From contig JAYWIR010000001.1 in NCBI GenBank assembly GCA_036172245.1, forward strand, positions 3,100,001 through 3,164,000: a stretch of 64,000 bases of DNA, read 5' to 3'. The notes below the pieces were generated by a model. That model saw only the letters and a list, made by a program, of their open reading frames with translations, ran no database searches and had not been told where the DNA came from. A program made the position numbers and the translations under genes. This stretch comes from Raillietiella orientalis (Eukaryota). Position 1 is the first letter of the stretch, and each line of letters starts with the position of its first letter. This document shows positions 1 to 64,000 of the stretch, piece after piece.

Positions 1-3000
1 GCTCCATCTCGTTTGCCTTGAAAATGGTTACGGAAGGGTGCCGCCTGGCAACTCCGTGGACCGAGCAGTAGAGAAAACAGCCAGCAAAGGTCGGCGGTCA
101 CAGCTTGGCACCGCCGCCTGCCGACATACTGGTTGGTGGGAGCGACTTTGATGAATCACATAGGGATTCACCAAGAAAAGAGTGGATAGGAGCGTCTCCG
201 AAGGACTTCTCGTTTGTCAAGGACTCGAGCGGGACGGCACTAGCCTTATTAAACAGGGGCGGATGAACGAGTGGGGGTGGGGGGTGGCTCCATTTCTTTG
301 GATCGGGTATCCAGCATCAGCCACGGTAATAAATTGGTATGTCTGACTCGTTTTTCTCTCAGTAAACCTCTCGATGGCATGAAACAGCATCTGATAAGGT
401 CGACGAGGATTGAGATGATTTCGATCTTGTCCGTCCTTCATCGATTCCGTTTAAAAATAACTTTTCCGGTGGTTCGGAATTGCATTTCTCTTCTTTCCAG
501 GAGTTCCTGTCAATTCCTGTGAAGTTTCCTCGTCAGTTTTGCTCTGCTGATCGTCCTCAAGCTCGATCGAACCACCACTGGTTGTCACGAGAGTCCGGAA
601 AGAACAGCACCATCTTCCGATTCGAGTCCTGTTCTCCCTACCGCCGATGCTAAGAGTGACTTTTTTTCCCTTCAGGCATTCCTCAGAGCGATCTGCATAC
701 CGTTGGCATTGGGTGCGTGTGCCGTTCTCCTTGCGGAATCCACGTCAGCAGCATTCCCTGTCTCGTACCGAATGTGTCCCAATGCTGAGCAGAGCATTCA
801 CATGTTTGGGTAGGGTCCATTCGGGATTGTTCGGATTGTTAGACTCAGTTCCTTGCAGGAACTGGTCTTTGCTCCCCACGAAGTCCAACTGAGGTTTGGT
901 CTTCATCGCATGCGCCAACGGAGGATGTTCCCAAGTCGGACCTTCAACGAAATGCACCCCTAACTTGCCAATCCTGATGACTCCGGAACCTTCACCACTC
1001 CTTTCCCTTTCCCACCAAAGAATGCAAAGACAAGGACTGTGTGAAGAGGCGTACGTGCACGACTGGAGTTCGTGCTTCCCTTCGCGTGGACCAGACTCAC
1101 GCGTTTTGCGCACACTACAGATACGCGTTCCCTCGAAAGCACCGTTGCATGGATGCCTTCTCTCGCCCGTCTTCCCTCGGACTTTTTCGAATTGACCCCA
1201 AAGAGTCGCTGCTCGCATTTTGCGCTGGGACCTCCAGCGCTGCATCTGTGTTCGGATGCTGAACTTGAGGGGTGCTGCTGCGCGAATCGCCAGTGGCGCC
1301 TCACTCAGACAGATCCGGAAGTGCTCTCCGATGCGGAAGGAGTCTCGGGAACGCATCGCTCGTCCAGAGAAACACGGATGCTGCTTTCGCGCTTGCAGAG
1401 AGGATTTTCCCGTCCTTTCGTTCTGAGCCAGGATCCCGGAATCCAGGCTCTTTTCTATTTACTCATCCTGTTGTCTTTGCAGCACCCTCCCTTTGTTCTC
1501 GGTCTTTTGCTCTCTTCAGCGAGGAAAGAGCGCTGTTGTCTTGATTGGCTGCGCTGCAGCTCGCGCCACGAACCTGCGACTCTGTGAATCAACACGTGGA
1601 CGAACGATGCGGAAAATACTCTGCAGGCCGAAGCATCCGGGATGAAGGAGGCGAGCGGTCCCGTGAGCAGGCTTCTGACACCTCTGATCTTCTTCCCGGA
1701 GACGGATCCACCTCTTATCGCGCAGTCACGTGCGGGCCTGACCTCGTTCGCTCACCTCTTCCAGCAGAAAGCCTTCGCGAAGACGCTTCCCGAGAGAGGC
1801 TTGAAGCAGGCTCGTTGGTTTGCTTGCTCCCCAAAGTCCTGGGATCCCCCGTCTCTGCGCTTGCCGGGGTGGCCACGCTTGTGGGTGCAGCAGCTCCTCT
1901 GAGGAAGGAACTTCCAGTTGAGCTCAACACATCCGCAAAAAAATGTTTACTCGTTGGCTGACTACTGCGTGAGATGCGGGCTGCACCCGCGCTTTGAAGT
2001 TGCACCGGGAACCGCGCCCTTCGCAGAGCGAGACGTTGGATTTCCAAAACGTGCTGTTTAGCTTCCCCCCCCGGCCCGCCCCCTCATCCTCTCTCTCCCG
2101 CAATCACGAAGGATGAAAACACTGAAATTTCGTGAGGCTGTCCTATGAGAGCGGCTGAACGGCACTAAATCTGCGCTTAGAGAGTTTTCTGATGTGCAGA
2201 TGGCATCTCAACCCGGTCCTCTGTCCTTTAAAACTCAAAAGTCCCAAGTGAACCTTAAAACGCTTGGTAGTAGAAGTCCCCAGCTGGCACTGCTTGCCTT
2301 GCCGCCTCTTCCCGAAGTGTTTTGAAAATGTTCCGAAGGAGAGGAAAAAAGGAGAAAAAAAAAAAGGCCAGAAAGAATAACAGGGGACCCTGAAAACCTA
2401 AACGGGAAACTCGTCGGGACCAGCGCAAACACCGAAGGATCGTAAAAACGCTGATTCCAAAACAGGCTATTGTGTTTCTCCGTTCGGGACAGTTCAACTC
2501 GTACTGAAAGTCAGTCCCCCGACTGCCCAAGGTTTTGTTTACTTTGAGCGTGACGGATGACCATTCTCACAATGAGGCGGACTCTATCCGTGCTGCTCTT
2601 ATTCTGTTTACACATTTCTGTGATTGCGTCGCCACGTAACAGCACAAGGTCCATAATTGTTTCCATTCTGGTTTCCTAGGCAAAGAAACGAGTGTTTCGG
2701 ATGTGGAGGATACATGCCTGCGATTCCTGTGGGAGAAAAGAGAGAAAAAAAAAAAAAAATCGATCGCCGAGAAAAATCAGCTGAAGTAGTGATGGTGGTG
2801 AGCCTTCCACGCGTGATCGTTCTTCTGGATAATGCGATCACCACGCGTTTCTCCTGCAGAGTTTGAATTCCAAATTTCCCCCCATTCGCCGTGATTTTTG
2901 GCTCCAGATGCGAAGAAGAGGAGGAGTGAAAACACTGGGACAGGGAGGGAAACAAGCATTTTTCACAGTTTCGAGATTTTTTGTGGGAAGACAGTTATCT

Positions 3001-3089
3001 AGCGGTTCCATTCAGTCCTTGCTTGCTTGTTTCTTCTTTACGGGAATAGCTCACGGAACACTCGTGCCAGATTCTTCCCACCGCCGTTC

Positions 3090-4420
3090 ACCGGGATCGC
3101 TTCGTGAATCGAGAGAGCCGGGCTGCGCATCCGATGCGTGAACCCATCAAGATGATGAAAGTCCCCTTGAAAACGATTTCTTTTATCTCAGAGAGCGTGG
3201 TGATCTTGGGGCATTCGTTTGCTTCCTGCCCACGCCTCTCGAACAGGCTGAACGGGAAGTTGCTCGACGACTCATCTTCCTTCCTGGCCATTCATCCATC
3301 TGCGACGGATGCCATGAACACCGACCAGAACTCCAGCTCGAAAAGCTTCCAGAGCAAAGACTGGCATCCACCGGATATGAACATTCGAGAGAATCGGTTC
3401 GCGAGAAGTTCTTCATCGCCAACATCCTTCCGATGCTTTGCAGGAGGTCGCATTCATATCCATCAGGACGAATTCGCGCAATAATTTTTTTGCCGAATAA
3501 CAGACGCGAGGAGCAGATACGGTTTCAATCAGATTTGGTTTCAAGAGAGCATGCTGAAACGTTCCTCCTATGTGTTTCCAGTTTCTCATGAGCATTTCAG
3601 GAACGCACGACGTAGGCGACCAGCTGCTCTCTTTCTGCGTGGACCGTCGCGGAGTTGGTCAGTTCGCACCGCGTGGACCGAGTTCAGAGCGCATCCTACC
3701 AGTCTTCCGAGTTTCCATCAGTTGAGGGCAAAAAAGCTTATCTGAAGCTTGGTCTCTGCCTTGCGTCACTGGCCATGACTCGGGCCAAAACTATGCTCGT
3801 GTAAATCCCACTCAAGGATGCCAAAGAATGTGATTCAATGAAAAAGTGCGCATCACTTTTCCCTTTCGGATGCGCCGAACGTGTCTCGTGAGATGCTCCA
3901 AATGCTGTTCCTCATCTGGCTTGCTTGTTGCAACACCGCCACGGACAATCTAGCGACGGGTACTTCAAATGACATCTAGCAGTGTTTTGCATAGTTTGCA
4001 TACGTTGGATGTGGATCAGAGTTTCCTCTCCTGGGGCTTTGGAAATCCTGCTTGAGAGCGCTGCACAATTCACTTGAACCTTTTGGAAATCGGGCATCTC
4101 ACGAGAATGGTCCAGATGGTAGCTCCTTCGGGCGCAAGATTCCTGCTTTTCGTTAGAGCGCAAGGATCTCTATTTGGCCGATACGTTTGTTCTTCCATGA
4201 TTCAATATGGCGATGATATGTGTATGGAAGAATCCTGGTGATGGACGAAGTAGCCAACGTTTCACTATCCTCTGCATCTCCTCGTCAACAAGGAAGAGGA
4301 CCTCTCCCTGAGTTGCTCCTACTGCATGTTCGGACCGTTGAAAGAAACCCAGATGCTGAGATGAAGCGTACAATGAAGGGTTACGAGAGGCCATAAAACT
4401 CTTTTTCCACGATGATACCA
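3090..4420 (-). pseudogene. Decayed protein-coding remnant of unknown family
   Basis: Protein-like minus-strand segments (4170-4421, 3912-4163, 3413-3595, then DVGDEELLANRFSRMF...FELEFWSVFMASVADG*MARKEDESS...) are joined only through a frameshift and in-frame stops. No domain recognised. Confidence 0.3.
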
Positions 4421-5185
4421 ATGCGTTGGTGAATCGTTGGGAATTATATCGACAAAGAGAGCGAGTGACTCACATGTGTTGTAAATCAAAACGGACATCT
4501 CATTAAAGGAGGATCGCTTTCGTCTGAACCACTGTGCTTAGTAAGTCTCCCTTGTTTTCAGATCGACCTATCTCGCATCCTCTTACAGGTGTGTTTTTTT
4601 TTTTTTTTTTTTTTCAAATTAATGACTGTCTTTATGAGGGTGTATTTATATTTCCTTGGAAACCATAGAAAACCGACCCTCTGCAGCACCAAGAATCATC
4701 TCCAGTTCTTCTCGTGATGTCATAGCACAAACTTCTCCCTCCTTGTTGCTATCGGTTAGCGTTGCTAGTGCCATTGCCTAACGCACCCGAAGTCATAGGT
4801 TTAAGGATTAGATGGGTTTGGCTGAAGTCAGAATTTCCTGTTATCGAGGCGCTCAGCTGCTTAGTTACGTTATGGACTTGGTTTCGATGCTCTTGTCCAG
4901 GTTGACGTTTCGTAAGCTCGTAAGCTCGCTGTCGATGCTCGAGAAGAAGCGCTGACTTCAGCCAAGTTGTTTCTTCCCTTCCTCTGGAACTCGCTGTGTC
5001 CTGGAGCCGTGCGACGAACTTCCAAGTGCAGTGCACTTTCGTTTGGTCAAGTGTTTATGCTGCTGGGACCGCCGCAGCGCACAGTAGGGAACATTTGTGA
5101 TATTTTCGAAGGTTTCTCTGGGAAGTGAAGCCACGAAATGCTATTGCCAGGAATCAGGATGGATATGCTAAGTTAATTTAAGAGG

Positions 5186-5447
5186 CATTCGGGCGTGGCA
5201 CCGGTGGTCGTTTAAGCCGGTGGCCTGGAAGGAATCAAGGAGTGGGGAGTTCCCCCTCCGGTCGTACAACGGAGAGAGGACCCCCCTCAAGGGGGGATCC
5301 CTTCGGTTTCAAGATGGAGCAGGAGCCCTCACGGGCACCTCTCCAGTTGTTCAAAGGAATGGACCCCCCCTGCTGCGGGGGGGGGACCCTCCGAGTCGCC
5401 GCCTCTTCACAGAGTGCAAGGAAGCAAGCGAGAGCAATTTTCTCAGG
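5186..5447 (+). mobile_element. SINE copy S1, internal fragment lacking head and tail
   Basis: Aligns with about 9744-10035 of S2 (e.g. ttcggtttcaagatggagcaggagccctcacgggcacctctccagttgtt is shared) with an internal deletion. Confidence 0.85.
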
Positions 5448-8400
5448 ATATTTTAGGAACATTTGCCCCGAGGTTCCGTTTGGGCTCTGAAATTCTCCTT
5501 TTTTTTCTTCTCAACTGCTTTGATGAGTGAAAAGCCCTTTGCAGTGTTTCAGCACGATCTCATTAAAGATTGGGATCATCATCCTTATTTGCTCCTCTTT
5601 TTTTGTTTCTTTTGATACGGCTTCCTAGTAGCACAAACTTGCGGGACTTGACAGGACTGAACCCCTGTTCCATAGAATTCAAAGTTTCATTCTATCGTTC
5701 CAAATTTCTGCTTTAAATACCGCTTGTTATAACAACTGCCACATTCCTCTTTGACGGATCGGCTTGAAAAGGATCGAAAGTGTCTGCACAGAAAACCAAG
5801 CCATCAGCAAATTCCATCCCTCGTAGACGTCGATGGACTTTTCTGGTCCTTGCTCACCGTATGAGAGCGCGTGTGCATTCGAGACTTTTCACACGATGAT
5901 CTTCTGCCGTAGTCACAGGAATTCAACTTTCTCTGGATTCCATAAACGCACGTGGAAGCTGGAACTATTTTGGAGGGAGCATTTTTAAACCTGTTGATTT
6001 TTTTTTTTTTTTTTTGGTTTTGATTCCGGCGTTTCCTTGACCCACAAACGGTTGCTTTCCGAGGACAAACAAACACGATCCTGGAGCACAGTGTTTTCCC
6101 CTGATTCTTTCTGCCCTTCACCGTGGAGAAGATTTGTGAAGTTTGTTTTGCGAGCCTCGAGTTGGTTTCTTCTAGACGACGTGCTGCCATCTCTTTGGGA
6201 AGCCGGGAGTCTCCTCGGCTGCCGGAGAGGGATCAATCGAAGGGCTGAGAGCAGCTAGGGATTCCGCTCACACCAAGACAGACAGCAAGCTGGGAGGACG
6301 AGATGTGGCTAAGGAGAGGCACAGAGACCAAAGCGAGGAACTCTTCGAGAACCAAATCAGAAAGGCGTGAAAAATGGATTTAGCTTATCAAGTCATTCGA
6401 GGGTAACAGAAAGATGCACTGCCTTGGAAAGGGCGTTGTTCCAGGGGAGCGCGTCTTCAAGATGAATTTCTGAAAGTGATCCATCAGGCCGTTTCATCAA
6501 ATACGAATTCCGTTCGGCATGAAGCTGCAAGTGATGCAGCTGCACTCTTACGTTAACTATGGCTCCCTGCTCCCTTACATGAAGGCAAATCAAACCAAAC
6601 CTGTTGCTGAACTCCGTTTTTTCCCTCCCTTTTTTGCGTTTAGCAACGGGGATTGGTCTGCTCTTTGATTTTTCGGAGAAAAAAAAATGGGGCAACGGAA
6701 TATAAACGGCACTTTTCCAACATTGGGATATACAGACTGCGATTAAAACTGTCAGTGTGACCAGCAGGTTGGAAAAATACGATCCACCATTCTAAAAAAA
6801 AAAAAATAGCAGCATGCTTATCTGTAATCATCCATAGTCAATTCCCTGAGCACATCAGTTACCTGTGAGACATATGGCGCAATTCTCGTACGAAATTGTC
6901 CTCAAATCGTGGCGAATCCACACATGACTGCAGATTGAGGGGGAGGAGAGGGGAGGAGCATATAAAGATATAAAGATGAATGAAGATGGTGGCTAATCGA
7001 ATAGCATGAAACAGATAGATCCTGTATTGAGAAGGGCAGCTGAGGAAGAAAGAATCCGACGCTACCATGGAGACTCAGTAGAATCTGTTTGGAAGACACA
7101 CGACGGACACTCTTGAAAGCTCTGCAGAGACGAAGCATCCTGAAAGCTGAAAGAGGGATGTTCTTTGGTGCACTCAAGCAGCGGGCTAATGCAGAGCTGA
7201 AAGTGAAAGCGAAGTACCCACCAGCGGAGGTCTGCGGAAGCGAAAATTCCTCCCAGGAATTCTGCAGCTGTCACGCAAATTTGCAGACGAATCCCTCTTG
7301 AAATCGGAGCCCTTGCGGTCGTGCCATTAAATTTGCACAGTTCGGAGGAGGCGAATGCCATCGTTGGTTTCCACAGAAGACAACTCCAGATTCCCGACCA
7401 CCGTGTTACCTCCTCGCGTCATTTCGTCCCTGGCATCGGTGCAATCAGCGCATTCTTCGAGTCGAACGACCACCAGAGAAAAAGCCTTCCGAGATTTGTC
7501 ATCTGCCATCGAGATGTCCGCAAACGGCGATTATCTCTTGCAGCAGTTTTGTCTTCCGCTCCTAATTCTTCCTCTGTCTGTCTTTTTGTCGGTTTTCGCT
7601 CCTCGCAGCGTTCCTCCCTGGTGGGCTCTTCCCGTCCCTCATTCGGGTGACCAAGAGATCGGCTGAGACCGTGCGGGGCAGCTCGAGAAAGACTCTTCAG
7701 CGGTGGGTTCGTTCCTCTCCAGCCTACTTACCGCTAACCGAGGCGGCAAACCACCACCAGCAGTAGCACGTGATGCATCCCATTTCCATTACTCAATACA
7801 TGGCTCAATAAATCAAACACGTTATTTATTTATTTACTTATTTTTTCTTCACTTTTTCGTTTTGCTTCTTTCCCGGATAACTGATTGCACCATGTGAAAC
7901 GTAATTAATGAAATATGCACGCGCACATAAAACGTAGGTATTTGGGAACACACCTACATGCATAAATATGGACATGCCATCGGAAGGGGGGCACATGTGA
8001 CTCTTAAAAGTGGCTGCAATCAAGAAAAGAAAAGAAAAAAACATGCAAACCTCCTGTGCTGTGCTTGCCATTTTCCAAATTGGAAGGAGGAAAAAAAAAA
8101 AAGATTCTATGTACATCCTGTATATACGTAATGAATTATTTAGCCTTATGCACTTTCAAAATAACAAAGCGCTGAATTCGTAAATATGCAAATTCACGGA
8201 GACATCTCGCCTTTTAATTAGTTATTCCCATTTTCCATACTTCCAATAATACGCACTCTACAAGTCAGGTAAAATAATCAGCTGTTCATGGTCTCCGTAA
8301 GGATCGCAGATGCTTCATCTTTATGAGCGCAACATCCAGTGGTACGCTACCTTACTGATAAATACCTCATCTTCACAAAGCGATGGGGCATTCCCTCGTA

Positions 8401-9591
8401 TTGTATTTGCTTCATGTCGTGTTCGAAATGTGGCATTCCGTTAAGTACTTACTATACTTACAAAATCATGCATTCAAATATGGTATTTCAAAATTAGCTT
8501 CAAAGTATTTGGAAACAGGAATCCATGTTATGTAGGTTTTTATCCCTGCTTCCAGCCGTGAGTTATGTACTTTTTTTAGGTACATGTCGTGTATGCCTTT
8601 GGTTACACGGATTGCAGATGCCGAGTCGAAAGGCATTAAAGCATCGCTTTTTCTTATACAAAGGTCAGGCGGAAAGTACGCTAAGGAAAGCGACACACGG
8701 AATGTGGAATTCGTGTTCCCATCCGAAGAGTGTTTTGACACAAGCAAATAAAGGATTGGCGCTTCATCTGAATTTGTCTTTCCCCAAAATTGGCCGGAGA
8801 AGCGTGGAAGTCCTCCAGCCTGGTTCGAGAAAACGCGCCGAAGATCAATCATCCACCACCATCAGGTGTCCTGGACCCTCGGAAGAGCAATTTCATCTGG
8901 ACATGTAGCAGGCAGGCGCAAGCGAATGTGCTTCTTTGCCTATGCGAAATGACATGTGGCCGGATTTGGCCCCAAAATAAATGCTGGGCGTTTGTTCAGG
9001 TGGAAAATGGAACTGGAAGGAAGGGATTCTTTCGAAAGGAAACGGAAGATTTCCTTATCTCTTTGCACAAATCCCCCAAAGAGGTTCGAGCATACGCGTT
9101 TACATTGAACTTACTGGTGCCACTCTCCGGCCGCGCCATCAGCACGATTTTCGACGAATCGAGCACCTGGAAACGCCTTTTTCTTCCTTTCCATTCCATG
9201 AAAAGTGCAACAACGATACGAATTACGAAGATGGTTTTCCATAATCTTCCCTCCTGTGCATGAAAGTCGGTTTGATGACCCACGGGCAACTTTTTCCTAG
9301 ACTTTTTCCTTTGCGGATCCTGGCTATTCTTCTTCTAACTTCATTCCAGCTGCAGCTTCCATTGGATGATCTGCATCATCCGGTGCGGGTGTCCCAGTCC
9401 GTCACTTTTACTTTGACGTAACGAAAAGGCTGAGAAGCGACGGTCTCTTGCTAAGAAAGGACTTGCGAACATCTTGCACTCTGCACCCGTTTCGTGCGGA
9501 GCTGTTGGTTTCCCATCTCAAATTCACGGGATTCTCTCGCATACTAGTTTATCGAACAGCCCATCCGGCTTGTCTCTAAATCTGTAGAAAG

Positions 9592-10688
9592 CCCGCGTCG
9601 GAGGCTTTGTGGTTAAGGCTTCCGCGCGTGGCACCAGAATGAAATGATGCAACCCACAGCCTCACACCATGCGTCGCGGGTTCGAATACTTCGGCAGAAA
9701 CTGACGCCACTGCGTCGTTGGGTTTCACCTGCAATGGCCTCATCATTCGGGCATGGCACGGGCGGTGGATTAAGCCGGAGGCCCCCGATGAAGGCCGGAA
9801 CAATGGGAGTCGACCTTCGGGTTCTCCCAGGAATCAAGGACTAGGGAGTTCCCCCTCTGGTCGTGCAACGGAGAGCGGACCCCCCTCACCGGGGGACCAC
9901 TTTCGGTTTCAAGATGGAGCAGGAGCCCTCACGGGCACCTCTCCAGTTGTTTAAAGGAGCGGACCCCCCAATTGCGGGGGACCCTCCGAGTCGTCGCCTC
10001 TTCAAAGAGTGCAAGGAAGCAAGCGAGAGCGATTCCCTGCGGGAAGCTGCAGCGCCCCTTCTGAGTTTCGGGAGCGTCCCTTCGGGGTTCTCTTCAGAGG
10101 AGTGAACAGGAACGGTTCCCTTGCGGGTTCCCTCCGGAGAAGAAATTCCTACTAGCGGATCCTTTCCGAGTTACCTTCGAAGAAGATGAAGTGGAGAGGA
10201 GCACCCCCCTCTTCCGGGGTGGTCCCTCCAGAGAGAATGAGGAAGGAGATTCCCTTCGCGGTTCCCCTTCGGAGACAACCAGGGTGGGAGGTGCGATCCT
10301 CCCCCCCGTCCGGAGGTGATCCCTCCCCAAGCGTGAGAGGAACGGACTCCGAGTCCTTCCTGGATTCACAGGGCGGATCTCCATCCCGGGGTTCCCCCTG
10401 TCCTGAAGAATTACACACCCCCTTGCGGGTTGTCGCAGGGGAGTGGCGTGGAAACTAAACAGTGTGTTTAAAAAGAGCCACGTGCGCCGCGAGGCACGCG
10501 ACCGGCTCTGAGGTACTTAGCGAACCAAAAAAAAAAAAAAGCCCACAAAAAAAAAAATAATCTGGAAGGAAAAAACAGCGAAGACAGAAGAAAAAAGAAG
10601 GACCCAGGATTTCCAAAGAAGGATTTCCATCATCCTAGGCCAATAGTAACGATCTCTTCGTGGGGTCGTTACTGGCCTTTTAAATAAA
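9592..10688 (+). mobile_element. Full-length tRNA-headed SINE-like element with hairpin array, copy S2
   Basis: A-box-like TGGTTAAGG near 9610 and B-box-like GGGTTCGAAT at 9678. Followed by a tandem stem-loop body, an internal A-tract (10527-10557) and a tail ending AAATAAA. Perfect 14-bp TSD AAATCTGTAGAAAG at 9578-9591 and 10689-10702. Seven other homologous copies in the window. Confidence 0.92.
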
Positions 10689-12924
10689 AAATCTGTAGAA
10701 AGTAAATAGAAGCTAGGAAGGAAAATACTGTATAACATCAAAGGACTAAGCCAGAAAAAGCGAGTACTGAAACATACACAAAGTTATTTTTAGAAAGTTG
10801 ATCTTGAGCATGTTGCCAGTTTGAACTGCAAGACACAGAATTTAGTTGCAGAGACCTGACGAAATGCTTTGGGGCAGGTTCTTCGGGCCCTGACGAACAA
10901 GGGCAACAGAACCAGCGAATGCACGTGAAGGTCATCTGAAGATCCCCAGACTCTCTGCGTGGAATTTTCTTCCATCGATGCCTTAGTTACAGTACTGCTC
11001 CTTTCCCATACAAAAAATCAATGCATGAGCCATTCGATGGGACCTTTATTCATGCCTCTGGATACAGTGGCGGATCTTCAGGGAAGGCGTAGCACGTGCA
11101 CTCCTCAACGGAAAAGATGGTAAGCCAAGCCACTAGGCTCCGCTTCACTGACACTTTGATAAGATCGATCGATCCTCAATAGGTAGTGATACCTGTGATC
11201 TGAAGAGAGACAGCGAAAGCAAACAGACAGACAGTCCATCTCGAAACCAAGCAAAAGCATTCGAACGAGATCGCATTCCATTTGCAAAGCTAAAGGTGCC
11301 TTCCAGGGATTAAAATAGCTTAAAGGGTTAAGCAGCATGGCTTGCACTTCGGTTTCTGAACTCGAGTGCACCAAGAGGTGCTCTCAGGAATCCCTTTTGA
11401 GGTCCTTACATCCCTCTTGGATGAAATGAAAATGTCTCTCCATTGCACATCAGCTCCTATGCTTTATAACCGTCTTTGACGCTTCCGGAACAAACCCTTG
11501 ATGAAAGTAAAGAATGTTAATGACTTCGTGCATTTTCACCGGTTCGAATTCGGGTGACTTTGCTGAAAACAGCAGGGAACTCCGATGCTCGAGTCATCAG
11601 ACACAACTTTTTCTGTCATATTTGCTTCGAGCCCGTGTTTACCTGAGAGGAATGCTCTCCTGGATGAAATTTCCATCAGATACGTGGGGATTTTGAATCA
11701 AGCAGCTCTCGCAGTTTCCTTGGCCACGTAGGCACTGGCGTCGTCTGCTGAAGTCTACTTTTTCCGAGTGCCTCGAGTCTCTTGAATAGGCGAACACCGG
11801 AACACTCTTTCTAAAGGGGAAACCTGGCTAAATTATTGAAAAATGATGGATGCAAGGAAGAAGGAAGAAAAGAGAGAGACACCAAGCAGCACTCGTTCGG
11901 GAGTGGGCGTTGCCCACTCCTGGAAACCCCTTGGAAAGCTTCTGAATTCTACTTCCTGAAAGCAATCACGGGAATGCTGTTGAACTGAGCTCTCATTCAC
12001 TCCGGTAATGTCACCTAATGACCGTCGGTCAAATTTGAAATGTGGGTTCCTTGCTAGAACGAGGGCTTTTAATCTCTGGAAGCAAACAACCCATACGGAA
12101 ACACATGCATTTGCGGATGCGTGCGGATGGCTTTCCATCTCATGAAGATGAAGACATCCAGCCATTTGCTGGAACATCACGGCTTCCTGAAGACTGGAGT
12201 GATTTCGGAGCCGAACGAAAGCGGAAAGCTTCGAGAATTTTCTCATAATGACGACATCAGCATGCCAAGCATGCTGCTTGACAGCAGTGCCAAGAAACCA
12301 TCGTCTGGAACAGCGTTTCCCCATGGCGGGACACTTGGCAAATCCTGGAATTTCAACGGAATACCTTGGTTATTTGGTAGGGTGGGGCCAGATACGAATG
12401 ACGAATGAAGTCAAGCAAGTAAATAGGAGAGCCAAGAAAACAAAGCAAAAACATGTATTCTCGAATTTTAATTATGTGAAATGTTCGTGATTTTTTCCGG
12501 AACGCTTATCGACTTTCCGCGGAACACAGTCTGAGAAACGCTGACCTAGAAGGGTGCCCCCTACTATACAACTCGGCTGCAAGGTCACCTAGCATCGTCA
12601 GACATGGAAGAAATTACTCTTGCAGCAATTCACGCGATTTTCGTTTCCCGTTGGAGATGATTTTTCCAGCTGATCTTTCCCGGTGACAGGCGGCAAATGC
12701 TTCTCAGTGAATTGGAAAAACAATTTTAGCAATGTTTTGTAAAGATATAAATCTTTGCGCTGCATCGGTGTCAATCACTTACGAAATGAAAAAAAGAAAA
12801 GGAAAGAAATTAACTGCAGCTTCAGAAATCTCCTGCACCCGAAGCAGGAGATCATCCTGCAATGAGTACGCTGACTACATACTTCTTGTACCAAAGTGCA
12901 CACCAGATTTAGATATGGGGAGAG

Positions 12925-12981
12925 ATCACTGCGGGTGATGTCGAGAATTTGCAAGAGCCGGGGTTCGATTCCTGCTCGGGA
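12925..12981 (+). mobile_element. Degenerate solo SINE head or tRNA-like fragment
   Basis: ggttcgattcctgctcggga resembles the S6/S7 head ggttcgaatcccactcgggg, and upstream actgcggg is shared with S7. No complete cloverleaf. Confidence 0.35.
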
Positions 12982-14125
12982 TGAGGGAGCGAATTGGTGA
13001 AATTACGTGCCGCATCACGTAGCGAAGGAATGCTGCAACCTTTCCAACGAGATACAACGTAATGACGTAGACGTATGTGCACTTACGAGGGGATGCCAAT
13101 GATTAAGCGCCATTACGGACCTCTCTTAGTGTACTGCAGCTTACTCTCTACGATTCCAAGGGAACTCTAAGGAAAAATTCCGCCCGAGTAAAGGTTGAGG
13201 ATGCTGGTTTATTTTTAGCAACAGCTCCCCGGAAACAAGATGGTACGTACAAATGGAAGGTCCGCTTCAGTCCAAATTACGTAAACGGTCACCCTGGTAG
13301 GGGCGCACGGTGCCCTGTCGTTCATTTTGTTGGTGGTGGTGAAGATGGAAAGATGCACGTGGTGGGGGGAAACCTGAAAGATTCTTCGTCTCGAATCCGA
13401 ACCGATCCCATCCTTTTAAGCAAGCAAGTAGATGTGACAACGCTCTTGACCTCAACCAGCCAACCTTGTTGTGTTCCGTTTTCCTGTTCCCGAGGGCGTT
13501 GATCTCCGCAGATCACGATCTCATCTTTAGGATGCATGTGACGTGCAGTTTCCAATGCGGTATGATTTTCGTCAATTAGCAGATGAAACGCATTTTATGA
13601 AACCACGAGAACTCGTTGAGAGTCCTTTTCAGCGATTTTGATCCGGGAAGATTACTGGTTGCTGGTTTTCAATAGAAGTACTCGGGCGTGGTTAAATGGG
13701 CTCGCTGTTCAACTGATTCCAGGCTCAGGCTATATATGTGTCTTCCAGCTTTAAAAGAACTGATAGCCAATAGGCATTAATGGCACACAAATTCTTTCTT
13801 TTACTGCACTCTGTCCTTCGAGCTACTTTTTCCTGAAAGGGGGATACGCCGTTGGCATGTCTTCGTGTTCACCATTTTAATTCTGAGAATGAGGCCTTCA
13901 AGGCGCTGCTGCCTTCTTCGTATCTTGGATGATTTCCCGAAAGACGGTGGAGCATCGACGAACCGTATAGCACAGTTTCAGTAAAGAAAATTCCGACTGC
14001 TTTTCACTGCACACATTGAGGGGGACTTTAAGCGTTCACTCCATTTTTTACTTTATGGTCCCCTCCCTCAAGCTCCTGGCTCCCTTAGAAGCCAGCCTGC
14101 GAGCTGGTGCTCATCCCAAGTGAAT

Positions 14126-14147
14126 TTGTTGTTGTTGTTGTTGTTGT
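14126..14147 (+). repeat. (TTG)n microsatellite
   Basis: About 7 tandem ttg units. Confidence 0.9.
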
Positions 14148-16392
14148 CCGACTCGTAATTTATTTATTCTTAAATAAACGCCCCCGTCGTGACCGGATAC
14201 AAACCCGTACCCCTTTCTTTCCAAGGCGGAACTACAAAAAATCCTGCCAGACGAGTTCCTTCGAATTATAATTAAGCTGCGAGAATCACTGGACGCTTGG
14301 CGACTCGTATTCACATCACCTTCGGCAGGATTTGGTTCGAGGCGGAAGAAGATCGGTGCCTTCTTTTCGCAAAGAGGCTTCCGCGAAGCAGGAAACCATT
14401 CGCGGTCGGCTGGCTCAGTGCTTTTATCCTGCTTTATCCTGCTACCCCTTTCGATTCGAAGATGCAGGTTCTTTGCAGCACGATTTTTGGTTGGATTTCG
14501 AACACTTTTTTTTTCCCCCTCAGGGTGCTCGGACTTGGCTGAAGACCGGGACATCGAGAGGAACCTTGCTGACATGGCAGGTTAAATTCATGGTGCTCAA
14601 ACGCTGGTCAGGCGTCGCCAGTTGGCATGGGCTCATTGGATCGTCGGTGACAGATGCACGTGAAACAAGCTTTGAACTTTGCCATGTCATCAGCGTAGTG
14701 ATGACCACCTTGAGACGCTGATCAATAAGTGGCTACTGGGCTTCTAGACAAAACGCTTTCGTTCTTCAAGACAAGTCAGTGTACGTGATTATTGGTGTCA
14801 TCTGCTTTATTTAGGAATGAAATGACCCATGAATGCAGGGTTGAAAATAAAAGCACAAGGGTTTCTTTTCTTGGAATTCCTCCACCATGTTTCCTATATC
14901 CAAGGCAACCGTCTCTTACTAGGAGTGCTACGTGTTACTCTATCATCGCACTTGTTAGAGGTAAAGAACTATTGGTTTATTGGTGTATAGTGGCAAAAAA
15001 CACGAATGTCTTTTGGATACGAACGAAGGTTCACTATGATACAGTCAGATAGTCTGGGAAGGCAATAGCGAGTTTTTCATCTGTTTTGTCGAAATGGCTG
15101 CATTCTATATTTTATACCGTTCCTATAAAAGTTCTATAAACTTTGCCAGTTTCAACGTGTGTGTACACTCATAGTTTATTCATTTTCCTTCATTTGGGTG
15201 TTTGCAAGAGTACACAAAGGGTAACACATTTTCGTCCTTTTCACGGATCTCTCAATGCATTAAACGTGAGCTACATGAGCCTGAAATACGTTCGATGCAA
15301 TCCACCCATTTTCCAAGGCATGTCAGAATCTTGAGCGATGCTGCATACTTCTCGTTAGCAAGGAGCACTGAACATAAATTTAGCTTTATTCCATGCCAAA
15401 GCTATGGAATATATACCTTTGGTGTGAAAACGATAGAAAGCATGCGCACACATCTCGTACAGTTTATAGGGATCGCAATCACATCACCACCACAGGCCAT
15501 ATGTTTGGCAAGCGAACAGTATTCGTAACCCTCGTGGTCAAACCATCACTGGGAAGGTGACGCGACGGCAACCCTTTGATTCCCTTTGATCCATCAGAGA
15601 TCAAATTTCCTTGGCACTTGGTTTCCTATACGTAGTCCTACGATGGCAGAATAGCATCCTTCTTAGAAGTTGCCTTGGTTCACCTCTGGGAGTCCTCCGA
15701 GGTATTTGGAATCTGAGCTCATCCCACGAATTCAGCGTCACCCTAGCGATTTGAAAGAAATCAAAGTGTTACCAACAGTTCCTTCATGCTGTGTTTAGCC
15801 ATAACACTCGTGATATTAGATAATACACAGGTGGATGGGCTACAAGGCAATTACGAACTGCATAAGGATACGCGAACAGCTGACTGTATGCCTCATTGAG
15901 GATCCAAAGATATATCTAGATCATCCATATTTCCATAAATAGATCGATTCTTAGCATACTTGCTCTACCATATCTATTAAATCCTTGCTTTTCCTGGGGG
16001 AAACACAATATTGATGCAACCTGAAGTTTCACCGAGACGCAAACAGCATCGCGCTGGCATGGAAACTTCCTTGAACCTTCGCAATTCGTATGAACACGGA
16101 TAATCAAAACGGATAATTCCGCCGTTTAGAGGACACAATCTCCGCAAAACGGAAACACTTTTGCTTCCAGATGCACAGCACATGTGTTCAAAGAGGAGAA
16201 ATTCTTTCATCACATTCTTCTCAAGAAAACGCGCATTTGTGGAGGAATGGTGTAATGAATGTCAGCCCGCATCAGAGAAATCCAGAGTAAGCAAATTCAA
16301 GTTGAGTCGAATCCTTCAGTATCCTCGATTCTGTTGAAGCCACAAACACTTGCAGAATTCGTGGGTTTCTGATTCAAAACATGTTTCCAAGT

Positions 16393-16437
16393 AGGGAGTT
16401 TCTTTTCGAAGATGCACGCTTCGAAAAGAAACTCCCT
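16393..16437. repeat. Perfect 19-bp inverted repeat with 7-nt spacer
   Basis: agggagtttcttttcgaag-atgcacg-cttcgaaaagaaactccct. Confidence 0.95.
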
Positions 16438-16447
16438 CGGGGAGGGA

Positions 16448-17159
16448 TTGGGGAGGGATCCCCCCTGGACGGGGGGGATCGCACCTCCCACCCTGGTTGT
16501 CTCCGAAGGGGAACCGCGAAGGGAATCTCCTTCCTCATTCTCTCCGGATGGACCACCCCGGAAGGGGGGTGGTCCTCTCCACTTCAACTTCTCCTAAGGG
16601 AACCCGGAAAGGATCCGCTTGTAGGAATTTCTTCTCCGGAGGGAACCCGCAAGGGAACCGTTCCTGTTCACTCTTCTGAAGAGAACCCCGAAGGGACGCT
16701 TCCGAAACTCAGAAGGGGCGCTGCAGCTTCCTGCAGGGAATCGCTCTCGCTTGCTTCCTTGTGCACACTCTTTGAAGAGGCGACGAAGGATGGACCCCCC
16801 AACAGGGGGGGTCCGCTCCTTTGAACAACTGGAGAGGTGCCCGCGCGGGCTCCTGCTCCATCTTGAAACCGGAGGCGCTTCCCCGGTGACAGGGGTCTGC
16901 TCTCCGTTGCACGACCAGAGGGGGAACTCCCTAGTCCTTGATTCCTGGGAGGACCCGAAGATCGACTCCCATTGTTCCGGCCTTCATCGGGGGCCTCCGG
17001 CTTAATCCACTGCCGGTGCCACGCCCGAATGTCTCGGCCAACCGGCACCATTGCAGGTGAAACCCAACGACGCAGTGGCGTCAGTTTCTGCCGAAGTATT
17101 CGAACCCGCGACGCATGGTGCCATGCGCGGAAGTCTTAACCACAAAGCCTCCTCCGCGG
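16448..17159 (-). mobile_element. SINE copy S3, 3'-truncated, close to S2
   Basis: Reverse complement of S2 from the head (ccgcggaggaggctttgtggttaag...gggttcgaatacttcggc) to about 10330. Tail absent. Confidence 0.92.
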
Positions 17160-20100
17160 AATCCACTTGGACCACAGTGGATTCCTCGAAGTAAGCATTC
17201 CATGAAACAGGCATCTTGCTGAAAGTGAAGCATGGGGCTAATGATGGCACGTCTGCCTGCATCTGACTATATCATCACTGAAGTAGAGCATTTCATAGTC
17301 TCACAGAGGACCCAGGACCGCCTTTCCGGATTTCTTCATCCGCTTCCATTGGTGAGTGAGCAGGCTGATCCAGAAGAATCGGTAAGGTCCGATGTAGGTA
17401 CCAGAAGAGCGAACTTCAGCGTCGGATTCCGTCTCTGTGTGTGACGGAAAACAACCTCGGGGCAGCTGAGGACATTGGACATCCACATTGGCAAGGGTAG
17501 CTACCGAATAATGTGGGAGGTCCAAAACAGACATTCTTACATGGGATCTGTGAGCCACTTTGGTAAACTGACGTCACCAGTAGATCATAATATAAATCCT
17601 TTACATTTCACACTGCCTGGCGACCGTTCTCATGTCCTCGGTAGAACTCAAGAGCAAATTAGTCCTGTAAGAACCACAGTGAAACTTCAGAGCAGCCTTA
17701 AAAAATCAGACCAAACATTGCATGCAGTGATGTGAACAGAAAATGGACGCTGAAGTAGTTGTAAGCATATTTAAAAGTGGGGCACCGGTGTCCTCTAAGC
17801 ATGGACGAAGCTACTTCTAACCGTGGATTGTTTTGTTTACTAAATATGGAATTTGTGACCGTCGGAATCCAATCGGAATATCTGAGGAACTTTGGCTAAA
17901 CAGCATGCTGCGAAATAATTATTATAATTAAAAAAAAAAAAATTTGGCATACAGGAAAACCACGGCTCGCGATTTTCGCTCCAGCCGTCTGTTTCCTCCT
18001 GGAGTTAGAAAGGAAAACGAACAACGCGGACCATAAACCGGATGTTATTCCCTTCGTAGCTCGCTGGGAAGAGTAGGCATGGATTAACCTCACAGGTTCC
18101 CCTTAACGTCTGGTTCACCTATTAGGTTTTTTTTTGTATCGCAGGTGCCCTCTTCGCGCTTCCAACATCTTTATATGTTTTCCTTTTGAGAATTCCTTCA
18201 GGCTGGATTCAGCCCTAAACCCTCTTCATCTCTTCCCCTGAGTTCGTTTTCTGCTGTGACTCCTTTTGCATGCCGTCTGTTTTCTAGAAGTTCTCCATGC
18301 TTAACTAAACGGATGCAGGATGCATCCTGCTTTCACCGTTTGCGCCCAAGCTTTGCTCTTGAGTTGTTTCCCTCTCGCCATTCCCGTTCTGATGGGCATC
18401 CATGCTTTTTCGGGTTCAGTGCTCTGCACTCCACATTTGGTTTCAGAAGCATTCACTTCTTGGGTTTTCTGCTGAATGCACGTTCCCCGACTTCCTTCTT
18501 TCTGGGAAGCCCTCTCATTCCCCTACGTTTGTCGCATTTGTTACAAGCTTTTACTGAGACCCTGCGTGTGCAGCCAAAGACGAGTTTCTCCGCGTTTTCT
18601 TCCAGATGGCAGCGATCAAATTCTTCTGATGGATAAAGAGCAATGGACTTTAGGTTTTTGGAGAGGATGAACGCTGCAGATTTCATGCTGATCAATTTCC
18701 TGATACAGTTAAGCTGCTGAAGAGTACGGAAAAAAGGTACTCATCTCGTTACGTTCCCTTGAAGCACGTAAATTATAGCAGTTCAACATCTCTTGATATT
18801 TACGAGAACATGACCTCTAATGACTTGGCCGTGGATCCGAACTGTGATCAGGTGGTCTTCTCGACCGCATCCTGTTCTAGGAACCTTCCGAATATGATTG
18901 ACGCCGCGCTTGTCATGAACCATAGAAGAAGAAAGAAGGCATAAAGTCACACCAGCCTATTGTCATTGGTGATTGATTTCAGTTAGAAAGGCGTTAAAAA
19001 AGGGTTGAAATCACATCCCTGATTACCATTTACCACAATAGTTGAGGTGGGAGCTTGACATCTGAATGTTGCATCTCCTTCCTGCTAATCTTATTCGTCT
19101 TGGATCGGGTCTGTCCGCTTCCTTGCCAGCATCCTCCCCTCCAGCATTGTTCTGCAATACGTGGCTTTCGTCCTTTGCACTCTTCAGGATGCCAGCAAAG
19201 ATGTTCCGATGGATGCCGTCTGGATGCTCGCTTGAAGATTTGAGGGTGCATTCGGTTCACCCTTGAGAAAATGGGAACCAACCGGATATGGATGCCCAGA
19301 ATCTATTCAGCTCAAGCTGAATAGATTAGATGATTTTTAAGAGCGGCCACCAGCCGATCTTCACGATAACGCTGTGAGCTGAAGAGCAACAGAGATGCTC
19401 AAAAGCAGATGGCTCCCATCTTAACTGTTGTAGATTGTGTTCATGCGTTGACAAAAAGCCAGCTGCTGTTTTGTACGTTCTCTTTTGTTCTCTCGTGTGT
19501 GTGTTTTTTTAATGTTTTTTCAAATGCTTTTGGAACACTCAACACCGTGAGGAGTGCTTAGTGATCGCATATTATGAAGAATCATTGTACAGTTTTAATA
19601 CACAATTCCTGTGTACCTGCAGGGAGAGAGTGCTGTAGACTCGGTTGCGGTCATGCTACTGTCCTTTTGAATAGATCTTGGGGCAATCTTTTGGCATGAA
19701 GTTCGAGCCGCGGCAATACGTTTTCTCATCTCCTCCACACTCCCATCTCTTGGAAAGGTAGGAAGGCACCCACGTGCTTTGCAAGTGTTTCCCGGGAGAA
19801 ACAGGGATATCCGAGTTCTGTGGAAAGATGACAGAGGTGACCAGGAGTCCTGCAAACTGCCGTTGTTGTGTGGTAGCTCATGTGACGACAAAACGTGGTT
19901 GTTAGATTCCAATCACACAGAATGGCAGCAGAGCACTTTCTAAAATTCAGATCACTGGATGAATGTTCGAGCGTTTGCTTCGGTTGCATCTGACGATGGC
20001 AGCAGAGGCTGCTAATTCCTTGCAAAGTGTGGCTCTTGCATCACAGATAACTTCATCATCGCTGGATGACCGGCCGATCCACGTTCCTTTGAAAGGCATT

Positions 20101-21294
20101 TTGCGGCGGTGCTGTCCTACTTTCATGGGACAGCATCGTATCTCGGGGCATTTCCTAAATTGTGGAGAATAGCTCAAGGTGCTGATCACCCCTGCAGTCC
20201 GGGTGAACTTTCTGTCCGCACACGCTTATGGATTCCTCGGATGGAGCTGGCCGAATGCTCAGATGTGTATGATGTGAAGTACCCATTCGAAATCCAATTC
20301 AGTATCAGATTTCCTGATCTGTCTACACAAGGAAAGAGAACAAATGCGTGCTCTCTTTTCAGTGATCTTCTCCTGATTAAGAATCAACTCTTCTCTTAGG
20401 AGGGACAGAACTTCAGATACGTCTTAAATGTCTCCTTAGATGCCGTGCTTTATTTTATCATGCTTATTTTATTTGGATTGCCAATTTCAGCGTGCAGCGT
20501 GCACTTATTTTTCCGGCTTCCCATCCAAAAGCAAATGAAGTGTGTCGATAAGCTGAGGGCCACCGAGTGCATTGGTACTTGTGGTTGTGAGAACGAGATA
20601 ATCCAGCGGAGAATTCAACGAGATAATCCTTCCAGCAATTTATTTGTTTTTGTTTGTAGGAGAGCACATTTTCTCAGGAACATTTCATACGAGCGGTTTC
20701 TCAGCCAAAAGCGCGCAGTTGCCTAGGATACAGAGTTCTTAGAGCACTGCGCGTTGATGAATATGTAGAGAAACCCGACTTGTAGATGCGAGTTTACTTA
20801 TAGGAGAATCCATTGATGGAAAAGTAAATTATTTGCAGAGAAACGTATCGTACACGGATTCCAGTTCCACCGTTTCCATGGTTTCAGTATTCACTTCCTG
20901 TTTAGTTGGTGCTCGGGTGGTTATCGGTGAAGACTTTACTTTCGCCCTCTCGCTGCATCATTTCTTGGCTGGGATCGCTTTCTGCACGATGCTTTTCAAG
21001 CCATCAGAAGAAAGCCAGAACACCGACTTGAAGAACTTTTGAATTGGCCGCCCACTCGGTCTTGTGGTGTTGACACGACTTCTGCGTGCAAGAAAATCGT
21101 GCTGCGATTCGGACAGTAGCGAGGTTTGAATCGCTGGACGATGGCTCTTTCAAAATAACGAGCTATCATCGAAGAAAAGCCAATTGCCCAATTGCTGCTT
21201 CAGTGGCCTCCGTGACCTTTCGCTGTCGTTCGCAAGTGAGACAGTGTTTTGCTTTTCGGATATCTTCGTTCCTCACCTGTTTGTGGACTCGTCG

Positions 21295-21982
21295 GCCCGC
21301 GTAGGAGGCCATGTGGTTACTGTGGTCTCCGCGTGTGGCACTCGGCATTGCGAGTTCGAATAGTCGGCAAGAATCGGAGCAAAGAGTTTGTGCGCGTCGT
21401 GGGTTCGAGTCGGAGATAACGCTGTTCGACCTATACTTCCCGGGAAGGCGCCCAGTAGTGGTGCAAACTGTATGCCCCCGACGAGGTCCCAAGCAATGGA
21501 AGTCGACCTCCGAATCCCTTCCAGGAATTAAGGAGTGGAAGTTACCTTCCGGCCGTGCACAGGAGCGGACTCCCCTTTGGGGGGGACCCTCCGTAGAATA
21601 GGTGTGTCGCCACATCTCTAGAGTTCCAGAGAAGCGTGCCGCTTTCTTCGGGGAGAGCTCCCTTCTGAATTTCGGAAGCGTCCCTTCGGGGTTCCCTTCG
21701 GAGAAGAAAACATGGAGCGGACCCCTTCGGGGGTCCCTCCCTAGAGAGTAAAGAAAGGGAGGATTCTCTTCCGGGTTCCCGTCGGAGGCAACCAGGGTTG
21801 GGAGGTTCCCTTCGGGGATGCCTCCCCAGGCTTGAGAGGCGGTCCCTCCCCGGTATCTTGAAGAATTAACACACGTACCCTCGGGTGGGGTGGGGAACAG
21901 TCTCAAAGAGCTGCGTGGGATGCTGGTTCTTGAAGTACTCAGCGAACCCCCACAAAAAAGCTAAAAGCGAAGATTTCCATCG
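21295..21982 (+). mobile_element. SINE copy S4, divergent, with fewer hairpin units
   Basis: Head gcccgcgtaggaggccatgtggtt...gagttcgaat, shared ccaggaat(t/c)aagga, canonical hairpin at 21714-21740, then agtactcagcgaacc + A-tract + gaagatttccatc. Confidence 0.88.
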
Positions 21983-24900
21983 TGTCTTTGCATGGGACTG
22001 GGATATAATCAACGGTCAAGTTCTTCCAGCACGTCGTCAAAGCGCGAGTAATCATTAGCGTCTCCGTCAGGCGTGACGCAGTAGGGAATTTTAGAGCAAA
22101 ACGGTGCAAAATATCAAGATGTACACACACTTTTAGTTTCGCTTTCTGGTGATGTAGTAAGGATCCCTCTCGGTCGCGAGGAAGCTGCGAACTGATACCC
22201 ATTCCACACTCGAAGGACTCTTCAGAAGCAGAAATGTGTGAAGAGGAACAGCTCTTTATACATTTCTGCCAGTAGTTTCAGGGCACTGGTGTTCACAAGG
22301 ATTGCCATGGCCATCGAACCCCCACGTGCCACATCTCCCACGAGGAGCTTTGCATGAAAATCTCATGCAGGTCGTCCTGCAGTTTTCTTCCAGAGAAAGA
22401 ATGAGGTCTTTGAGGCAGTCGGCTCAAAGCTGAAAACTCATAACAGCCTCTTCAGCACGAGTGATTTTCCATGGGAAAGCGATCTCACCTACGAGCACCA
22501 TATTCAGAAACCTTCCTCCATGACGAAGAGGGAGAAAATGTGTGCCAGAAGCAACCAAAGGTTTCGAAATCATGCACCATGTGGTCCAGGGATGCCCGAC
22601 TGTAAGAAAGCAGTGGACGCAGTATGGAAAAACAGAAAATCTGGCAAGAGTGATCTGAGAATCCATGTGTTGCTGGAAGAAGCTGTTGCAAACAAAAAAA
22701 GAAAACTTTCCAAGGGCCTCTTCATTTATTTTCTAAGCTTCGAGAGCCCACGAACCCGTCCAGTCATCCGAAGAGGAAAACAGATCTCCTACGCCCAAGA
22801 ATTCTCAGCCTCCACGTTTTAGCAACCTTTCTCTCTGTCTTCAACGATACAGGAAATGACGCCTGATAACGCTTCCATCTGTGATGATTACTGCTTTATT
22901 TGCTGTTATTGATTTGATTTGATTTGCCTTTATTAATTGTGGTTATTACAAGAAACGTATCTTGTCAATGATCAGGTCTTGTTCCTTCCTGGAGATGATG
23001 ACCACAAAACATCTCCCAGGAAGGTTTCTTCATTGCACACCTATGAGGGAGCAACGAATTTCAGCTGTTGCATTCCCAGAAGTGCATTCAACAGAAAACG
23101 CGGGGTATCTGGGATCTGCAACCCCATATTTTCGGGAGAAAAATTTCTCCGTGCCTTCTTGCAGAGAAACTGCTAACCAAGTGAACCTGGTAGAGCGAGC
23201 GATCTTTGGAAAAGATCTGCGTGCTCATGGGAGAAGGATGAGCGTGGTCTACGCTTCCTCCTGCAACTTGTAAGGCCATTATTTTCCCGGCAACAAGTAT
23301 GTCTGCATTCAGATGAAGGTAAGACAAAGGGATAGACTGTGATTGAAACTGAGATATGCAGGGAAATAACGATAAGAAATATTTTTGGTCCTCTGCACTA
23401 GGCTAGTGTCTGCGGACACAGTTAAGGGATCTTAGGTCTCATGAATCGAAGGAAGAAGGAAAAGGAGAGCACGAAAAAGGGCAGCGGTTTGAGGGTGCCA
23501 ATAGTAGAGAGGAACAGTTCTTTGATTAAGTGATGACTCTTTGATTCTCTTCGTCCAAAGTCGGTGGCATTCTTCACCTCGTGCTCTGAAGAAACATTTT
23601 ACTGGATCTGGTGCCCGTTCATCACCATTTGCCGTCTGGAAAAGGTGGCGATTTTCCTCTTAGTTTCTAGAATAGGATGAAAAATAGAAATTGAATCGCA
23701 TATCTCATGAGTGCCAAGCAGCAACATCCAACAAATCGACGTATCACAAGAATGCGTGGAGTCAAATGAAGCACCAAAGGATGAAGTTAGGAAAAGAAAT
23801 CAACATGCCGCGAACCTGAAGGGAATCTCGAGGAGGGGGTGGGATGCTGGAGCACAGAAAGCATCCACTAGCTGCTGCTGACTTCATAGCTTACCATTCA
23901 TCCTCTGGTTTCCCGATTCGTGTTTATGGTTTTCGAACTGTTGACTCAACATACCTCAGGTGCATGCCTTTGCCCAGGGACCACGAATGGTTCAAAGAGG
24001 AAAAGGCGAGGAAGCAAGTCGGTTTTGCTCTTTAAGAAGCTTGCAGAAGCGAAACGGTGTTTCCTGTCCTGATGAGGAGCATGAGATCCTCTTGTGGACC
24101 GCAGGGATGAATTCTTCTAGAGGAAGAATTATTTCTCAGGAATATTTCTCCCGCATCTCCTCTAGAAGGAGATTCAGGAGTCGAGTTCCAGGAGAACCAC
24201 TCTGTGGTATAAAACAATTGGTTATCGAAGAACCGGAAAACTTAAGGAAGCTTTTTTTTTTTTAAAAAAAAAAAAAAAGGCATCCCATAAAACTTAGTTT
24301 TTTTTTTTCAAAAAATAAAAAAAAAGGAAGGAAAAAAGAGTAACCAGAATCTGAGTATGAATCTGCAGAAAGTGTTTGGAGCTTAAGAAAGAGATCTGAG
24401 GGGAAGATCGACGTCTAAACAGTAATGCTGACCAGATTTGTCGCTCTAATTTGCCTTCCTGCTTCGAAAGTGAATGCTATAAGCGGGTTCGCAAACGCGA
24501 TGTCTTCCTGTGTAGGTGAATTCCTCTACGGGAGAGCACGAAAAGCAGCAAACACAGAACAGGAACAAACTGACTCGTAAGTGTCAGCAGCAGCTCATCA
24601 CGGCTGTTTGGCTCCAGACAGCATTCGGTTAAGCACGCAGGTGAAAAACCTCCTGGAAGGTGGAAACGTGTCTTGCCCTCCTAAGCAACCAATGGATTAA
24701 ATTATGAATCAGCCCACAGAGGAAGGTACTGAGATGGAGATTAAGACAAAGTTCCATCTATTCTGAATCCTCGAGTTTGGTTTTCAGGTGGCAAATTCTT
24801 TAATGGCAGAGATGAACTCTGACAGACTCTTTTCTTCTTTGCATTAGCGATTTGAGCGAAGAAGCAAAAGTGATCCACAAGAGGCATGTCGAAAAGGACA

Positions 24901-25662
24901 TCAAGAACGGGCCAAGAAAGATTAGGAAAAAATCGAAGGTTGCCCATGGGGCTCAAGAAATGGAGAATACTCTGCACACTTGTTTATGTGTGCTCCCAGC
25001 TGCAGCCACCCATAAATATGAAGTTTCCCGAAGGCACTGAAGGAGATCGGGATTCGCATACTAGCGGTGCTCTTCATCCGAATAAAATTTACACTTCGAG
25101 GAATGCCCTAAGAATAGGCTGCAGGAAAGCGGTAGGAAGTTTGCCTCTGAATCAGCTCGCCGACAGTGACCTTTCATCTGTCTCCTGTCTAGGGCACAGG
25201 AATCCCCAAGCCTTCCAGTTTCCCGGACCAGATACTTGTGATGCAGACATACTACATTCGGTTGGCATAGATGCCCCTTGTTGCTATTTGAAAACTTTAC
25301 CCCTTCTATTTGGCCAGCTGCAGGGAGAGCTGCACGTTCACGGGGGAGTAATTCGAAACTTGGTACAGTTTTTTTCACTGACAATAGCATCACAAGATGA
25401 AGATGCTAATTGCAGTGCTTTCGAAAATGTTGAGGGAAAAGACAAGAGGGGAAGAGAAGCAGAAAAAGATAGGACGCGAAACCAATGGCCTTCGCCAAGT
25501 GTGGGCATCTCAGCCTACTGTCAACCACCTTGGAGTTTCTGTGGAATTCTGCTGTCGCAGTTAGATGAAACTCATCCTGTGGTACATCAGACTCTCAACT
25601 TGGATATTTCTTGAATATAGATCGAGTTCACTTCCACGTGTCCATCAGAAGGTTTCAAAGAC

Positions 25663-26011
25663 TAATTACATGAGTATCAATCCAAGTACCGTTCCAAGGA
25701 ATATTTAAAAACTGACTCTAGAAACGAGCGGAGAGACGGATCAAAAGGTTTTCTAGATAACAGTGCATGAATTTACGTGCTGATTTTTTAACTTGAAAAG
25801 TTTCCTAACGAATATTTATTGGATGTGCTTACATCTAGTCCTGAAGTGTTGAAGTAACATTGTGTCTGATATTTTCGCTAGATGGCAGTAAGCGTACGCA
25901 AACGTATAAATGGAAGTCGAGATGGTGTACTTTATCAGTGAACATATCTCAAATCATGAATCCTTAGATACTCATGTACTTATAAAATCCGTACATATAC
26001 TCATGTGATTA
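25663..26011. repeat. AT-rich segment bounded by short inverted repeats (possible MITE)
   Basis: taattacatgagtat (25663-25677) is complementary to atactcatgtgatta (25997-26011) at 14/15 positions. A second inverted copy, gatactcatgta, lies at 25967-25978. Confidence 0.3.
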
Positions 26012-28489
26012 TGAAACCTGCAATACATATATATTTCCTTGGAAACGTGCTCTATGGTATCACACTGGCACAACATTTATTAGCATACGAAATGCTAACC
26101 AACGTCATACCATTACACAGTTGTAAGAAATTTTAATTTGCTGCATAATCTATACATGGCTGTAATTCTAGATTATTCGCTATAATTTTATCTCTTTTTT
26201 ATATTGAATATTTCTCTCAGGATAATCAATTTCCCCACACGTTCCTTGCTTGTATTAAATGGCTTAGAAGGTGGAATGTGGTGATATTTATCTTCCAATA
26301 CAGGTATTCTCATGACCTGTTAAAGTTTTCAGATGGTCATGCAGCATCAAAATAAGTGCCAAAAAAGTCGCTTCCTGTTTTCACAGCGATGAATGACAAG
26401 AGAAACCGTCGCAAGTACTGTGATGTGAGAAAACTCTTTTGTCCTCAGCTGAAGCCGATCAAACGCTTTGACTGTGAATTCTGTTTGTGTCAGGCCAACA
26501 TCTTAGATTTTCGCTTTTCTCACGTTGTCGAGAATTGCAAGCTAAATACATTCAGGACTCTCTTTGGATCATCATCATCGTGCGTCCAAGGCATCAGATA
26601 GCAGAGCTCTTGACGTTCATTACTATATCAACTCTGGACTCAATCAGGCGTGTGGCCTTCGCCGGAGTCGACAGGAAGACGCCTGGCATCGAACCAGAAA
26701 GCAGAGGGGCAAAGGGCGCCCGCCCTCCCTTTGCCTTGCAGCATGATGGTCCACCCGCAGTTCCCAACTAGAGCATTGCGCGTTCTTCATGCCATCAGAG
26801 GCGATGACGGAGGCTGCAGCATCGCGAAGCGGAGTAACGGAAGCTCATCCCGGTGATTTTCGTTCTCCCACGGCTCTGTCTCTTCAAGAGACTTCGGGGA
26901 TTCGGACGCAGTCGAGAGTGTTCCCTGAGCCTGCTCACATGGACTCAACAAGAACTTCTGGGAAAGAGAAGGAGAAAGAAGGATCGGGAATGCTCCCAGA
27001 AGAGAAGATGGCCGCTGCGTTGTTCGAGAAACGGGAGGATAGGAACCTCCGAGATCACCTGGAGTTAAGCTGCTCAGTGCTTCCGGCGTTCCTGCTCGAT
27101 AGCTGTGATCATTATCTAAGAAAAATGCCAGACGAAAACTTGAAGAAGCCGATTCTTCCGGGTCAAACAGAGGTCGCATGAGACTTGCCTCCAACAGGAA
27201 GCATTCATCCACTTCTCGCTTCCATCATTCCCAGTATGAATCCTCTTTATTCCTGGCACAGCCCACAGCACCCACAGGAGACTCCTCTTCTCTTCTCTTC
27301 CCAGCACCCAGCGATTCTGGATGGCGAGTTGGCGTGGAGCGTAAGCTGCACTGCAGGCATCGGGAGCGTCGTCGTCATCATAAAGGTTCCCTTCGACGTG
27401 CGAGCCTTCTTCAGCCCACTCCGCTAGGTGCACGGAGCACCGCATGATGTTCCTTTCCTGACCGGGAGAAGGCCACGTCGGATTGCTCAGGGCATCCAGC
27501 TCCACCTCGCTTAAACCGAAAACCACCTCAGATTTTCTGACTTCGGGCTTGCTCACCCTGTTTGCCTCGATCTTCTTCCCCTACCTGTGATTTGGCGAGA
27601 AGGTGGCGGGAAGGACTCTCCTCCAAGGGTCTGCAGGTATGGGACAGGAGCTTGCCACTCCGTCTAAACTCTTGTATAAAGCATTCTCACTTCCCTGCAC
27701 CAGAAGACATGATGTGCAAGTTGGAAGGATCAAGGCGGCGCGTCCTCCGGAAGGTGGGAGATGGAGCAGAGCACCGAAGCATGGGGAGTTTGAACCTGCC
27801 ACCCTCTCTGGACCTCGATTCCAGAAGGAGGGAGACGGAGCGCCCTCTACAAGGTCCTGAGGTCTCAAGCTCTCAGCATGGATTGCTGGGACGATCCACA
27901 CTGGGAACAGAACTAGAGAGGGGAGGCAAGCAATCCATGAATAAACCTGAGCGAAATGCACCGGTCTCAAGGTGCTCCCCTGACTCAGGAAAAGACAGGA
28001 GTAGGGAAAAACGGGACCTGGGCGCTGCCATCAGTGCTTTCGGGCCAGTCTGGAAGCAGTGTTCCTGCTTCCCCTTTGCGTTTCCCAGTTGGGAACACTC
28101 CGTTGCACTTCGCGCGAGGGAGACGTGATGGCCAACGGCTCCCTGGGATGACGACTGCCCCTGTAAAGATCACCGTTTCTCCCACACGGCGTGTCGCTTG
28201 GTCCCCTTTCCCCAGTGTCTCGCGTCTGTCTATCTGGCTGTCTACCTGCAGGACTCACTTGCGGAAATACTTTGCACGCCTTGAGCGAAATCTGCCGGAA
28301 AAACACGGAGAATGAGGGGGAGGGGGAATCAAAGAAAAAAGACGCACGGACCATGCAGACAACCTCATTTCTTATTGGGAGGATAGAGTAGAGCACCAGT
28401 AAAATTTGGGTTCGCTCCTTGGCTTCTGGGTGGCCGGGCGTACCATCCGAGATTCCCCACATCTTTGCTTCGGGGCCTCTGCTAGGAGG

Positions 28490-29495
28490 AAGTGCTCCAC
28501 TTCGATTCTGGAATGTCCGATGAGTCCGATGGCGTTCGTCCCTGCCATCCAAGCCGAAACCACAGACTATCAGACATAAGGAACACGCGGTCTCTGGAGT
28601 CGGACACCCTGGGGTTGCGCTGCAAACAGCTCCGTGTGTGCTCATCTCTTTGCATGCAGCTCGCTGACCTCCTAGCGCAAGCTCAGCATCTCGGCCCCGT
28701 CCAGCAGCGCCGTCTGGCAAGTGGTCCGTGGGTGATGCGCCCAATGCCTCCAGGGTCCCTCTGGAATCCAAGAATCCTTTAGGGAGGTTGCAAGTTGCGC
28801 GATTGCTCGTCGTGACGAGGCCAATCGAAGGCCGGACGGTTTGTGTAGGAATCATGGCCTGCCCACCCCTACCCACCCTCCCCGGAACGCGCGCGCAGAA
28901 GCACCTCTTGCGGTGCATGTGCGACTTCGGCAGGAATCGATCCCTAATGTGCGCCCGGAGCCGCATTGTGCCTCAGGCGTTCCTCCCGTGGGAGCTTCGA
29001 TTTCTCCCCTCTCTCGCCTCTTCTTGCTGCGCCCATCAGACCGTCGGCGCTCCTCATAGCCAAGAGGAGAGTGCGCTGACGGCATAAGCGTTGCCCAGCG
29101 AGGTCGCAAGCCGCAGACGGAGCTGCCGTCCCTCTTCCGTTCCTGGTTGCCGCTGCCAGCCTCGCTCGCCGAGGGGTCGGCTCTCCGTCCTCCGAGGAGC
29201 CTGGAAGGAGAACCGCGCAGGTTCCCTTCAGCGATGCGCCGTGCGAACTGGCTTTCTTGGAAGGGGTCATTTCGCTAGATGCCATGCTTCGTCTTCGGAC
29301 AGCTTGCTGGAGCCCGCGGGACCGCACGACCGCGACTCCTCCCAGCCAATGTCGCACTCCGTCCTGGATTCGAGAGGCGCCGAAGTTCGGGAGGTGCGGA
29401 CAACCTCTTGCTGTTTCCCTCCTTCCAGCTCTTTTTCGAGGGAACTGTCCGCCTCCACAGGAGGGCATCCGAGAGAATGGAGGATGCAGACACAT
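28490..29495 (+). mobile_element. Highly decayed LINE ORF2 post-RT region (L1)
   Basis: Translations (SLESDTLGLRCKQLRV..., KNPLGRLQVARL..., CRTPSWIREAPKFGRCG) follow the motif order of better-preserved copies. Ends near a ggcatcc...ggatgcaga (GIL.RMQ-like) motif. Confidence 0.45.
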
Positions 29496-29496
29496 G

Positions 29497-31109
29497 GTGG
29501 CTCACGATGCTCTTCAGACACTGACCACGCCACCCATGGGGGCGTGAGGCTCTTCCAGCTATGGGGTAATCCCGGAGGGAGACCACGCTATGGATCCAGG
29601 AAGGCTTCGGAGGAAGGCATCCATACCTCTTACGCTTGGCAGAAGAGTTCTGAAAGGAACCTCAGCCCTGGTTGTTTCCGGAAGGACCCCCGGAGGTGAC
29701 CTCTCCATTCACTATAAAATTAAATTCAAATACACAAAATAAGACAGTCTTGCTTAATACAATCTTTCATTCAGGTTACCAATTAAATAACTAATTATTA
29801 TGCTACCTTAGTACAGTCAATATACCACAGCTGTTTATTATACACCGGGCAGATTATACCTTATATTACTCATAAGGAAATGTCTTTAAGAAACAGTTTA
29901 AACAAATTTTTGCTGAATTCCTTATAATATTCTCACTTTACAAATTTCTTTTCCTAAGGAAACCCAGAAAGAATCCATCCCCGGAATTTCTTCTCCGAAG
30001 GGAACCCGCAAGGAAACCTCTCCCTGTTTCCTATTCTGAAGAGAACCCCGAAGAGACGCTTCCAAGTTTTCTCTGAAGGGTCGCTCTCCGAAGGGAGCAG
30101 CGCTCTCCTTACACACTGGAATGCTACCCGAGGGGGATATCAACCAGCTCTATGGGACGAGATGGAGAGATCCCTCTTTACAACCGGAGGGGAACCCCAA
30201 AGGGCTCCTTGATTCCTGGAAGGACCCCGGAGAGCCAACTTCTAATCCCGACCAGTCAACGGGAGCATCTGGCTTCGACCAGTGCCTCGATACTGCTGCA
30301 CTGGGGCCTCTCGTGCAACGCTCACCCGCATCTGTGGACACGCGGGGGAGTGGACTCAAACTGTGCAAATTGTGGGGAGCGGGAATCCTTCCTGCACCTC
30401 CTAGTGGACTATGTTGCCCTCCGGCTCCTTTGGGGACGCTTTGCCACGACCCTTTGAATCCCCGGCGGCAACGCCAGAGACGTTGTAAAGCGCCTCTTCC
30501 TGCGCGACGCCCTCACTCCGGCCGCATCCCTAGCAGTACTGTGCGGCCCATGCGGCGGGACCTTGACTGTATGGAGCAGCGACAAAGGAGGAGGCCAGAA
30601 CGAAGGGACGCCAATTATTCTGCTGTCCTCTTCATGAGTACAGAGTCAACATGGACCCATCTGAGAGTCTTGAAACAGGAACAGCCGGCATCCTTACAAG
30701 GATGCAGAGGACGCCCTCCAGAACACAGTGATCTTTCCCGAACCTTTTTTTGAGTGTATATTTTTTGTTTTTCTTTTTGTTTATCTCCCCTTCCCCTGTG
30801 CTGCTGAGATGAACCCTGCTGGCCTGCGTGCCAGATCCTGGCAGGCTCCTTTTCGTATCCATAAGTAACGTGGCAGGATCAAACGTCCTGCCAAAGGCAT
30901 GTAGGTTTAGAAATAAACTCCCTGGCGTGACCAGGTGTCAATAGGGCCGCGCCCAAAGTCTGTAGGCCAACCAGCGTCATCCTGCAGGAGGGGGCTCGAA
31001 ATCCATGACGCATCCATCATTCTCGGCTCGATCCTTCCCCGGGCGGGATTCGAACCCGCAACGCGTGGTACGACGCGCGGAGACCACAGCCACACGGCCG
31101 CCAACGCGG
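29497..31109 (-). mobile_element. SINE copy S5, interrupted by an AT-rich insert (29711-29945) and LINE L2 (30287-30940)
   Basis: Segments 29497-29710, 29946-30286 and 30941-31109 are collinear with S7/S8/S3. Head gcgggttcgaatcccgcccggggaaggatcga on the minus strand. Confidence 0.88.
30287..30940 (+). mobile_element. 5'-truncated LINE 3' end (L2) nested in SINE S5
   Basis: LLHWGLSCNAHPHLWTRGGVDSNCANCGERESFLHLLVDYVALRLLW (zf-RVT-like), T-rich UTR, AATAAA at 30912 followed by a CCTGG/CCAGG hairpin. Confidence 0.88.
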
Positions 31110-33149
31110 TGGTTCCACGTTCCCATTATTCCTGTGCTTCCCCTTTGACCTCGTTCACCAGATTGGTCTTCGCTCCTGACCAAGGGTAGTAGTGCCTCAG
31201 TGGTTGCGAGCATGCTACGGAGTCCCATCCCCCATCACGCGTCCTCCGCACGCAGGATCCACATCTTCCTGTGCGGAGCTCTGCTCCGTGGACGACAAGG
31301 AGGTGGAAACGGGCCTCATGTCCTCCGATACTTTGAAAATTACTTGACCTGCGATGCGGCCACACGCGGGACATGGTCCTCCCGTGGTAAGGGCGTGTTT
31401 CCCATTAAAAGAGCACCATGCCTTCCTGACCTAAAGAAAAACTGAGTGCAAGAACAAAGCGCTGCCTTTGTGCTCCCTGTGCACTTCGTCGGCATGTTCT
31501 TGTTCCAGAGAAGGGGGAGGGGGGATCAGGGACAGAAAGCACCTATTGACAGCGCATAAAAGCAGTTTCCAGGGTTACTACAAACCACTGACTGTCATTC
31601 GAACCACAGGCAGCCGACCCTTGGAAAAAAGAGGAATGCACTGATGCACGTCATTATTGCACGTTTGCAAGCGCCCGATCCGGAGGGAGGGACTCGAGAA
31701 AGCGAACCTTGTTTCCAGAGCCACGACGCGGATGTTCTTCAGAACTAGTCGTTCCCTCAATGCTCCCGGGAACTGCTCTGACAAACGGGAAGGGATGTTT
31801 TTTTTTTTGGCCCGGTAGCGAAGGATCCCAAACTCTCTGACATGGAGATGACAACACCTTCCAGATGGAAAGAATTCCAATGGTGGCTTTCCGATCGCCG
31901 GAAGGGGAAATACCCTCTTCCCTACCCTCGCTATGGGAGGGCTAGCTCAGACTCCAAGCTCGAGCCTCGCTCAGCCCGCTTGTTTCCGGAAGAAACTGGT
32001 ACTGCGAACCATCCTTTTCGATATCTGCCGCCCCTCCGAAAGATCGGAGGACGGTTCGAGGAGATGTGGCAAACATTCGAACCGGCTTTTCAGTTCTCCC
32101 CGAGACGAGCAAGGGAGCCAGCCTGAACCCTCGCGGCAGACTCCTTGGGAACTCCCTTTCGCACGTATGCGGATGCAGCATGAGATGCACGCTGCATCCG
32201 GTGCGTTCCAACGAGCAGAGTGGCCGAGATAAATCGCTCGGTTCACCGGCGAGAAGAAACGGAAGAAACCCGCGGCGGCAGAAGCGGCAGACACTGCAAC
32301 AAGCAGCTGCTTCTGCATTCGGAGGATGCATCACCGTCCTCCTGGACGGGACAAGTGTTTGTGAAGACGGTAGGGCGTGCCCCAGACCGTTCGCTGCACA
32401 AGCGCCCTCAACTTGTAAATAAATGCACGTTGTGAATGGATTTTTTTTCTTCCTCACCCTCCGATACGAGCGCACACCTCTGAGGCGCAAACGGATCAAA
32501 AGGATTCAGACTCCGTTTCGGTCCTTGTTTGGCCTTTCTGGACCGTGGCTGATGCATCTGCCTTTCGAAAGACCGCTCTGTCTTCTTCCGCACACCTTTA
32601 AACGGCGAACGCAGCTGTGCTTTCACTTATGGTTAGGCCAATTTGAAAAAAAATCATGAGCGATGATCGTTGGTCACTACCGTCATCATGTGGAAGGAAC
32701 CTCGGCTCCGTTGAAGGGAAGGAAAAGGCGTTCTTCCTCCGATCAACTCTCTATCTCCAGATGCATCCCATGCTGCAGCGTCCACTACGGTTTCTTGAAA
32801 GCTTGCGCGAAAGCACGCATCCAGAAAAGTGTACAACGAAGCGGACACGCCAGTGCCGTTGAAAAGCACCAGACGCCACCGGAGAGTTCACCAGTCAAAG
32901 TGAATAACCAGAGGTCACACAGGCAGCATGTCCGCATGCCTCCTGGCTTTTCTGCAGTTCCTGCCGATCTCGAGAAATCCCGGCCCGTTCCTTTACCAAA
33001 CCCAGCGGGATGCCCACATGCTGCTCTCGGATGTTCCTGCTCGGGGGCTTGCGAATGCGTCGCTCTCGGGGCCGCTTTCCCCAGCCAAGTTCCTCCTCCT
33101 GCCTAGCTGGCGAAATCGGCGCGGCACGTTCGCGCCGCGCGTGTCGCGC

Positions 33150-33480
33150 GAGTCGGCAGGCGGCCGTCGAGGGCGCATGCGGAAAAGGCGTTCGCGATCC
33201 GCGCTTCCCGTTGGTTGCTGCGGGTACCTCCTTTCGGGCTCCCCAGCTCTTTCTGGAGTCCTTGCCTGGCTCCCGTACACTTCGAGAGCACGCGAACCGC
33301 CCTTCCTTGTGCGCAGTCTTGGAGCAGCAAAGCGCGCGTACGGGAGCCGCGTGCCCTCGCACTGCGCTGGCCCCATCCCTATGGCCTTCACCTCCTCCAG
33401 GTATCCCGCGGTGGTCTGGAGATGCTCCGGTGCTTCCTGCGTTCATCCTGTCTTGCAGCATGATCCAGATATCCTAGAAG
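33150..33480 (-). mobile_element. Possible decayed LINE zf-RVT remnant
   Basis: CCKTG*TQEAPEHL... and AAPVRALCC loosely resemble the C..C..E..HL and AA..ALCC motifs of other copies. Confidence 0.25.
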
Positions 33481-34479
33481 AGGCGACAAATGAACGACCG
33501 GCTAGATTACGCGGCTGAAGCCTCCTCCCCCTGCACCTATAGATCTCTGATTCAGAATTCAGTGCGATGACCGACTTCCCACCGAAAGGAGCATGTCCTT
33601 CGAGGAAGGTTGGCAGTCAAATGGGCGCACTGCCGCAACCAGGTGTCAAAGATGGAGGGGATGACCACTTCAAGAAGGGGTGATCTATTTTTGCCTTTCT
33701 TGAGAATACCAACCGCGAAGAATTCTCCCAGCATCTGGTTTCTGTGTTTGTTTCACTGTATTCTTCTTACTGCTTCGTACTTCTCACCACTCGATGAAAA
33801 CCCCGTTGATCCCTCAGCCTCTTGAGATCATCCTCTGATGTGAAATTTATATGTTGATCCTGCAACATGGAACGGGGAACGCGTGTCACTTCTGGTCAGG
33901 CCGTTGAGTAGGGTACCCGCCGAAGGTCAGTCGATCGGCGGCCATCGCTCTTTTCAGTGAAATCTGATAGTTTGAAACTTTGCATCTGAGCAATCAGCGG
34001 GGGAGTTTCGTCGGGAAAAATGGAAGATGACCCTTTGGAATGGCTGCCCTTGTTTGATCATCTCGCTGTATTTCCTGTGACCTGCTTACTTGGCTTCCAT
34101 TACATAGCAACAGCTTTTCTCTGAGGTCCGAGTAGCATTGGTAAGAAACGGAAGCTGAAATGGCCTTTCTTTTCGTCCTTTCACCACTGCCACTGTCCTT
34201 TCATTTCTTTTTTTTTTTTGTTTATTCCGTTTTCAAAAATAAAGACAAAGGAGGCAGATCATGATCTTCCGTGGTGCACCGTGATTTTGCCACTCGGAAC
34301 CTCATTCGAAACACCCAAGTCTTCCGCAAACGGACCATGTCTTCTGCGACCTCAGCTGGCGGAAGACGCGGTCTTGAAGGAGGAACAGAAAAAGTGATAG
34401 CTGAATATCGCAGCAACAATGGCGACAACCTGCTGACTGGATTTAGGGGAAATTTGCCGAACAGTTGGCCTCCTTTAGG

Positions 34480-35900
34480 GAGGACTGTGGAATGTTCCCA
34501 CTCCACGTCCGACTTCTCTCCGGATGCTGCTTGGCGGCCGGAAGACGCGCGAGTTAATGGGTGCCGTCACTCCGCGTGCTGTGGTGAAGGGGGCTCCTGC
34601 AGTGGAGTCGATTTCCCCGAAGAACTTGTGGTCCCTTCCCATTGCTTGGACACTTTAGTGTTCCCCCTCTCCAGGAAACAGGTCGTGCTGCTCTTCCTCC
34701 ACAGGCGGTTCCAGTGCAATGAGCGCAGTCACCGCGTTTCCCTCAGGGGTTACATTCCCGAACTGTGCCAGATGCGGATCTGCGAAGTCGATCCCTCACC
34801 TGTTTTTGGACTTCGGTACCCTCCTGGAACTGTGACGGAGGCTGGCAGCAGCACTCTTGCACCGGAGGGACACAGCCCGAGATGTGCTGCGGCGGTTCTT
34901 CGTGTCCAGCGGACTTTCGATGGACGCGGTGATTTCACACCCGGGTACGCCGGGGCGTTTATTCGGTTACACGAATCGATGGAGCCGATGGTCCATCAAA
35001 TCCCATTGTTATACTAGAAAGAAGGGGAGCAGCCGGAGAGGTCCATCACGTCCACGAAAGGGAAGGGGGAGATGAAACAAAATATGAAATGAAAACAAAC
35101 TATAACAAGCATCCCCCACCCAAAAAAAAAAAAAACAATAAAACAAACAAAAATTAGTTCGGGGGAAGGGAAGGGATCACATTTCATGGTGGATGAGGCC
35201 TCTGAATCCGTTGAAGGATGCCGGCGAGCTCCTCATTCTCCCTTTCTAGGTGGGGCCATCCCAAAGCTATCCGCAGGAAGCGGATGGCGTGCGGGACAGC
35301 CCCCCCGTCGCTTCGGCCTCCCTCGGCGTCGCACTTCGCCGCGACGACACCGCGCACGCAGCACAGCGCTGCGATTGCGGCTGCAGGCGTTATGGCGTCC
35401 CGCACGAAGAGGAGCCTCAAAGAGTCTCTGGGATCGTCCGCGGGATGTGGAATGGACGCGGAGAAACTTTCTCACAATTCCCGGAGGGCGACACAGTGCA
35501 CTATGAGGTGAGGGAAGGCCTCCTTCTCTCCACACCCGGCACAGTTCGTCGATGAGCTTCCCCTCGTCCAGTGGTGCCGGCGCGCATTGCACGGGAGACC
35601 CCAGAGCAGTGTCAGCAGCGCCGATTGCTGCCACTTGAAGGGAAGCAGCTTCCTGTCTATAAACAAGAAGGGAACTTCTAACTCTTCGGGCTGAATGGAG
35701 AAGAGTTCGCTCCAACGTTCGGCGCAGTGATCGCAGCTATAGGTTGCATCCTTGAGACCGTCACGGCCCACCATGTGCTCGAGACGACCACGCAGCGAAG
35801 GTAGGCCACCGAGATGGCAGCCACCCACATGAGGACGGATGCAAGGTGACCTCACCTGCAAGAAGAAGTGGAGGAGGAAATCGGCGGCATCCAGCGCAGG
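34480..35900 (+). mobile_element. Older-subfamily LINE ORF2 end (L3), interrupted by L4
   Basis: EELVVPSHCLDTLVFP...LFLH...PNCARCGSAKSIPHLFLD...RRFFV before 34933. Resumes at 35721 with AVIAAIGC...PHLQEE...IGGIQRR. Confidence 0.8.
34934..35720 (-). mobile_element. Younger-subfamily LINE 3' end (L4), antisense inside L3
   Basis: RWSELFSIQPEELEVP...WGLPCNARR...NCAGCGEKEAFPHLIVHC. Terminus AATAAAcgCCCCGGcgtaCCCGGGtgtgaa. TSD gacgcggtgat (34923-34933) / ggcgcagtgat (35721-35731). Confidence 0.9.
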
Positions 35901-36149
35901 TTTTGCAAGGAAGGAACGGAAGACACGGATGAACCTTGTTCCTAGCCTCCCTAGCGGACAAAAGACTTCCTCAGGATCGCCCTTTGGGGCACGGGGAGGT
36001 ACCGAGTCCAGCTGAAGGACTTTTGTGCTCCGCTTCGAGACAGCAGCATCGTCCACCTGACGCCGGAGAGATCAGAGCTTCAGCTCCAGGTTAGAATCTA
36101 GGTTAGGGCAAGGATTCTTGCCTTTGTAGCGAAGTTGTGGAGCACACCT

Positions 36150-37381
36150 GGTGAGACCCTTCACGCTTCCTCGTCAAGGAAGCCACTGGCAGCGTGGAAC
36201 TCGTGTCCTTCCTAGCGCGCTGTCGACGCAACGTCTCCCCCTGTGGACTGCAGCTTCGGCGGGTGGCTACACTCACCAGGGCCAGCAGCTGGATCTCGTG
36301 AAGCTCCGCGAACGGTAGTGCCTGGTTGCAGGAAATCATCCTCACGTGGACGAAGAACAAGCGATGCTTGGAACAGGCACAGCAATTGCTTCACTGTTTC
36401 TTATGACAACTGCTCGCTCCGGGAGATCCTGGAACATCCTGTGAAGAGTGCGTGTGTAGGCAGAATCTCCCTTGCCGCAGCACTGCTCTCCTTGCGGGGA
36501 ACATGTGGGCAGCAGAATTACGGCTAGATGAGCGGTTACTGTGGAAATCTCCGGCAGGAGCAGAGGACTGGGTGAGTGGACAACGGGCAGCTTACATAAG
36601 CTGCAACCCCGAGTGCCCCACCTCCAGGACTTTTGCGCTGTGGTGAGCTGCTGGATACTCCGGTGGAAAATCTGCAATGGCCCCCCAGCGCACTTGGAGA
36701 CCCAGACCCCATCATTAAAGTGGCAGGAGTCGGCGTTGATGCTGCTGCACTGGGGTCTCCCATGCAGCGTCAGCAGGCATCCCTGAACCCGGGCGTGTAA
36801 ACCCCAACTGTGCCAGGTACGAGAAGCGTGAATTCCTTCCGCACCTGCTTGTGGATAGTGTTGCCCTCCGGTCCCTCTGGGAACGCTTTGCCGTGATCCT
36901 GCGGACCCTCGACGGCAACTCCAGAGACAGCTCTTCGTACGCGATGCCCTACCTCCAGCCGCAACTCCAGCAGCTCTTTGCTGCCTACGCGGGATTGTAG
37001 CAGCCTGGAGCGATGTAGGAAGAGGACACAGCGACAGGAATGCCACCCAGTTTGCCATCCGCTTCATGAGGATGGCTACAAGATGACCCCATCCGGAAAA
37101 TATGAGGAATGGACTTGCCGGCATCCTTCACAGGATGCAGAAGGACGCCCCCCAGCAGACTGTAATCCCTTCCCGCACCCTTCCAAGTTCGTTTATCTAT
37201 TTTTCTAAATTTTTGTTTGCCTCTTCTCCCTGCTGCCGTGACAAACCTCATTGGTCTGCGTACCGGTGACACGGAAGGTTCCATTTGAAATGGACATGGT
37301 TGGACCAGTGGTCCAACCACAGAGGTTGCGAAGGTTTTATTTTTATATTAAATAAATTTCCCGGAGTGGCCGGGTGAAAAA
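36150..37381 (+). mobile_element. 5'-truncated LINE (L5)
   Basis: CGLQLRRVATLTRASSWI..., LKWQESALMLLHWGLPC, zf-RVT-like segment. AATAAA at 37351 followed by CCCGG-agtgg-CCGGG-tgaaaaa. Confidence 0.85.
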
Positions 37382-38520
37382 GTTCCCTCCGGGATGTCTT
37401 GCCGACCTTGCCGAGACGAGCAGCGAAAGCGGAGGTCCCTCCAGACGTTCTCAGGGAAAGCCGAGAGTGGACGAATGCTGAGCATGAAGTCAGGGAAGGG
37501 TACGGGGGGAGGGGGGAACAAAAGGGTAGGGGCAACTTCCGCAGGTCGCCGGCCAACAACCCTGTGGGCTCTTTTCGAGAAGACAGTCGTCGTCCGGTCG
37601 TATGCTTTGTCACTAGTCGTCTTCGCCTCCGAATCGCCAAGGTCTTCGCGGCGCCCTGGTCTCTCAAAGCTGGGCCCTCACGCGCGCGCAGGGGCCCAAG
37701 AGACCGTCTGGGAAGGGAAGGTGGCGGCGGGGGCGGCCGTGCGTGAGGCACTTCAGCGCAGCGACCGGTTCGCATGCGGGCAGTTGCGGTGAGGCACGCG
37801 CGCGTGGACCGACGACATCAAAGGCGAGGAGGTGCGAGACGGGTCATTTTATGGCTGGAGCAGCATCGCGTGGCGAAGTTTCTGGCGGGGTGGCGGAGGA
37901 TGCTCTGGCCCTCTTGAGGAATCCGAGCGCTCCTTCAGATCCCGTCCTCCGCTCTGGAACGCACTAGATCGGGTTGCTTCCGTTTTTTTATTCTGCTTTT
38001 TTTTTCCCGCTTTTAATTCTTTCTTCTTCTTCTTCTGTTTTTAGTCTTTGTGGGTGTCCGTTCCTCTTCGGCACGTAACGCAACTTCCGAATGCAGCAGC
38101 GCCCGCTCCGAGATTGCGTATCGACATCGAGAAGATAAAAGAGGGAGCGGAGGAGGGGCTCTCCGTCGCGTTATTCTTCTTCTATCTCGTTGGAATCAGC
38201 GTCGCAGCGATCGGAGCAAGAGGAAGCGGGGGAGATGTCAAACCCGGCCGACGTCGTCTCCATGTCAACCCTCATGCGATTTCGATCCTGCGAGGCGCAG
38301 CGCGAGCTGCCGCTTGAGATGCCCTGCGGGAGAACCCCGCTTCCAGCGACGCCGGCCGCCGCCGAACGTTGCGCAACCGAGGAAGAGGAACGCCGCGTCG
38401 CCACTGCTCCATTCGAGAGGTCCTGTTCCGGTGTGCATTTTCCCCGGAGCCTGGATCTGACGTGCGTCCGCAGCATCTCTCTAAAGAATGGCGCAACCCA
38501 CTGGAAATGCCTTTTTTTTT

Positions 38521-38536
38521 GTGTGTGTGTGTGTGT
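38521..38536 (+). repeat. (GT)n microsatellite
   Basis: About 8 GT units following a T-tract. Confidence 0.9.
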
Positions 38537-39270
38537 TTTTCCCCAGTTATCGCCGGAAGAGATCCCTGGAAATCGCTTCCCCTTTCCTCAAGGCGGGAAT
38601 ACGGGTACGTTGCCGAACCGGCAACTTTTCCTGGAGGCGCCCGCATCCCACCCAAGGGGAAGAGGATCGGTGGGTATCGCTCCGAGGCGAAGGAGTGGTC
38701 CCGTAGGAACGGTTCTGATCGAAGTGTTTTGCTCCCTCTCCCTCCCCTTGCGTCCTTGAGAGCGCGGACTCTTCGACCACGGAATTCGCAGCTCCGTTTC
38801 CGCTGGCGACGGCTCCGAACCACTGCGAAACCACCGCTTTTCTCTTCTAGGGAGGGCCCAGTCGGCACCAGCGGTTGCGCGCGTGGGGCACGTAGGTAAG
38901 AGCCAGCGTCCTTTCGGGGAGCTGCCCAGCTCCTCTTCCTTCTCCGCCGAAACCGGTGCGTTGCTTCAACGGCGCGCCCGTTGCCGACTCGGCTTCGCGG
39001 GAACCCCGGAGGGCGGCGCGCGCCTCCCCTACGCCAACAATGGGTCCGCAAACCACGACGCCAACCCTTCCCTACGTGCGCGCCCGTTCCGCGCGCACAA
39101 GCGGAATTCCTGCCGCATTTATTCTCGCCGGAAGGGGAGGATTCAAGGATCGGAAGGGCGCCACACCCCCGTCTCGATGTCCTGGGTCCAGGTCTCCGGT
39201 ATCTTGCGGAGCGAGCAGGAAGATCGCGAGCGAGACGTCTCGAGGGCCTGCCGAGGAAGCCGAGGAACCG

Positions 39271-39978
39271 TCGCCTCGCCGGCCGCTTTCGCTGCGGCCT
39301 CCGCGCGACGTGGTACCGAGCGTCGCAGGTTCGAATCCCACTCGGGGAAGGATCGACGCCGAGAAATGGGGGAGGGGGGACGTCGTGGGTTTCGAGTGCC
39401 TTCCGCAGGATGACGCGAGTTGGCCTGTCGGCTTCGGACAGGGCACTGATGAGAGCCGGAAGCCCCCGTTGACTGGCCGGGATTGTAAGTTGATCCTCCG
39501 GGGTCCTTCCAGGAATCAAGGAGCTCCTGTTGTGAAAAGGGAGCCGTACCATGGAGCTGGTTGATATACTTTTGGGGATTGCCTCTCCAGAGTGTAAGAA
39601 GCGTACTGCTCTCTTCAGGGAGCGTCCTCCAGAGAAATTGGGAAGCGTCCCTTTGTGGGGTTCTCTTCAAAGGAGGAAAAACAACGAGCAGTTTCCTACC
39701 GTGTTCTCTCCGGAGAAGAAATGAGGATTGTCCCCCTCCCGAGACAACCAGGCGGGGTTCCCTTCGGGGTTCTTCTACCAAACGTAAGAGTGACGGGCTC
39801 CTTCCTCCGGAACCTCCCTGGATCCATGGGGTGACCTCTCTCCTGGGCTGCCCCCTAACTGAAAGACTCACACACACCCTCGGGTGGCGTAGACGCCGCT
39901 CAAAAGCTTGGAGACCTCTTCCTGTAGGGAGGCGAATGGGTCTTCAGTACTCCTTAAGAACCCAAAAAGAAGGATTTC
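39271..39978 (+). mobile_element. SINE copy S6 (second subfamily)
   Basis: Head gcaggttcgaatcccactcgggg, shared ccaggaatcaagga and hairpin units. Tail ends after gaaggatttc. Confidence 0.9.
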
Positions 39979-41054
39979 TCGCGTGTTGCTTGAGAGGTCG
40001 GCGGCAGTTGAAGATCGCGGCGACGGAGAGCATCCACATCGGGAAGCAGGGCGTAACGGGGCATCAACGGTCATACCACGTCCTGGTCTTCGCACTGCTC
40101 CGGATCCTGAGCAACGCTCTTTTTTTTGTTTGATTTCCTTCCCTTCACTCCCTCTTCCCCCTTCTCTCTCTCCCATCCAGCGGTCCCAGCGCGAGAAGAG
40201 CAGACCTCCACCTGACGCGGTCGCCGGCTGCTGGTGAAGGGAGACAGGCAGGGAGGAGCAATCCCACGCGGGGGGAGCTCCGCTGACCCATAGGAGCCTC
40301 GCAGTGCACTTTTCGCGCCCAGGCAACGGAAACACCCCAGAAAAGGAAACGGAAGGAACCGCGGGCGGGCATCCGGAGCGCGTGCGACCCTCAGCACGCG
40401 GGAGCACACGGGTCCGCTTGAGGGGAGCGGGGGGGAGTCCGTTCGTCCGTTCACGCGCTCCTTTTCCCCTGCAGTCGCTCCGGGAAGACCTGACGGAGGG
40501 CCCCAAGAAGCTGGGAAGCCGTCCGTCTGGAGGAGGCGAGCGCAGGAAGGGGAAGGGGGGGAGGGACCGGGTCGCGGTGCGAGGAGCCCTGGGACGTCTG
40601 CGCGCGCAGTCCGCTGCTCCCGAAAGACGAAGCGGCGTTTCCTGAAAGCGAAAACCCCGCTGCCTGCCTTTCGCGTCTCACGGCGCACTCTGCCGCCGGA
40701 AATCCGGCGTTATCTGATGGCCACGACTTTCCTACGGCGCGTGAGATTCCAGTCTCTAGGAAACGGATGAAGGGATGCAGGGAGGGAGGAGAAAAAAAAA
40801 AAAAAAAAGGATGGAAGGAAAGAAAAGCATGGCTTGGAGATAAGGAACTGAAATCGGAAGCAAACCTGGAAAGGGGGGAGAGGTTCCTTTCCAGAGTTTC
40901 CTGGTGGAGAATTTCCTGGGAGCTGCCCTTCCCGCTGCCCTACGGAACGGGTACAAAAAAAAATTCCGAATCTTCCGGTTCGACTGGCCACCGAGCGCCG
41001 GCAGCGACAGGCGGTTGAGCCTGGCCGTTCCTCTGTCCTTGCAACAACTCCTTC

Positions 41055-41848
41055 TTATGAAAGTCCAGGGACATCTATCGTTGTTGTTGGCCTGGACTAA
41101 TGGCAACCCTCTTGGGTTTTTCCGCCCTCTCCACTTTCCTTCCAGTTGTTTTTTTCTTGGTTCTCAAGGAGTGCTGGAGAAACCGTTCGCCTCCCTATGA
41201 GAGGGGGGAGGGGGGAAGTTTTTTAACGCTGTTCACGCTACTCGAGGGACTCTTCCGGTTAGGGGGGCATCCCGGGGGGAGGCCACCCCATGGATCCAGG
41301 AAGGCTCTGGAAAAAGGAGTCCGTCCCTCTTAAGTTCGGTAGAAGAACCCCGAAGGGAACCCCGCCTGGTTGTCTCGGGAGGGGGACAATCCTCATTTCT
41401 TCTCCGGAGAGAACACGGTAGGAAACTGCTCGTTGTTTTTCCTCCTTTGAAGAGAACCCCACAAAGGGACGCTTCCCAATTTCTCTGGAGGACGCTCCCT
41501 GAAGGGAGCAGTACGCTTCTTACACTCTGGAGAGGCAATCCCCAAAAGTATATCAACCAGCTCCATGGTACGGCTCCCTTTTCACAACAGGAGCTCCTTG
41601 ATTCCTGGAAGGACCCCGGAGGATCAACTTACAATCCCGGCCAGTCAACGGGGGCTTCCGGCTCTCATCAGTGCCCTGTCCGAAGCCGACAGGCCAACTC
41701 GCGTCATCCTGCGGAAGGCACTCGAAACCCACGACGTCCCCCCTCCCCCATTTCTCGGCGTCGATCCTTCCCCGAGTGGGATTCGAACCTGCGACGCTCG
41801 GTATCACTCGCGCAGAGGCCCGCAGTCACGCGGCTGCTAGAGCGGCCC
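41055..41848 (-). mobile_element. SINE copy S7, convergent with S6
   Basis: Reverse complement of S6. Its tail (ctggaaggaaa...ccattagtccaggccaacaacaacgat...ctggactttcataa) is homologous to the S2 tail. Confidence 0.9.
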
Positions 41849-41849
41849 A

Positions 41850-42125
41850 TGTGGCCACGGTCCCGTCACCCCCTCCTAGGACACAATCGCCAGCGCCATT
41901 TGCTCCTTAGGGGGGGAAGACGGGAGACTCCCGTCAGGGATCACGTTCCATCCATGCTGGGACAGCATCTTGCTGCGCGCCAAGGTGGCCGTGCGGGAGC
42001 AAGGAAACGGAGACCTGGTTGCCTGAAGCCCTATCTCCCTCATCGAACGAGACTCCGCACCTTTTTTCTTGTCGGAGACCAGCACTCCCTGTGCGTTGAC
42101 ACCCGAAAGCAGCAGGTTCGAAGCC
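41850..42125 (+). pseudogene. Possible decayed non-LTR reverse transcriptase N-terminal fragment
   Basis: GITFHPCWDSILLRAKV...GNGDLVA*SPISLIERD resembles the W....I..I.K...RPISL...D motif of LINE RTs. Confidence 0.35.
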
Positions 42126-42130
42126 CCTAG

Positions 42131-42500
42131 CTATCCTTTGTTTCTCTCGATCAGATCCCGTAGGGAACCATCGGGGGTCTCTCCAGGAATGTTTCCACCC
42201 AGGAACGAACTTGACCTGCTTGCCAGGTGACCTTTTTCCTTTTCGGAATCATCTGAGTTACGTGTGCATACCCGAATTCTTCTCTCATCCTCTTTCACGC
42301 CTCCGCTAGACGGAAGAGCATGAAGGACTTGAATGGAAGCAAAAGCCGAAGGCGGATTCTCTGAATCCCCACAGGGAGCACATTCCCTTGGCTGCTTAGC
42401 AATGGGAAGATCAAGGGTTGCGTGTCTTCCTCGCTGCAAGATCTCTCCTCCCTGTTGTTGCCTCTTGTCTTGTCCTCCCACGTGGAAATCCACGGCTTTT
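42131..42500 (-). pseudogene. Possible decayed LINE APE-type endonuclease N-terminus
   Basis: ISTWEDKTRGNN...NVLPVGIQRIRL...GGV...EKGHL loosely follows the TWN.RG / LQE / GV / GR motif order. Frameshifted. Confidence 0.2.
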
Positions 42501-44184
42501 CGAGAGGAGGGGCCACCGGCGAGTGGGAGAGGGGGGGGGGAGAAGGAGCTCGGCGTGCTGTTGGAGGCCTCCCATTGTCTTCCAAAAGTGATCTGGGTGC
42601 CTCAGAGGAACATCTCGCTGCTCCCGGGGGGAAGGGGAGTACGGTGGGGATAATTAAGGGGTGGCAAAGACCAGGCCTGGCTGACGAGGAGGAGAGCGAG
42701 GGAGAAAGAAGAAATTCGGTGGCTCGAGCCGGTGGTGGCGTGAGGTTGACGTTGGCGTAGGTCCTTCTGGAAGTTGAGACCCGGGAAGGGGGAAAAGGAG
42801 AACCGTACTTTCTGTTTCCTCGTGCTTCCCCCAGTAGATGAGGACAACGGATAAGGGGCCTGGTAAGTGTCGACGCGTGTCGGTTTTGTTTGGCAGAGAT
42901 GGTCCTCAGAGGAGAGTTTGTTCAACGCTCAGGAAGAATACGGAAGAAAAGCACCTCCCACACTCACTTACTTCCGGACCCTCGGACATTTGTTTCAGCC
43001 ACCTCCGGTTCCAAAGGTCACGAGAGAATCCGCGTCTCCTAAGAAAGATGGAGACTCCGATTTTCGGCGACGCAGTGTAAGACGCGAGCGCGGACCGGAC
43101 GTCCCATTCGGTTCCTCAACTGCCGGGACGTGTTCTTCCGGTGCTTCTCTGGGAAGACGCTCTTCGTGTCTCCCGGGACACACTCGTGTTCCTGGAGACT
43201 GAGCTTGCGGACTGCAAACCGTCCGGGATGGTGCGTCGCGCCTTGCGGGACGGAATTGCAAGAACCCTGGTACCCTGCCTGCCCGCTGCGCTCATGCGCC
43301 TGGACTCCAAATCCCCCCACCCGCCCATCCGCGAATGGCGCGAAACGCATTGCGCTCCAGGAGAACCGAAGCTCCCCGATGTTCTGCGACTGATCCCCGC
43401 CGACGTGGTGCGGCTTGCGGACTGTTCCGAACGCGCGTGTGCTTCGCGTGTTGTGTCGTGACGTAATGGGAGGAGGTGTCGGGTGGAAGGAAGCCGTAGC
43501 AAACTCTCGTCGCAGTATCAGGGAGCCCAGTCGGCTAACAGTTTCCGGGAGCAGTGGCAGCGTGCAGCTCCAAATGAGACCCAGACCTGTGTGTTCGAAA
43601 GCGATTCCGAGAGATGAAAGAAAGTTCATCTTCTCAGAGCACGGAGAGGATGAGCCGCTAGTCTCCTCCCAAGGTCTGCTGCCTTCGCCGCTTGATGCTA
43701 AAGAATTTCTCGCGCCAGTTCCTCCTCTTCGGCCTCTCTCTGGGCCTCTCGGCGGGAACAAAGCAGAGCTCCCGAAACATCTGAAGTTACAAGATCTCTT
43801 CGACCTAGTCTGAAGAAAGACATGCCTCGGAGTTCGTAGCACTTTGTAGCTGAAGGACGATTTCTCTCCCCCCTCGGATCACATGCTTCTCATTTTTGTG
43901 TTTCATACGGGGAGCAGCCTCAAGACTTCCTGTTGTGAACTCTCGAGTGCAGACGGCGATCTGAGCACACTTCCTTTGTCAACAGGGTGCTGAATTTGGA
44001 TGAAAGTTTTTAAAGCAAAAATCTCGGTGCGGTCATTTAAAAAAAAAAAAAAAAATCAATAGTTAATGGACAAATTCAAGCCTTTGATACCTCAGTTTGA
44101 GCGGGAAAGAGGGGAAGGTGAAGAATATTTGGCAGACTGTGGCATCGTGACGTCCAGCTGCTCTTAGGTTACGACCCGATGTGG

Positions 44185-46670
44185 TTTTTCAGTCGGTCAC
44201 GCCAGGAAGTTCATTTAGAAAAATTCACAAGTCGGGAACGCAGTTGCAAAAGCAAAAACAACAGCATTGAGAGGTTCATGACACGTAGGTCGGCTACTGG
44301 GACAGTCCGGGAGGAGAGGGAGGGTTGCAATAAATAAATAAGAGGGAGGATTGGAACAGGGATCTTTGCGGCAGCTGATCCTTCTCGCTAAGAAATAGAT
44401 CAAAGTGCATACCCTGGAGATTTCTTCTTGCAGGTGAGGTCACCTCGTAGCCGTCCTCATCAAGGAAGCTGCCGTTCGGATGGCCTCCTTCCTTCGCTGC
44501 AAAGGACACTCCATGACAGTGCGGGCTGAGACGACGGCCGCAGATGCAGCATCTCTTTGCAATCACGGTATCCATCTTGCGGCTTTCCTCTCCGCTGTGT
44601 CGCTGTTCTGGTGAGAGCGAACACGTGGATTTGTTACCGCCCTGCGAACACTCCACCCTGTCGGCAGGAGAAAGTGAGAACGTGGACCCAGCTCACCCGG
44701 ACCCCAACGGAAGTTACCCGCTACCTAGAATTTCAGAAGACGGCGGAAGAACGTTGGAGGCGGTGGGTAGTGAGCTGACTATGCTGGCCTACCCATTAGT
44801 CACCCCCTTCGCCGCAGCTGTACCCTCCTCTATCGAGGTACATGGCACCTGCCTACCGGCAAAGTGGGAGGTTTCCTGCGGGATCTCGGCCCTCAGGAAG
44901 CCTATTGGTGGCTGGATACCGCGTGAGCTGGCTGACGCGGCAACAGCAAGAACCGCCTTTAAAGGACTGGAACGTTGGGGCGATCTCTTCTCCATTCAGC
45001 CCGAAGAGTTAAAAGTGCTCCCGGGTTTACGGACAGAAAGGTCCTTCCCCTCAAGTGGCAGCAATCGGTGCTGCTGACACTGCTCTGGGGTCTCCCGTGC
45101 AATGCGCGCCGGCAGCACTGGACGAGGAGAAGCGAATCGCCGAACTGTGCCAGTGTGAGGAGAAGGAGACTTTCCCTCACCTCTTAGTACAGTGCATGGC
45201 ACTCCGGAACATGTGGGAACGTTCTTCTGAGTCCCTTCCGCACACCGTGGATGATCCCAGAGACTCTTTGGGGTCACTCTTCGTGCGGGACTCCATTATG
45301 TCCGCAGCCGCAATCGCAGCGCTGTGCTGCGCGCGCGGTGTCGTCGCGGCGAAGTGCAACTCCGAGAGAGGCCGAAGCGACGGGGAGGCTGTCCCGCCTG
45401 CCATCCGCTTCCTGCAGATAGCTTGGAAATGGCCCCACCTGGAAAGGGAGAATGAGGAGCTCTCCAGCATCCTTCAACGGATGCAGAGACCCCATCCACC
45501 ACGAAATGTGATCCCTTCCCTTCCCCCCAACTAATTTTTGCTTTTTTTTTTTGTTTGTTTGTTATAGTTTGTTTTCATTTTCTATTTTTGTTTTATCCCT
45601 CTTCCCCTTCGTGGACGTGATGGACCTCTCCGCCTCCCCATCTTTCTAGTATAACAATTTGAATTGGTGGGTCATCGGCTCCATCTATTCCTGTAAGAGA
45701 ATAAATGTCCCGGCTCACGCGGGTGTGAAATCACGGTGCCTGCCTAACGAGTCGGCCGCGCCCGCGAAGAATCGCCGCAGAGAGTCCTTGGAGATGTTCT
45801 CCGGAAGCAGGAGCTCTACCACAGTTCTTAAAGGGCATCGCGGTCCAGCCCTAAGCAGTTCGGAGACGGCTCTCCTCCACAAACGAGACGCCGTCGCTGA
45901 TGGCACCGGAGGCCCCAGTGCAGAAACAGCGGAACATCCCGTTTCCAGCGTGACGGGAGAACGCAAGTGTGCATGCACAAGGGAGGAACCACAAGTTCTT
46001 CGAGGGCCACGCGCAAAAGCTCGCTCCGATGAAGCGGTCCCTTCGCCCGCGAACGAGGAACGTCGTCGTCCACCAGCTCGCGCGTCGTCCAGCCGTCCAA
46101 GAGTTTTCTTGCCCGTAACTCGTGCAAGAGAATTCTTACCCCACCGGTTGGCGACCGTCGCTGTTTGCCCTTAGGACAGACAGCGCTGCGGCAAGGGGTA
46201 TGGTGAACGGGCGGGCTCACTTCGTCGAGTCCTGAAAGACATCTCCCAGTGGGAGGGTTTAGCAGATACCGCAGGGAACGGAGTTCGTTCGGGTGCATTT
46301 CCAAAGTGGACGCCTCGGGACCGGACGCCATGCATTCCAGGTGTTGGGGCGACAAGAGTGGGCTTCCCAAAGCGAGGCCAGTTGCCTCAGCGGGAGGGCA
46401 GACCCACTCATCCTGCCGCATCGTTTGCGTGACAGCAACGGTAGGAGTTGCCGACGCAGCGCCGAAGGATGAAGCGTGCAGAAGTGCAGACCACAGCGAG
46501 GTCCACAATTGGGCACAGAGTGCCAGCTGCACCTCCAGTACGCTCTCTTCCCGAGTCAGGATGCTCGAGCCTGCATCCCGACGCGGTGTCACCAGGTCTT
46601 TCAGGAAACGTTGCAGCTCCCTGCAGGGCTTTTCCTCCGGAGGCACTGCGACCCGGATCTTCGCCGAATA
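44185..46670 (-). mobile_element. Older-subfamily LINE ORF2 end (L8), interrupted by L7
   Basis: ORF 45828-46823 ends GWTTRELVD...EELVVPPLCMHTCVLP..W...LFLHWGLRC...PNC. Resumes left of L7 with DTVIAKRCC and aggtgacctcacctgcaagaagaa (24 nt identical to L3). Terminus aatgaacttcctggcgtgaccgactgaaaaa at 44185-44215. Confidence 0.82.
44570..45728 (+). mobile_element. Younger-subfamily LINE 3' end (L7), antisense inside L8
   Basis: CGFPLRCVAVLVRANTWI..., RWGDLFSIQPEE..., CEEKETFPHLLVQC...ELSSILQRMQR. AATAAA at 45700 followed by a hairpin. TSD AATCACGGT at 44561-44569 and 45729-45737. Very similar to L4. Confidence 0.9.
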
Positions 46671-49600
46671 GAGAGGCGGGCAAGAAAAAAAAAACAAGGG
46701 ATGAAGAGGAGGGGCGGATGGTGACCCACTCCGGCAAGACGAACCCGCCGTCGAGGAACGAGCCTGAAGGAAGGAGGAACGACCGCGCTTCTGCAACGCA
46801 GAAGTCTCCGAACGGAACGCCATGGCACTTGAAGTACCAACCCATGGGGATCCTTAGGCGGACCCAGTCGAACTCGATGGAGTTGGCATCCCAGGTATTT
46901 CTACCTCGAGTTCCTTGGCTCTATTATTTCCTTGATCAAATTCATCCGAATCATAGGAGAGGACATACTTCATGTGAGTGTAGGATGAATAGTTCGGCAT
47001 CTTTCACTTTGTCCTGGATATGGTCCGGGGAATGCAATGAGAAATAAGGAGGAAGCAGTGCTATCGAACCAGGTATGTCCTTCGAAGTAGAAAAGATCCT
47101 AAGATGATGAAGTGGACATCCAAAGGTTGCAGTTAGAAAGTATCCCTGATAAAAGTACGTGTGAAATGGCAAATCTCCTAACTCACAGAAGGGAAATGGC
47201 GTCATCAAAACAGATGTCGAAAAGTATTCTGCTCGACGCTCTCCATACAAAAAGGGTAAGTGAAATAAAAGAAAATAAAAGAAAAGAAAGATCTGTTCCC
47301 CGAGGTGAGATGCATTTTCCGAGACTTGATGCTTTTACAAGCCGAGTGAGATACTCCTTGAAACAGCTACAAGAAACCATGGGGCAACTCGATAAGCACG
47401 GCATCTAACGGAACGTTCCCTCAAAGATGCTCCACTAGAGTTTTCTTGACACAGGCTTTTACCAGGTGAGACCAGTCCCCACTAATGAATGAGTTGCGTA
47501 TTCTTTTCGGAGCCATTCATCTTTCAGTTCTCTAAAAGACAAACGGTTCCGAAAGAATTCTCAAGACAACTTTCTTGAGCAGCGAAAGGCAATCTGTAAA
47601 CCAAATCTTTCGTAAACCTGTCAACGGGATTCTTTAGACGTGTGCACTGATCGCCATGTACTTCTCGGCTTGCTATGTGATTCAAGAGATAAGCTCAAGA
47701 CGTCTAAAGGGTAAAGTCTTCCTTTTTCTGCTGAGGGTGAACACAAAACCACGCCGCTTCCCTTGTTTTTGAAGCAAATCTTCTTCCAAAAGTGATTGGC
47801 GCAAGTGTGCAGAGCGTGTCAGAGTGAACGTGTGATATACGGAAATCAGGAAGCCACCGATCACTTGCCAAAATTTCGTGGAAGCATGGCTTCCCATCAT
47901 CACATCAAAAGTGACAAAAAGATCAGCAGTGAACGGTTTTAATAACATAGGTTATTAAAGCAAGGTCCTCGGTGCAATCACAGGACTCTGCAAAAAATTC
48001 GAAAGTCCTGGAGCTAAAATTTCACTCCAGTGAGCTCATGGGCGGTCCCCGAGGGACAGGGCACGGAAGGATCTGAAACCGCTCACGGGCCGATTTTTTC
48101 AAATCCACAAACTCGTGCAGAGTTTTGAAAAAGATTTAGCCAGGTACCTCGCTCTGGATGCCAACAACGCCACACGATGCACACACTCATGACACACTGA
48201 CCAGATGAGCAGGCACACTTTCGTCCCCTTCCACTTCCGGCTAGGAAAAGGAACTGCTGGGCTCCCTCCTCCTAGCCAGAAGTGGAATTTGCCAAGGAGC
48301 TATCCTGACGCGAAGCCTTTGGGCCTACTCGGGTTAGGGTGGATCGAGAGGAGAAAAAGCTCGGACGAGCAGCACTCCTTCCCCTGGCCACGGCAATCGG
48401 GAGGGCATTCAGATTCGAGTGCCAAGTGTGACCTTTGAGCGATGGGAACCACGAGGCGCTTGCGGCTCTCAAAGAGAAGCTTCCTCAAGCAGAAAAGACC
48501 TTCCATGATCGTGCTGCTTGGGACACCTGCCTTTCTCGTGTTCTTCAGCCTCTAAAACGGTAAGATTAGCTTATGTGGAAACCGAAAAGAATTATGTGAA
48601 TCATCGTTGTCGCATGCCGAGAGGTCCGTGACTCATTTGACCTCAGCAAGCTATAGTTACAGTACACAATTAACGGGGGTTGTGTCTTGGCACTCGGAAC
48701 AGTCTTCCTGGCTGGCACCACACGACCTCACCTACTCACTTTTCTCTTCGAGTTGAAGTCTTTTTCCGCCCGCAGCGAACGACTATCCGGTCAAGAAAAT
48801 CCCTGCGATCCAGTTTTTGCACACTTCCGCCAGAGGGAAACGTACATGGCACATGCTATCTGTCCGGTCTTTTCCTTTTCATGCATCGCCTGCGAGATCT
48901 TTGACGAGAGATGCCGTCCAAGCAAGCCTTCAAGCGGAGCTGTCCAAGCAAAGTTGAGGAATGCGCGCACCTATCAGTAACCTCTTCTTGCTCCTTCTTG
49001 CTGACAGGACACTCAAGGCACACGAGCGCGTAACACTGGCAATCCATGGCATCAGGAGAGCTGCTTGATTCTTGCAGCTCGAGATGCAGTCAGCTCTTGA
49101 AAGCCCCTTGAGAAAATTCTGGCTCTCGTATGAGCGCCTTCCGCCCCGCGTTGGACTGCTAAGCGCATTCTGTTCCCGTATTATTGTGTTGGTGGTATTT
49201 CCCAAGGGAACAAACCTCACTGACTTGTTTTTGCACCAATGTTAACGCGGTACTTGATGTTCAGGTCGTGCCGCTTCCGGTTCACAGGTCACTATCCCGA
49301 GGAGGGCGCTGGAATTTGTGCCGGATTGCTCCAACTTGCACATCTCTGGCATTTTGCGTTCTTTCTGACTCTAAAGCAAGAAGCAGCTGCGCTGTTGCTG
49401 CTGCTGTTTCGTGACTTTTCCCAGTCACTTGCAAAAGTATCGGCTGAACAGGGCTAAGCAGGGGCACACACACTTCAACACTTTGGTCAGTAGCACAATA
49501 TTCCGTTAGACATTGAGGAAACACATCTTAAAATGATTCGGCTGCCCTTGGTCGCTGGAGGAAAATGGCCGCTTCCCTAGTGACATTTGGTGCCATTCAA

Positions 49601-49899
49601 AGAGCGTGTTCTGTGCACCCACTGTCAAGTTGCAGAAAAGTTTTCTCAGAAGGCGTTCACGCCGTTAGCTTGGCAGAGTGTACGGGGGAGAGGGGCCACC
49701 TTTTCAATTGGAAAATCTGCACCAGGATGGACTGCAAAGTCGTAATGGGAAGAGAAAAGCGGGGTGGTGGTGTGGTTGTTGCGAGAAGCTGACCAGCAGG
49801 CTCAAGAGAATGCTGAGAGCATCGAAACGAAGCCTCGGTATCTTCCTTCAGGGTGGAAAAAAGAGTGATCAAACTGCAAACTCCTCCTCCCACCGCTGA

Positions 49900-51170
49900 A
49901 TCCCCTTTTGCCAGGAGCCCGTGTTCTTAGATGAAAGAAGTTTCAGACGGAGATGTCAAAAGCTCCACCACTTGATTGGAAACGGCGTGGAACCTCGGCC
50001 AGTTTCTCGACGCCATTGAGGGATCGAGGAACCCTGAAAAAAGGACCCGAAAAGTTGGGTGCTGCTGTCAGTGCTTACCAGACAGCCTGGGAACAGTCGC
50101 CCTGAGGTCCCTTTGCATTTCGCACCCCAGCTGGAGACACTTTATCGCTCTTCGCGTAAGAAGGGTTGCTACCTTGGAGGCTCTTCCTTTCCTCGCTGAT
50201 CTTGGCAATTGCTGCTGCTCACAAGCGTCAGGAGGTGGCTACTGGAATGTGAGCGTTCAATTGAGAGGATGCTTGGACGGCCATCTCCCATCCCTGCTGT
50301 GTCCAAGAGGAACGTGCGCTTTCGCCGTCGGCTATTCGCACTTGCCGGCATACCACGGAGAAAAGAGACGGCCGCTCTTTCGCTCAAGTGCCTGCAGCAG
50401 TTGCCGCTCTGGTGGACGATGACCGTACCACCCTCTAGACCACTGTCTAGGAGGTGGTACGATGGTGACCCTATGTCTGGAGCGACAAAAATGGCGCGTT
50501 TTCTCCCGTTTTCCCAAGATCCGACTGAAAATCCTAGCTGAATTCGAAATCTCCGGTGCTCTGTCCGGTGGACTGGCAAACCAGAGCTTCCTGTTCGAGG
50601 CAGGAAACACTCTTTCGCCGGTTATGCCTCTCTCTGAGGAAGATAGTTTCGCACATTTGACCTCTTGGTGAAAATTTACAACCCATCACTCGACTATGAG
50701 GGAGCCCGTGGCGGTGATCATTGCTTGGGGCAAAGAGAACCCTGGATTCATGGTCTTAACAATCTTTTTTTTTTGTTTTCTACCATCATCATCTTTATAG
50801 ATTCAAGCTGATGTACGAGTGTTTAGGGAAAGAGGAGGTCCAATGTGCCACTCAGCTGATGGGACAAGTTCCGTAGAGGGAGTCTATGACCTGGAGCTCC
50901 CGCAGGACGATCTACTTCACGTCCTCTGGGCATACGTCTCTCCTGCTGCGTCCCCCGTAGGTCCCGGGGGGTGCAGGAGGCAGGAAAAGCGACGGAGGAA
51001 GTCCGTGGAGGATGGAGGTGCGCTGCCGCCTCTGACGGGGCGAGTGGTCGACGACGATGGCATCGCGGCAGCAGCACTGCAGCCGCCCAGCGGCCGAGGT
51101 GTCAGGGGCCGTCCAACGCCCGGGAGGAGGTTGTGGCAGGTCCACTGGCAGCCGAGTGATCGGTGATCGG
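49900..51170 (+). mobile_element. Possible highly decayed LINE post-RT region
   Basis: ALRVRRVATL near 50150 resembles L5 GLQLRRVATL, and GEWSTT near 51040 resembles the G.WTT motif of other copies. Confidence 0.3.
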
Positions 51171-51540
51171 GAGACCCTCCTCCTCTTACCAGTAGCCCCC
51201 TGACGTCGAATTTTTGCCGGCGGATTTTCGAGTGTCAGGAATGTGGAACTTGCAGATAACTTCTGCTTCCAACCTCGAGAAGGAAACGAACGCCGTCGTT
51301 CATCCTGCTGACCCAGTGCGAACGCGCGTACATGAGAAACAAAAATGTGCCTAGGGGTGTTTGCATGTCGATATACGGACAGAAAGCCCTTTTTCGCCAG
51401 TGCTGCTGACCTCTGCAAAGAACAGGACCGAAAGGTATCTGAGGATTGCGAAACCCCGTTTGAAGAGCAGGACGTTTCTATTTGTATTCGACAGGAAAAT
51501 TCCCCTCCTGTCGAAGGCACGGTGCATCGAAGCAGAACAA

Positions 51541-53220
51541 GATTGGAAGTTGACCCCCTCGTAGTCCTTCCAAGAATCAAGGAGTCAGTCCCCTTCGGGG
51601 CTCCCTCCGGTTGTGCAGATGATCTCCACTGCGTACCACGGAGCTGGTTGATGCACCCCCGGGGGTTGCCTCTTTAGAGTCAGAAGCATGCTTCTCCCTT
51701 CGGGAGCGCCCTCCAGAGAAATTGGGAAGCGTCCCTTCGAGGTTCTCTTCAGAGGACGAGTAACAAGGAGCAGTTCTCTTGCTGCTCCCACCGGAGAAGA
51801 GATTCAAGATTCAACTCTACTGGTTTCCTCGGAAGAAAAAAAGAGGGGCGGAGGAACCATCTGGAGAGAATAGGGAAGAGGTTTCCTTCGGGATTCTCTT
51901 CCAAGCATAAGGGGGACCAACTCGTTCCTCCGGAGCCTTCCTGGATTCATAGGGTGGTCCCTCCAGGGTCACCTCTTAACTTGAAGAGTCACACGCAGTC
52001 TCGGGGATGGAGTGGGCAGTGTTTAAAGAGCTTCGTGAGCCCCCCCTAAGGAAGCAAAGGGTTCTTCAGTGCTTTGGTAACCAAAAAAAACAAAACCCGA
52101 AAAAACAAACAAACAAAAGCTGAAAGGAAAGCAGCGAAAGCAGAATAACCCAAAAGGAATTCTATCATCCAAGGTCCCCTCTCCTTGCCCCAGAGCTACC
52201 CTCCCTAAGGGACGCAAGGGACAGCGTAATCCCAGCAAGGTGAGAAGTGACTTGCCGCATAGCAGCAAAGAAGAAACTTCTGGGGTCGTGGACAACTCGG
52301 GAAGTGACCGACGCTGCGACTCCGAGTGTCCCACCCCAAGGACCTGCACGCTGGGGTGATCTGCTCGACATCCCTCCGGAGAAGGTGAAGTAGTCCCCAT
52401 CGTGCTGCAGCAGCGGAGTGCTCCCCCTCAAATGGCAGGAGTTGGCTGCTGCATGGAGGAAATCCCGTGCAAAGCGCGCCTTCTCCCCCAACTGGACACG
52501 GGAGGAGCGTGGATGCTAAGTGCGACAGGTGCGGGAAGAAGGAGACCCTTCAGCACCTGCTGTTGGACTGTGCTGTCCTCCGATCCCTTTGGGATCGCCT
52601 TGCGACGATCCTAGGAACCCCGGAGGGCGGCCCCAGGGACATTTTCAAACGCCTCTTCGCGCGTCCCGCCTCTGCTGCCAGCCGCATCCCTAGCACTTTT
52701 CCCTGCTGTGTTCTCGGGAATCACGGTGGCCTGGAACGTCAGAAGAGACCGAAATGGCAGGGACGTCATCCACTGGGTGCGGATCTTCCGGAAAACCGGC
52801 TCGATATGTCCCCTCCTGGGTGCGACACGGGTGGAACTGGCCAGCATCCTGAATAGGATGCCGAGGACGCCTGGCAGTGTACTGTGATCCCTTCCTCTCC
52901 CCCTCCCCCTCCTCATGCATAATTTCCCTTCCTCTGTTTGTTTGTTTTTTTGCTTCCCCTTCCCCCACGCTGACGGAGCGGACCTCGCCGGTCTGTGTGT
53001 TGGTCTTTGGCTGGTGCATTGCACGTGGTAGAACCAAGGGCTCCAACACACCAATGTATTTTTCTTACTTATGTAATTAAATCTCCAGCATAACCAGGTG
53101 ATGATCATCCAAGACCAGTAGCAGCCAACCATGTGTGAGTGAAATCATCAACGATCGGCAGCAATAGGGAACGCTAGAAAGAGAATGGTGGTGGGGGGGT
53201 CAGATCAATGGCTATTAATA
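51541..53220 (+). mobile_element. SINE copy S8, 5'-truncated, tail interrupted by LINE L9
   Basis: Body homologous to S6 from gattggaagttgacc. A-tract at 52083-52118. Tail ctgaaaggaaagcagcgaa...tctatcatccaag|accagtag matches the S2 tail. Right boundary uncertain. Confidence 0.8.
52174..53103 (+). mobile_element. 5'-truncated LINE (L9) nested in the SINE S8 tail
   Basis: GSWTTREVTDA...RWGDLL..., KCDRCGKKETLQHLLLDCAVLRSLWDRLA. ATTAAA + ccaggtg terminus. Perfect TSD ATCATCCAAG at 52164-52173 and 53104-53113. Confidence 0.92.
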
Positions 53221-53869
53221 GATTCTTTGTTAATAACCACTGATCGCAACGACCGGCACATGGAAGCTCCCAAGAGACTTATTGGTTGAACGGTGTATTG
53301 AGGTCAGCCCGCGGTGGCATGTTTGTCCATCTGACTTTCGTTGCCAGGCCCACAGGGAGCGGAAGGCAGGCCGGGGCGAACTCTGCGCGTTCGGTCGTGT
53401 GGCTCCCAGTCGAGATCGTGGCGCAATCACGCCTTGGATTGGATTTCTTTTGTTTTTCTTTGTACGGGATGAGATTTATTGGATCCCCTTCCCAATTGAT
53501 GCGAGCAGAACAACAGGAAACGCGAGCACATGTGGTGGTTCGTGCTGAAAGGAGTAAAATTGAGGAGGGCAGCTGCTTAGAGATGAGCAGAGCGCAAGAG
53601 GAAGTGGGCTCCATCCATGGAGAATCGCAAGCACTGATTGCGTGACTCATAAGTTTCCTGTTCTTCCCTCCTTCCAGTTGGGAAGGAGAAAAATAAAGAA
53701 AGGTCCACGGATAAACGCAACATGATTACTCTTTTCTCATTTTTCCAACGTGCGGCCTGCCGTTCCTCACATCCTTTTTCAATGCAGAGGACAAAGAAGC
53801 TACCGTTGTTCTTCCAGTCGTCTTTCCCCGTTCCGACTCGCAGTGGGGTGAATTCATTTGAGGCTCATG

Positions 53870-54620
53870 CACACAACAGACACACACAGAAATACATACA
53901 CGGACACTTTTGTGACCGTTGGGTCGCTTGCAGCTGAGCGCGGCCCTCTCGGGTAGGACACTGCACCATCCTGGCCGCGCAGTTGAGTGTTCCTAGGCAG
54001 TGCAGGACACTTCAGGACGGTACTCTTTCGCAAGCACGAAAGGTAACTTCTCTTCTGAGGACTCCTTGTAAAGTGTCCCAAGCGTTGCTCGGGTAGCTCC
54101 TCGTCAGCTTCGTCCTGACGAGGATGCTCCTCACGAAGAACGCGACGACCACTCGAACGGTGGGATTGTAGCAGGGCACACTGCCCTCTCCCTCCAACGG
54201 TCCCCGCAGGATCTCCAGCTTTGGCATGTCCTCCATCCCGATTGCTCGCCTCACCATTCTCCAATACTGGACAAGGGTGCAGACGTCGATCGACCCGCAC
54301 GCTGGACAATGGTCGTCATTTGGTTCCCGGTCCGGTGTTGGGGTCTCGTGACGCACAGGATGCCTCCGGGGTAGAATGCCAGGAGACAATTTGGAATGCC
54401 CGGTGGCAAGGAAGTTCACAGGACCGTCCCGATCGCCACTGGGTCGAGGGCATTCCCTGGCCTGCTCCTCATTCTTCCCATCACTTCGGATGGTGTGACT
54501 TCTTCCGACATCTCTATGTTCTTCATCCAGAGGTCTGAGTGCCTTGGTCTTGCCAAGGCTCGTGAGTCCTGTGGTGTATCGTCCTCTCCAGTGATCTTCC
54601 AGTCGTTCGGGGATCGGAAG
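53870..54620 (-). mobile_element. Decayed ORF2 C-terminus of a more distant LINE family (L10)
   Basis: HCPACGSIDVCTLVQYWRMV resembles a partly deleted zf-RVT motif. Sequence is dissimilar to L2-L9. Confidence 0.4.
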
Positions 54621-57247
54621 TTTCCATGCGCTACACCTTTCGACCGCAGATTATTCGTGCATGGTCACGGGAATCGCGTGTGCGATGACTGCGGTCGCAA
54701 CCAACTAAAAGCACTCGTGCACTCCCCTGGAGGCGACTCCAGGACACCAACCTCCTGACTCTGGCTACCGAGCCCGAGAGCAGCCACTCGCTCTCCGCAG
54801 CTTCTCTCAACGGTCTCCTGGTTCCGGCAGGAGAAACCGACTGATCTTTTCCCAGAGGTTCCCGCGCCTGTGCTTTTCCTTTCCGAGCTCCTCGGGCTGG
54901 TGACTCAGAGACTCGAGACGACCTCGTGTTGTCCATGGCACGCCGCTGCCACTACCGACTGGACGAGCCTTCCGGCTAGGACGACTCCTAGCGACAAGCG
55001 AAAGGCACTCCGCGGGTCTCGCAGATCTTCCGAGCGCCACCTGCGTCAGGCTGCAGATTTCCTTCCTCCGGCGCCGCCACATCCTCCTCCTCCTCCGCTT
55101 TCCCCTAAGAATATGCTCGCCGCCGCCTTCGCGTCTGATGACGCCGACAGAGGCGTGCTCTGGACCACATTTTCCGGATGACGCATCCCTGATTCCCGTC
55201 TCTCCTGAAATCCTAGCTGTATTCGTTCTGCCAACGTGCCTCCCAGGGGAAGACGACCATCTGGAGCGTCCATCCTGCTTTCGACAGCACGGACTCTCAC
55301 CAGGAAGGGAAAGAAAAGGCGTCCCCAGTCTGAGGAGCGGGAGGAGATCTAGGAAGAACTCCCTGAAAGCAGAGAGCAGGAAGAAGCTGCCTCCCTGGCG
55401 AAGTAACCGGAAGGCTGAGAAGCACCTGAGGCGGGCTCCACAGAGTCTGGAGGGAGCAGGAGCGTTGGGTGCGGGCAGGCACGAGAGCAGCAGGCTCAGG
55501 AGAACGCAGAGGAAGATGGCAAAAGACGAAGAGGAATAAGAAAGAAAATTCTTTTCCCGCGCGCTCAAGATCGTCGCAGCTAAGAAGGGAGTGTCCTCCC
55601 TCACCTTCGAGATGGAAAGAGCGAGAGCCTCTTTCGATCTGAAGACTGGTTGCCGGCTCCGAGCGATTTGGACGGGGAGGTGCGCGCACGCGCATCCGTC
55701 TCGGCCTCCTGCACCGCTCCCTCTCCCTGCGCGCGCGCCGATCTGGGAGCCAATGAGTGCGCCCTCGACACCGCCGCGTCCTGATTGCTGGGACTGCTCA
55801 GAGCCCGCCTCCGCCCCCGGGACTACGGGAACAGGCAGCGGCACGCAGTCGGGCATTCCGTGAGTTCAGCCCTCCGCCTGGTCGGCGGAGCGTCGCCCAA
55901 AGGTTCTGCCATGAGCGCAAATAGCCTGCCCCCCTCCAAGTCCCCTTTGAGGCTTTCCCTCCTGCTCCGACCGCTTTTGCTCTGGACCTCGGAGACTGAG
56001 GCGGAGGAAGAGAGCGAGAGGAGAAAAGAAGCGACCATGCTCCTGGCTTTCGCGGCAACGGAGGCGAGATGCTCTCTCTCTTTTCTCCGCCCACGCTGTT
56101 CCAACGCGCCCAGCGGAGGTGTCTCCCAATGGACGTGCATTAAAAGAAAAGCCAAAGTCGGAAGACGGAAGGCCCGACGAGGGGACAGTGGGAGGGGCGG
56201 GGAAAGTCAGGTTTCCTGGAGTGGATGGGGTGGAGGACGGTGTCGCTGTCGTCGCGATGCTCCTTCCCTGGAGCAGAAGCTCGCACCGCTGGGAGGATCG
56301 TCACGGAGGATCAAGGAAGGACAAAAATCGAACGCCTCTCCTCCTTCCTTCCTTCCAGACGTTGGTTCTCCCTGCTCGCCGCGCATTGCGCGGGCGAAAC
56401 TTTCAAACTTCTTCCAGAGGCTCTTTTCCGAACCTCCCTCCAGGAAGCCGCTGGGCTTTCTCGGACCCTGGAGACAGCAACTGCACCATCCACGAGGCTC
56501 CTGACGTGTTCTCCTCCTTTCTAACCGAACGAAGGGAAGCAAGAGAAAGAAGGCAGGCAGCCTGGGGTGGAAGAGAGCGAGCAAGGGGCGAGCGAATTTC
56601 TGGAGTCCCTGGAAGCAGTCCCCCTGACCGGAAATCTTCGGAGGGAAATGCACTCAGAGAGCGTACACTTTATCTTTCCGAGCAGAAGCAGGAGCCTTCA
56701 CAGCCTTCCTCTAAGCACCATTAGACGGGAGAGGGCGCAGTGGGTAAGCCCTTTTCCGACAGTGAGTTCTCCTAACCTTGTCTCCTTGATTCCAGCACGT
56801 CAAGCGATCCGAGTCACGGACACGGAGATGGGACACGGAGGATCACCCAGCCCAGCCTGGAGCGCAGCACTCGACTTCTCCTTTGCCTTTTCTTTTTCTT
56901 CTCGGACAGAGTAGTCCATTGGGAAATGATGCTACATGGTTCCCAGGCGAGGGCATCACAACGGAGCAGCAGGGTGCGAAGAGACTGACGGCGGAGTGTG
57001 GCTATCGGGTGAAAGCTCCTGGGTGGGGCCAGACGGGAAGAGCGGCTGTCTTTCATCCAGAAACTACTGAGAGCCGAAGTCTTCCCGGAGTTCGAAAACT
57101 GCCCCTCGAGTGTCCCCACGAGGCATGCTGATGGAGCAAGAAGGTTGAGAATCTTTGCGGGATGGAACACCTCCAGGAGAGAGTCACGAAGCACTGGTGG
57201 AGAACACATTGGTCAGTATGGCCAATGTGGTCAGCGTCCACGCTATA

Positions 57248-58130
57248 TTTTCACTTGGCCACGCTAGAGCGTTTATTGTAAGAAATGCGAATTTCAACAC
57301 TAAGCCTTTCAATAAAGCGCGTGGTTCCAGTGCCCCCACTTCCGCATGTTCCGGAGGAGATCCCTGCTTGGAGCCAGGAGAGTCGTCGGAAGAGGTCCGC
57401 GCAGGGAAATTAGGGGGAAAAGAAAGGAAAAAAAATAAATAAATACGAAACAAAAAAAAGCATTAAGATGTCAGGGAGGTAAGGAAAGATCACGGACTGC
57501 TTCCTGGTGGCCTTTGCATTCTCTCGAGGATGCCGCCAAGTTCCTCTCGATTGTGCCTTAGGCGCGGCCATCTAGCAGCCATCCTTAAAAACGAGAAGAC
57601 GAAGGAGGCGGGTTCTCTGCTTTTCCGACCTCTGCTGTAGGGGCTTCCAGGTGCCCCGATCCCGCGGAAGCAGCACAAAACTGCTCTCGTCGGCGCGGCA
57701 GGCGACATCCTGCCACGCAAAGTGAAGGTCTGAATGAGGTCCTCGGGAGGTCTTCCGGGAATTTCAGGTTCGTGGTGAAACGTCCCCGCACACACCGGAG
57801 GGCAGCGAACTCCAAAAGCAGGTGTGGCAAGGTTTCCCTTTCGTCGCACCTGTTCCACTCTGGGGTCTCAGTTTCCCTGGTCCAGTGCTGGAGGCGCTCA
57901 CTGCAAGGGATGTCCCGATGCGGCAGTCGTAACGCCCGAGTCCTGCCTCTTCAGAGGAAGCACGGAGCTGTCGAAGAGCACCGCGGGGACCTACACTTCC
58001 TTCAACAGGATTCCAGGGAGATCCGTCCAGAGGAGAAGTCCTTTGGGGAGGGCGACGGGAGCGGAAGCGTCAGTCAGCTGATGCACCGTCCAGCATCCCA
58101 ATTGCTTCTTTTTTCCTGCCACTTTTTTCC
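57248..58130 (-). mobile_element. 5'-truncated LINE (L11)
   Basis: KKKQLGCWTVHQLTDA...VLPLKRQ...AVLCCFRG...WPRLRHNREELGGILERMQR. T-rich UTR and terminus aataaacgctctagcgtggccaagtgaaaa. Confidence 0.85.
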
Positions 58131-58799
58131 TTGCGCACCTTGTAAATGGAGGAGGAGGAGGAGAAAGGGTGAATAGGTGGAAATGTCGGCAGAGCAGTTT
58201 CCCGACAGATGGGAAGTTCATTAGATAAACTCAGGCCTGGATACCTGTGCAAGGATCAGAGAAAGAAAAAGAAAAGGGAAGCAATGGGAGTACCCTGAAA
58301 ATCAGCAACAAAGACAAGAGAGGACTTTTCTGACACCGAAGAACTGGAAGTCGGTATATGTAGAAAAAGCCTAGACTCCGTAAGGAAGAGGTTTTTTTTT
58401 GTGTGAACTTGTTGCTAAGGCTGTTTCCATCCCAACCGAACGGTCGCAGTAAGCCGATGAAAAATAGGAGGAATAGTGTTTATTCAGCAGGCTTGGTTCG
58501 TTATCTCACGACAACTTCTCATGCATAGGTTAGAAATGAGTTGAGAAAAGCATCGGAGCGAGGTCTTGACCCTTACCAAAATTTCTGGCCTGAACAGCCG
58601 GGGGATTCGAGGTTTCGTAGTTGCCGAGATCATGAGAGCTATATGGGGATTGGCAGCAGGCAACAGCCCCTGTATCTGCTTCCAGAAGGGTTTCAGGCAA
58701 CGAAAACAAAAACGGAACAAAGGAAAAACAAGAGGCAAGTACCATTCATCTGAAGGCATGTGCGAAATGGTAGTTCTGGAAAGATGCCTTCCATTCTCA

Positions 58800-59560
58800 G
58801 ATTGCTAGGGCATGACATCTGGCTACATCTTCTTTAGATTCTTTGAGACTTATTGGACCCCAGATGCGAATGGTGCGAGCTAATTCGAAAGCGTTGTACC
58901 GTTCTCCACTTGCTCTTGTCTGCAGGTACGAAAGTGTCCGTTTTCCTGCACCCACGAGTACCCGTAAGAGGGCGAAACCTGGCAGTTCCCCGGTGCAACA
59001 GGTTTCGAGCACACACCAACACCTCCCTTGTTGAACTTCCTTGCTCTCTGAAATCAGAAAGCAGAGAGTTGGTTGCTCTCAACCGGACAAAAATCTCAGC
59101 TTCCCAGGAATACTTCTCAGGTTTCTCTCTTTGCTCAGCCCGAAAAATTTTCTGGAGAAATATCCTTTCTTCTTGACGCTCAGGTTTCTCAAAATGAAAC
59201 CTGTTTAAAGCGTACAGGATTTCCGAGACGGAACGACAGGACCGGTCGTTTCTCTGGACGGATTCTTATCTTGAGCACGTGAGGGTGCATGCGCAACAAT
59301 GCGTGCTCAACAATGAAAGCGGTGTTTCGAAATCAGTGCTTCGATTGTTTAACTTCAGAGGACACCAAAGGAATGCTTCTAATCGGACTTCTCGATTGTT
59401 TGCCGAGAACGCCAGCATTGTTGCGTGCTGTTTCGATGCTCTCAGCAGCGATTATGGAAGGCAGCATGATGACGGACGATCCCCCCTCCTCACCTCTTCG
59501 CTTGCTCGTCGTGCCGTTCCCATTCCGCTCGTAAGAATCGCCTTCAAAGGACTGTGTGTG
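58800..59560 (-). pseudogene. Decayed protein-coding remnant of unknown family
   Basis: One frame reads protein-like (SVSEILYALNRFHFEKPERQEERIFLQKIFRAEQREKPEKYSWEAEIFVRLRATNSLL...) but is interrupted by stops. Confidence 0.25.
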
Positions 59561-62500
59561 CACACGTGAGGGCAGGAGGGAAGGAAGCTGACCCTTACTC
59601 AGGAGGCGATTGCACGCGCAATGTCTGCGTGAGCACGCTTTATATCTGAGGAACATGCGCGCACAAAAGAATGAAAGAAAGAAAGGGGGGAAAAAAAGGG
59701 ACGTTGAAGCAAGAAGAGAGGAACTCCCAGAGGGGAACGTTTGACCGAGGGTGGCATGCGATGCGGCTGCCTAGTCAAATGTTCCGTATAAGATTTGAAA
59801 GCGGATGCACCTTCGCGAGCGATTCACTTCTCGTGAGTGGTTAAGTGCGGTGGGGGAGAGATATGCATCAGCTTTACCTATGATTAAATCGTCGTTCCAT
59901 TTCCCTGACAACCTTGCCTCGCTCTTTCTTGGGAAATTCCAGACGTTCCTGTAGTAATCTCGTTTTTTTTTTTTTTTTTTTTTCATTATCGTTATTTCTG
60001 GAGTGGGTGCTCGAATGGTCCAACAGTTTCTTTTTTTTTTTTTGGCCCCTTCCGATCCGGAAAGGACGAAGATCTGGACGGATCGAGTACGACTGGTCAT
60101 GCCATTCGCCAATTTTCTCTTTTCTCTCGGAACGGTTCGGAGTGGACATCCTGGATTCGGAGGATCGCCAGGGGGGTCGCGTGAGAAAGGTGAGCGGCTT
60201 GCACCAAGTCTCCGCAGCAGCTGCCGGCAGCGAAAGCGGCAGCCCTGCACCTCCGCGTGAGGAGGTCTGCCGAGCGCATACTCTTGAGCGCGCGCGTTTC
60301 GAAATGTTCTCTAAGCATCCAGCGAGAGCGAACTCGGTCGTCAGGACGTGGGCCCCAGAGAAGAAGGTAAGTGAAATCGGATATTCGGCAGGCGGAGGTT
60401 CAAGGCCGAGGATCCCTTTAAGAACGCAGCCTTGTTTTGACAGCGGAGCGGAAGGAACCGAACCTGTGGCTTACCGTTCATTTCTCTCTCCTGTTGGATG
60501 CATCGCGCACCGCCGCGGGCGACCAGAGAGGCAATCGGAATCGCTCTACTGGTAGTCAGATCTCGAGGAGTGGGGGGGAGGGGCTTGTAAGCTTCTTGTC
60601 AACTCCCCGAGGCTGACGCGTGGATGCGTGTGTCGCGCGTGTTCTCCTCCTCCACACATGCACCTGCCCGCTTTGTCTCTGCCAAACTTTCCCATGATAG
60701 AGAGTCCCTGTCACCTCCGTACGGGATTTTTTTGTCTGCTTCGGACCACAGTGGTTAGGGAGGGAGCATTGCATGAGGTTAGGAAGTGGGTGCTGACGTT
60801 TCGCACCACCTAAAGAAAACACGTTCGATTCCTCCCTTCTCTTTTTGTTTAACCCTTTTGGGGGGAGTCTTTTTTTCGAGGGCAATTTGAGTGCTTGAAA
60901 TGAAGGGTGAACGCTCTTGACCGAGTCATTACTGCTTTTCTGCTGCCTCACTTGTCAACGAGACGGTTGGTCTCTCCACTCTTGCGTAAACCTGCTTTCG
61001 AAGGCAGTTGCGGCAACGAGCGCAACCTACGGGACTCCCCCCCCCCTCCTCCCTCAAAGCTCGTGGCGACGTTTCCCACTCGCTGGTTTCACTCCCTTCC
61101 TCGCCGCTCCAGGTCCTGGAAGGGCTTCTCAGATTTCGAGTCGGTTTCATGTTCAGGTGAGCGCGCGCGCCGTGTGAGGCGATTCCCGCCGCCGCGTCCC
61201 GGTTTCATCCAGCCCCCCCTCCCTGCTCGCAGCCTCCCGCACAAAATCGCCCCCCGAGGAACCCGGCGGCACGAGCCGTGCATGCGGACCGGGGGTCGCG
61301 GCTGCTCGCTGCGGCGATTTCCGCCGCCTGCGAAACTCGTTTTCGGTCGGGAGCCGCCTCCCCCGGTCCAGAGAAGGAGCGGAGCGCCACTAAAAGGGCA
61401 AACTCCTCTCCCCTCGGAGCTGCAAAGCGGGTCCGTCCCTCCTCTTTCGTCCTCCTTTTGATTTGCGGCTCAACCACGGCACGGATGATTCGTTTATGCA
61501 GCTCTGGACAACGAGAGAGGTTCCACCTCGAGAAACTGCCTCTTCCGGGCTCCGAATGCGAGGGGCAAGGTGAGTTTCCTTGGGGAGGTCGTGGTTCTCC
61601 TCCCCTTGCATCTCCTGGAACTGCCCTCAGGGGCTGTCTTACGCCGCTCTCGCGGCGCACGCAGCAATTCCCCGCGGTCGCTCACGTCGCGTGGTGCCTC
61701 GGCTCCACTTGTTCCGAAGTCATGCCCTCTCTTCCCTATTAGGTTTCCATCCTCAGTTGGCGTCGTACCCCTTCTGATCAGTTCCTGCCCAAAATTTTTT
61801 TGCAGGCAGAGCAGTCATTATTTACGGTAGGAAGATATCACGGGATCACGGACCTCTCCCGTGACGGGAGAGGGCTTCCCCTTTGTGCGCTTCTGATCCG
61901 GGGCTCCCCTGCTTAGCGTCTCTTCGGCGCTGTCCGCACGTCTCCTGGGTGTGGCGCGGTCTTCACCTTGGCGCTCGCACGCGCTCCGCGACACGACAAA
62001 CTCCTCCTCGAGTTCTCGAGAGGGCTGGCCCCTCGGATTTCCGCGTTCCCTTCCGAGACGGGTGGGAATCCTATCGGTTCGGCTTCCGAAGAGCCTGCAG
62101 CTCCAGTGTCGCGAGCCGTCATCGGGAGAGGGGAGGAGGAGAAACGGGGCCGGATTCCTCGTTCCTCAAGAAGATGAAAAAAGAAAAAGAAAAAAGCGCG
62201 GGACCAACCGGCTTCGTCATCCTTGATCTGCGGCTGCCGAGGAGGGTTCCTGACCAGAGCTGTTCATTTAGTGCTTCTCTCCTTGTGCGATTTTTTCATC
62301 GGGAACTCACGAGCACGTTCAAACCGATTGCTGCTGGCGTTTTGGATTTCCTCTCTTTCGATTCAACGAACCTCTCGCCTTCCCGGGTACGGACATCGAA
62401 GGCATCACAGGATTTGCAGCTGTTTTTCTTTTCTTTTCGTTTCAAGGGCTTGTACGCTTTTCTGTATACAACTTTCCTCGCTGCCCATGGAATGCCTGCA

Positions 62501-62612
62501 CTGTCACTTGCTGCCGGACGCTTCGAACGTTACAGACCATTCCTTGCTCGGCAAGACAAAATACCCGGAGGACATCAGGGGGGATCTCTTTGCGAAACGA
62601 TGGTCGTGCTGT

Positions 62613-62807
62613 TTCTCACCCGGGTGCGCCGGGGCGTTTATTCCTAAACTATCCAGGAACAGAGTTCCCGGACAAAGGACACAGGAGAAACGAAGGGGGA
62701 GGATCCCGGACACGCAGTCGGTAAACCGAAAGTCCGGAACGGGGGGAGGGGACCACAAATACAGATATAAAATATAGAAATGAAGATATGGGGGGGTAGG
62801 GGACAGG
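62613..62807 (-). mobile_element. Extremely truncated LINE insertion, 3'UTR only (L12a)
   Basis: Terminus aataaacgccccggcgcacccgggtgagaa. Perfect 11-bp TSD GGTCGTGCTGT at 62602-62612 and 62808-62818. Confidence 0.85.
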
Positions 62808-62819
62808 GGTCGTGCTGTG

Positions 62820-63200
62820 GCGACGTACGAGAGACCATCTCTGCATCGTTCATTTTCGACGGCGGCGCGGGGGCGCGAGTTTCGGGAGCACCGCGAGAAA
62901 AGCGTCCCGGCGAGCCTTCGTGCGCGCCCTCCGACGTCGTTTCACCTAGCGGATGCGGTTTCCCTGGCGAGGGAGAAACGGACTGTGTCATCACCGTTCT
63001 TGCTCGACTCGTTCCGAAAACGCGCGCGCGGCCTCGCACCTCCTGCGAGGGAGGCGGTTGCAGGAACCGGGCTGTCGCACACCCTAGTTCCCGTTCCGCG
63101 AACTTTGCTCCCCGGTCCAGGATTGCGGGCCAATGCGCACCAAAGTGCACGCAGTGATCTGGGCGCGATAATCGAAGTCAAAGATCTTCAGCACGCGGAG
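62820..63200 (-). mobile_element. Possible decayed LINE ORF2 C-terminus (L12b)
   Basis: SLRALWCALAR...ATASLAG...RRLAGTL resembles LR.LW.RLA...ELAGIL of other copies. Confidence 0.35.
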
Positions 63201-64000
63201 TGGGAAACGAGCTGCTGGAATCTTCTGCGAACTGTGGACAGACGGAGGAACGGTTTCGTTCCTCCTGCCCGAAATCTCTCACACTGACGACGACCCGACC
63301 GCACTCGTCCTCCACGAAGTTCTTCAGGTAGACGACCTCCCTTGGCTTTTTTTGTCTTTCCGTCTTGCAACTCAGTCAGATGGAATCAGCGACAAGAAAC
63401 TGGCCAGCCTGGTACTCGGTGCAGAGGTCAAGGATTAGTTGATCACAAGGGGAATGACGCTCCTCCTCTCTGTCGGTCCGGAGGTCGCCGTAGCCAAGGT
63501 TCGAGCCTTGGTTACGGCAACCTTGAAATGCGCAAGCAAAATTCCGAGTTCCCAGTTCCGACCAACAAAGTCAAGTCTTTGCAGAGAGCCCCGTTATTCT
63601 TGCGGACTGCAGAAAGAAGGACCACGTCGGAGTGCTTCTGAATGCAGAAGCTGCTTTAAAGAAAGACACGTGGAACTTCCGCGACCGGAAACAAGTACCA
63701 CTGACGCGTTCTTGCTGCTGCGATGCTCCGAACTCGTTTCGCCCCGTCGACTGAAAAAGTCCCATCCTACAAACACCATTCGTGTTACGACATAGATGTG
63801 CTAAAATGGCCCTCCCCACCCCCCCAAACAAAAAAACAAAACGAAACAAACGGACCAGCGCCGTGCGCGAGAGTTTCGGGATTGCCACAGAGTTTTCAGT
63901 GATTCCGATTCCATGCAGAGTGGAAGGATTTGCGGGGAAAGCAACTGAAGTGAAATTCACGGCAATCGCTGGCACGCACTCCAGGAAAAAGCAATCCACG

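Follow-up and report, generated by a model that had tools for sequence, protein, structure and literature searches.

A probable composite, SINE-like retroposon copy of 1.1 kb and its relatives in a 64-kb window of Raillietiella orientalis DNA

A 1,097-bp non-coding element, here called S2, occupies positions 9592-10688 of the stretch of DNA that we analysed (64,000 nt, referred to as the window) and lies between the two copies of a perfect 14-bp direct repeat. S2 is probably a composite, SINE-like copy of a non-autonomous non-LTR retroposon that was mobilised by a LINE. Its reading as a retroposon is well supported. The element carries a 14-bp target duplication, has a 5' end that is common to six copies, and contains neither coding sequence nor terminal repeats; it belongs to a family of eight copies in the window, and its body is expanded in the subfamily formed by S1 to S3. 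The motifs of the head and of the 3' end only suggest a "tRNA-headed" or "Pol III" element. The parts of S2 and the positions of its relatives are listed in Table 1.

Table 1. Positions, strands and make-up of the parts of S2 and of the other seven family members (coordinates of the window).
Feature	Position	Strand	Description and basis
TSD, 5' copy, AAATCTGTAGAAAG	9578..9591	+	exact-match search, flank comparison
TSD, 3' copy	10689..10702	+	exact-match search, flank comparison
Head	9592..9700	+	A-box-like 11-mer, S2-specific insert, B-box; alignment of six head-bearing copies
Body	9701..10524	+	GC-rich, non-coding; profile, alignment and ORF analyses
Pre-linker hairpin	10474..10509	+	-21.7 kcal/mol, z -2.85; equalled by 2 of 200 shuffles
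Internal A-rich linker	10525..10562	+	A14 at 10527-10540 and A11 at 10547-10557; length varies among copies
Tail unit	10558..10688	+	purine-rich stretch, terminal hairpin, TTTT, AAATAAA; about 130 nt
S1	5186..5439	+	internal fragment, S2-type subfamily; 88.6% identical to S2 over 211 nt
S3	16449..17159	-	S2-type; head and body, 90.6% identical to S2 over 680 nt
S4	21286..21990	+	divergent; head, shorter body, shortened tail
S5	29496..31124	-	head 31124-30931, body 30288-29496, split by a LINE copy
S6	39283..39975	+	A-box region missing
S7	41037..41865	-	inverted relative to S6; tail present
S8	51536..52175	+	5'-truncated, no head; A-rich linker and part of the tail

The borders of S2 were defined by the repeat AAATCTGTAGAAAG, which matched the window exactly twice, once at either border of the element, as the first-pass annotation of this DNA had proposed; two or more matches were obtained in none of 100 shuffles. 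The longest exact match between the two flanks was likewise 14 nt, compared with a null mean of 5.6 and a 95th percentile of 7. The target site reads CT/AAAT, with AAA opening the target after CT. The element itself begins with CCCGCG and ends with AAATAAA, an A-rich, short (7 nt) 3' terminus. Among 13 ORFs of S2, no Pfam domain was found at E<=0.1 apart from one sub-threshold low-complexity match, and a 140-aa antisense ORF contained no Pfam domain. With no Pfam family at or above cutoff, S2 lacks protein-coding capacity, as do SINEs and other non-autonomous elements. When the first 60 nt of S2 were compared with the reverse complement of its last 60 nt, no terminal inverted repeats were observed (score 7 against a null of 6.6 +/- 1.2, with 232 of 500 shuffles scoring at least as high), and terminal direct repeats were also absent (386 of 500 shuffles scoring at least as high). 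Tandem Repeats Finder detected no tandem array in the element, which is interspersed rather than tandem.

Blastn and an nhmmer profile of the family agreed on the same eight loci in the window, with no others at E<0.01, and this confirmed an earlier count of eight copies in 64 kb. The division into at least two subfamilies also stood, with identities of 79-88% among S1 to S3, 64-87% among S5 to S8, and 54-63% between S4 and all others. S1 and S8 are 5'-truncated, and S3 lacks the 33-nt insert of the S2 head and is cut off on its 3' side. Homology in the six head-bearing copies starts within a few nucleotides of 9592, the border of S2; the 3' ends differ among copies. Six copies were tested for target duplications, and S2 alone had a clear TSD and, likewise, a verifiable 3' end. 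No exact repeat of at least 7 nt was found around S3, S4 or S5, the best repeat of S7 (7 nt) was within the null, and a candidate 10-bp direct repeat around S6 has its two copies beyond the limits of homology, at distances of 54 nt and 34 nt. The first-pass annotation had held that a lack of TSDs or of consistent ends in other copies would refute its reading of the element. The 5' ends do agree in six copies, and a clear TSD or matching 3' end is absent from every copy except S2. Non-LTR retroposons inserted by target-primed reverse transcription are characterised by a TSD of variable length, an A-rich 3' end and 5'-truncated copies; S2, one of the six copies tested, shows such a TSD and 3' end, and S1 and S8 are 5'-truncated.

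The S2 head contains an A-box-like 11-mer at 9602-9612, which agrees with the consensus at 7 of 9 specified positions (manual count), and the B-box GGTTCGAATAC at 9679-9689. The spacing from the A-box-like motif to the B-box was 77 nt in S2, where the S2-specific insert occupies 9636-9668, and 44 nt in both S3 and S5; in S4 it was 47 nt by manual count from the alignment, a value beyond the motif-search threshold. The A-box is absent in S6 and S7. The B-box core GTTCGAAT was invariant in all six heads and is among only three blocks of the family with at least six invariant columns. Nine pairs of A and B boxes were observed in the window, several of them homologous, and approximately three were expected by chance at the thresholds used.

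A tRNA-like head had been described for this element, and neither ARAGORN nor Rfam bore this out; what the head contains is the A-box-like and B-box motifs. ARAGORN detected no tRNA in the window, in the six heads (default and 95% thresholds) or in their majority consensus. Thresholds of 70% and 50% gave 12 calls in the six heads, which were mutually inconsistent and on both strands and were rejected as noise. The Rfam models of tRNA, 5S and 7SL RNA had no match at E<=10 in S2 or in the head of S3, and Rfam at gathering thresholds had no match in the whole window. The head of S5 gave only a weak, partial match of 35 nt to tRNA-Sec (17.4 bits versus a gathering score of 47, E=0.36). The head may be a decayed tRNA.

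The body of S2 is approximately 300 nt longer than those of S4 to S8, and the extra segments are common to S1 and S3. It includes at least eight short motifs of the form C-run, loop, G-run, as well as a sequence-conserved core of about 100 nt (approximately 10046-10150). The body had been called structured, and this view was not upheld: shuffled sequences folded as well (minimum free energy z from -1.0 to -1.9, with the same result for the antisense strand and a similar one for one flank) and covariation was absent. RNAalifold gave the core a covariation term of +1.51 with a two-sided change in 1 of 27 pairs, and for the pre-linker hairpin it predicted no pairs in the other copies, with no covariation support. 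Within the element, structure was confined to the tail (z -4.6).

As proposed earlier, the A-tract at 10527-10557 is not the end of the element, and a tail of about 130 nt continues beyond it. This tail is retained in S7 and S8 and partly in S4 and S6, and we found it in S5 as well; its purine-rich stretch is common to S2, S5, S7 and S8. The terminal hairpin of S2 (10638-10677) has a predicted folding energy of -24.8 kcal/mol (z -6.3), and none of 200 shuffles folded as well. The corresponding hairpin of S7 is weaker, with two base pairs changed on both sides relative to S2. Directly behind the hairpin of S2 follow TTTT (10678-10681) and then AAATAAA (10682-10688), the 3' terminus of the element. 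The modular architecture claimed in the first-pass annotation was thereby supported in the form of a head, a body with a conserved core, an A-rich linker and a hairpin tail. The AAATAAA follows the T4, and therefore the template RNA either read through the T4 or was extended after termination.

The T4 at 10678-10681 is the first sense-strand TTTT of S2 and lies 7-11 nt from the 3' end. Sense-strand TTTT is absent, as had been reported, from S3, S4, S8 and S2 before 10678, and also from S1; one TTTT is common to S6 and S7, and S7 has a second. A stretch of 1,086 nt without TTTT arose in 15 of 2000 dinucleotide shuffles versus 647 of 2000 mononucleotide shuffles (32%). Because AAAA is also absent from positions 1-878 of S2, the depletion of TTTT is not strand-specific, and its value as a Pol III signature is weakened.

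LINE remnants near S2 were indicated by weak zf-RVT matches, by an Atlas feature that matched clusters of zf-RVT at 0.98, and by LINE 3' ends. Two weak zf-RVT matches were the only LINE-related ones among the 255 ORFs scanned, in which no reverse transcriptase or endonuclease domain was found, and a search for LINE protein relatives gave no matches at near and longer lengths. Six shared LINE 3' ends were identified in the window. In the family that they represent, AATAAA precedes the 3' end by 22-25 nt, and the 3' stem-loops are conserved, with compensatory changes. In "stringent" LINE/SINE pairs, which are reportedly treated in reviews by Okada and Ohshima, the SINE copies the 3' stem-loop of the LINE. 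S2 resembles such pairs in having a very stable stem-loop within 11 nt of its 3' end, and the LINE family of the window likewise has conserved 3' stem-loops. Unlike such pairs, the S2 tail does not resemble the 3' end of this LINE family, the only one seen in the window (z of about 0 in forward orientation), and hairpin and AATAAA follow each other in a different order. Scores in the reverse-complement orientation (z up to 2.8) were rejected as A/T low complexity.

Copies beyond the window were sought in a public DNA run that contains a small share of the window (X1), from which 112 contigs were compared, mostly on the body. Contigs of this run matched the flanks of S2 perfectly, with a depth of 0-7 per bin. 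Summed depth over the S2 body was 20-42, 59 of the 112 contigs were less than 90% identical to S2, and contig joints skipped 33-223 nt within the element. The depth over the body, the divergence and the joints therefore suggest many diverged and length-variant copies elsewhere in that genome. Over the tail, summed depth was 4.7-6.4, compared with 33-42 in the body. No joint in X1 removed the whole element, as an empty site would. An 18-mer scan of metagenome contigs returned 29 loci, which were rejected as chance matches of just 18-26 nt, and neither genome contigs nor viral contigs contained a 24-mer that is conserved among S5, S6 and S7. A text search of the literature with four strings of 13-18 nt from the element gave only unrelated 13-mer matches, and a search for literature on long or longest SINEs returned nothing relevant.

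SINEs are usually Pol III transcripts of 100-600 nt, and oligo-T terminates Pol III. Alu is a dimeric SINE with an internal A-rich linker and a 7SL head, and SVA is a composite retroposon with a VNTR-type array. S2 is similar to these elements in that it consists of two units linked by an internal A-rich tract and mobilised as one, and in the length variants of its body; it differs in that its second unit is no recognisable SINE monomer and in having no 7SL head and no VNTR-type array.

Excerpts of the SINEBase paper (Vassetzky and Kramerov 2013, PMC3531059) give length criteria of less than 700 bp in general and less than 1 kb, with 175 families spanning 75-662 nt; they treat A and B boxes as an indication and not as proof, and, for the origin, ask for a stretch of 60 nt or more with at least 60% identity to a tRNA, 5S or 7SL RNA. 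Measured against the lengths in these excerpts, S2 at 1,097 bp is too long, and S4, S6 and S7 at approximately 700-830 bp are borderline. The family resembles the tRNA-derived SINEs described there in its head-body-tail organisation, with A-box-like and B-box motifs close to the 5' end whose spacing is tRNA-like, in being non-coding and interspersed with a TSD and an A-rich end, in having subfamilies distinguished by internal insertions or duplications, and in a conserved central stretch. It is unlike them in its length (S2 and the relatives of about 700-830 bp), in the absence of demonstrable similarity to a tRNA, and in a tail that is a unique 130-nt hairpin unit instead of a simple repeat. 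For Apicomplexa, an excerpt of a mobilome paper reports that tRNAscan gave intact tRNAs only and no SINEs. A coccidian host was considered for the window; passages of the Sarcocystis neurona genome paper do not contain the term SINE, and the organellar LSU rRNA fragment in S5 is no obvious match to such a host.

Mammalian T+ SINEs (B2, Dip, Ves and Can) are described, in an excerpt of PMC8466645, as carrying AATAAA at the 3' end together with a Pol III terminator and an A-tail. S2 shares with them a T4 and an AATAAA-containing, A-rich terminus that stand together at the extreme 3' end. It departs from this description in that the T4 precedes AAATAAA, no AATAAA is located upstream of the T4, and the A-tail is only 7 nt long. 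Termination followed by the addition of A residues before reverse transcription would fit the 3' end of S2. Mammalian genomes show strong CpG depletion, whereas the window does not (observed/expected ratio of 0.87).

On these data, we propose that S2 probably entered its site as an RNA copy that underwent target-primed reverse transcription, a LINE having supplied both the endonuclease and the reverse transcriptase. It would be a composite of four parts, namely a type-2-like promoter head of about 100 nt, the GC-rich body, the A-rich linker and the tail of about 130 nt. Transcription would begin approximately 10 nt upstream of the A-box and stop at the terminal T4, and a few A residues would be added to, or templated at, the 3' end of the RNA. 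The LINE enzyme would then nick the target at CT/AAAT and prime on the A-rich end, and the module that it recognises could be this end, the hairpin or the two together. Transcription of the family by Pol III is plausible, because the B-box core is an invariant block and a terminator-like T4 is present with A-rich sequence at the 3' end, and we place the likelihood that Pol III was the transcribing polymerase somewhat below even. The first-pass annotation had classified the element as a very long Pol III retroposon. The retroposon part of this claim is well supported, given the TSD, the A-rich 3' end, the 5'-truncated relatives and the LINE remnants; the Pol III part is only suggested, in view of the missing tRNA, the symmetrical depletion and the internal TTTT in two copies.

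The same structure could have been produced by Pol II, in which case the family would consist of LINE-mobilised non-autonomous retroposons or lncRNA retrocopies, the boxes would be vestiges or chance occurrences, and the terminal AATAAA would be a relic of a polyadenylation signal. We regard this as rather unlikely. Copy lengths of 0.7-1.1 kb, the failure of ARAGORN and Rfam to detect a tRNA, the AAATAAA of S2, the presence of AATAAA in the neighbouring LINE family, the internal TTTT in S6 and S7 and the symmetrical depletion of T-runs and A-runs would all be consistent with it. However, the B-box core is invariant in six of six heads despite a family identity of about 60%, the 44-nt box spacing corresponds to tRNA geometry with the element starting approximately 10 nt upstream of the A-box-like motif, and S2 stops directly after AATAAA rather than 22-25 nt later as in the LINE family. 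The tail raises a separate question, since S2 might be a secondary composite in which a shorter SINE ended at the A-tract at 10527-10557 and the following 130 nt are a 3'-transduced flank or a second small element, in S2 only. The internal A14 and A11 do resemble a former poly(A) tail, most of the tail is missing in S4 and S6, and depth in X1 drops over the tail. Nevertheless, the start of the tail and the sequence that follows are also found in S5, S7 and S8, and no second copy of the TSD occurs after the A-tract. Because identity between S2 and the subfamily of these copies is only about 60%, the tail was already fused in the ancestor of the family rather than in S2 alone, and a secondary origin appears improbable.

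Short TSDs of fixed length are typical of most DNA transposons and LTR elements, Helitrons are not known to make any, and a 3' hairpin near the end is a feature of Helitrons. A non-retroposon origin, in which S2 would be a DNA transposon, MITE, Helitron or solo LTR, or else a duplicated segment whose direct repeat is fortuitous, could draw on that hairpin and on the fact that a TSD was verified in one copy only. We give it hardly any credence, as S2 has neither the terminal inverted repeats of DNA transposons and MITEs nor the terminal direct repeats or TG..CA ends and 4-6 bp TSD of LTR elements and solo LTRs, its 14-bp TSD is unlike those of most DNA transposons and LTR elements, the 14-mer repeat is far beyond chance, and the family has an A-rich terminus and 5'-truncated relatives.

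For the LINE-mobilised composite retroposon that we favour, the polymerase determines what the element would mean. It is possible, though on present indications unlikely, that the family is a Pol III-driven composite SINE of 0.8-1.1 kb, larger than any SINEBase family. In that event Pol III would read about 1.09 kb free of T4 and stop at the T4 behind the hairpin, and the short A-tail would prime LINE-mediated reverse transcription, a T+-like mechanism outside mammals. Pol III transcription would stretch the accepted size range of SINEs and provide a test case both for the travel of Pol III on a retroposon template and for 3' ends of the terminator-plus-A-tail type outside mammals. If driven by Pol II, the family would be one more LINE-dependent non-autonomous retroposon. 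In either event it is a sizeable, unannotated repeat family, with eight copies in 64 kb, with which repeat masking and gene prediction should reckon, and the TSD of S2 provides exact borders for building a consensus.

Two further observations concern S5. The LINE copy that splits this family member is 5'-truncated and lies on the + strand at approximately 30289-30941, and the S5 body carries a fragment of organellar LSU rRNA that is contiguous and reduced.

S2 is a real retroposon copy with correctly set borders and belongs to a sizeable family; its kind is ordinary, its length is unusual and its transcription by Pol III is putative. The 14-mer AAATCTGTAGAAAG was present only at 9578-9591 and 10689-10702, and two or more matches were obtained in 0 of 100 shuffles. 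It was also the longest exact flank-to-flank match at S2 (null mean 5.6 nt, 95th percentile 7). This repeat at both borders therefore defines the element as 9592-10688 (1,097 bp), and the perfect 14-bp target-site duplication (TSD) described in the first-pass annotation was confirmed. The insertion target reads CT/AAAT and the S2 terminus is A-rich. Neither ORFs with a domain nor terminal inverted or direct repeats were found in S2. Two relatives (S1 and S8) are 5'-truncated, and homology in the six head-bearing copies starts at most a few nt from the S2 5' border, as would be expected for a defined transcription start.

Searches of the window with blastn and with an nhmmer profile (seven sequences: six copies and the S5 head) agreed on eight loci, S1-S8, with none further at E<0.01. 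Pairwise identity was 79-88% among S1-S3 and 64-87% among S5-S8, and S4 was 54-63% identical to all other copies; the proposed eight copies in at least two subfamilies, with S4 apart, were thus recovered. S1-S3 are ~300 nt longer owing to extra body segments, and the remaining copies measure about 700-830 bp. Contigs from X1, a public DNA run, matched the unique S2 flanks perfectly at low depth. The S2 body drew 112 contigs (summed depth 20-42), 59 of them below 90% identity, with joints that skip 33 to 223 nt; two skip a 33-nt insert in the head. Such depth, divergence and joints suggest that many diverged, length-variant copies are present in that genome. Scans of contigs from metagenomes, prokaryote genomes and viruses turned up no relatives, and a literature text search for element strings and long-SINE phrases returned nothing relevant.

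LINE remnants surround the S1-S8 copies: the window holds six 3' ends of a single LINE family, one copy of which splits S5. Each of these 3' ends carries AATAAA, ~3 nt, a CCCGG-N5-CCGGG hairpin and TG..AA(A), with a compensatory CCTGG/CCAGG in one hairpin; a second hairpin of variable sequence lies upstream of AATAAA in five of the six. No RT domain or protein relatives were found for this LINE. The window looks eukaryotic and gene-poor: ARAGORN reported 0 tRNAs and Rfam 0 matches at gathering thresholds across its whole length, CpG observed/expected was 0.87, and none of 255 stop-to-stop ORFs (61-464 aa) contained a Pfam domain above cutoff. The sole Pfam leads were two weak matches to zf-RVT, a domain typical of LINE ORF2 C-termini. 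From the TSD, the A-rich end, the missing domain ORFs and terminal repeats, the truncated relatives, the X1 contigs and these LINE remnants, we conclude that the S2 family is most plausibly a non-autonomous non-LTR retroposon mobilised by target-primed reverse transcription, in line with the retroposon reading originally proposed.

The layout of S2 is composite and modular, as had been noted: a head (9592-9700), a body (9701-10524) with a sequence-conserved core at ~10046-10150, an A-rich linker (10525-10562) and a hairpin tail unit (10558-10688). The A-tract is indeed internal, with ~130 nt beyond it that end in a 40-nt hairpin, TTTT and AAATAAA. This tail is common to S5, S7 and S8 and shortened in S4 and S6, which extends its reported conservation to S5. 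Since it is present in both main subfamilies, the tail fusion is ancestral to the family. At two pairs of the terminal stem, S2 and S7 have different bases on both strands yet still pair (manual reading); with a weak hairpin in S7 (z -1.5), this gives no more than a hint of kept pairing. A structured body, by contrast, was not upheld. The body has at least eight short C-run/loop/G-run motifs, and it folded no better than dinucleotide shuffles, with z of -1.0 to -1.9 on both strands and -1.76 in one flank. For the conserved core, RNAalifold showed no covariation: its covariation term was +1.51, and of 27 pairs a single one had changed on both sides. For the pre-linker hairpin it predicted no pairs. 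The start of the tail after the A-tract, 10558-10575 (AATCTGGAAGGAAA), is similar to the TSD; since S5, S7 and S8 have kept this tail motif, the likeness is probably chance or microhomology.

Features of S2 and of the neighbouring LINE family (window coordinates)
Feature	Position	Strand	Basis
A-box-like 11-mer	9602-9612	+	7/9 specified positions of textbook consensus, manual count
B-box GGTTCGAATAC	9679-9689	+	motif match
Internal A-tract	A14 10527-10540; A11 10547-10557	+	sequence
Terminal hairpin	10638-10677	+	-24.8 kcal/mol, z -6.3; 0/200 shuffles fold as well
TTTT	10678-10681	+	directly behind terminal hairpin
AAATAAA	10682-10688	+	S2 3' terminus
LINE-family 3' ends (n=6)	30912-30941, 37351-37381, 45700-45729, 53075-53104	+	shared features
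	34963-34933, 62642-62612	-	shared features
zf-RVT ORF remnants	35475-36071	-	weak Pfam match
	52389-52853	+	weak Pfam match

The supposed tRNA-like head stood only in part: A-box-like and B-box motifs are present, but no tRNA was recognised. ARAGORN found none in six heads at default and 95% thresholds, nor in their majority consensus. Twelve calls at 70% and 50% thresholds were mutually inconsistent, fell on both strands and were discarded as noise. Rfam at E<=10 gave no tRNA, 5S or 7SL match for S2 or the S3 head, and for the S5 head only a 35-nt partial tRNA-Sec match in the variable-arm/T-arm part (17.4 bits, E 0.36; model gathering score 47). In tRNAs the A-box to B-box spacing is 44 nt. 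The two motifs are separated by the same 44 nt in S3 and S5, by 77 nt in S2, and by 47 nt in S4 (manual count from the alignment; this pair lies outside the motif-scan thresholds). Between the two S2 motifs lies a 33-nt insert private to its head (9636-9668). At the thresholds used, ~3 such box pairs are expected per window by chance, and the SINEBase text available (PMC3531059) treats A and B boxes as an indication, no proof. In favour of the boxes, GTTCGAAT is invariant in 6/6 heads; the family, otherwise ~60% identical between subfamilies, has just two other invariant blocks of at least six columns. The S2 insert occupies the loop of a small hairpin. S3-S7 and two X1 contigs lack it, and part of its sequence is similar to the A-box-like region in reverse complement.

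The reported lack of sense-strand TTTT held for S2, where the first occurs at element position 1087 of 1,097, but not as a strand-specific property. TTTT was also missing from 647/2000 mononucleotide versus 15/2000 dinucleotide shuffles, AAAA is likewise absent from S2 positions 1-878, neither run occurs in S1 or S3, and an internal TTTT is common to S6 and S7. The depletion thus follows from composition and motif content. The placement of the first T4, directly behind the terminal hairpin and 7 nt from the end, is still notable.

The sequence itself shows that 14 bp of target were duplicated, that the copies have a common 5' start and that the element can encode no enzymes of its own. An internal type-2 promoter could drive Pol III from a point ~10 nt ahead of the A-box-like motif; the terminal T4 would end transcription, a few A residues would follow, and a LINE endonuclease and reverse transcriptase would prime on the A-rich end at a T-rich nick. 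In sequence, the S2 tail does not resemble the 3' end of the LINE family in the window, so either the short A-rich end is enough by itself or the partner LINE lies elsewhere in the genome. We regard Pol III transcription of the family as a tentative reading, favoured by the invariant block in the heads. Counting against a simple Pol III model are the AAATAAA after T4 in S2, two copies that lack an A-box and have gained internal TTTT, and a tRNA ancestry not demonstrable with ARAGORN or Rfam; transcription by Pol II instead is a somewhat less likely alternative.

The family resembles tRNA-type SINEs in its proposed working but has an added 3' unit, and its linker is reminiscent of the A-rich linker of dimeric SINEs. 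We use the term SINE-like and refrain from classing the family as a SINE, because S2 at 1,097 bp lies outside the SINE length in the SINEBase criteria available (PMC3531059), and ARAGORN and Rfam, proxies for the tRNA criterion there (60% identity over 60 nt), were negative for the heads. At its 3' end S2 is comparable to mammalian T+ SINEs, in which a terminator is combined with an A-tail (PMC8466645).

Several individual copies showed further peculiarities. S6 and S7, which are inverted, are 419/420 identical over 39348-39767 versus 41770-41350, and only 52-85% identical on either side of this tract within the same elements, a pattern that would fit a recent gene conversion event between two neighbouring repeats in inverted orientation. 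S6 is bracketed by an exact 10-bp direct repeat, GAAGATCGCG, at 39219-39228 and 40010-40019 (null 95th percentile 8), which lies 54 nt before and 34 nt after its homologous part; the repeat may be due to chance, or may be the TSD of a copy that carries transduced flanks. S3 stops at a perfect palindrome (16436-16394, -) whose arms are 17 nt long, and its 5' flank (17185-17158, -) forms a hairpin with a 10-bp stem, where a mir-145-like Rfam match (E 0.013) was dismissed as spurious. Within S5, an AT-rich LSU rRNA-like fragment (29753-29901, -; 29% GC, one helix missing) matched positions 1887-2086 of Rfam LSU_rRNA_archaea (36.6 bits, E 2.8e-9); it looks like an organellar piece, probably mitochondrial, in nuclear DNA within a retroposon copy.

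Follow-up and report, generated by a model that had tools for sequence, protein, structure and literature searches.

The window, that is, the whole 64,000-nt stretch of DNA analysed here, sits in a 210-Mb eukaryotic assembly and carries eight copies of one SINE family. The actin genes of the assembly are rich in introns and of animal type, and the C-terminus of one would read as arthropod-like. The focal copy spans 9591-10688 on the + strand, to which all the coordinates in this paragraph refer. It is a 1.1-kb, tRNA-headed element with a T4 terminator, bounded by a 13-nt target-site duplication (TSD): the 13-mers at 9578-9590 and 10689-10701 are identical. The tRNA-related head (9591-9700) includes an A-box-like motif at 9608-9618 and a B-box-like motif at 9679-9689, both placed by the A- and B-box consensus. 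It is followed by a segment of predicted hairpins common to all lineages (9701-9804), an array of degenerate bulged-hairpin units with purine-rich linkers (9805-10400), and two more hairpins (10412-10510). Next come an internal A-rich tract (10527-10620), just before or within which many copies stop; a conserved tail site (10621-10635), which in other copies has taken insertions of Tx1/L1-like LINE fragments and of opposite-strand SINE copies; and a terminal segment (10639-10688) with a hairpin of -19.4 kcal/mol in the sense and -11.6 kcal/mol in the antisense orientation. Within this segment lies the element's only T4 run (10678-10681), at its 3' end and followed by a short A tail; the five lineage consensuses contain none. 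This placement would be compatible with transcription of the SINE by RNA polymerase III.

The label SINE, already given in the initial annotation, is borne out by the TSD, the tRNA-related head, the copy number, and the shared 5' end. A 15-mer from the body, with one mismatch allowed, has 2,416 matches in the genome versus 15 for the reversed control; as a body-motif count, this sets a lower bound of at least 2,400 copies. By this count and its presence at eight places in the window, the family is dispersed, high-copy, and non-coding. It joins an A-rich tail to TSDs, as in the focal copy, and exact duplications of 8-14 nt flank 24 of 48 loci that are 5'-intact and tail-bearing. The 5' end is sharp and common to 30 copies. 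Thirty young copies chosen by their body comprise 11 of full length, 17 that stop at or near the A tract (consensus 919-961), and 2 that stop in the tail site. Pfam, run on 150 of the 217 window reading frames of at least 100 aa, gave a weak zf-RVT match as its sole result, and neither Rfam nor ARAGORN at default settings matched anything within the window.

The head is worn, though tRNA-related. Its oldest-lineage consensus scores 53.5 against a genomic tRNA (59 compared; shuffle maximum 40.5) and is called by ARAGORN at a relaxed threshold only; the young-lineage head is borderline, at 47.5 versus 46.5 for shuffles. The first 42 nt (9591-9632) refold into a single long hairpin in four lineage consensuses, which differ from one another there by several G-U/G-C swaps; this pattern is not significant branch-wise. 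The focal copy alone has 33 nt inserted in the interval from the A box to the B box (9637-9669), and this insert ends by repeating the preceding 5 nt. The nearest relative of the focal copy, locus L002, has 31 diagnostic changes in common with it and flanks of its own; it is preceded by a T run resembling an inverted copy of the SINE 3' end.

Copies and lineages

We resolved six SINE lineages. They include S1, with 72 copies that passed thresholds of 80% identity and 85% cover and diverge from their consensus by about 5.5%, S2, with 22 copies and a divergence of about 6.5%, a star-like old lineage of 54 copies at about 16%, and two small lineages of 5 and 3 copies; an 8-copy subgroup within S1 is counted as a lineage of its own. 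CpG hypermutation is absent from the S1 and S2 copy sets, where C>T changes run at ~0.05 within and outside CpG, and CpG decay, considered as a confounder, was ruled out on that ground.

In the window, the young lineage is further represented by a fragment at 5230-5439 (+, 92% to consensus) and by a 3'-truncated copy at 16448-17159 (-, 93%), and S2 by a copy at 21295-21975 (+). Old-lineage copies lie at 29496-31109 (-), where a LINE fragment and an AT-rich repeat have split the copy; at 39272-39975 (+, 77%); at 41150-41845 (-), the inverted partner of the preceding copy; and at 51541-52173 (+), with a tail interrupted by a LINE fragment. The two members of the inverted pair are 91% identical to each other and 76-77% to the consensus, as local duplication or conversion would leave them. 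The AT-rich repeat within the split copy is 240 nt long (29708-29946), and its copies elsewhere are 97-99% identical. S2 copies (window 21960-21975; L043-L067) stop at the tail site and have no terminal hairpin (11 ends); a TSD was absent at all nine S2 loci examined.

The hairpin array

The body had been described as about 10 bulged stem-loops recurring every 35-50 nt. The recurrent array holds, with a different count and spacing: 14 units, with boundaries drawn by eye, fill 9805-10400, and their starts (9805, 9838, 9870, 9915, 9956, 10015, 10068, 10109, 10152, 10193, 10240, 10287, 10338, and 10369) lie 31-59 nt apart. The units singled out at 9916-9944 and, as the cleanest example, at 21714-21740 in the S2 copy read exactly as claimed, and the minus-strand copy near 16831-16859 indeed differs from the former in its loop only (GCGC). 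The annotated variation in unit number is also real. It takes the form of in-register gains and losses between copies and lineages: a 50-nt duplication is present in two of the three copies of one small lineage, and one-unit deletions occur elsewhere, including the copy at 21295. The SINE body is a row of ~40-nt homologous units, gained and lost in register by the active lineages.

The description of the body as repeated bulged hairpins is supported. Pairs of shared 6-mers inside the array number 187 versus 117±16, exceeding all 300 shuffles; internal similarity is likewise above all shuffles in three consensuses, and highest in the oldest (217 versus 67±13). Single units fold alone at -4.8 to -25.9 kcal/mol. 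The array has a local-fold z of -3.4 on the + strand and -2.6 on the - strand and a global-fold z of -2.36 and -1.04, respectively, and the young consensus folds better than its shuffles (z -4.8). Other methods gave weak results. A hairpin finder restricted to Watson-Crick pairs found 9 hairpins versus 6.2±1.3 in shuffles, with one of 40 shuffles also reaching 9; an HMM built from 7 alternate units scored the held-out units at 1.9-7.2 bits, no better than the shuffle best (mean 6.1). Tandem Repeats Finder returned 0 rows; the array lacks the regular head-to-tail repeats of a minisatellite and has only a diffuse periodicity. Taken together, the excess of 6-mers and of folding, set against these weak results, means that the array is real and that its units, though worn, are homologous.

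In CsrB/RsmZ sponges and MS2/PP7 arrays, a fixed loop or bulge motif recurs in many short hairpins. The initial annotation likened the body to such a multivalent aptamer array, in which a repeated specific site would recruit LINE proteins or sponge a host protein, and stated that many loops are C(TTCG)G, the form of the extra-stable UUCG tetraloop. "Many" overstates the case: the intact CCTTCGGG occurs in the focal copy at 9814 and 10079 only, that is, in 2 of 14 units. The loops include TTCG, AGTT, CTCACC, TCAC, AATTGC, TGC, TTGC, and others, none common to the units. Unlike the sponges and phage-type arrays, the present array thus has loops that differ, with no conserved repeated loop or bulge; GGA lies in stems and linkers, and the array belongs to a dispersed animal retroposon. 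The anticipated strand bias of TTCG is present and confined to the sense strand: the window has 13 matches to the motif versus 3.4 expected, 11 of the 13 lie inside SINE copies, and all 11 of these are in the sense orientation, while the lineage consensuses have 2-6 CTTCGG each and 0 CCGAAG. However, these sites are not independent, because they are inherited among copies, and the bias follows from common descent.

A repeated specific site could still draw on the sense-only CTTCGG, on the repeated outer stem, whose 5' bulge is C in 9 of 14 young-consensus units (eye count), and on a precedent for shape-based binding, that of plant SB1 SINE RNA by HYL1 (PMC2408557). Yet some CTTCGG sites lie outside the loops, at the ends of units; in unit 7, 17 of 72 copies have an altered UUCG loop; the bulge bases vary among lineage-shared variants; covariation across units is negative; and copies decay neutrally. 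Since the loops are the most variable sites of the array, loop-specific recognition is contradicted, and we consider a multivalent aptamer or sponge very improbable.

Relation to described SINEs

SINEBase comprises 175 families of 75-662 nt (PMC3531059), compared with about 930 nt without the tail for the present SINE. The two have in common a tRNA-related head, a non-coding body, an A-rich tail, TSDs, high copy number, and subfamilies that differ by internal duplications and deletions; the present body differs in consisting of 11-14 homologous hairpin units and is not a quasi-dimer. The Vhc (V highly conserved) SINEs of molluscs and arthropods resemble it in having a ~40-nt G/C/T-run hairpin with an internal loop in the body, but as described in PMC4758252, Vhc is single-copy in 230-ish-nt SINEs, whereas the present units number 11-14 per body. 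Some short words are common to Vhc and the present unit by eye, which is a lead only. Membership in V/Vhc is defined there by a 37-39-bp subdomain more than 78% identical to the consensus; an ungapped search for the Vhc core motif with 3 mismatches gave 0 matches in the window and a match in 1 of 347 loci, and by this ungapped search the present SINE falls outside that group. Plant SB1 SINE RNA is similar in being a tRNA-SINE RNA refolded into bulged stem-loops; PMC2408557 reports three stem-loops with tested HYL1 binding, compared with many short predicted stems here. A search of openly accessible literature, by title and abstract start, found no published SINE with such an array. On present evidence, the hairpin-array SINE belongs to an ordinary class, in which it stands out by its length and its odd construction.

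A possible constraint on RNA folding

The suggestion of RNA-level selection meets with weak and mixed evidence: compensatory haplotypes and milder sense-strand variants favor it, and the filtering, branch-wise, cross-unit, and strand tests do not. In its broadest form, such selection would be purifying selection on source copies for generic local folding of a long Pol III transcript, for stability, compaction, or avoidance of long duplexes. Stems would be kept while loops drift, and the folding would serve retroposition of the SINE itself. There are precedents, in that stem-loops matter for Alu jumping (PMC12062377) and the Vhc hairpin is conserved in invertebrate SINEs (PMC4758252). Structure also matters for LINE-derived tails (PMC3747384).

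Variation within S1 provides part of the evidence for this reading. Shared variants, defined as those carried by at least 8 of the 72 copies (n=38, with sites near >12% gaps dropped), destabilize the sense strand less than rare variants (n=403), by 0.42 versus 1.84 kcal/mol (p=0.004); the antisense strand gives p=0.23. Base-matched permutation yields p 0.002 in two settings but 0.12-0.37 in the four settings from which the 8-copy subgroup was removed; these values are conservative, because single-variant scoring penalizes compensated pairs. Two compensatory haplotypes are each carried by 5 or more of the 72 copies, versus 0.30 such haplotypes expected (P=0.023). They occur in 7 and 8 copies; one of the two pairs, C-G to U-A in 8 of 72 copies, lies in unit 4 (9916-9944), and one of the haplotypes is a 16-nt tract with no further linked change. 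One stem pair is G-C, G-U, and A-U in different lineages, and many G-U swaps are present in the head region. Lineage-shared variants affect 13 of 62 loop sites (21%) and 27 of 286 stem sites (9.4%), so that loops are more variable than stems (Fisher p=0.015), but the stem sites are no poorer in such variants than the linkers (5.7%).

Comparisons between lineages are divided in the same way. Pairwise, the ratio of broken to expected pairs is 0.64 on the sense and 0.79 on the antisense strand, and among 14 directed comparisons per strand, stem retention has p<0.05 in 6 on the + strand and in 2 on the - strand, although these comparisons reuse the same changes. When 163 terminal-branch changes are each counted once, 48 pairs are broken versus 52.8 expected (p=0.19), in a test that takes in a wider set of pairs and could be underpowered. 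The antisense counterpart (48 versus 54.6, p=0.11), the head, and double compensations (3 versus 1.4, p=0.16) are likewise not significant on this test. Between consensuses, double compensations number 9 versus 7.3 expected. Shared C>T changes exceed G>A at unpaired sites too (8 versus 1, eye count), and this excess mimics G-U tolerance; the strand-symmetric comparison of G-T with A-C in stems, 13 versus 9 over five consensuses, has no bias.

Covariation across units, proposed at the outset as a check, is negative. RNAalifold on 19 units gave 0 consensus pairs. Across these units, the proposed structure has 68.3% of cells paired versus 69.9% in shuffles, and its covariation was equalled by 361 of 500 shuffles; the alignment was made on sequence only, and some of its rows were out of register. 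Anchoring the 5' and 3' arms independently gave permutation p 0.13-0.42, with a 3' anchor that also matched loops. Exact body motifs had 0 matches in metagenome and viral contigs, which accordingly yielded no outside homologues for covariation. Differences between sense and antisense folding range from z -1.96 to +1.06 over 5 consensuses, with no strand preference, and in two lineages the consensus folds no better than the decayed copies (oldest, z -1.45 versus -1.39; S2, -1.14 versus -1.34).

Inserted copies decay without regard to stems: their broken-pair ratio is 0.90-1.00 in old and S2 bodies, with 0.78-0.85 in S1. The evidence for a constraint on RNA folding is therefore weak and mixed; a weak constraint is possible, and a strong one is not seen. 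Purifying selection for generic folding of source copies is, in our judgment, a tenable minority reading.

Origin of the array

The explanation we prefer, with a probability of roughly 0.55, is that the array arose during retroposition, mainly because a quasi-palindromic unit was duplicated internally, and that its folding is constrained weakly if at all. The SINE would be a non-autonomous, tRNA-headed retroposon, presumably transcribed by RNA polymerase III from its internal boxes to the terminal T4. A LINE reverse transcriptase would copy this RNA into other places in the genome, in many cases after early priming at the internal A tract. The unit itself was probably built from two copies of a G-run/C-run 12-mer and may have been duplicated by template switching or slippage between the repeated GGAG, CTCC, and GGGTTC motifs. 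Such duplication alone could yield bulged hairpins and CTTCGG loops, with no need for selection. Any folding constraint would be weak, limited to source copies, and of service to the element, and copies once inserted would decay neutrally.

The make-up of the unit is consistent with this account. It reads as GGAG-C, two copies of the G-run/C-run 12-mer, and an A-rich linker, and the way a unit with such a pair is built makes it fold as a bulged hairpin whichever strand is read. The motif for the unit end also matches the loop. In the oldest consensus, lags of 10-14 nt are in excess (12 versus 1.5±2.0), within a shuffle maximum of 14. Among 21 regex-matched units, which are not independent, 7 are of direct-repeat type, 3 inverted, 1 both, and 10 neither. 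TT/TT mismatches are often kept in inner stems, as a direct repeat would give, although tandem U-U loops could also be selected. Template switching at hairpins has been proposed for SINE modules (PMC5804259); by analogy, it might extend to the present array.

Some of the same data could be produced at the DNA level. Hairpins in cDNA or genomic DNA might template arm-to-arm correction and slippage, which would maintain palindromes and yield compensatory-looking changes and matched run lengths with no selection on RNA. The two strands do fold about equally, the 16-nt-tract haplotype has no other linked change, and the lengths of the C-run and G-run in unit 5 correlate (rho 0.54, n=31 of 72, p=0.002), a correlation absent in 3 other units. 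Against correction between arms, bulges and TT/TT mismatches persist across lineages, and double changes in inserted copies are not in excess (13 versus 19.4 expected in old, 7 versus 3.8 in S2, and 4 versus 5.7 in S1 copies). We regard palindrome maintenance as quite improbable.

A more elaborate reading, which we hold to be unlikely, takes the body for a modular RNA scaffold. Twelve or more short bulged stems would be selected on source copies as a multivalent platform, read by shape, for LINE proteins or a host dsRNA-binding protein; the array might have been amplified from a Vhc-like hairpin, and unit number would tune the rate of retroposition. What SINE bodies do is an open question (PMC5804259). 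Should the hairpins prove to be selected binding sites, they would give a SINE a novel means of capturing proteins. The spread of unit numbers among the lineages (11-14) provides a natural series for testing the effect of body structure on retroposition.

The tail site and LINE insertions

The top 30 reverse-transcriptase loci belong to one L1/Tx1-like family, whose 3' end is unlike that of the SINE and which has no tail in common with it. A 3' end shared between the SINE and a partner LINE was thus not found among these 30 loci or among 15 LINE ends, 11 of which run into sequence other than the SINE tail. At 3 of 90 tail-motif loci, a LINE 3' end lies directly before the SINE tail, and a LINE-derived SINE tail at first looked supported; we rejected it, since these LINE ends are insertions into the tail, with SINE sequence upstream and a TSD. 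At loci L272 and L274, the SINE body precedes the LINE and the tail sequence follows it; at L276, the body and the first part of the tail precede the LINE; at L175, there is no SINE upstream of the LINE. In the window, the LINE fragment at ~52185-53103 lies between 10-nt duplications of tail sequence at 52164 and 53104. From the SINE sequence upstream of the LINE and the flanking duplication, it follows that the SINE tail site is an insertion target of a Tx1-like LINE.

The arrangement resembles that of Tx1-Mar with SINEU (PMC4494074), in that Tx1/L1-like fragments lie at one SINE tail site and SINE copies lie there too; it differs from the Tx1-clade cases described there in that the target is the SINE tail and mobilization of the SINE is putative. 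An intact relative has endonuclease, reverse-transcriptase, and zinc-binding domains. By analogy with SINEU/Tx1-Mar, the Tx1/L1-like group is a candidate mobilizer of the SINE.

Several further observations concern these insertions. The Tx1/L1-like fragments at the SINE tail site (window 51541-53113; L272, L274, and L276) share their orientation. Of 25 S2 loci, 3 (L053, L055, and L056) hold a tail-to-tail pair of SINE copies that meet at the tail site. A second LINE subgroup is found in antisense orientation at one site of the post-head segment (window 30289-30943; L176 and L273) and accounts for 3 of the 15 LINE ends. Finally, loci L118-L147 form a young L1/Tx1-like family with open frames of up to about 1,200 aa; many of its members lie on small contigs or near contig ends, with a spacing of about 5.7 kb in some contigs.

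Follow-up and report, generated by a model that had tools for sequence, protein, structure and literature searches.

Two antisense insertions of one LINE subfamily at the same nucleotide of a diverged LINE lineage

We found that two 5'-truncated copies of one LINE subfamily, here called L4 and L7, lie in antisense at the same nucleotide of two copies, H3 and H8, of a different but related LINE lineage within the window, i.e., the 64,000-nt stretch of DNA analysed in this study. We favour, with a probability of roughly 0.6, the reading that L4 and L7 are separate target-primed insertions of this subfamily, whose site would have been set by sequence recognition with H-type copies preferred. The comparison involves n = 2 insertions within one 64-kb window, selected post hoc in a preliminary description of this DNA.

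L4 (34934..35720, minus strand) is 787 nt long and lies in H3, and L7 (44570..45729, plus strand) is 1159-1160 nt long and lies in H8, its ends at 45729 and 45728 being equally valid since the final A can be assigned either to L7 or to the target site duplication (TSD). Their coordinates, their antisense placement and the two 5' truncation points (787 versus about 1159 nt) proposed in the preliminary description were borne out by blastn and by the junction letters. The C-x2-C-x7-H-x4-C motif is intact in both L4 and L7 (at 45148-45195 in the latter), and L4 further includes the ORF2 tail, 3' UTR and terminal hairpin; both inserts end in the letters GGGTGTGAA, with an identical 3' junction, ...GGGTGTGAA|ATCAC. 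The two are 83.6% identical over 787 nt by blastn, where L4 corresponds to positions 401-1159 of L7, and 86.1% identical across 760 aligned columns of a global MAFFT alignment (K2P 0.16); they do belong to one subfamily, although calling them very similar was generous at 84-86% identity. L7 reaches 372 nt further 5' than L4, and these additional 372 nt are genuine LINE sequence, homologous to the fragments L5, Lb and Lc located below. As had been described, each insert has TSDs of its own. Those of L4, gacgcggtgat at its 3' end (34923-34933, plus strand) and ggcgcagtgat at the other (35721..35731, plus strand), match at 9/11 positions, both mismatches being transitions, and those of L7, aatcacggt at its 5' end (44561..44569, plus strand) and (a)atcacggt at its 3' end (45729/45730-45737), match perfectly (9/9). 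A longer TSD at the 5' junction of L7, suggested by the likeness of GATGGAT to GATGGAC in H3, was dismissed as a coincidence, as the stretch aligns with L5. The subfamily is without poly(A) and has a conserved terminal hairpin, AATAAA-N3-CCCGG-N5-CCGGG-TG-N-GAA. The 3'-end signature of L4/L7-type copies can be written as CCGGGTGTGAA.

Upstream of the insertion point, H3 spans 34389..34933 on the plus strand with a zf-RVT-like region and an ORF2 tail, ending in ...GACGCGGTGAT; downstream it spans 35732..36141 on the same strand, starts with CGCAGCTATAGG... and carries a 24-nt stretch, AGGTGACCTCACCTGCAAGAAGAA, that is identical in H8. H8 lies on the minus strand, at 45730..46216 upstream (host-sense end ...GGCACCGTGAT) and 44188..44560 downstream, where it ends in its own 3' hairpin near 44188. 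A LINE profile searched with nhmmer matches H3 at 34389-34903 (hmm 24-555) and 35791-35898 on the plus strand, and H8 at 46216-45758 (hmm 56-561) and 44498-44188 (hmm 647-1005) on the minus strand, so that by this profile both flanks of each insert are LINE in the orientation opposite to the insert; the antisense match in the 3' flank has an E-value of 7.8e-16 for L4 and 2.6e-11 for L7. When LINE ORF pieces were used in a tblastn search of a small database, H8 was found at E = 3.8e-10 and H3 at E = 1.4e-6. Since the DNA identity between inserts and hosts is 47-51%, the two belong to different lineages. The host motifs pointed out previously (EELVVP..C..T.V.P, LFLH and the 24-nt identity) are all present in both H3 and H8. 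The claim that the hosts are the older family found no support, as the divergence between H3 and H8 may largely be that of subfamilies, given that the 24-mer and other conserved islands stand out from a background of roughly 55% identity. Nor could we support the suggestion that active elements are parasitised and disrupted, since all that is seen of H3 and H8 is a 3' fragment each, about 1 kb long, and no RT domain lies close to them. They are the only H-type copies that nhmmer detected in the window, and both are occupied (2/2).

Four further fragments of the same superfamily, all 3' and diverged, were located: La (30289..30941, plus strand), which is inserted in an unrelated repeat, R1; L5 (36242..37380, plus strand); Lb (52108..53103, plus strand), with an intact CCHC motif; and Lc (57248..58126, minus strand). 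No recognisable TSDs were found for these four or for H3 and H8. A third, related element, T3, occupies 62602..62818 on the minus strand including its TSDs; the insert itself (62613-62807, 195 nt) contains 3' UTR only and ends in GGGTGAGAA, its TSD is a perfect 11-nt match (11/11), ggtcgtgctgt, at 62602-62612 and 62808-62818, and its 3' end has the same terminal hairpin, the terminal 31 nt being near-identical (93.5%). L7, L4 and T3 (1159, 787 and 195 nt) thus combine variable 5' truncation and TSDs with a common 3' end, the hairpin followed by GTG-N-GAA. There are 5 occurrences of the 3' motif, 0.04 being expected, and one base pair of the hairpin varies in a compensatory way (CG to UA in 2 of 8 sequences), with La having a compensatory CCTGG/CCAGG form. 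At the protein level, 3 of the 7 ORF pieces match Pfam zf-RVT (PF13966), all below the gathering score; the best match is Lb (E 5.9e-4, 20.9 bits, below the 27.5-bit cutoff), and that of L4 is weak (E 0.0064, below the cutoff). A look-alike protein-atlas cluster has 21% zf-RVT members and includes Chlorophyta. No RVT domain was detected by Pfam in the 184 stop-to-stop ORFs of at least 110 aa in the whole window, or in 104 of 221 listed ORFs of 45-109 aa, those on the relevant strands beside LINE copies (the other 117 come from 8-18 kb), and no RT or EN domain was found in the window. Since every copy is a 3' fragment (about 0.2-1.2 kb), absence of the RT is what 5' truncation would give and does not exclude the family. 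A profile of the 7 ORF pieces had a single match among 1.84 billion representatives, an 87-aa metagenome tail fragment (P0001); longer homologous proteins of the L7 tail ORF were not found at E <= 0.001, a PDB sequence search with the ORF profile gave a meaningless best E of 1.3, and Rfam had no match in the whole window. A metagenome scan with the 3'-end pattern returned one match (L001), in an AT-rich contig with a terminator-like hairpin, which we judged to be due to chance.

With the inserts excised, the insertion points of H3 and H8 share column 577 of an unanchored alignment in 3/3 MAFFT modes, and an 8-sequence LINE alignment also places them in one column, confirming the earlier statement that both 3' junctions fall at one host nucleotide after GTGAT in xVIA codons. 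The insertion point directly follows GTGAT in both hosts (codons GCG GTG ATC GCA in H3 and ACC GTG ATT GCA in H8), and the context common to the two sites extends past this pentamer, as G.C.C.GTGAT|YGCA. Among the 8 aligned LINE copies, only H3 and H8 have GTGAT at the insertion column; L4 and L7 have GCAAT at their own homologous column and lack the target motif there (own site GCCGCAAT|CGCA), and the remaining copies, including the insert-free L5, lack it as well. On both strands of the window together there are 118 GTGAT sites, with two host-sense occurrences in H3, one in H8 and none in antisense, and both L4/L7-subfamily copies of the window lie in H-type copies (2/2). Calculated from these counts, the chance that two random GTGAT insertions hit both homologous sites is about 1e-4 per window, a value that is not negligible once very many windows are scanned if the preference is for 5 nt only; without any sequence preference, the probability of the coincidence would be orders of magnitude lower. 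Since chance alone is very unlikely, the L4/L7 element appears to have at least a short sequence preference, and a sequence-directed choice would be the simplest reading of the identical nick position and orientation. This part of the preliminary description is supported. A family dedicated to the H LINE is not supported by two copies, with T3 outside any detectable LINE.

We propose that both events were target-primed reverse transcription by one non-LTR (LINE) subfamily. The endonuclease would nick the sense strand of a pre-existing H-type copy directly after GTGAT, within the part of the ORF2 tail that encodes A/T-V-I-A, some 40 codons 3' of the CCHC zinc knuckle; the 3' OH at the nick would prime reverse transcription, a second-strand nick 8-11 nt away would give rise to the TSDs, and the 5' ends would be truncated at different points in the two events. 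The endonuclease may recognise roughly G-N-C-N-C-N-GTGAT|YGCA, and the asymmetry of such a sequence would explain why both inserts face the same way, antisense to the host. Through this recognition, H-lineage copies may be favoured for insertion and serve as a repeat 'safe haven'.

We regard it as unlikely that the element has a weak preference for about GTGAT and that coincidence did the rest, in a region dense with LINE fragments and among many windows read, with no dedicated LINE-in-LINE targeting. Host-sense GTGAT occurs just once or twice per host copy, so that the same site is nearly forced once a GTGAT in an H copy is hit. Three GTGATYGCA sites outside LINEs (2833, 19561 and 47973) are all empty, giving an occupancy of 2/5, as is an 11-mer identical to the H8 target (GCACCGTGATT, 34276-34286), and the 3' flanks of La (in R1), Lb, Lc, L5 and H8 are unrelated. 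T3 also speaks for a weak preference: its nick site is GCTGT and not GTGAT, and no LINE homology was found around it, with nothing from nhmmer at E <= 10, a best tblastn E of 0.12, and a local alignment to H3 whose score was reached by 131 and 138 of 300 shuffles. By eye, the flanks of T3 and La had seemed to be H-type sites (shared GGGCGCGGCC; PEDI..LF); for La this was rejected, its alignment score showing no excess over shuffles and nhmmer and tblastn finding no LINE homology, and for T3 the same searches leave just a similar 16-nt target. On the other hand, H-type copies hold 3 of the 118 GTGAT occurrences, yet they contain both L4/L7 copies and are both occupied; the shared context is longer than GTGAT; and the T3 target resembles that of L4. 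The latter two align across the junction (34918-34964 versus 62598-62643, 87% by blastn) and agree at 12/16 positions when anchored there, a level that 3 of 20000 window positions drawn at random also attain, although the length of 16 was chosen after seeing the data, and at length 20, 139/20000 random positions reach the T3-L4 similarity.

At the other extreme, L4/L7 could be a dedicated 'hyperparasite' LINE that recognises about 10-15 nt within the sequence coding for the ORF2 tail in a sister LINE lineage and integrates almost exclusively there, in antisense, which we consider quite doubtful. The element's own site would then escape by three base differences (GCCGCAAT versus GCGGTGAT). If this were true, it would amount to an arms race between LINE lineages, fought in coding sequence that the victim cannot freely change.

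It is highly improbable, in our view, that the start nucleotide was fixed by homology in an R2-like manner, i.e., that a master copy residing in an H-type site produced read-through RNA whose host-antisense tail annealed at nicked H copies. The absence of poly(A) and the fact that both copies stop at the same base beside ATCAC would fit such a scheme, and passages of PMC4494074 indicate that target-specific integration can be reinforced when the element is cotranscribed with its target. However, L4 and L7 have 3' flanks that differ straight after ATCAC and are target-derived, since each matches its own 5' TSD copy, so that no transduced master flank can be traced; the flank of T3 differs, and an endonuclease nick at the exact base would still be needed.

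The flanks of H3 and H8 are 58.1% and 52.2% identical (K2P 0.64-0.77), against 40-47% in shuffled controls; the contrast between insert and flank identity has a Fisher p of 9e-42 overall and of 2e-15 within the first 100 nt to either side, and it is also seen with blastn over a 1213-nt block. This comparison of hosts and inserts (52-58% versus 86.1%), together with the differing 5' ends and TSDs, upholds the earlier view that L4 and L7 are two independent insertions. That one host-plus-insert composite was instead duplicated (e.g., inverted, centred near 40.4 kb), with a subsequent 372-nt deletion in L4 and/or gene conversion between the inserts, is almost certainly wrong because the flanks have diverged so much further than the inserts, remaining at 58-59% within 100 nt of the junctions: the composites are indeed mutually inverted and collinear with a 91% inverted R1 pair (39292-39971 and 41150-41825), and the L4/L7 blastn match runs about 47 nt into the outer flank, but further collinear inverted matches are absent between 35.9-39.3 kb and 41.8-44.2 kb, L5 lacks a mirror counterpart, the deletion would need to stop exactly at the TSD boundary, and R1 is itself multi-copy, the window containing at least 7 fragments of it. 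A large palindrome over 34-46 kb was ruled out, matches being limited to the R1 pair and the composites.

Sequence-specific LINEs act as natural machines for site-directed integration and show how mobile elements reach harmless landing places; most of their known targets are rRNA or snRNA genes, microsatellites, telomeres and DNA transposons. Transposon-targeting LINEs are already known (Tx1 families, Zepp), and L4/L7 would add another. A literature search for LINE-targeting LINEs under rigid phrasing gave no match, which is not evidence of absence. If L4 and L7 were placed by sequence recognition, as we favour, homing by one LINE to a single nucleotide in a related LINE's coding tail would bring competition of LINE against LINE into this range and would offer a compact pair of target and endonuclease for study. 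Resting on two cases known from 3' fragments, the targeting is best taken as a lead rather than a demonstrated system.

Among known systems, R2 targets 28S rDNA and encodes a restriction-like endonuclease. It resembles L4/L7 in using the same nucleotide of a repeated target, and the part played by a co-transcribed flank in its precise priming is a possible mechanism here too; it differs in that its target is a cellular gene and its endonuclease restriction-like, a type that the L4/L7 fragments do not show. In trypanosomes, ingi/RIME have a hot spot in RHS genes, many members of which are split in two halves, according to passages of PMC7563717. Here also a LINE and its relatives occupy one defined site of a multicopy family, as those passages present it, but that target is a cellular multigene family and not a LINE, and neither the organism nor the element clade seems related.

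Having a CCHC motif downstream of the RT would fit the Tx1 group. The earlier remark that Tx1 elements can be target-specific finds support in passages of PMC4494074, by which DNA transposons or LTR elements are favoured targets of certain Tx1 families: Tx1 in the piggyBac element Tx1D, Tx1-Mar in Mariner-N4_AMi, Tx1-9_AMi about 300 bp from the 5' end of Harbinger families, and Tx1-8_Crp and Tx1-4_AMi in LTR retrotransposons. The Methods of PMC4494074 call a LINE target-specific when one sequence type makes up >20% of a family's flanks; an antisense H-type flank is found in 2/2 L4/L7-type copies, or 2/3 counting T3, in a 64-kb window rather than genome-wide. The likeness, on the portrayal given there, is that a non-LTR element lies repeatedly, with TSDs, at a defined position of another mobile repeat; target choice is attributed to the encoded endonuclease in PMC4494074, and we assume the same for L4/L7. 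The L4/L7 target, in contrast, is a related LINE, struck antisense in its ORF2 tail, the element ends in a hairpin plus GTGNGAA and not in poly(A) or a simple repeat, and two insertions stand here against the genome-wide censuses that PMC4494074 describes in those passages. We liken L4/L7 to Tx1 by target behaviour, as it is known here from 3' fragments without RT/EN.

In green algae, the L1-type LINEs Zepp and ZeppL insert into LINE copies already present and form clusters mostly of 5'-truncated 3' ends, as stated in passages of PMC8226300 and PMC3446292. They share with L4/L7, within what these passages cover, the insertion of LINEs into LINE copies and LINE-rich DNA that is more GC-rich than its surroundings (0.55-0.60 versus 0.44-0.50 in our window). 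A weak hint of kinship with Zepp comes from the Chlorophyta members of the look-alike protein-atlas cluster mentioned above. Self-nesting of the Zepp kind is not seen here: of the 9 LINE fragments that the window contains, only 2 lie inside LINEs, the host lineage differs, the inserts are antisense, La is in R1 and the other 3' flanks are non-LINE. Whereas Zepp, as these sources portray it, targets its own copies and builds nested or tandem arrays, L4 and L7 lie in a strongly diverged other lineage, in antisense and at one nucleotide.

We searched the window, whose DNA is repeat-rich and eukaryote-like, for the motif AATAAA-N3-CCCGG-N5-CCGGG-TG with at most three mismatches and found five occurrences (0.04 expected), all of which are 3' ends of LINE-like fragments. 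Looser motif matching and profile searches gave an inventory of nine LINE copies, all of them 3' fragments, namely, L4 (34934-35720, minus strand) and L7 (44570-45729, plus), two 5'-truncated copies of one subfamily; their respective hosts H3 (34389-34933 and 35732-36141, plus) and H8 (45738-46216 and 44188-44560, minus), of a related H-type lineage; T3 (62613-62807, minus), a third insert with the same 3' hairpin end; and the more diverged L5 (about 36242-37380, plus), La (30289-30941, plus), Lb (52108-53103, plus) and Lc (57248-58126, minus). The fragments have in common a conserved ORF tail (...LF.RD....AA...ALCC.RG...WPHL...EL..IL.R.Q...), a C-x2-C-x7-H-x4-C knuckle that is intact in L4, L7 and Lb, and a pyrimidine-rich 3' UTR. 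All eight 3' ends (30912-30941, 34934-34963, 37351-37380, 44188-44215, 45700-45729, 53075-53103, 57248-57275 and 62613-62642) keep AATAAA-N3-(5-bp stem)-N5-(stem)-TG-N-(G/A)AA without poly(A), and the terminal 5-bp hairpin carries one compensatory pair (CG to UA) in two of them; this stem-loop suggests an RT recognition element, as in LINEs of the 'stringent' type. Pfam zf-RVT matched three of the seven LINE ORF pieces, each under the gathering cutoff, and these weak matches aside, no Pfam protein family was found in the ORFs of the window and no Rfam family in the window. An RT or endonuclease domain was found neither in the 184 ORFs of at least 110 aa, all of which were searched, nor in the 104 of 221 shorter ORFs that adjoin LINE copies. 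Among 1.84 billion protein representatives a single relative of the LINE tail was found, P0001 (E 9e-25), an 87-aa JGI/IMG metagenome protein spanning PRD..LF.RD...AALCC...WPHL...ILERMQR; the family is thus almost absent from protein databases.

Other repeats accompany these fragments. R1, a multi-copy repeat unrelated to the LINE tail, forms an inverted pair (39292-39971 and 41150-41825; 91%, 1.2 kb apart), with further copies at 29496-30286 plus 30964-31119 (split by La), 51541-52044, 10051-10186, 16588-16722 and 21630-21817; a 464-aa open frame (38275-39666, minus) with no Pfam match runs through one copy. A second family occurs on the left side of the window, where AT content is higher (5230-5448, 9593-10330 and 16448-17159), and includes a 90.6% inverted pair (9665-10330 versus 17120-16448). 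G+C content is 55-60% in the LINE-rich 28000-46000 versus 44-50% in 4000-26000, a peak resembling those reported for LINE clusters of some algae.

The preliminary description held that one LINE subfamily had inserted twice, in antisense and with its own TSD each time, at the same nucleotide of a related older LINE subfamily, and the arrangement is borne out. Of the eight 3' ends tested, only those of L4 (E 7.8e-16) and L7 (E 2.6e-11) are flanked by LINE profile matches in the opposite orientation. L4 corresponds to L7 positions 401-1159 at 83.6% (blastn) or 86.1% (global alignment) identity, so that the two, formerly called very similar, do belong to one subfamily but at 84-86% are not near-identical. 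Both 3' ends read GGGTGTGAA, then ATCAC; the TSD of L4 is 11 nt long (9/11 matching, both differences being transitions) and that of L7 is 8-9 nt and perfect. When the hosts were aligned without anchoring, after excision of the insert and one TSD copy from each, all three MAFFT modes placed the two insertions at one shared column. The insertion point follows ...GGACGCGGTGAT and precedes CGCAGC... in H3, and follows ...GGCACCGTGAT and precedes TGCAAAG... in H8, the common context being G.C.C.GTGAT before the point and YGCA after it. The hosts are ~55% identical overall; their shared diagnostic motifs were confirmed, as was an identical 24-nt stretch, AGGTGACCTCACCTGCAAGAAGAA (35839-35862 in H3, approximately 44428-44451 in H8), which holds the palindrome AGGTGA-CC-TCACCT and overlaps the coding region of a superfamily-conserved WPHL..E..EL-like motif. 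Because near-identity islands, this 24-mer and CTGCGGCG-N-TTCTTCG, persist in such a background, much of the H3-H8 distance is probably divergence between H subfamilies, and it need not imply very old host copies. Both islands fall in superfamily-conserved motifs.

Sequence-directed targeting by the L4/L7 subfamily, as proposed earlier, is probable on the basis of two insertions and T3 as one suggestive relative. The likeliest competing account is that a bare 5-nt preference brought both insertions to homologous H sites by chance. The window contains 118 GTGAT sites, with one or two in each host copy, there on the sense strand only, and by our own arithmetic the probability of this coincidence is ~1e-4, which is low but not to be neglected in a case selected out of a very large scan. 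A recognition sequence longer than GTGAT is favoured by the shared context, by the occupancy (the window holds no H-type copies besides H3 and H8, each of which carries an insert, and no members of the L4/L7 subfamily besides L4 and L7, each of which lies inside an H copy) and by the other LINE copies, none of six having GTGAT at the homologous column. The homologous site of L4/L7 themselves, GCCGCAAT followed by CGCA, is identical to the H3 site at 11 of 14 positions. Against strict specificity count the three GTGATYGCA sites at 2833, 19561 and 47973, all empty, and an unoccupied 11-mer at the upstream edge of H3 (34276-34286), GCACCGTGATT, identical to the H8 target core.

T3 is a 195-nt copy of a related subfamily, consisting of 3' UTR only, with an L4-type terminal hairpin, 93.5% identity to L4 over its terminal 31 nt and a perfect 11-nt TSD (ggtcgtgctgt; insert and TSDs span 62602-62818); it appears to be younger than either L4 or L7. 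The nick site of T3 is GCTGT, and neither local alignment compared with shuffles nor nhmmer nor tblastn detected LINE homology around it. The blastn alignment of L4 and T3 runs 15 nt past the junction into the flank. Anchored at the junction, their targets match at 12 of 16 positions with one gap, which 3 of 20000 random window positions reached at this length, picked after seeing the data; the excess is weaker at length 20 (139 of 20000). There is a hint here that elements of the L4/L7/T3 type may recognise DNA sequence rather than 'a LINE' as such.

Most likely, a sequence-selective endonuclease would nick the host-sense strand directly after GTGAT, TPRT would start from the nicked host-strand end, a second nick 8-11 nt away would generate the TSD, and the asymmetry of the site would fix the orientation of the insert. 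An R2-like contribution of co-transcribed flank to priming is possible, but it finds no support here because the 3' flanks of L4 and L7 each match their own TSD copy and diverge from each other right after ATCAC. The proposed disruption of a sister family is not established, because H3 and H8 appear only as truncated 3' fragments; a reading of H-type copies as a safe haven for landing fits as well.

We reject the alternative that a single composite was duplicated, whether or not deletion or conversion followed. The two composites are indeed mutually inverted and collinear with the inverted R1 pair; between them, however, only that pair is mirrored. The inserts are 86.1% identical (K2P 0.16) versus 58.1% (K2P 0.64) for the outer and 52.2% (K2P 0.77) for the inner host flanks, with shuffled controls at 40-47% identity; the hosts are far more diverged than the inserts, as the preliminary description had noted. 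Even within 100 nt of the junctions, on either side, the flanks are 58-59% identical (Fisher's test of insert versus flank identity, p = 9e-42 with the flanks taken in full and 2e-15 when they are restricted to these 100 nt). Moreover, L7 extends 372 nt beyond the 5' end of L4 in a stretch of true LINE sequence, homologous to L5, Lb and Lc, and at the shorter end of L4 host H3 resumes directly with its own TSD. Two independent TPRT events are thus firmly supported. Two same-orientation hits on homologous nucleotides without any sequence preference would be vanishingly unlikely.

A phrase search for LINE-targeting LINEs found no literature, a negative that weighs little because the phrases were rigid. 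Excerpts of published accounts do describe related behaviour. Some Tx1-clade families favour particular DNA transposons or LTR elements (PMC4494074), in line with the preliminary remark that this clade includes elements specific for other transposons; green-algal Zepp/ZeppL LINEs insert in their own existing copies, leaving 3'-end clusters (PMC8226300, PMC3446292); ingi/RIME elements insert at a single hot spot within genes of the RHS family (PMC7563717); and Cnl1 of Cryptococcus forms subtelomeric arrays, the excerpt stating no specific site within Cnl1 (bioRxiv 10.1101/2021.08.11.455996). The L4/L7 case resembles these systems in manner and differs from them, as there described, in that its target is a related but distinct LINE lineage and that insertion is in antisense at one nucleotide of the target's coding tail.
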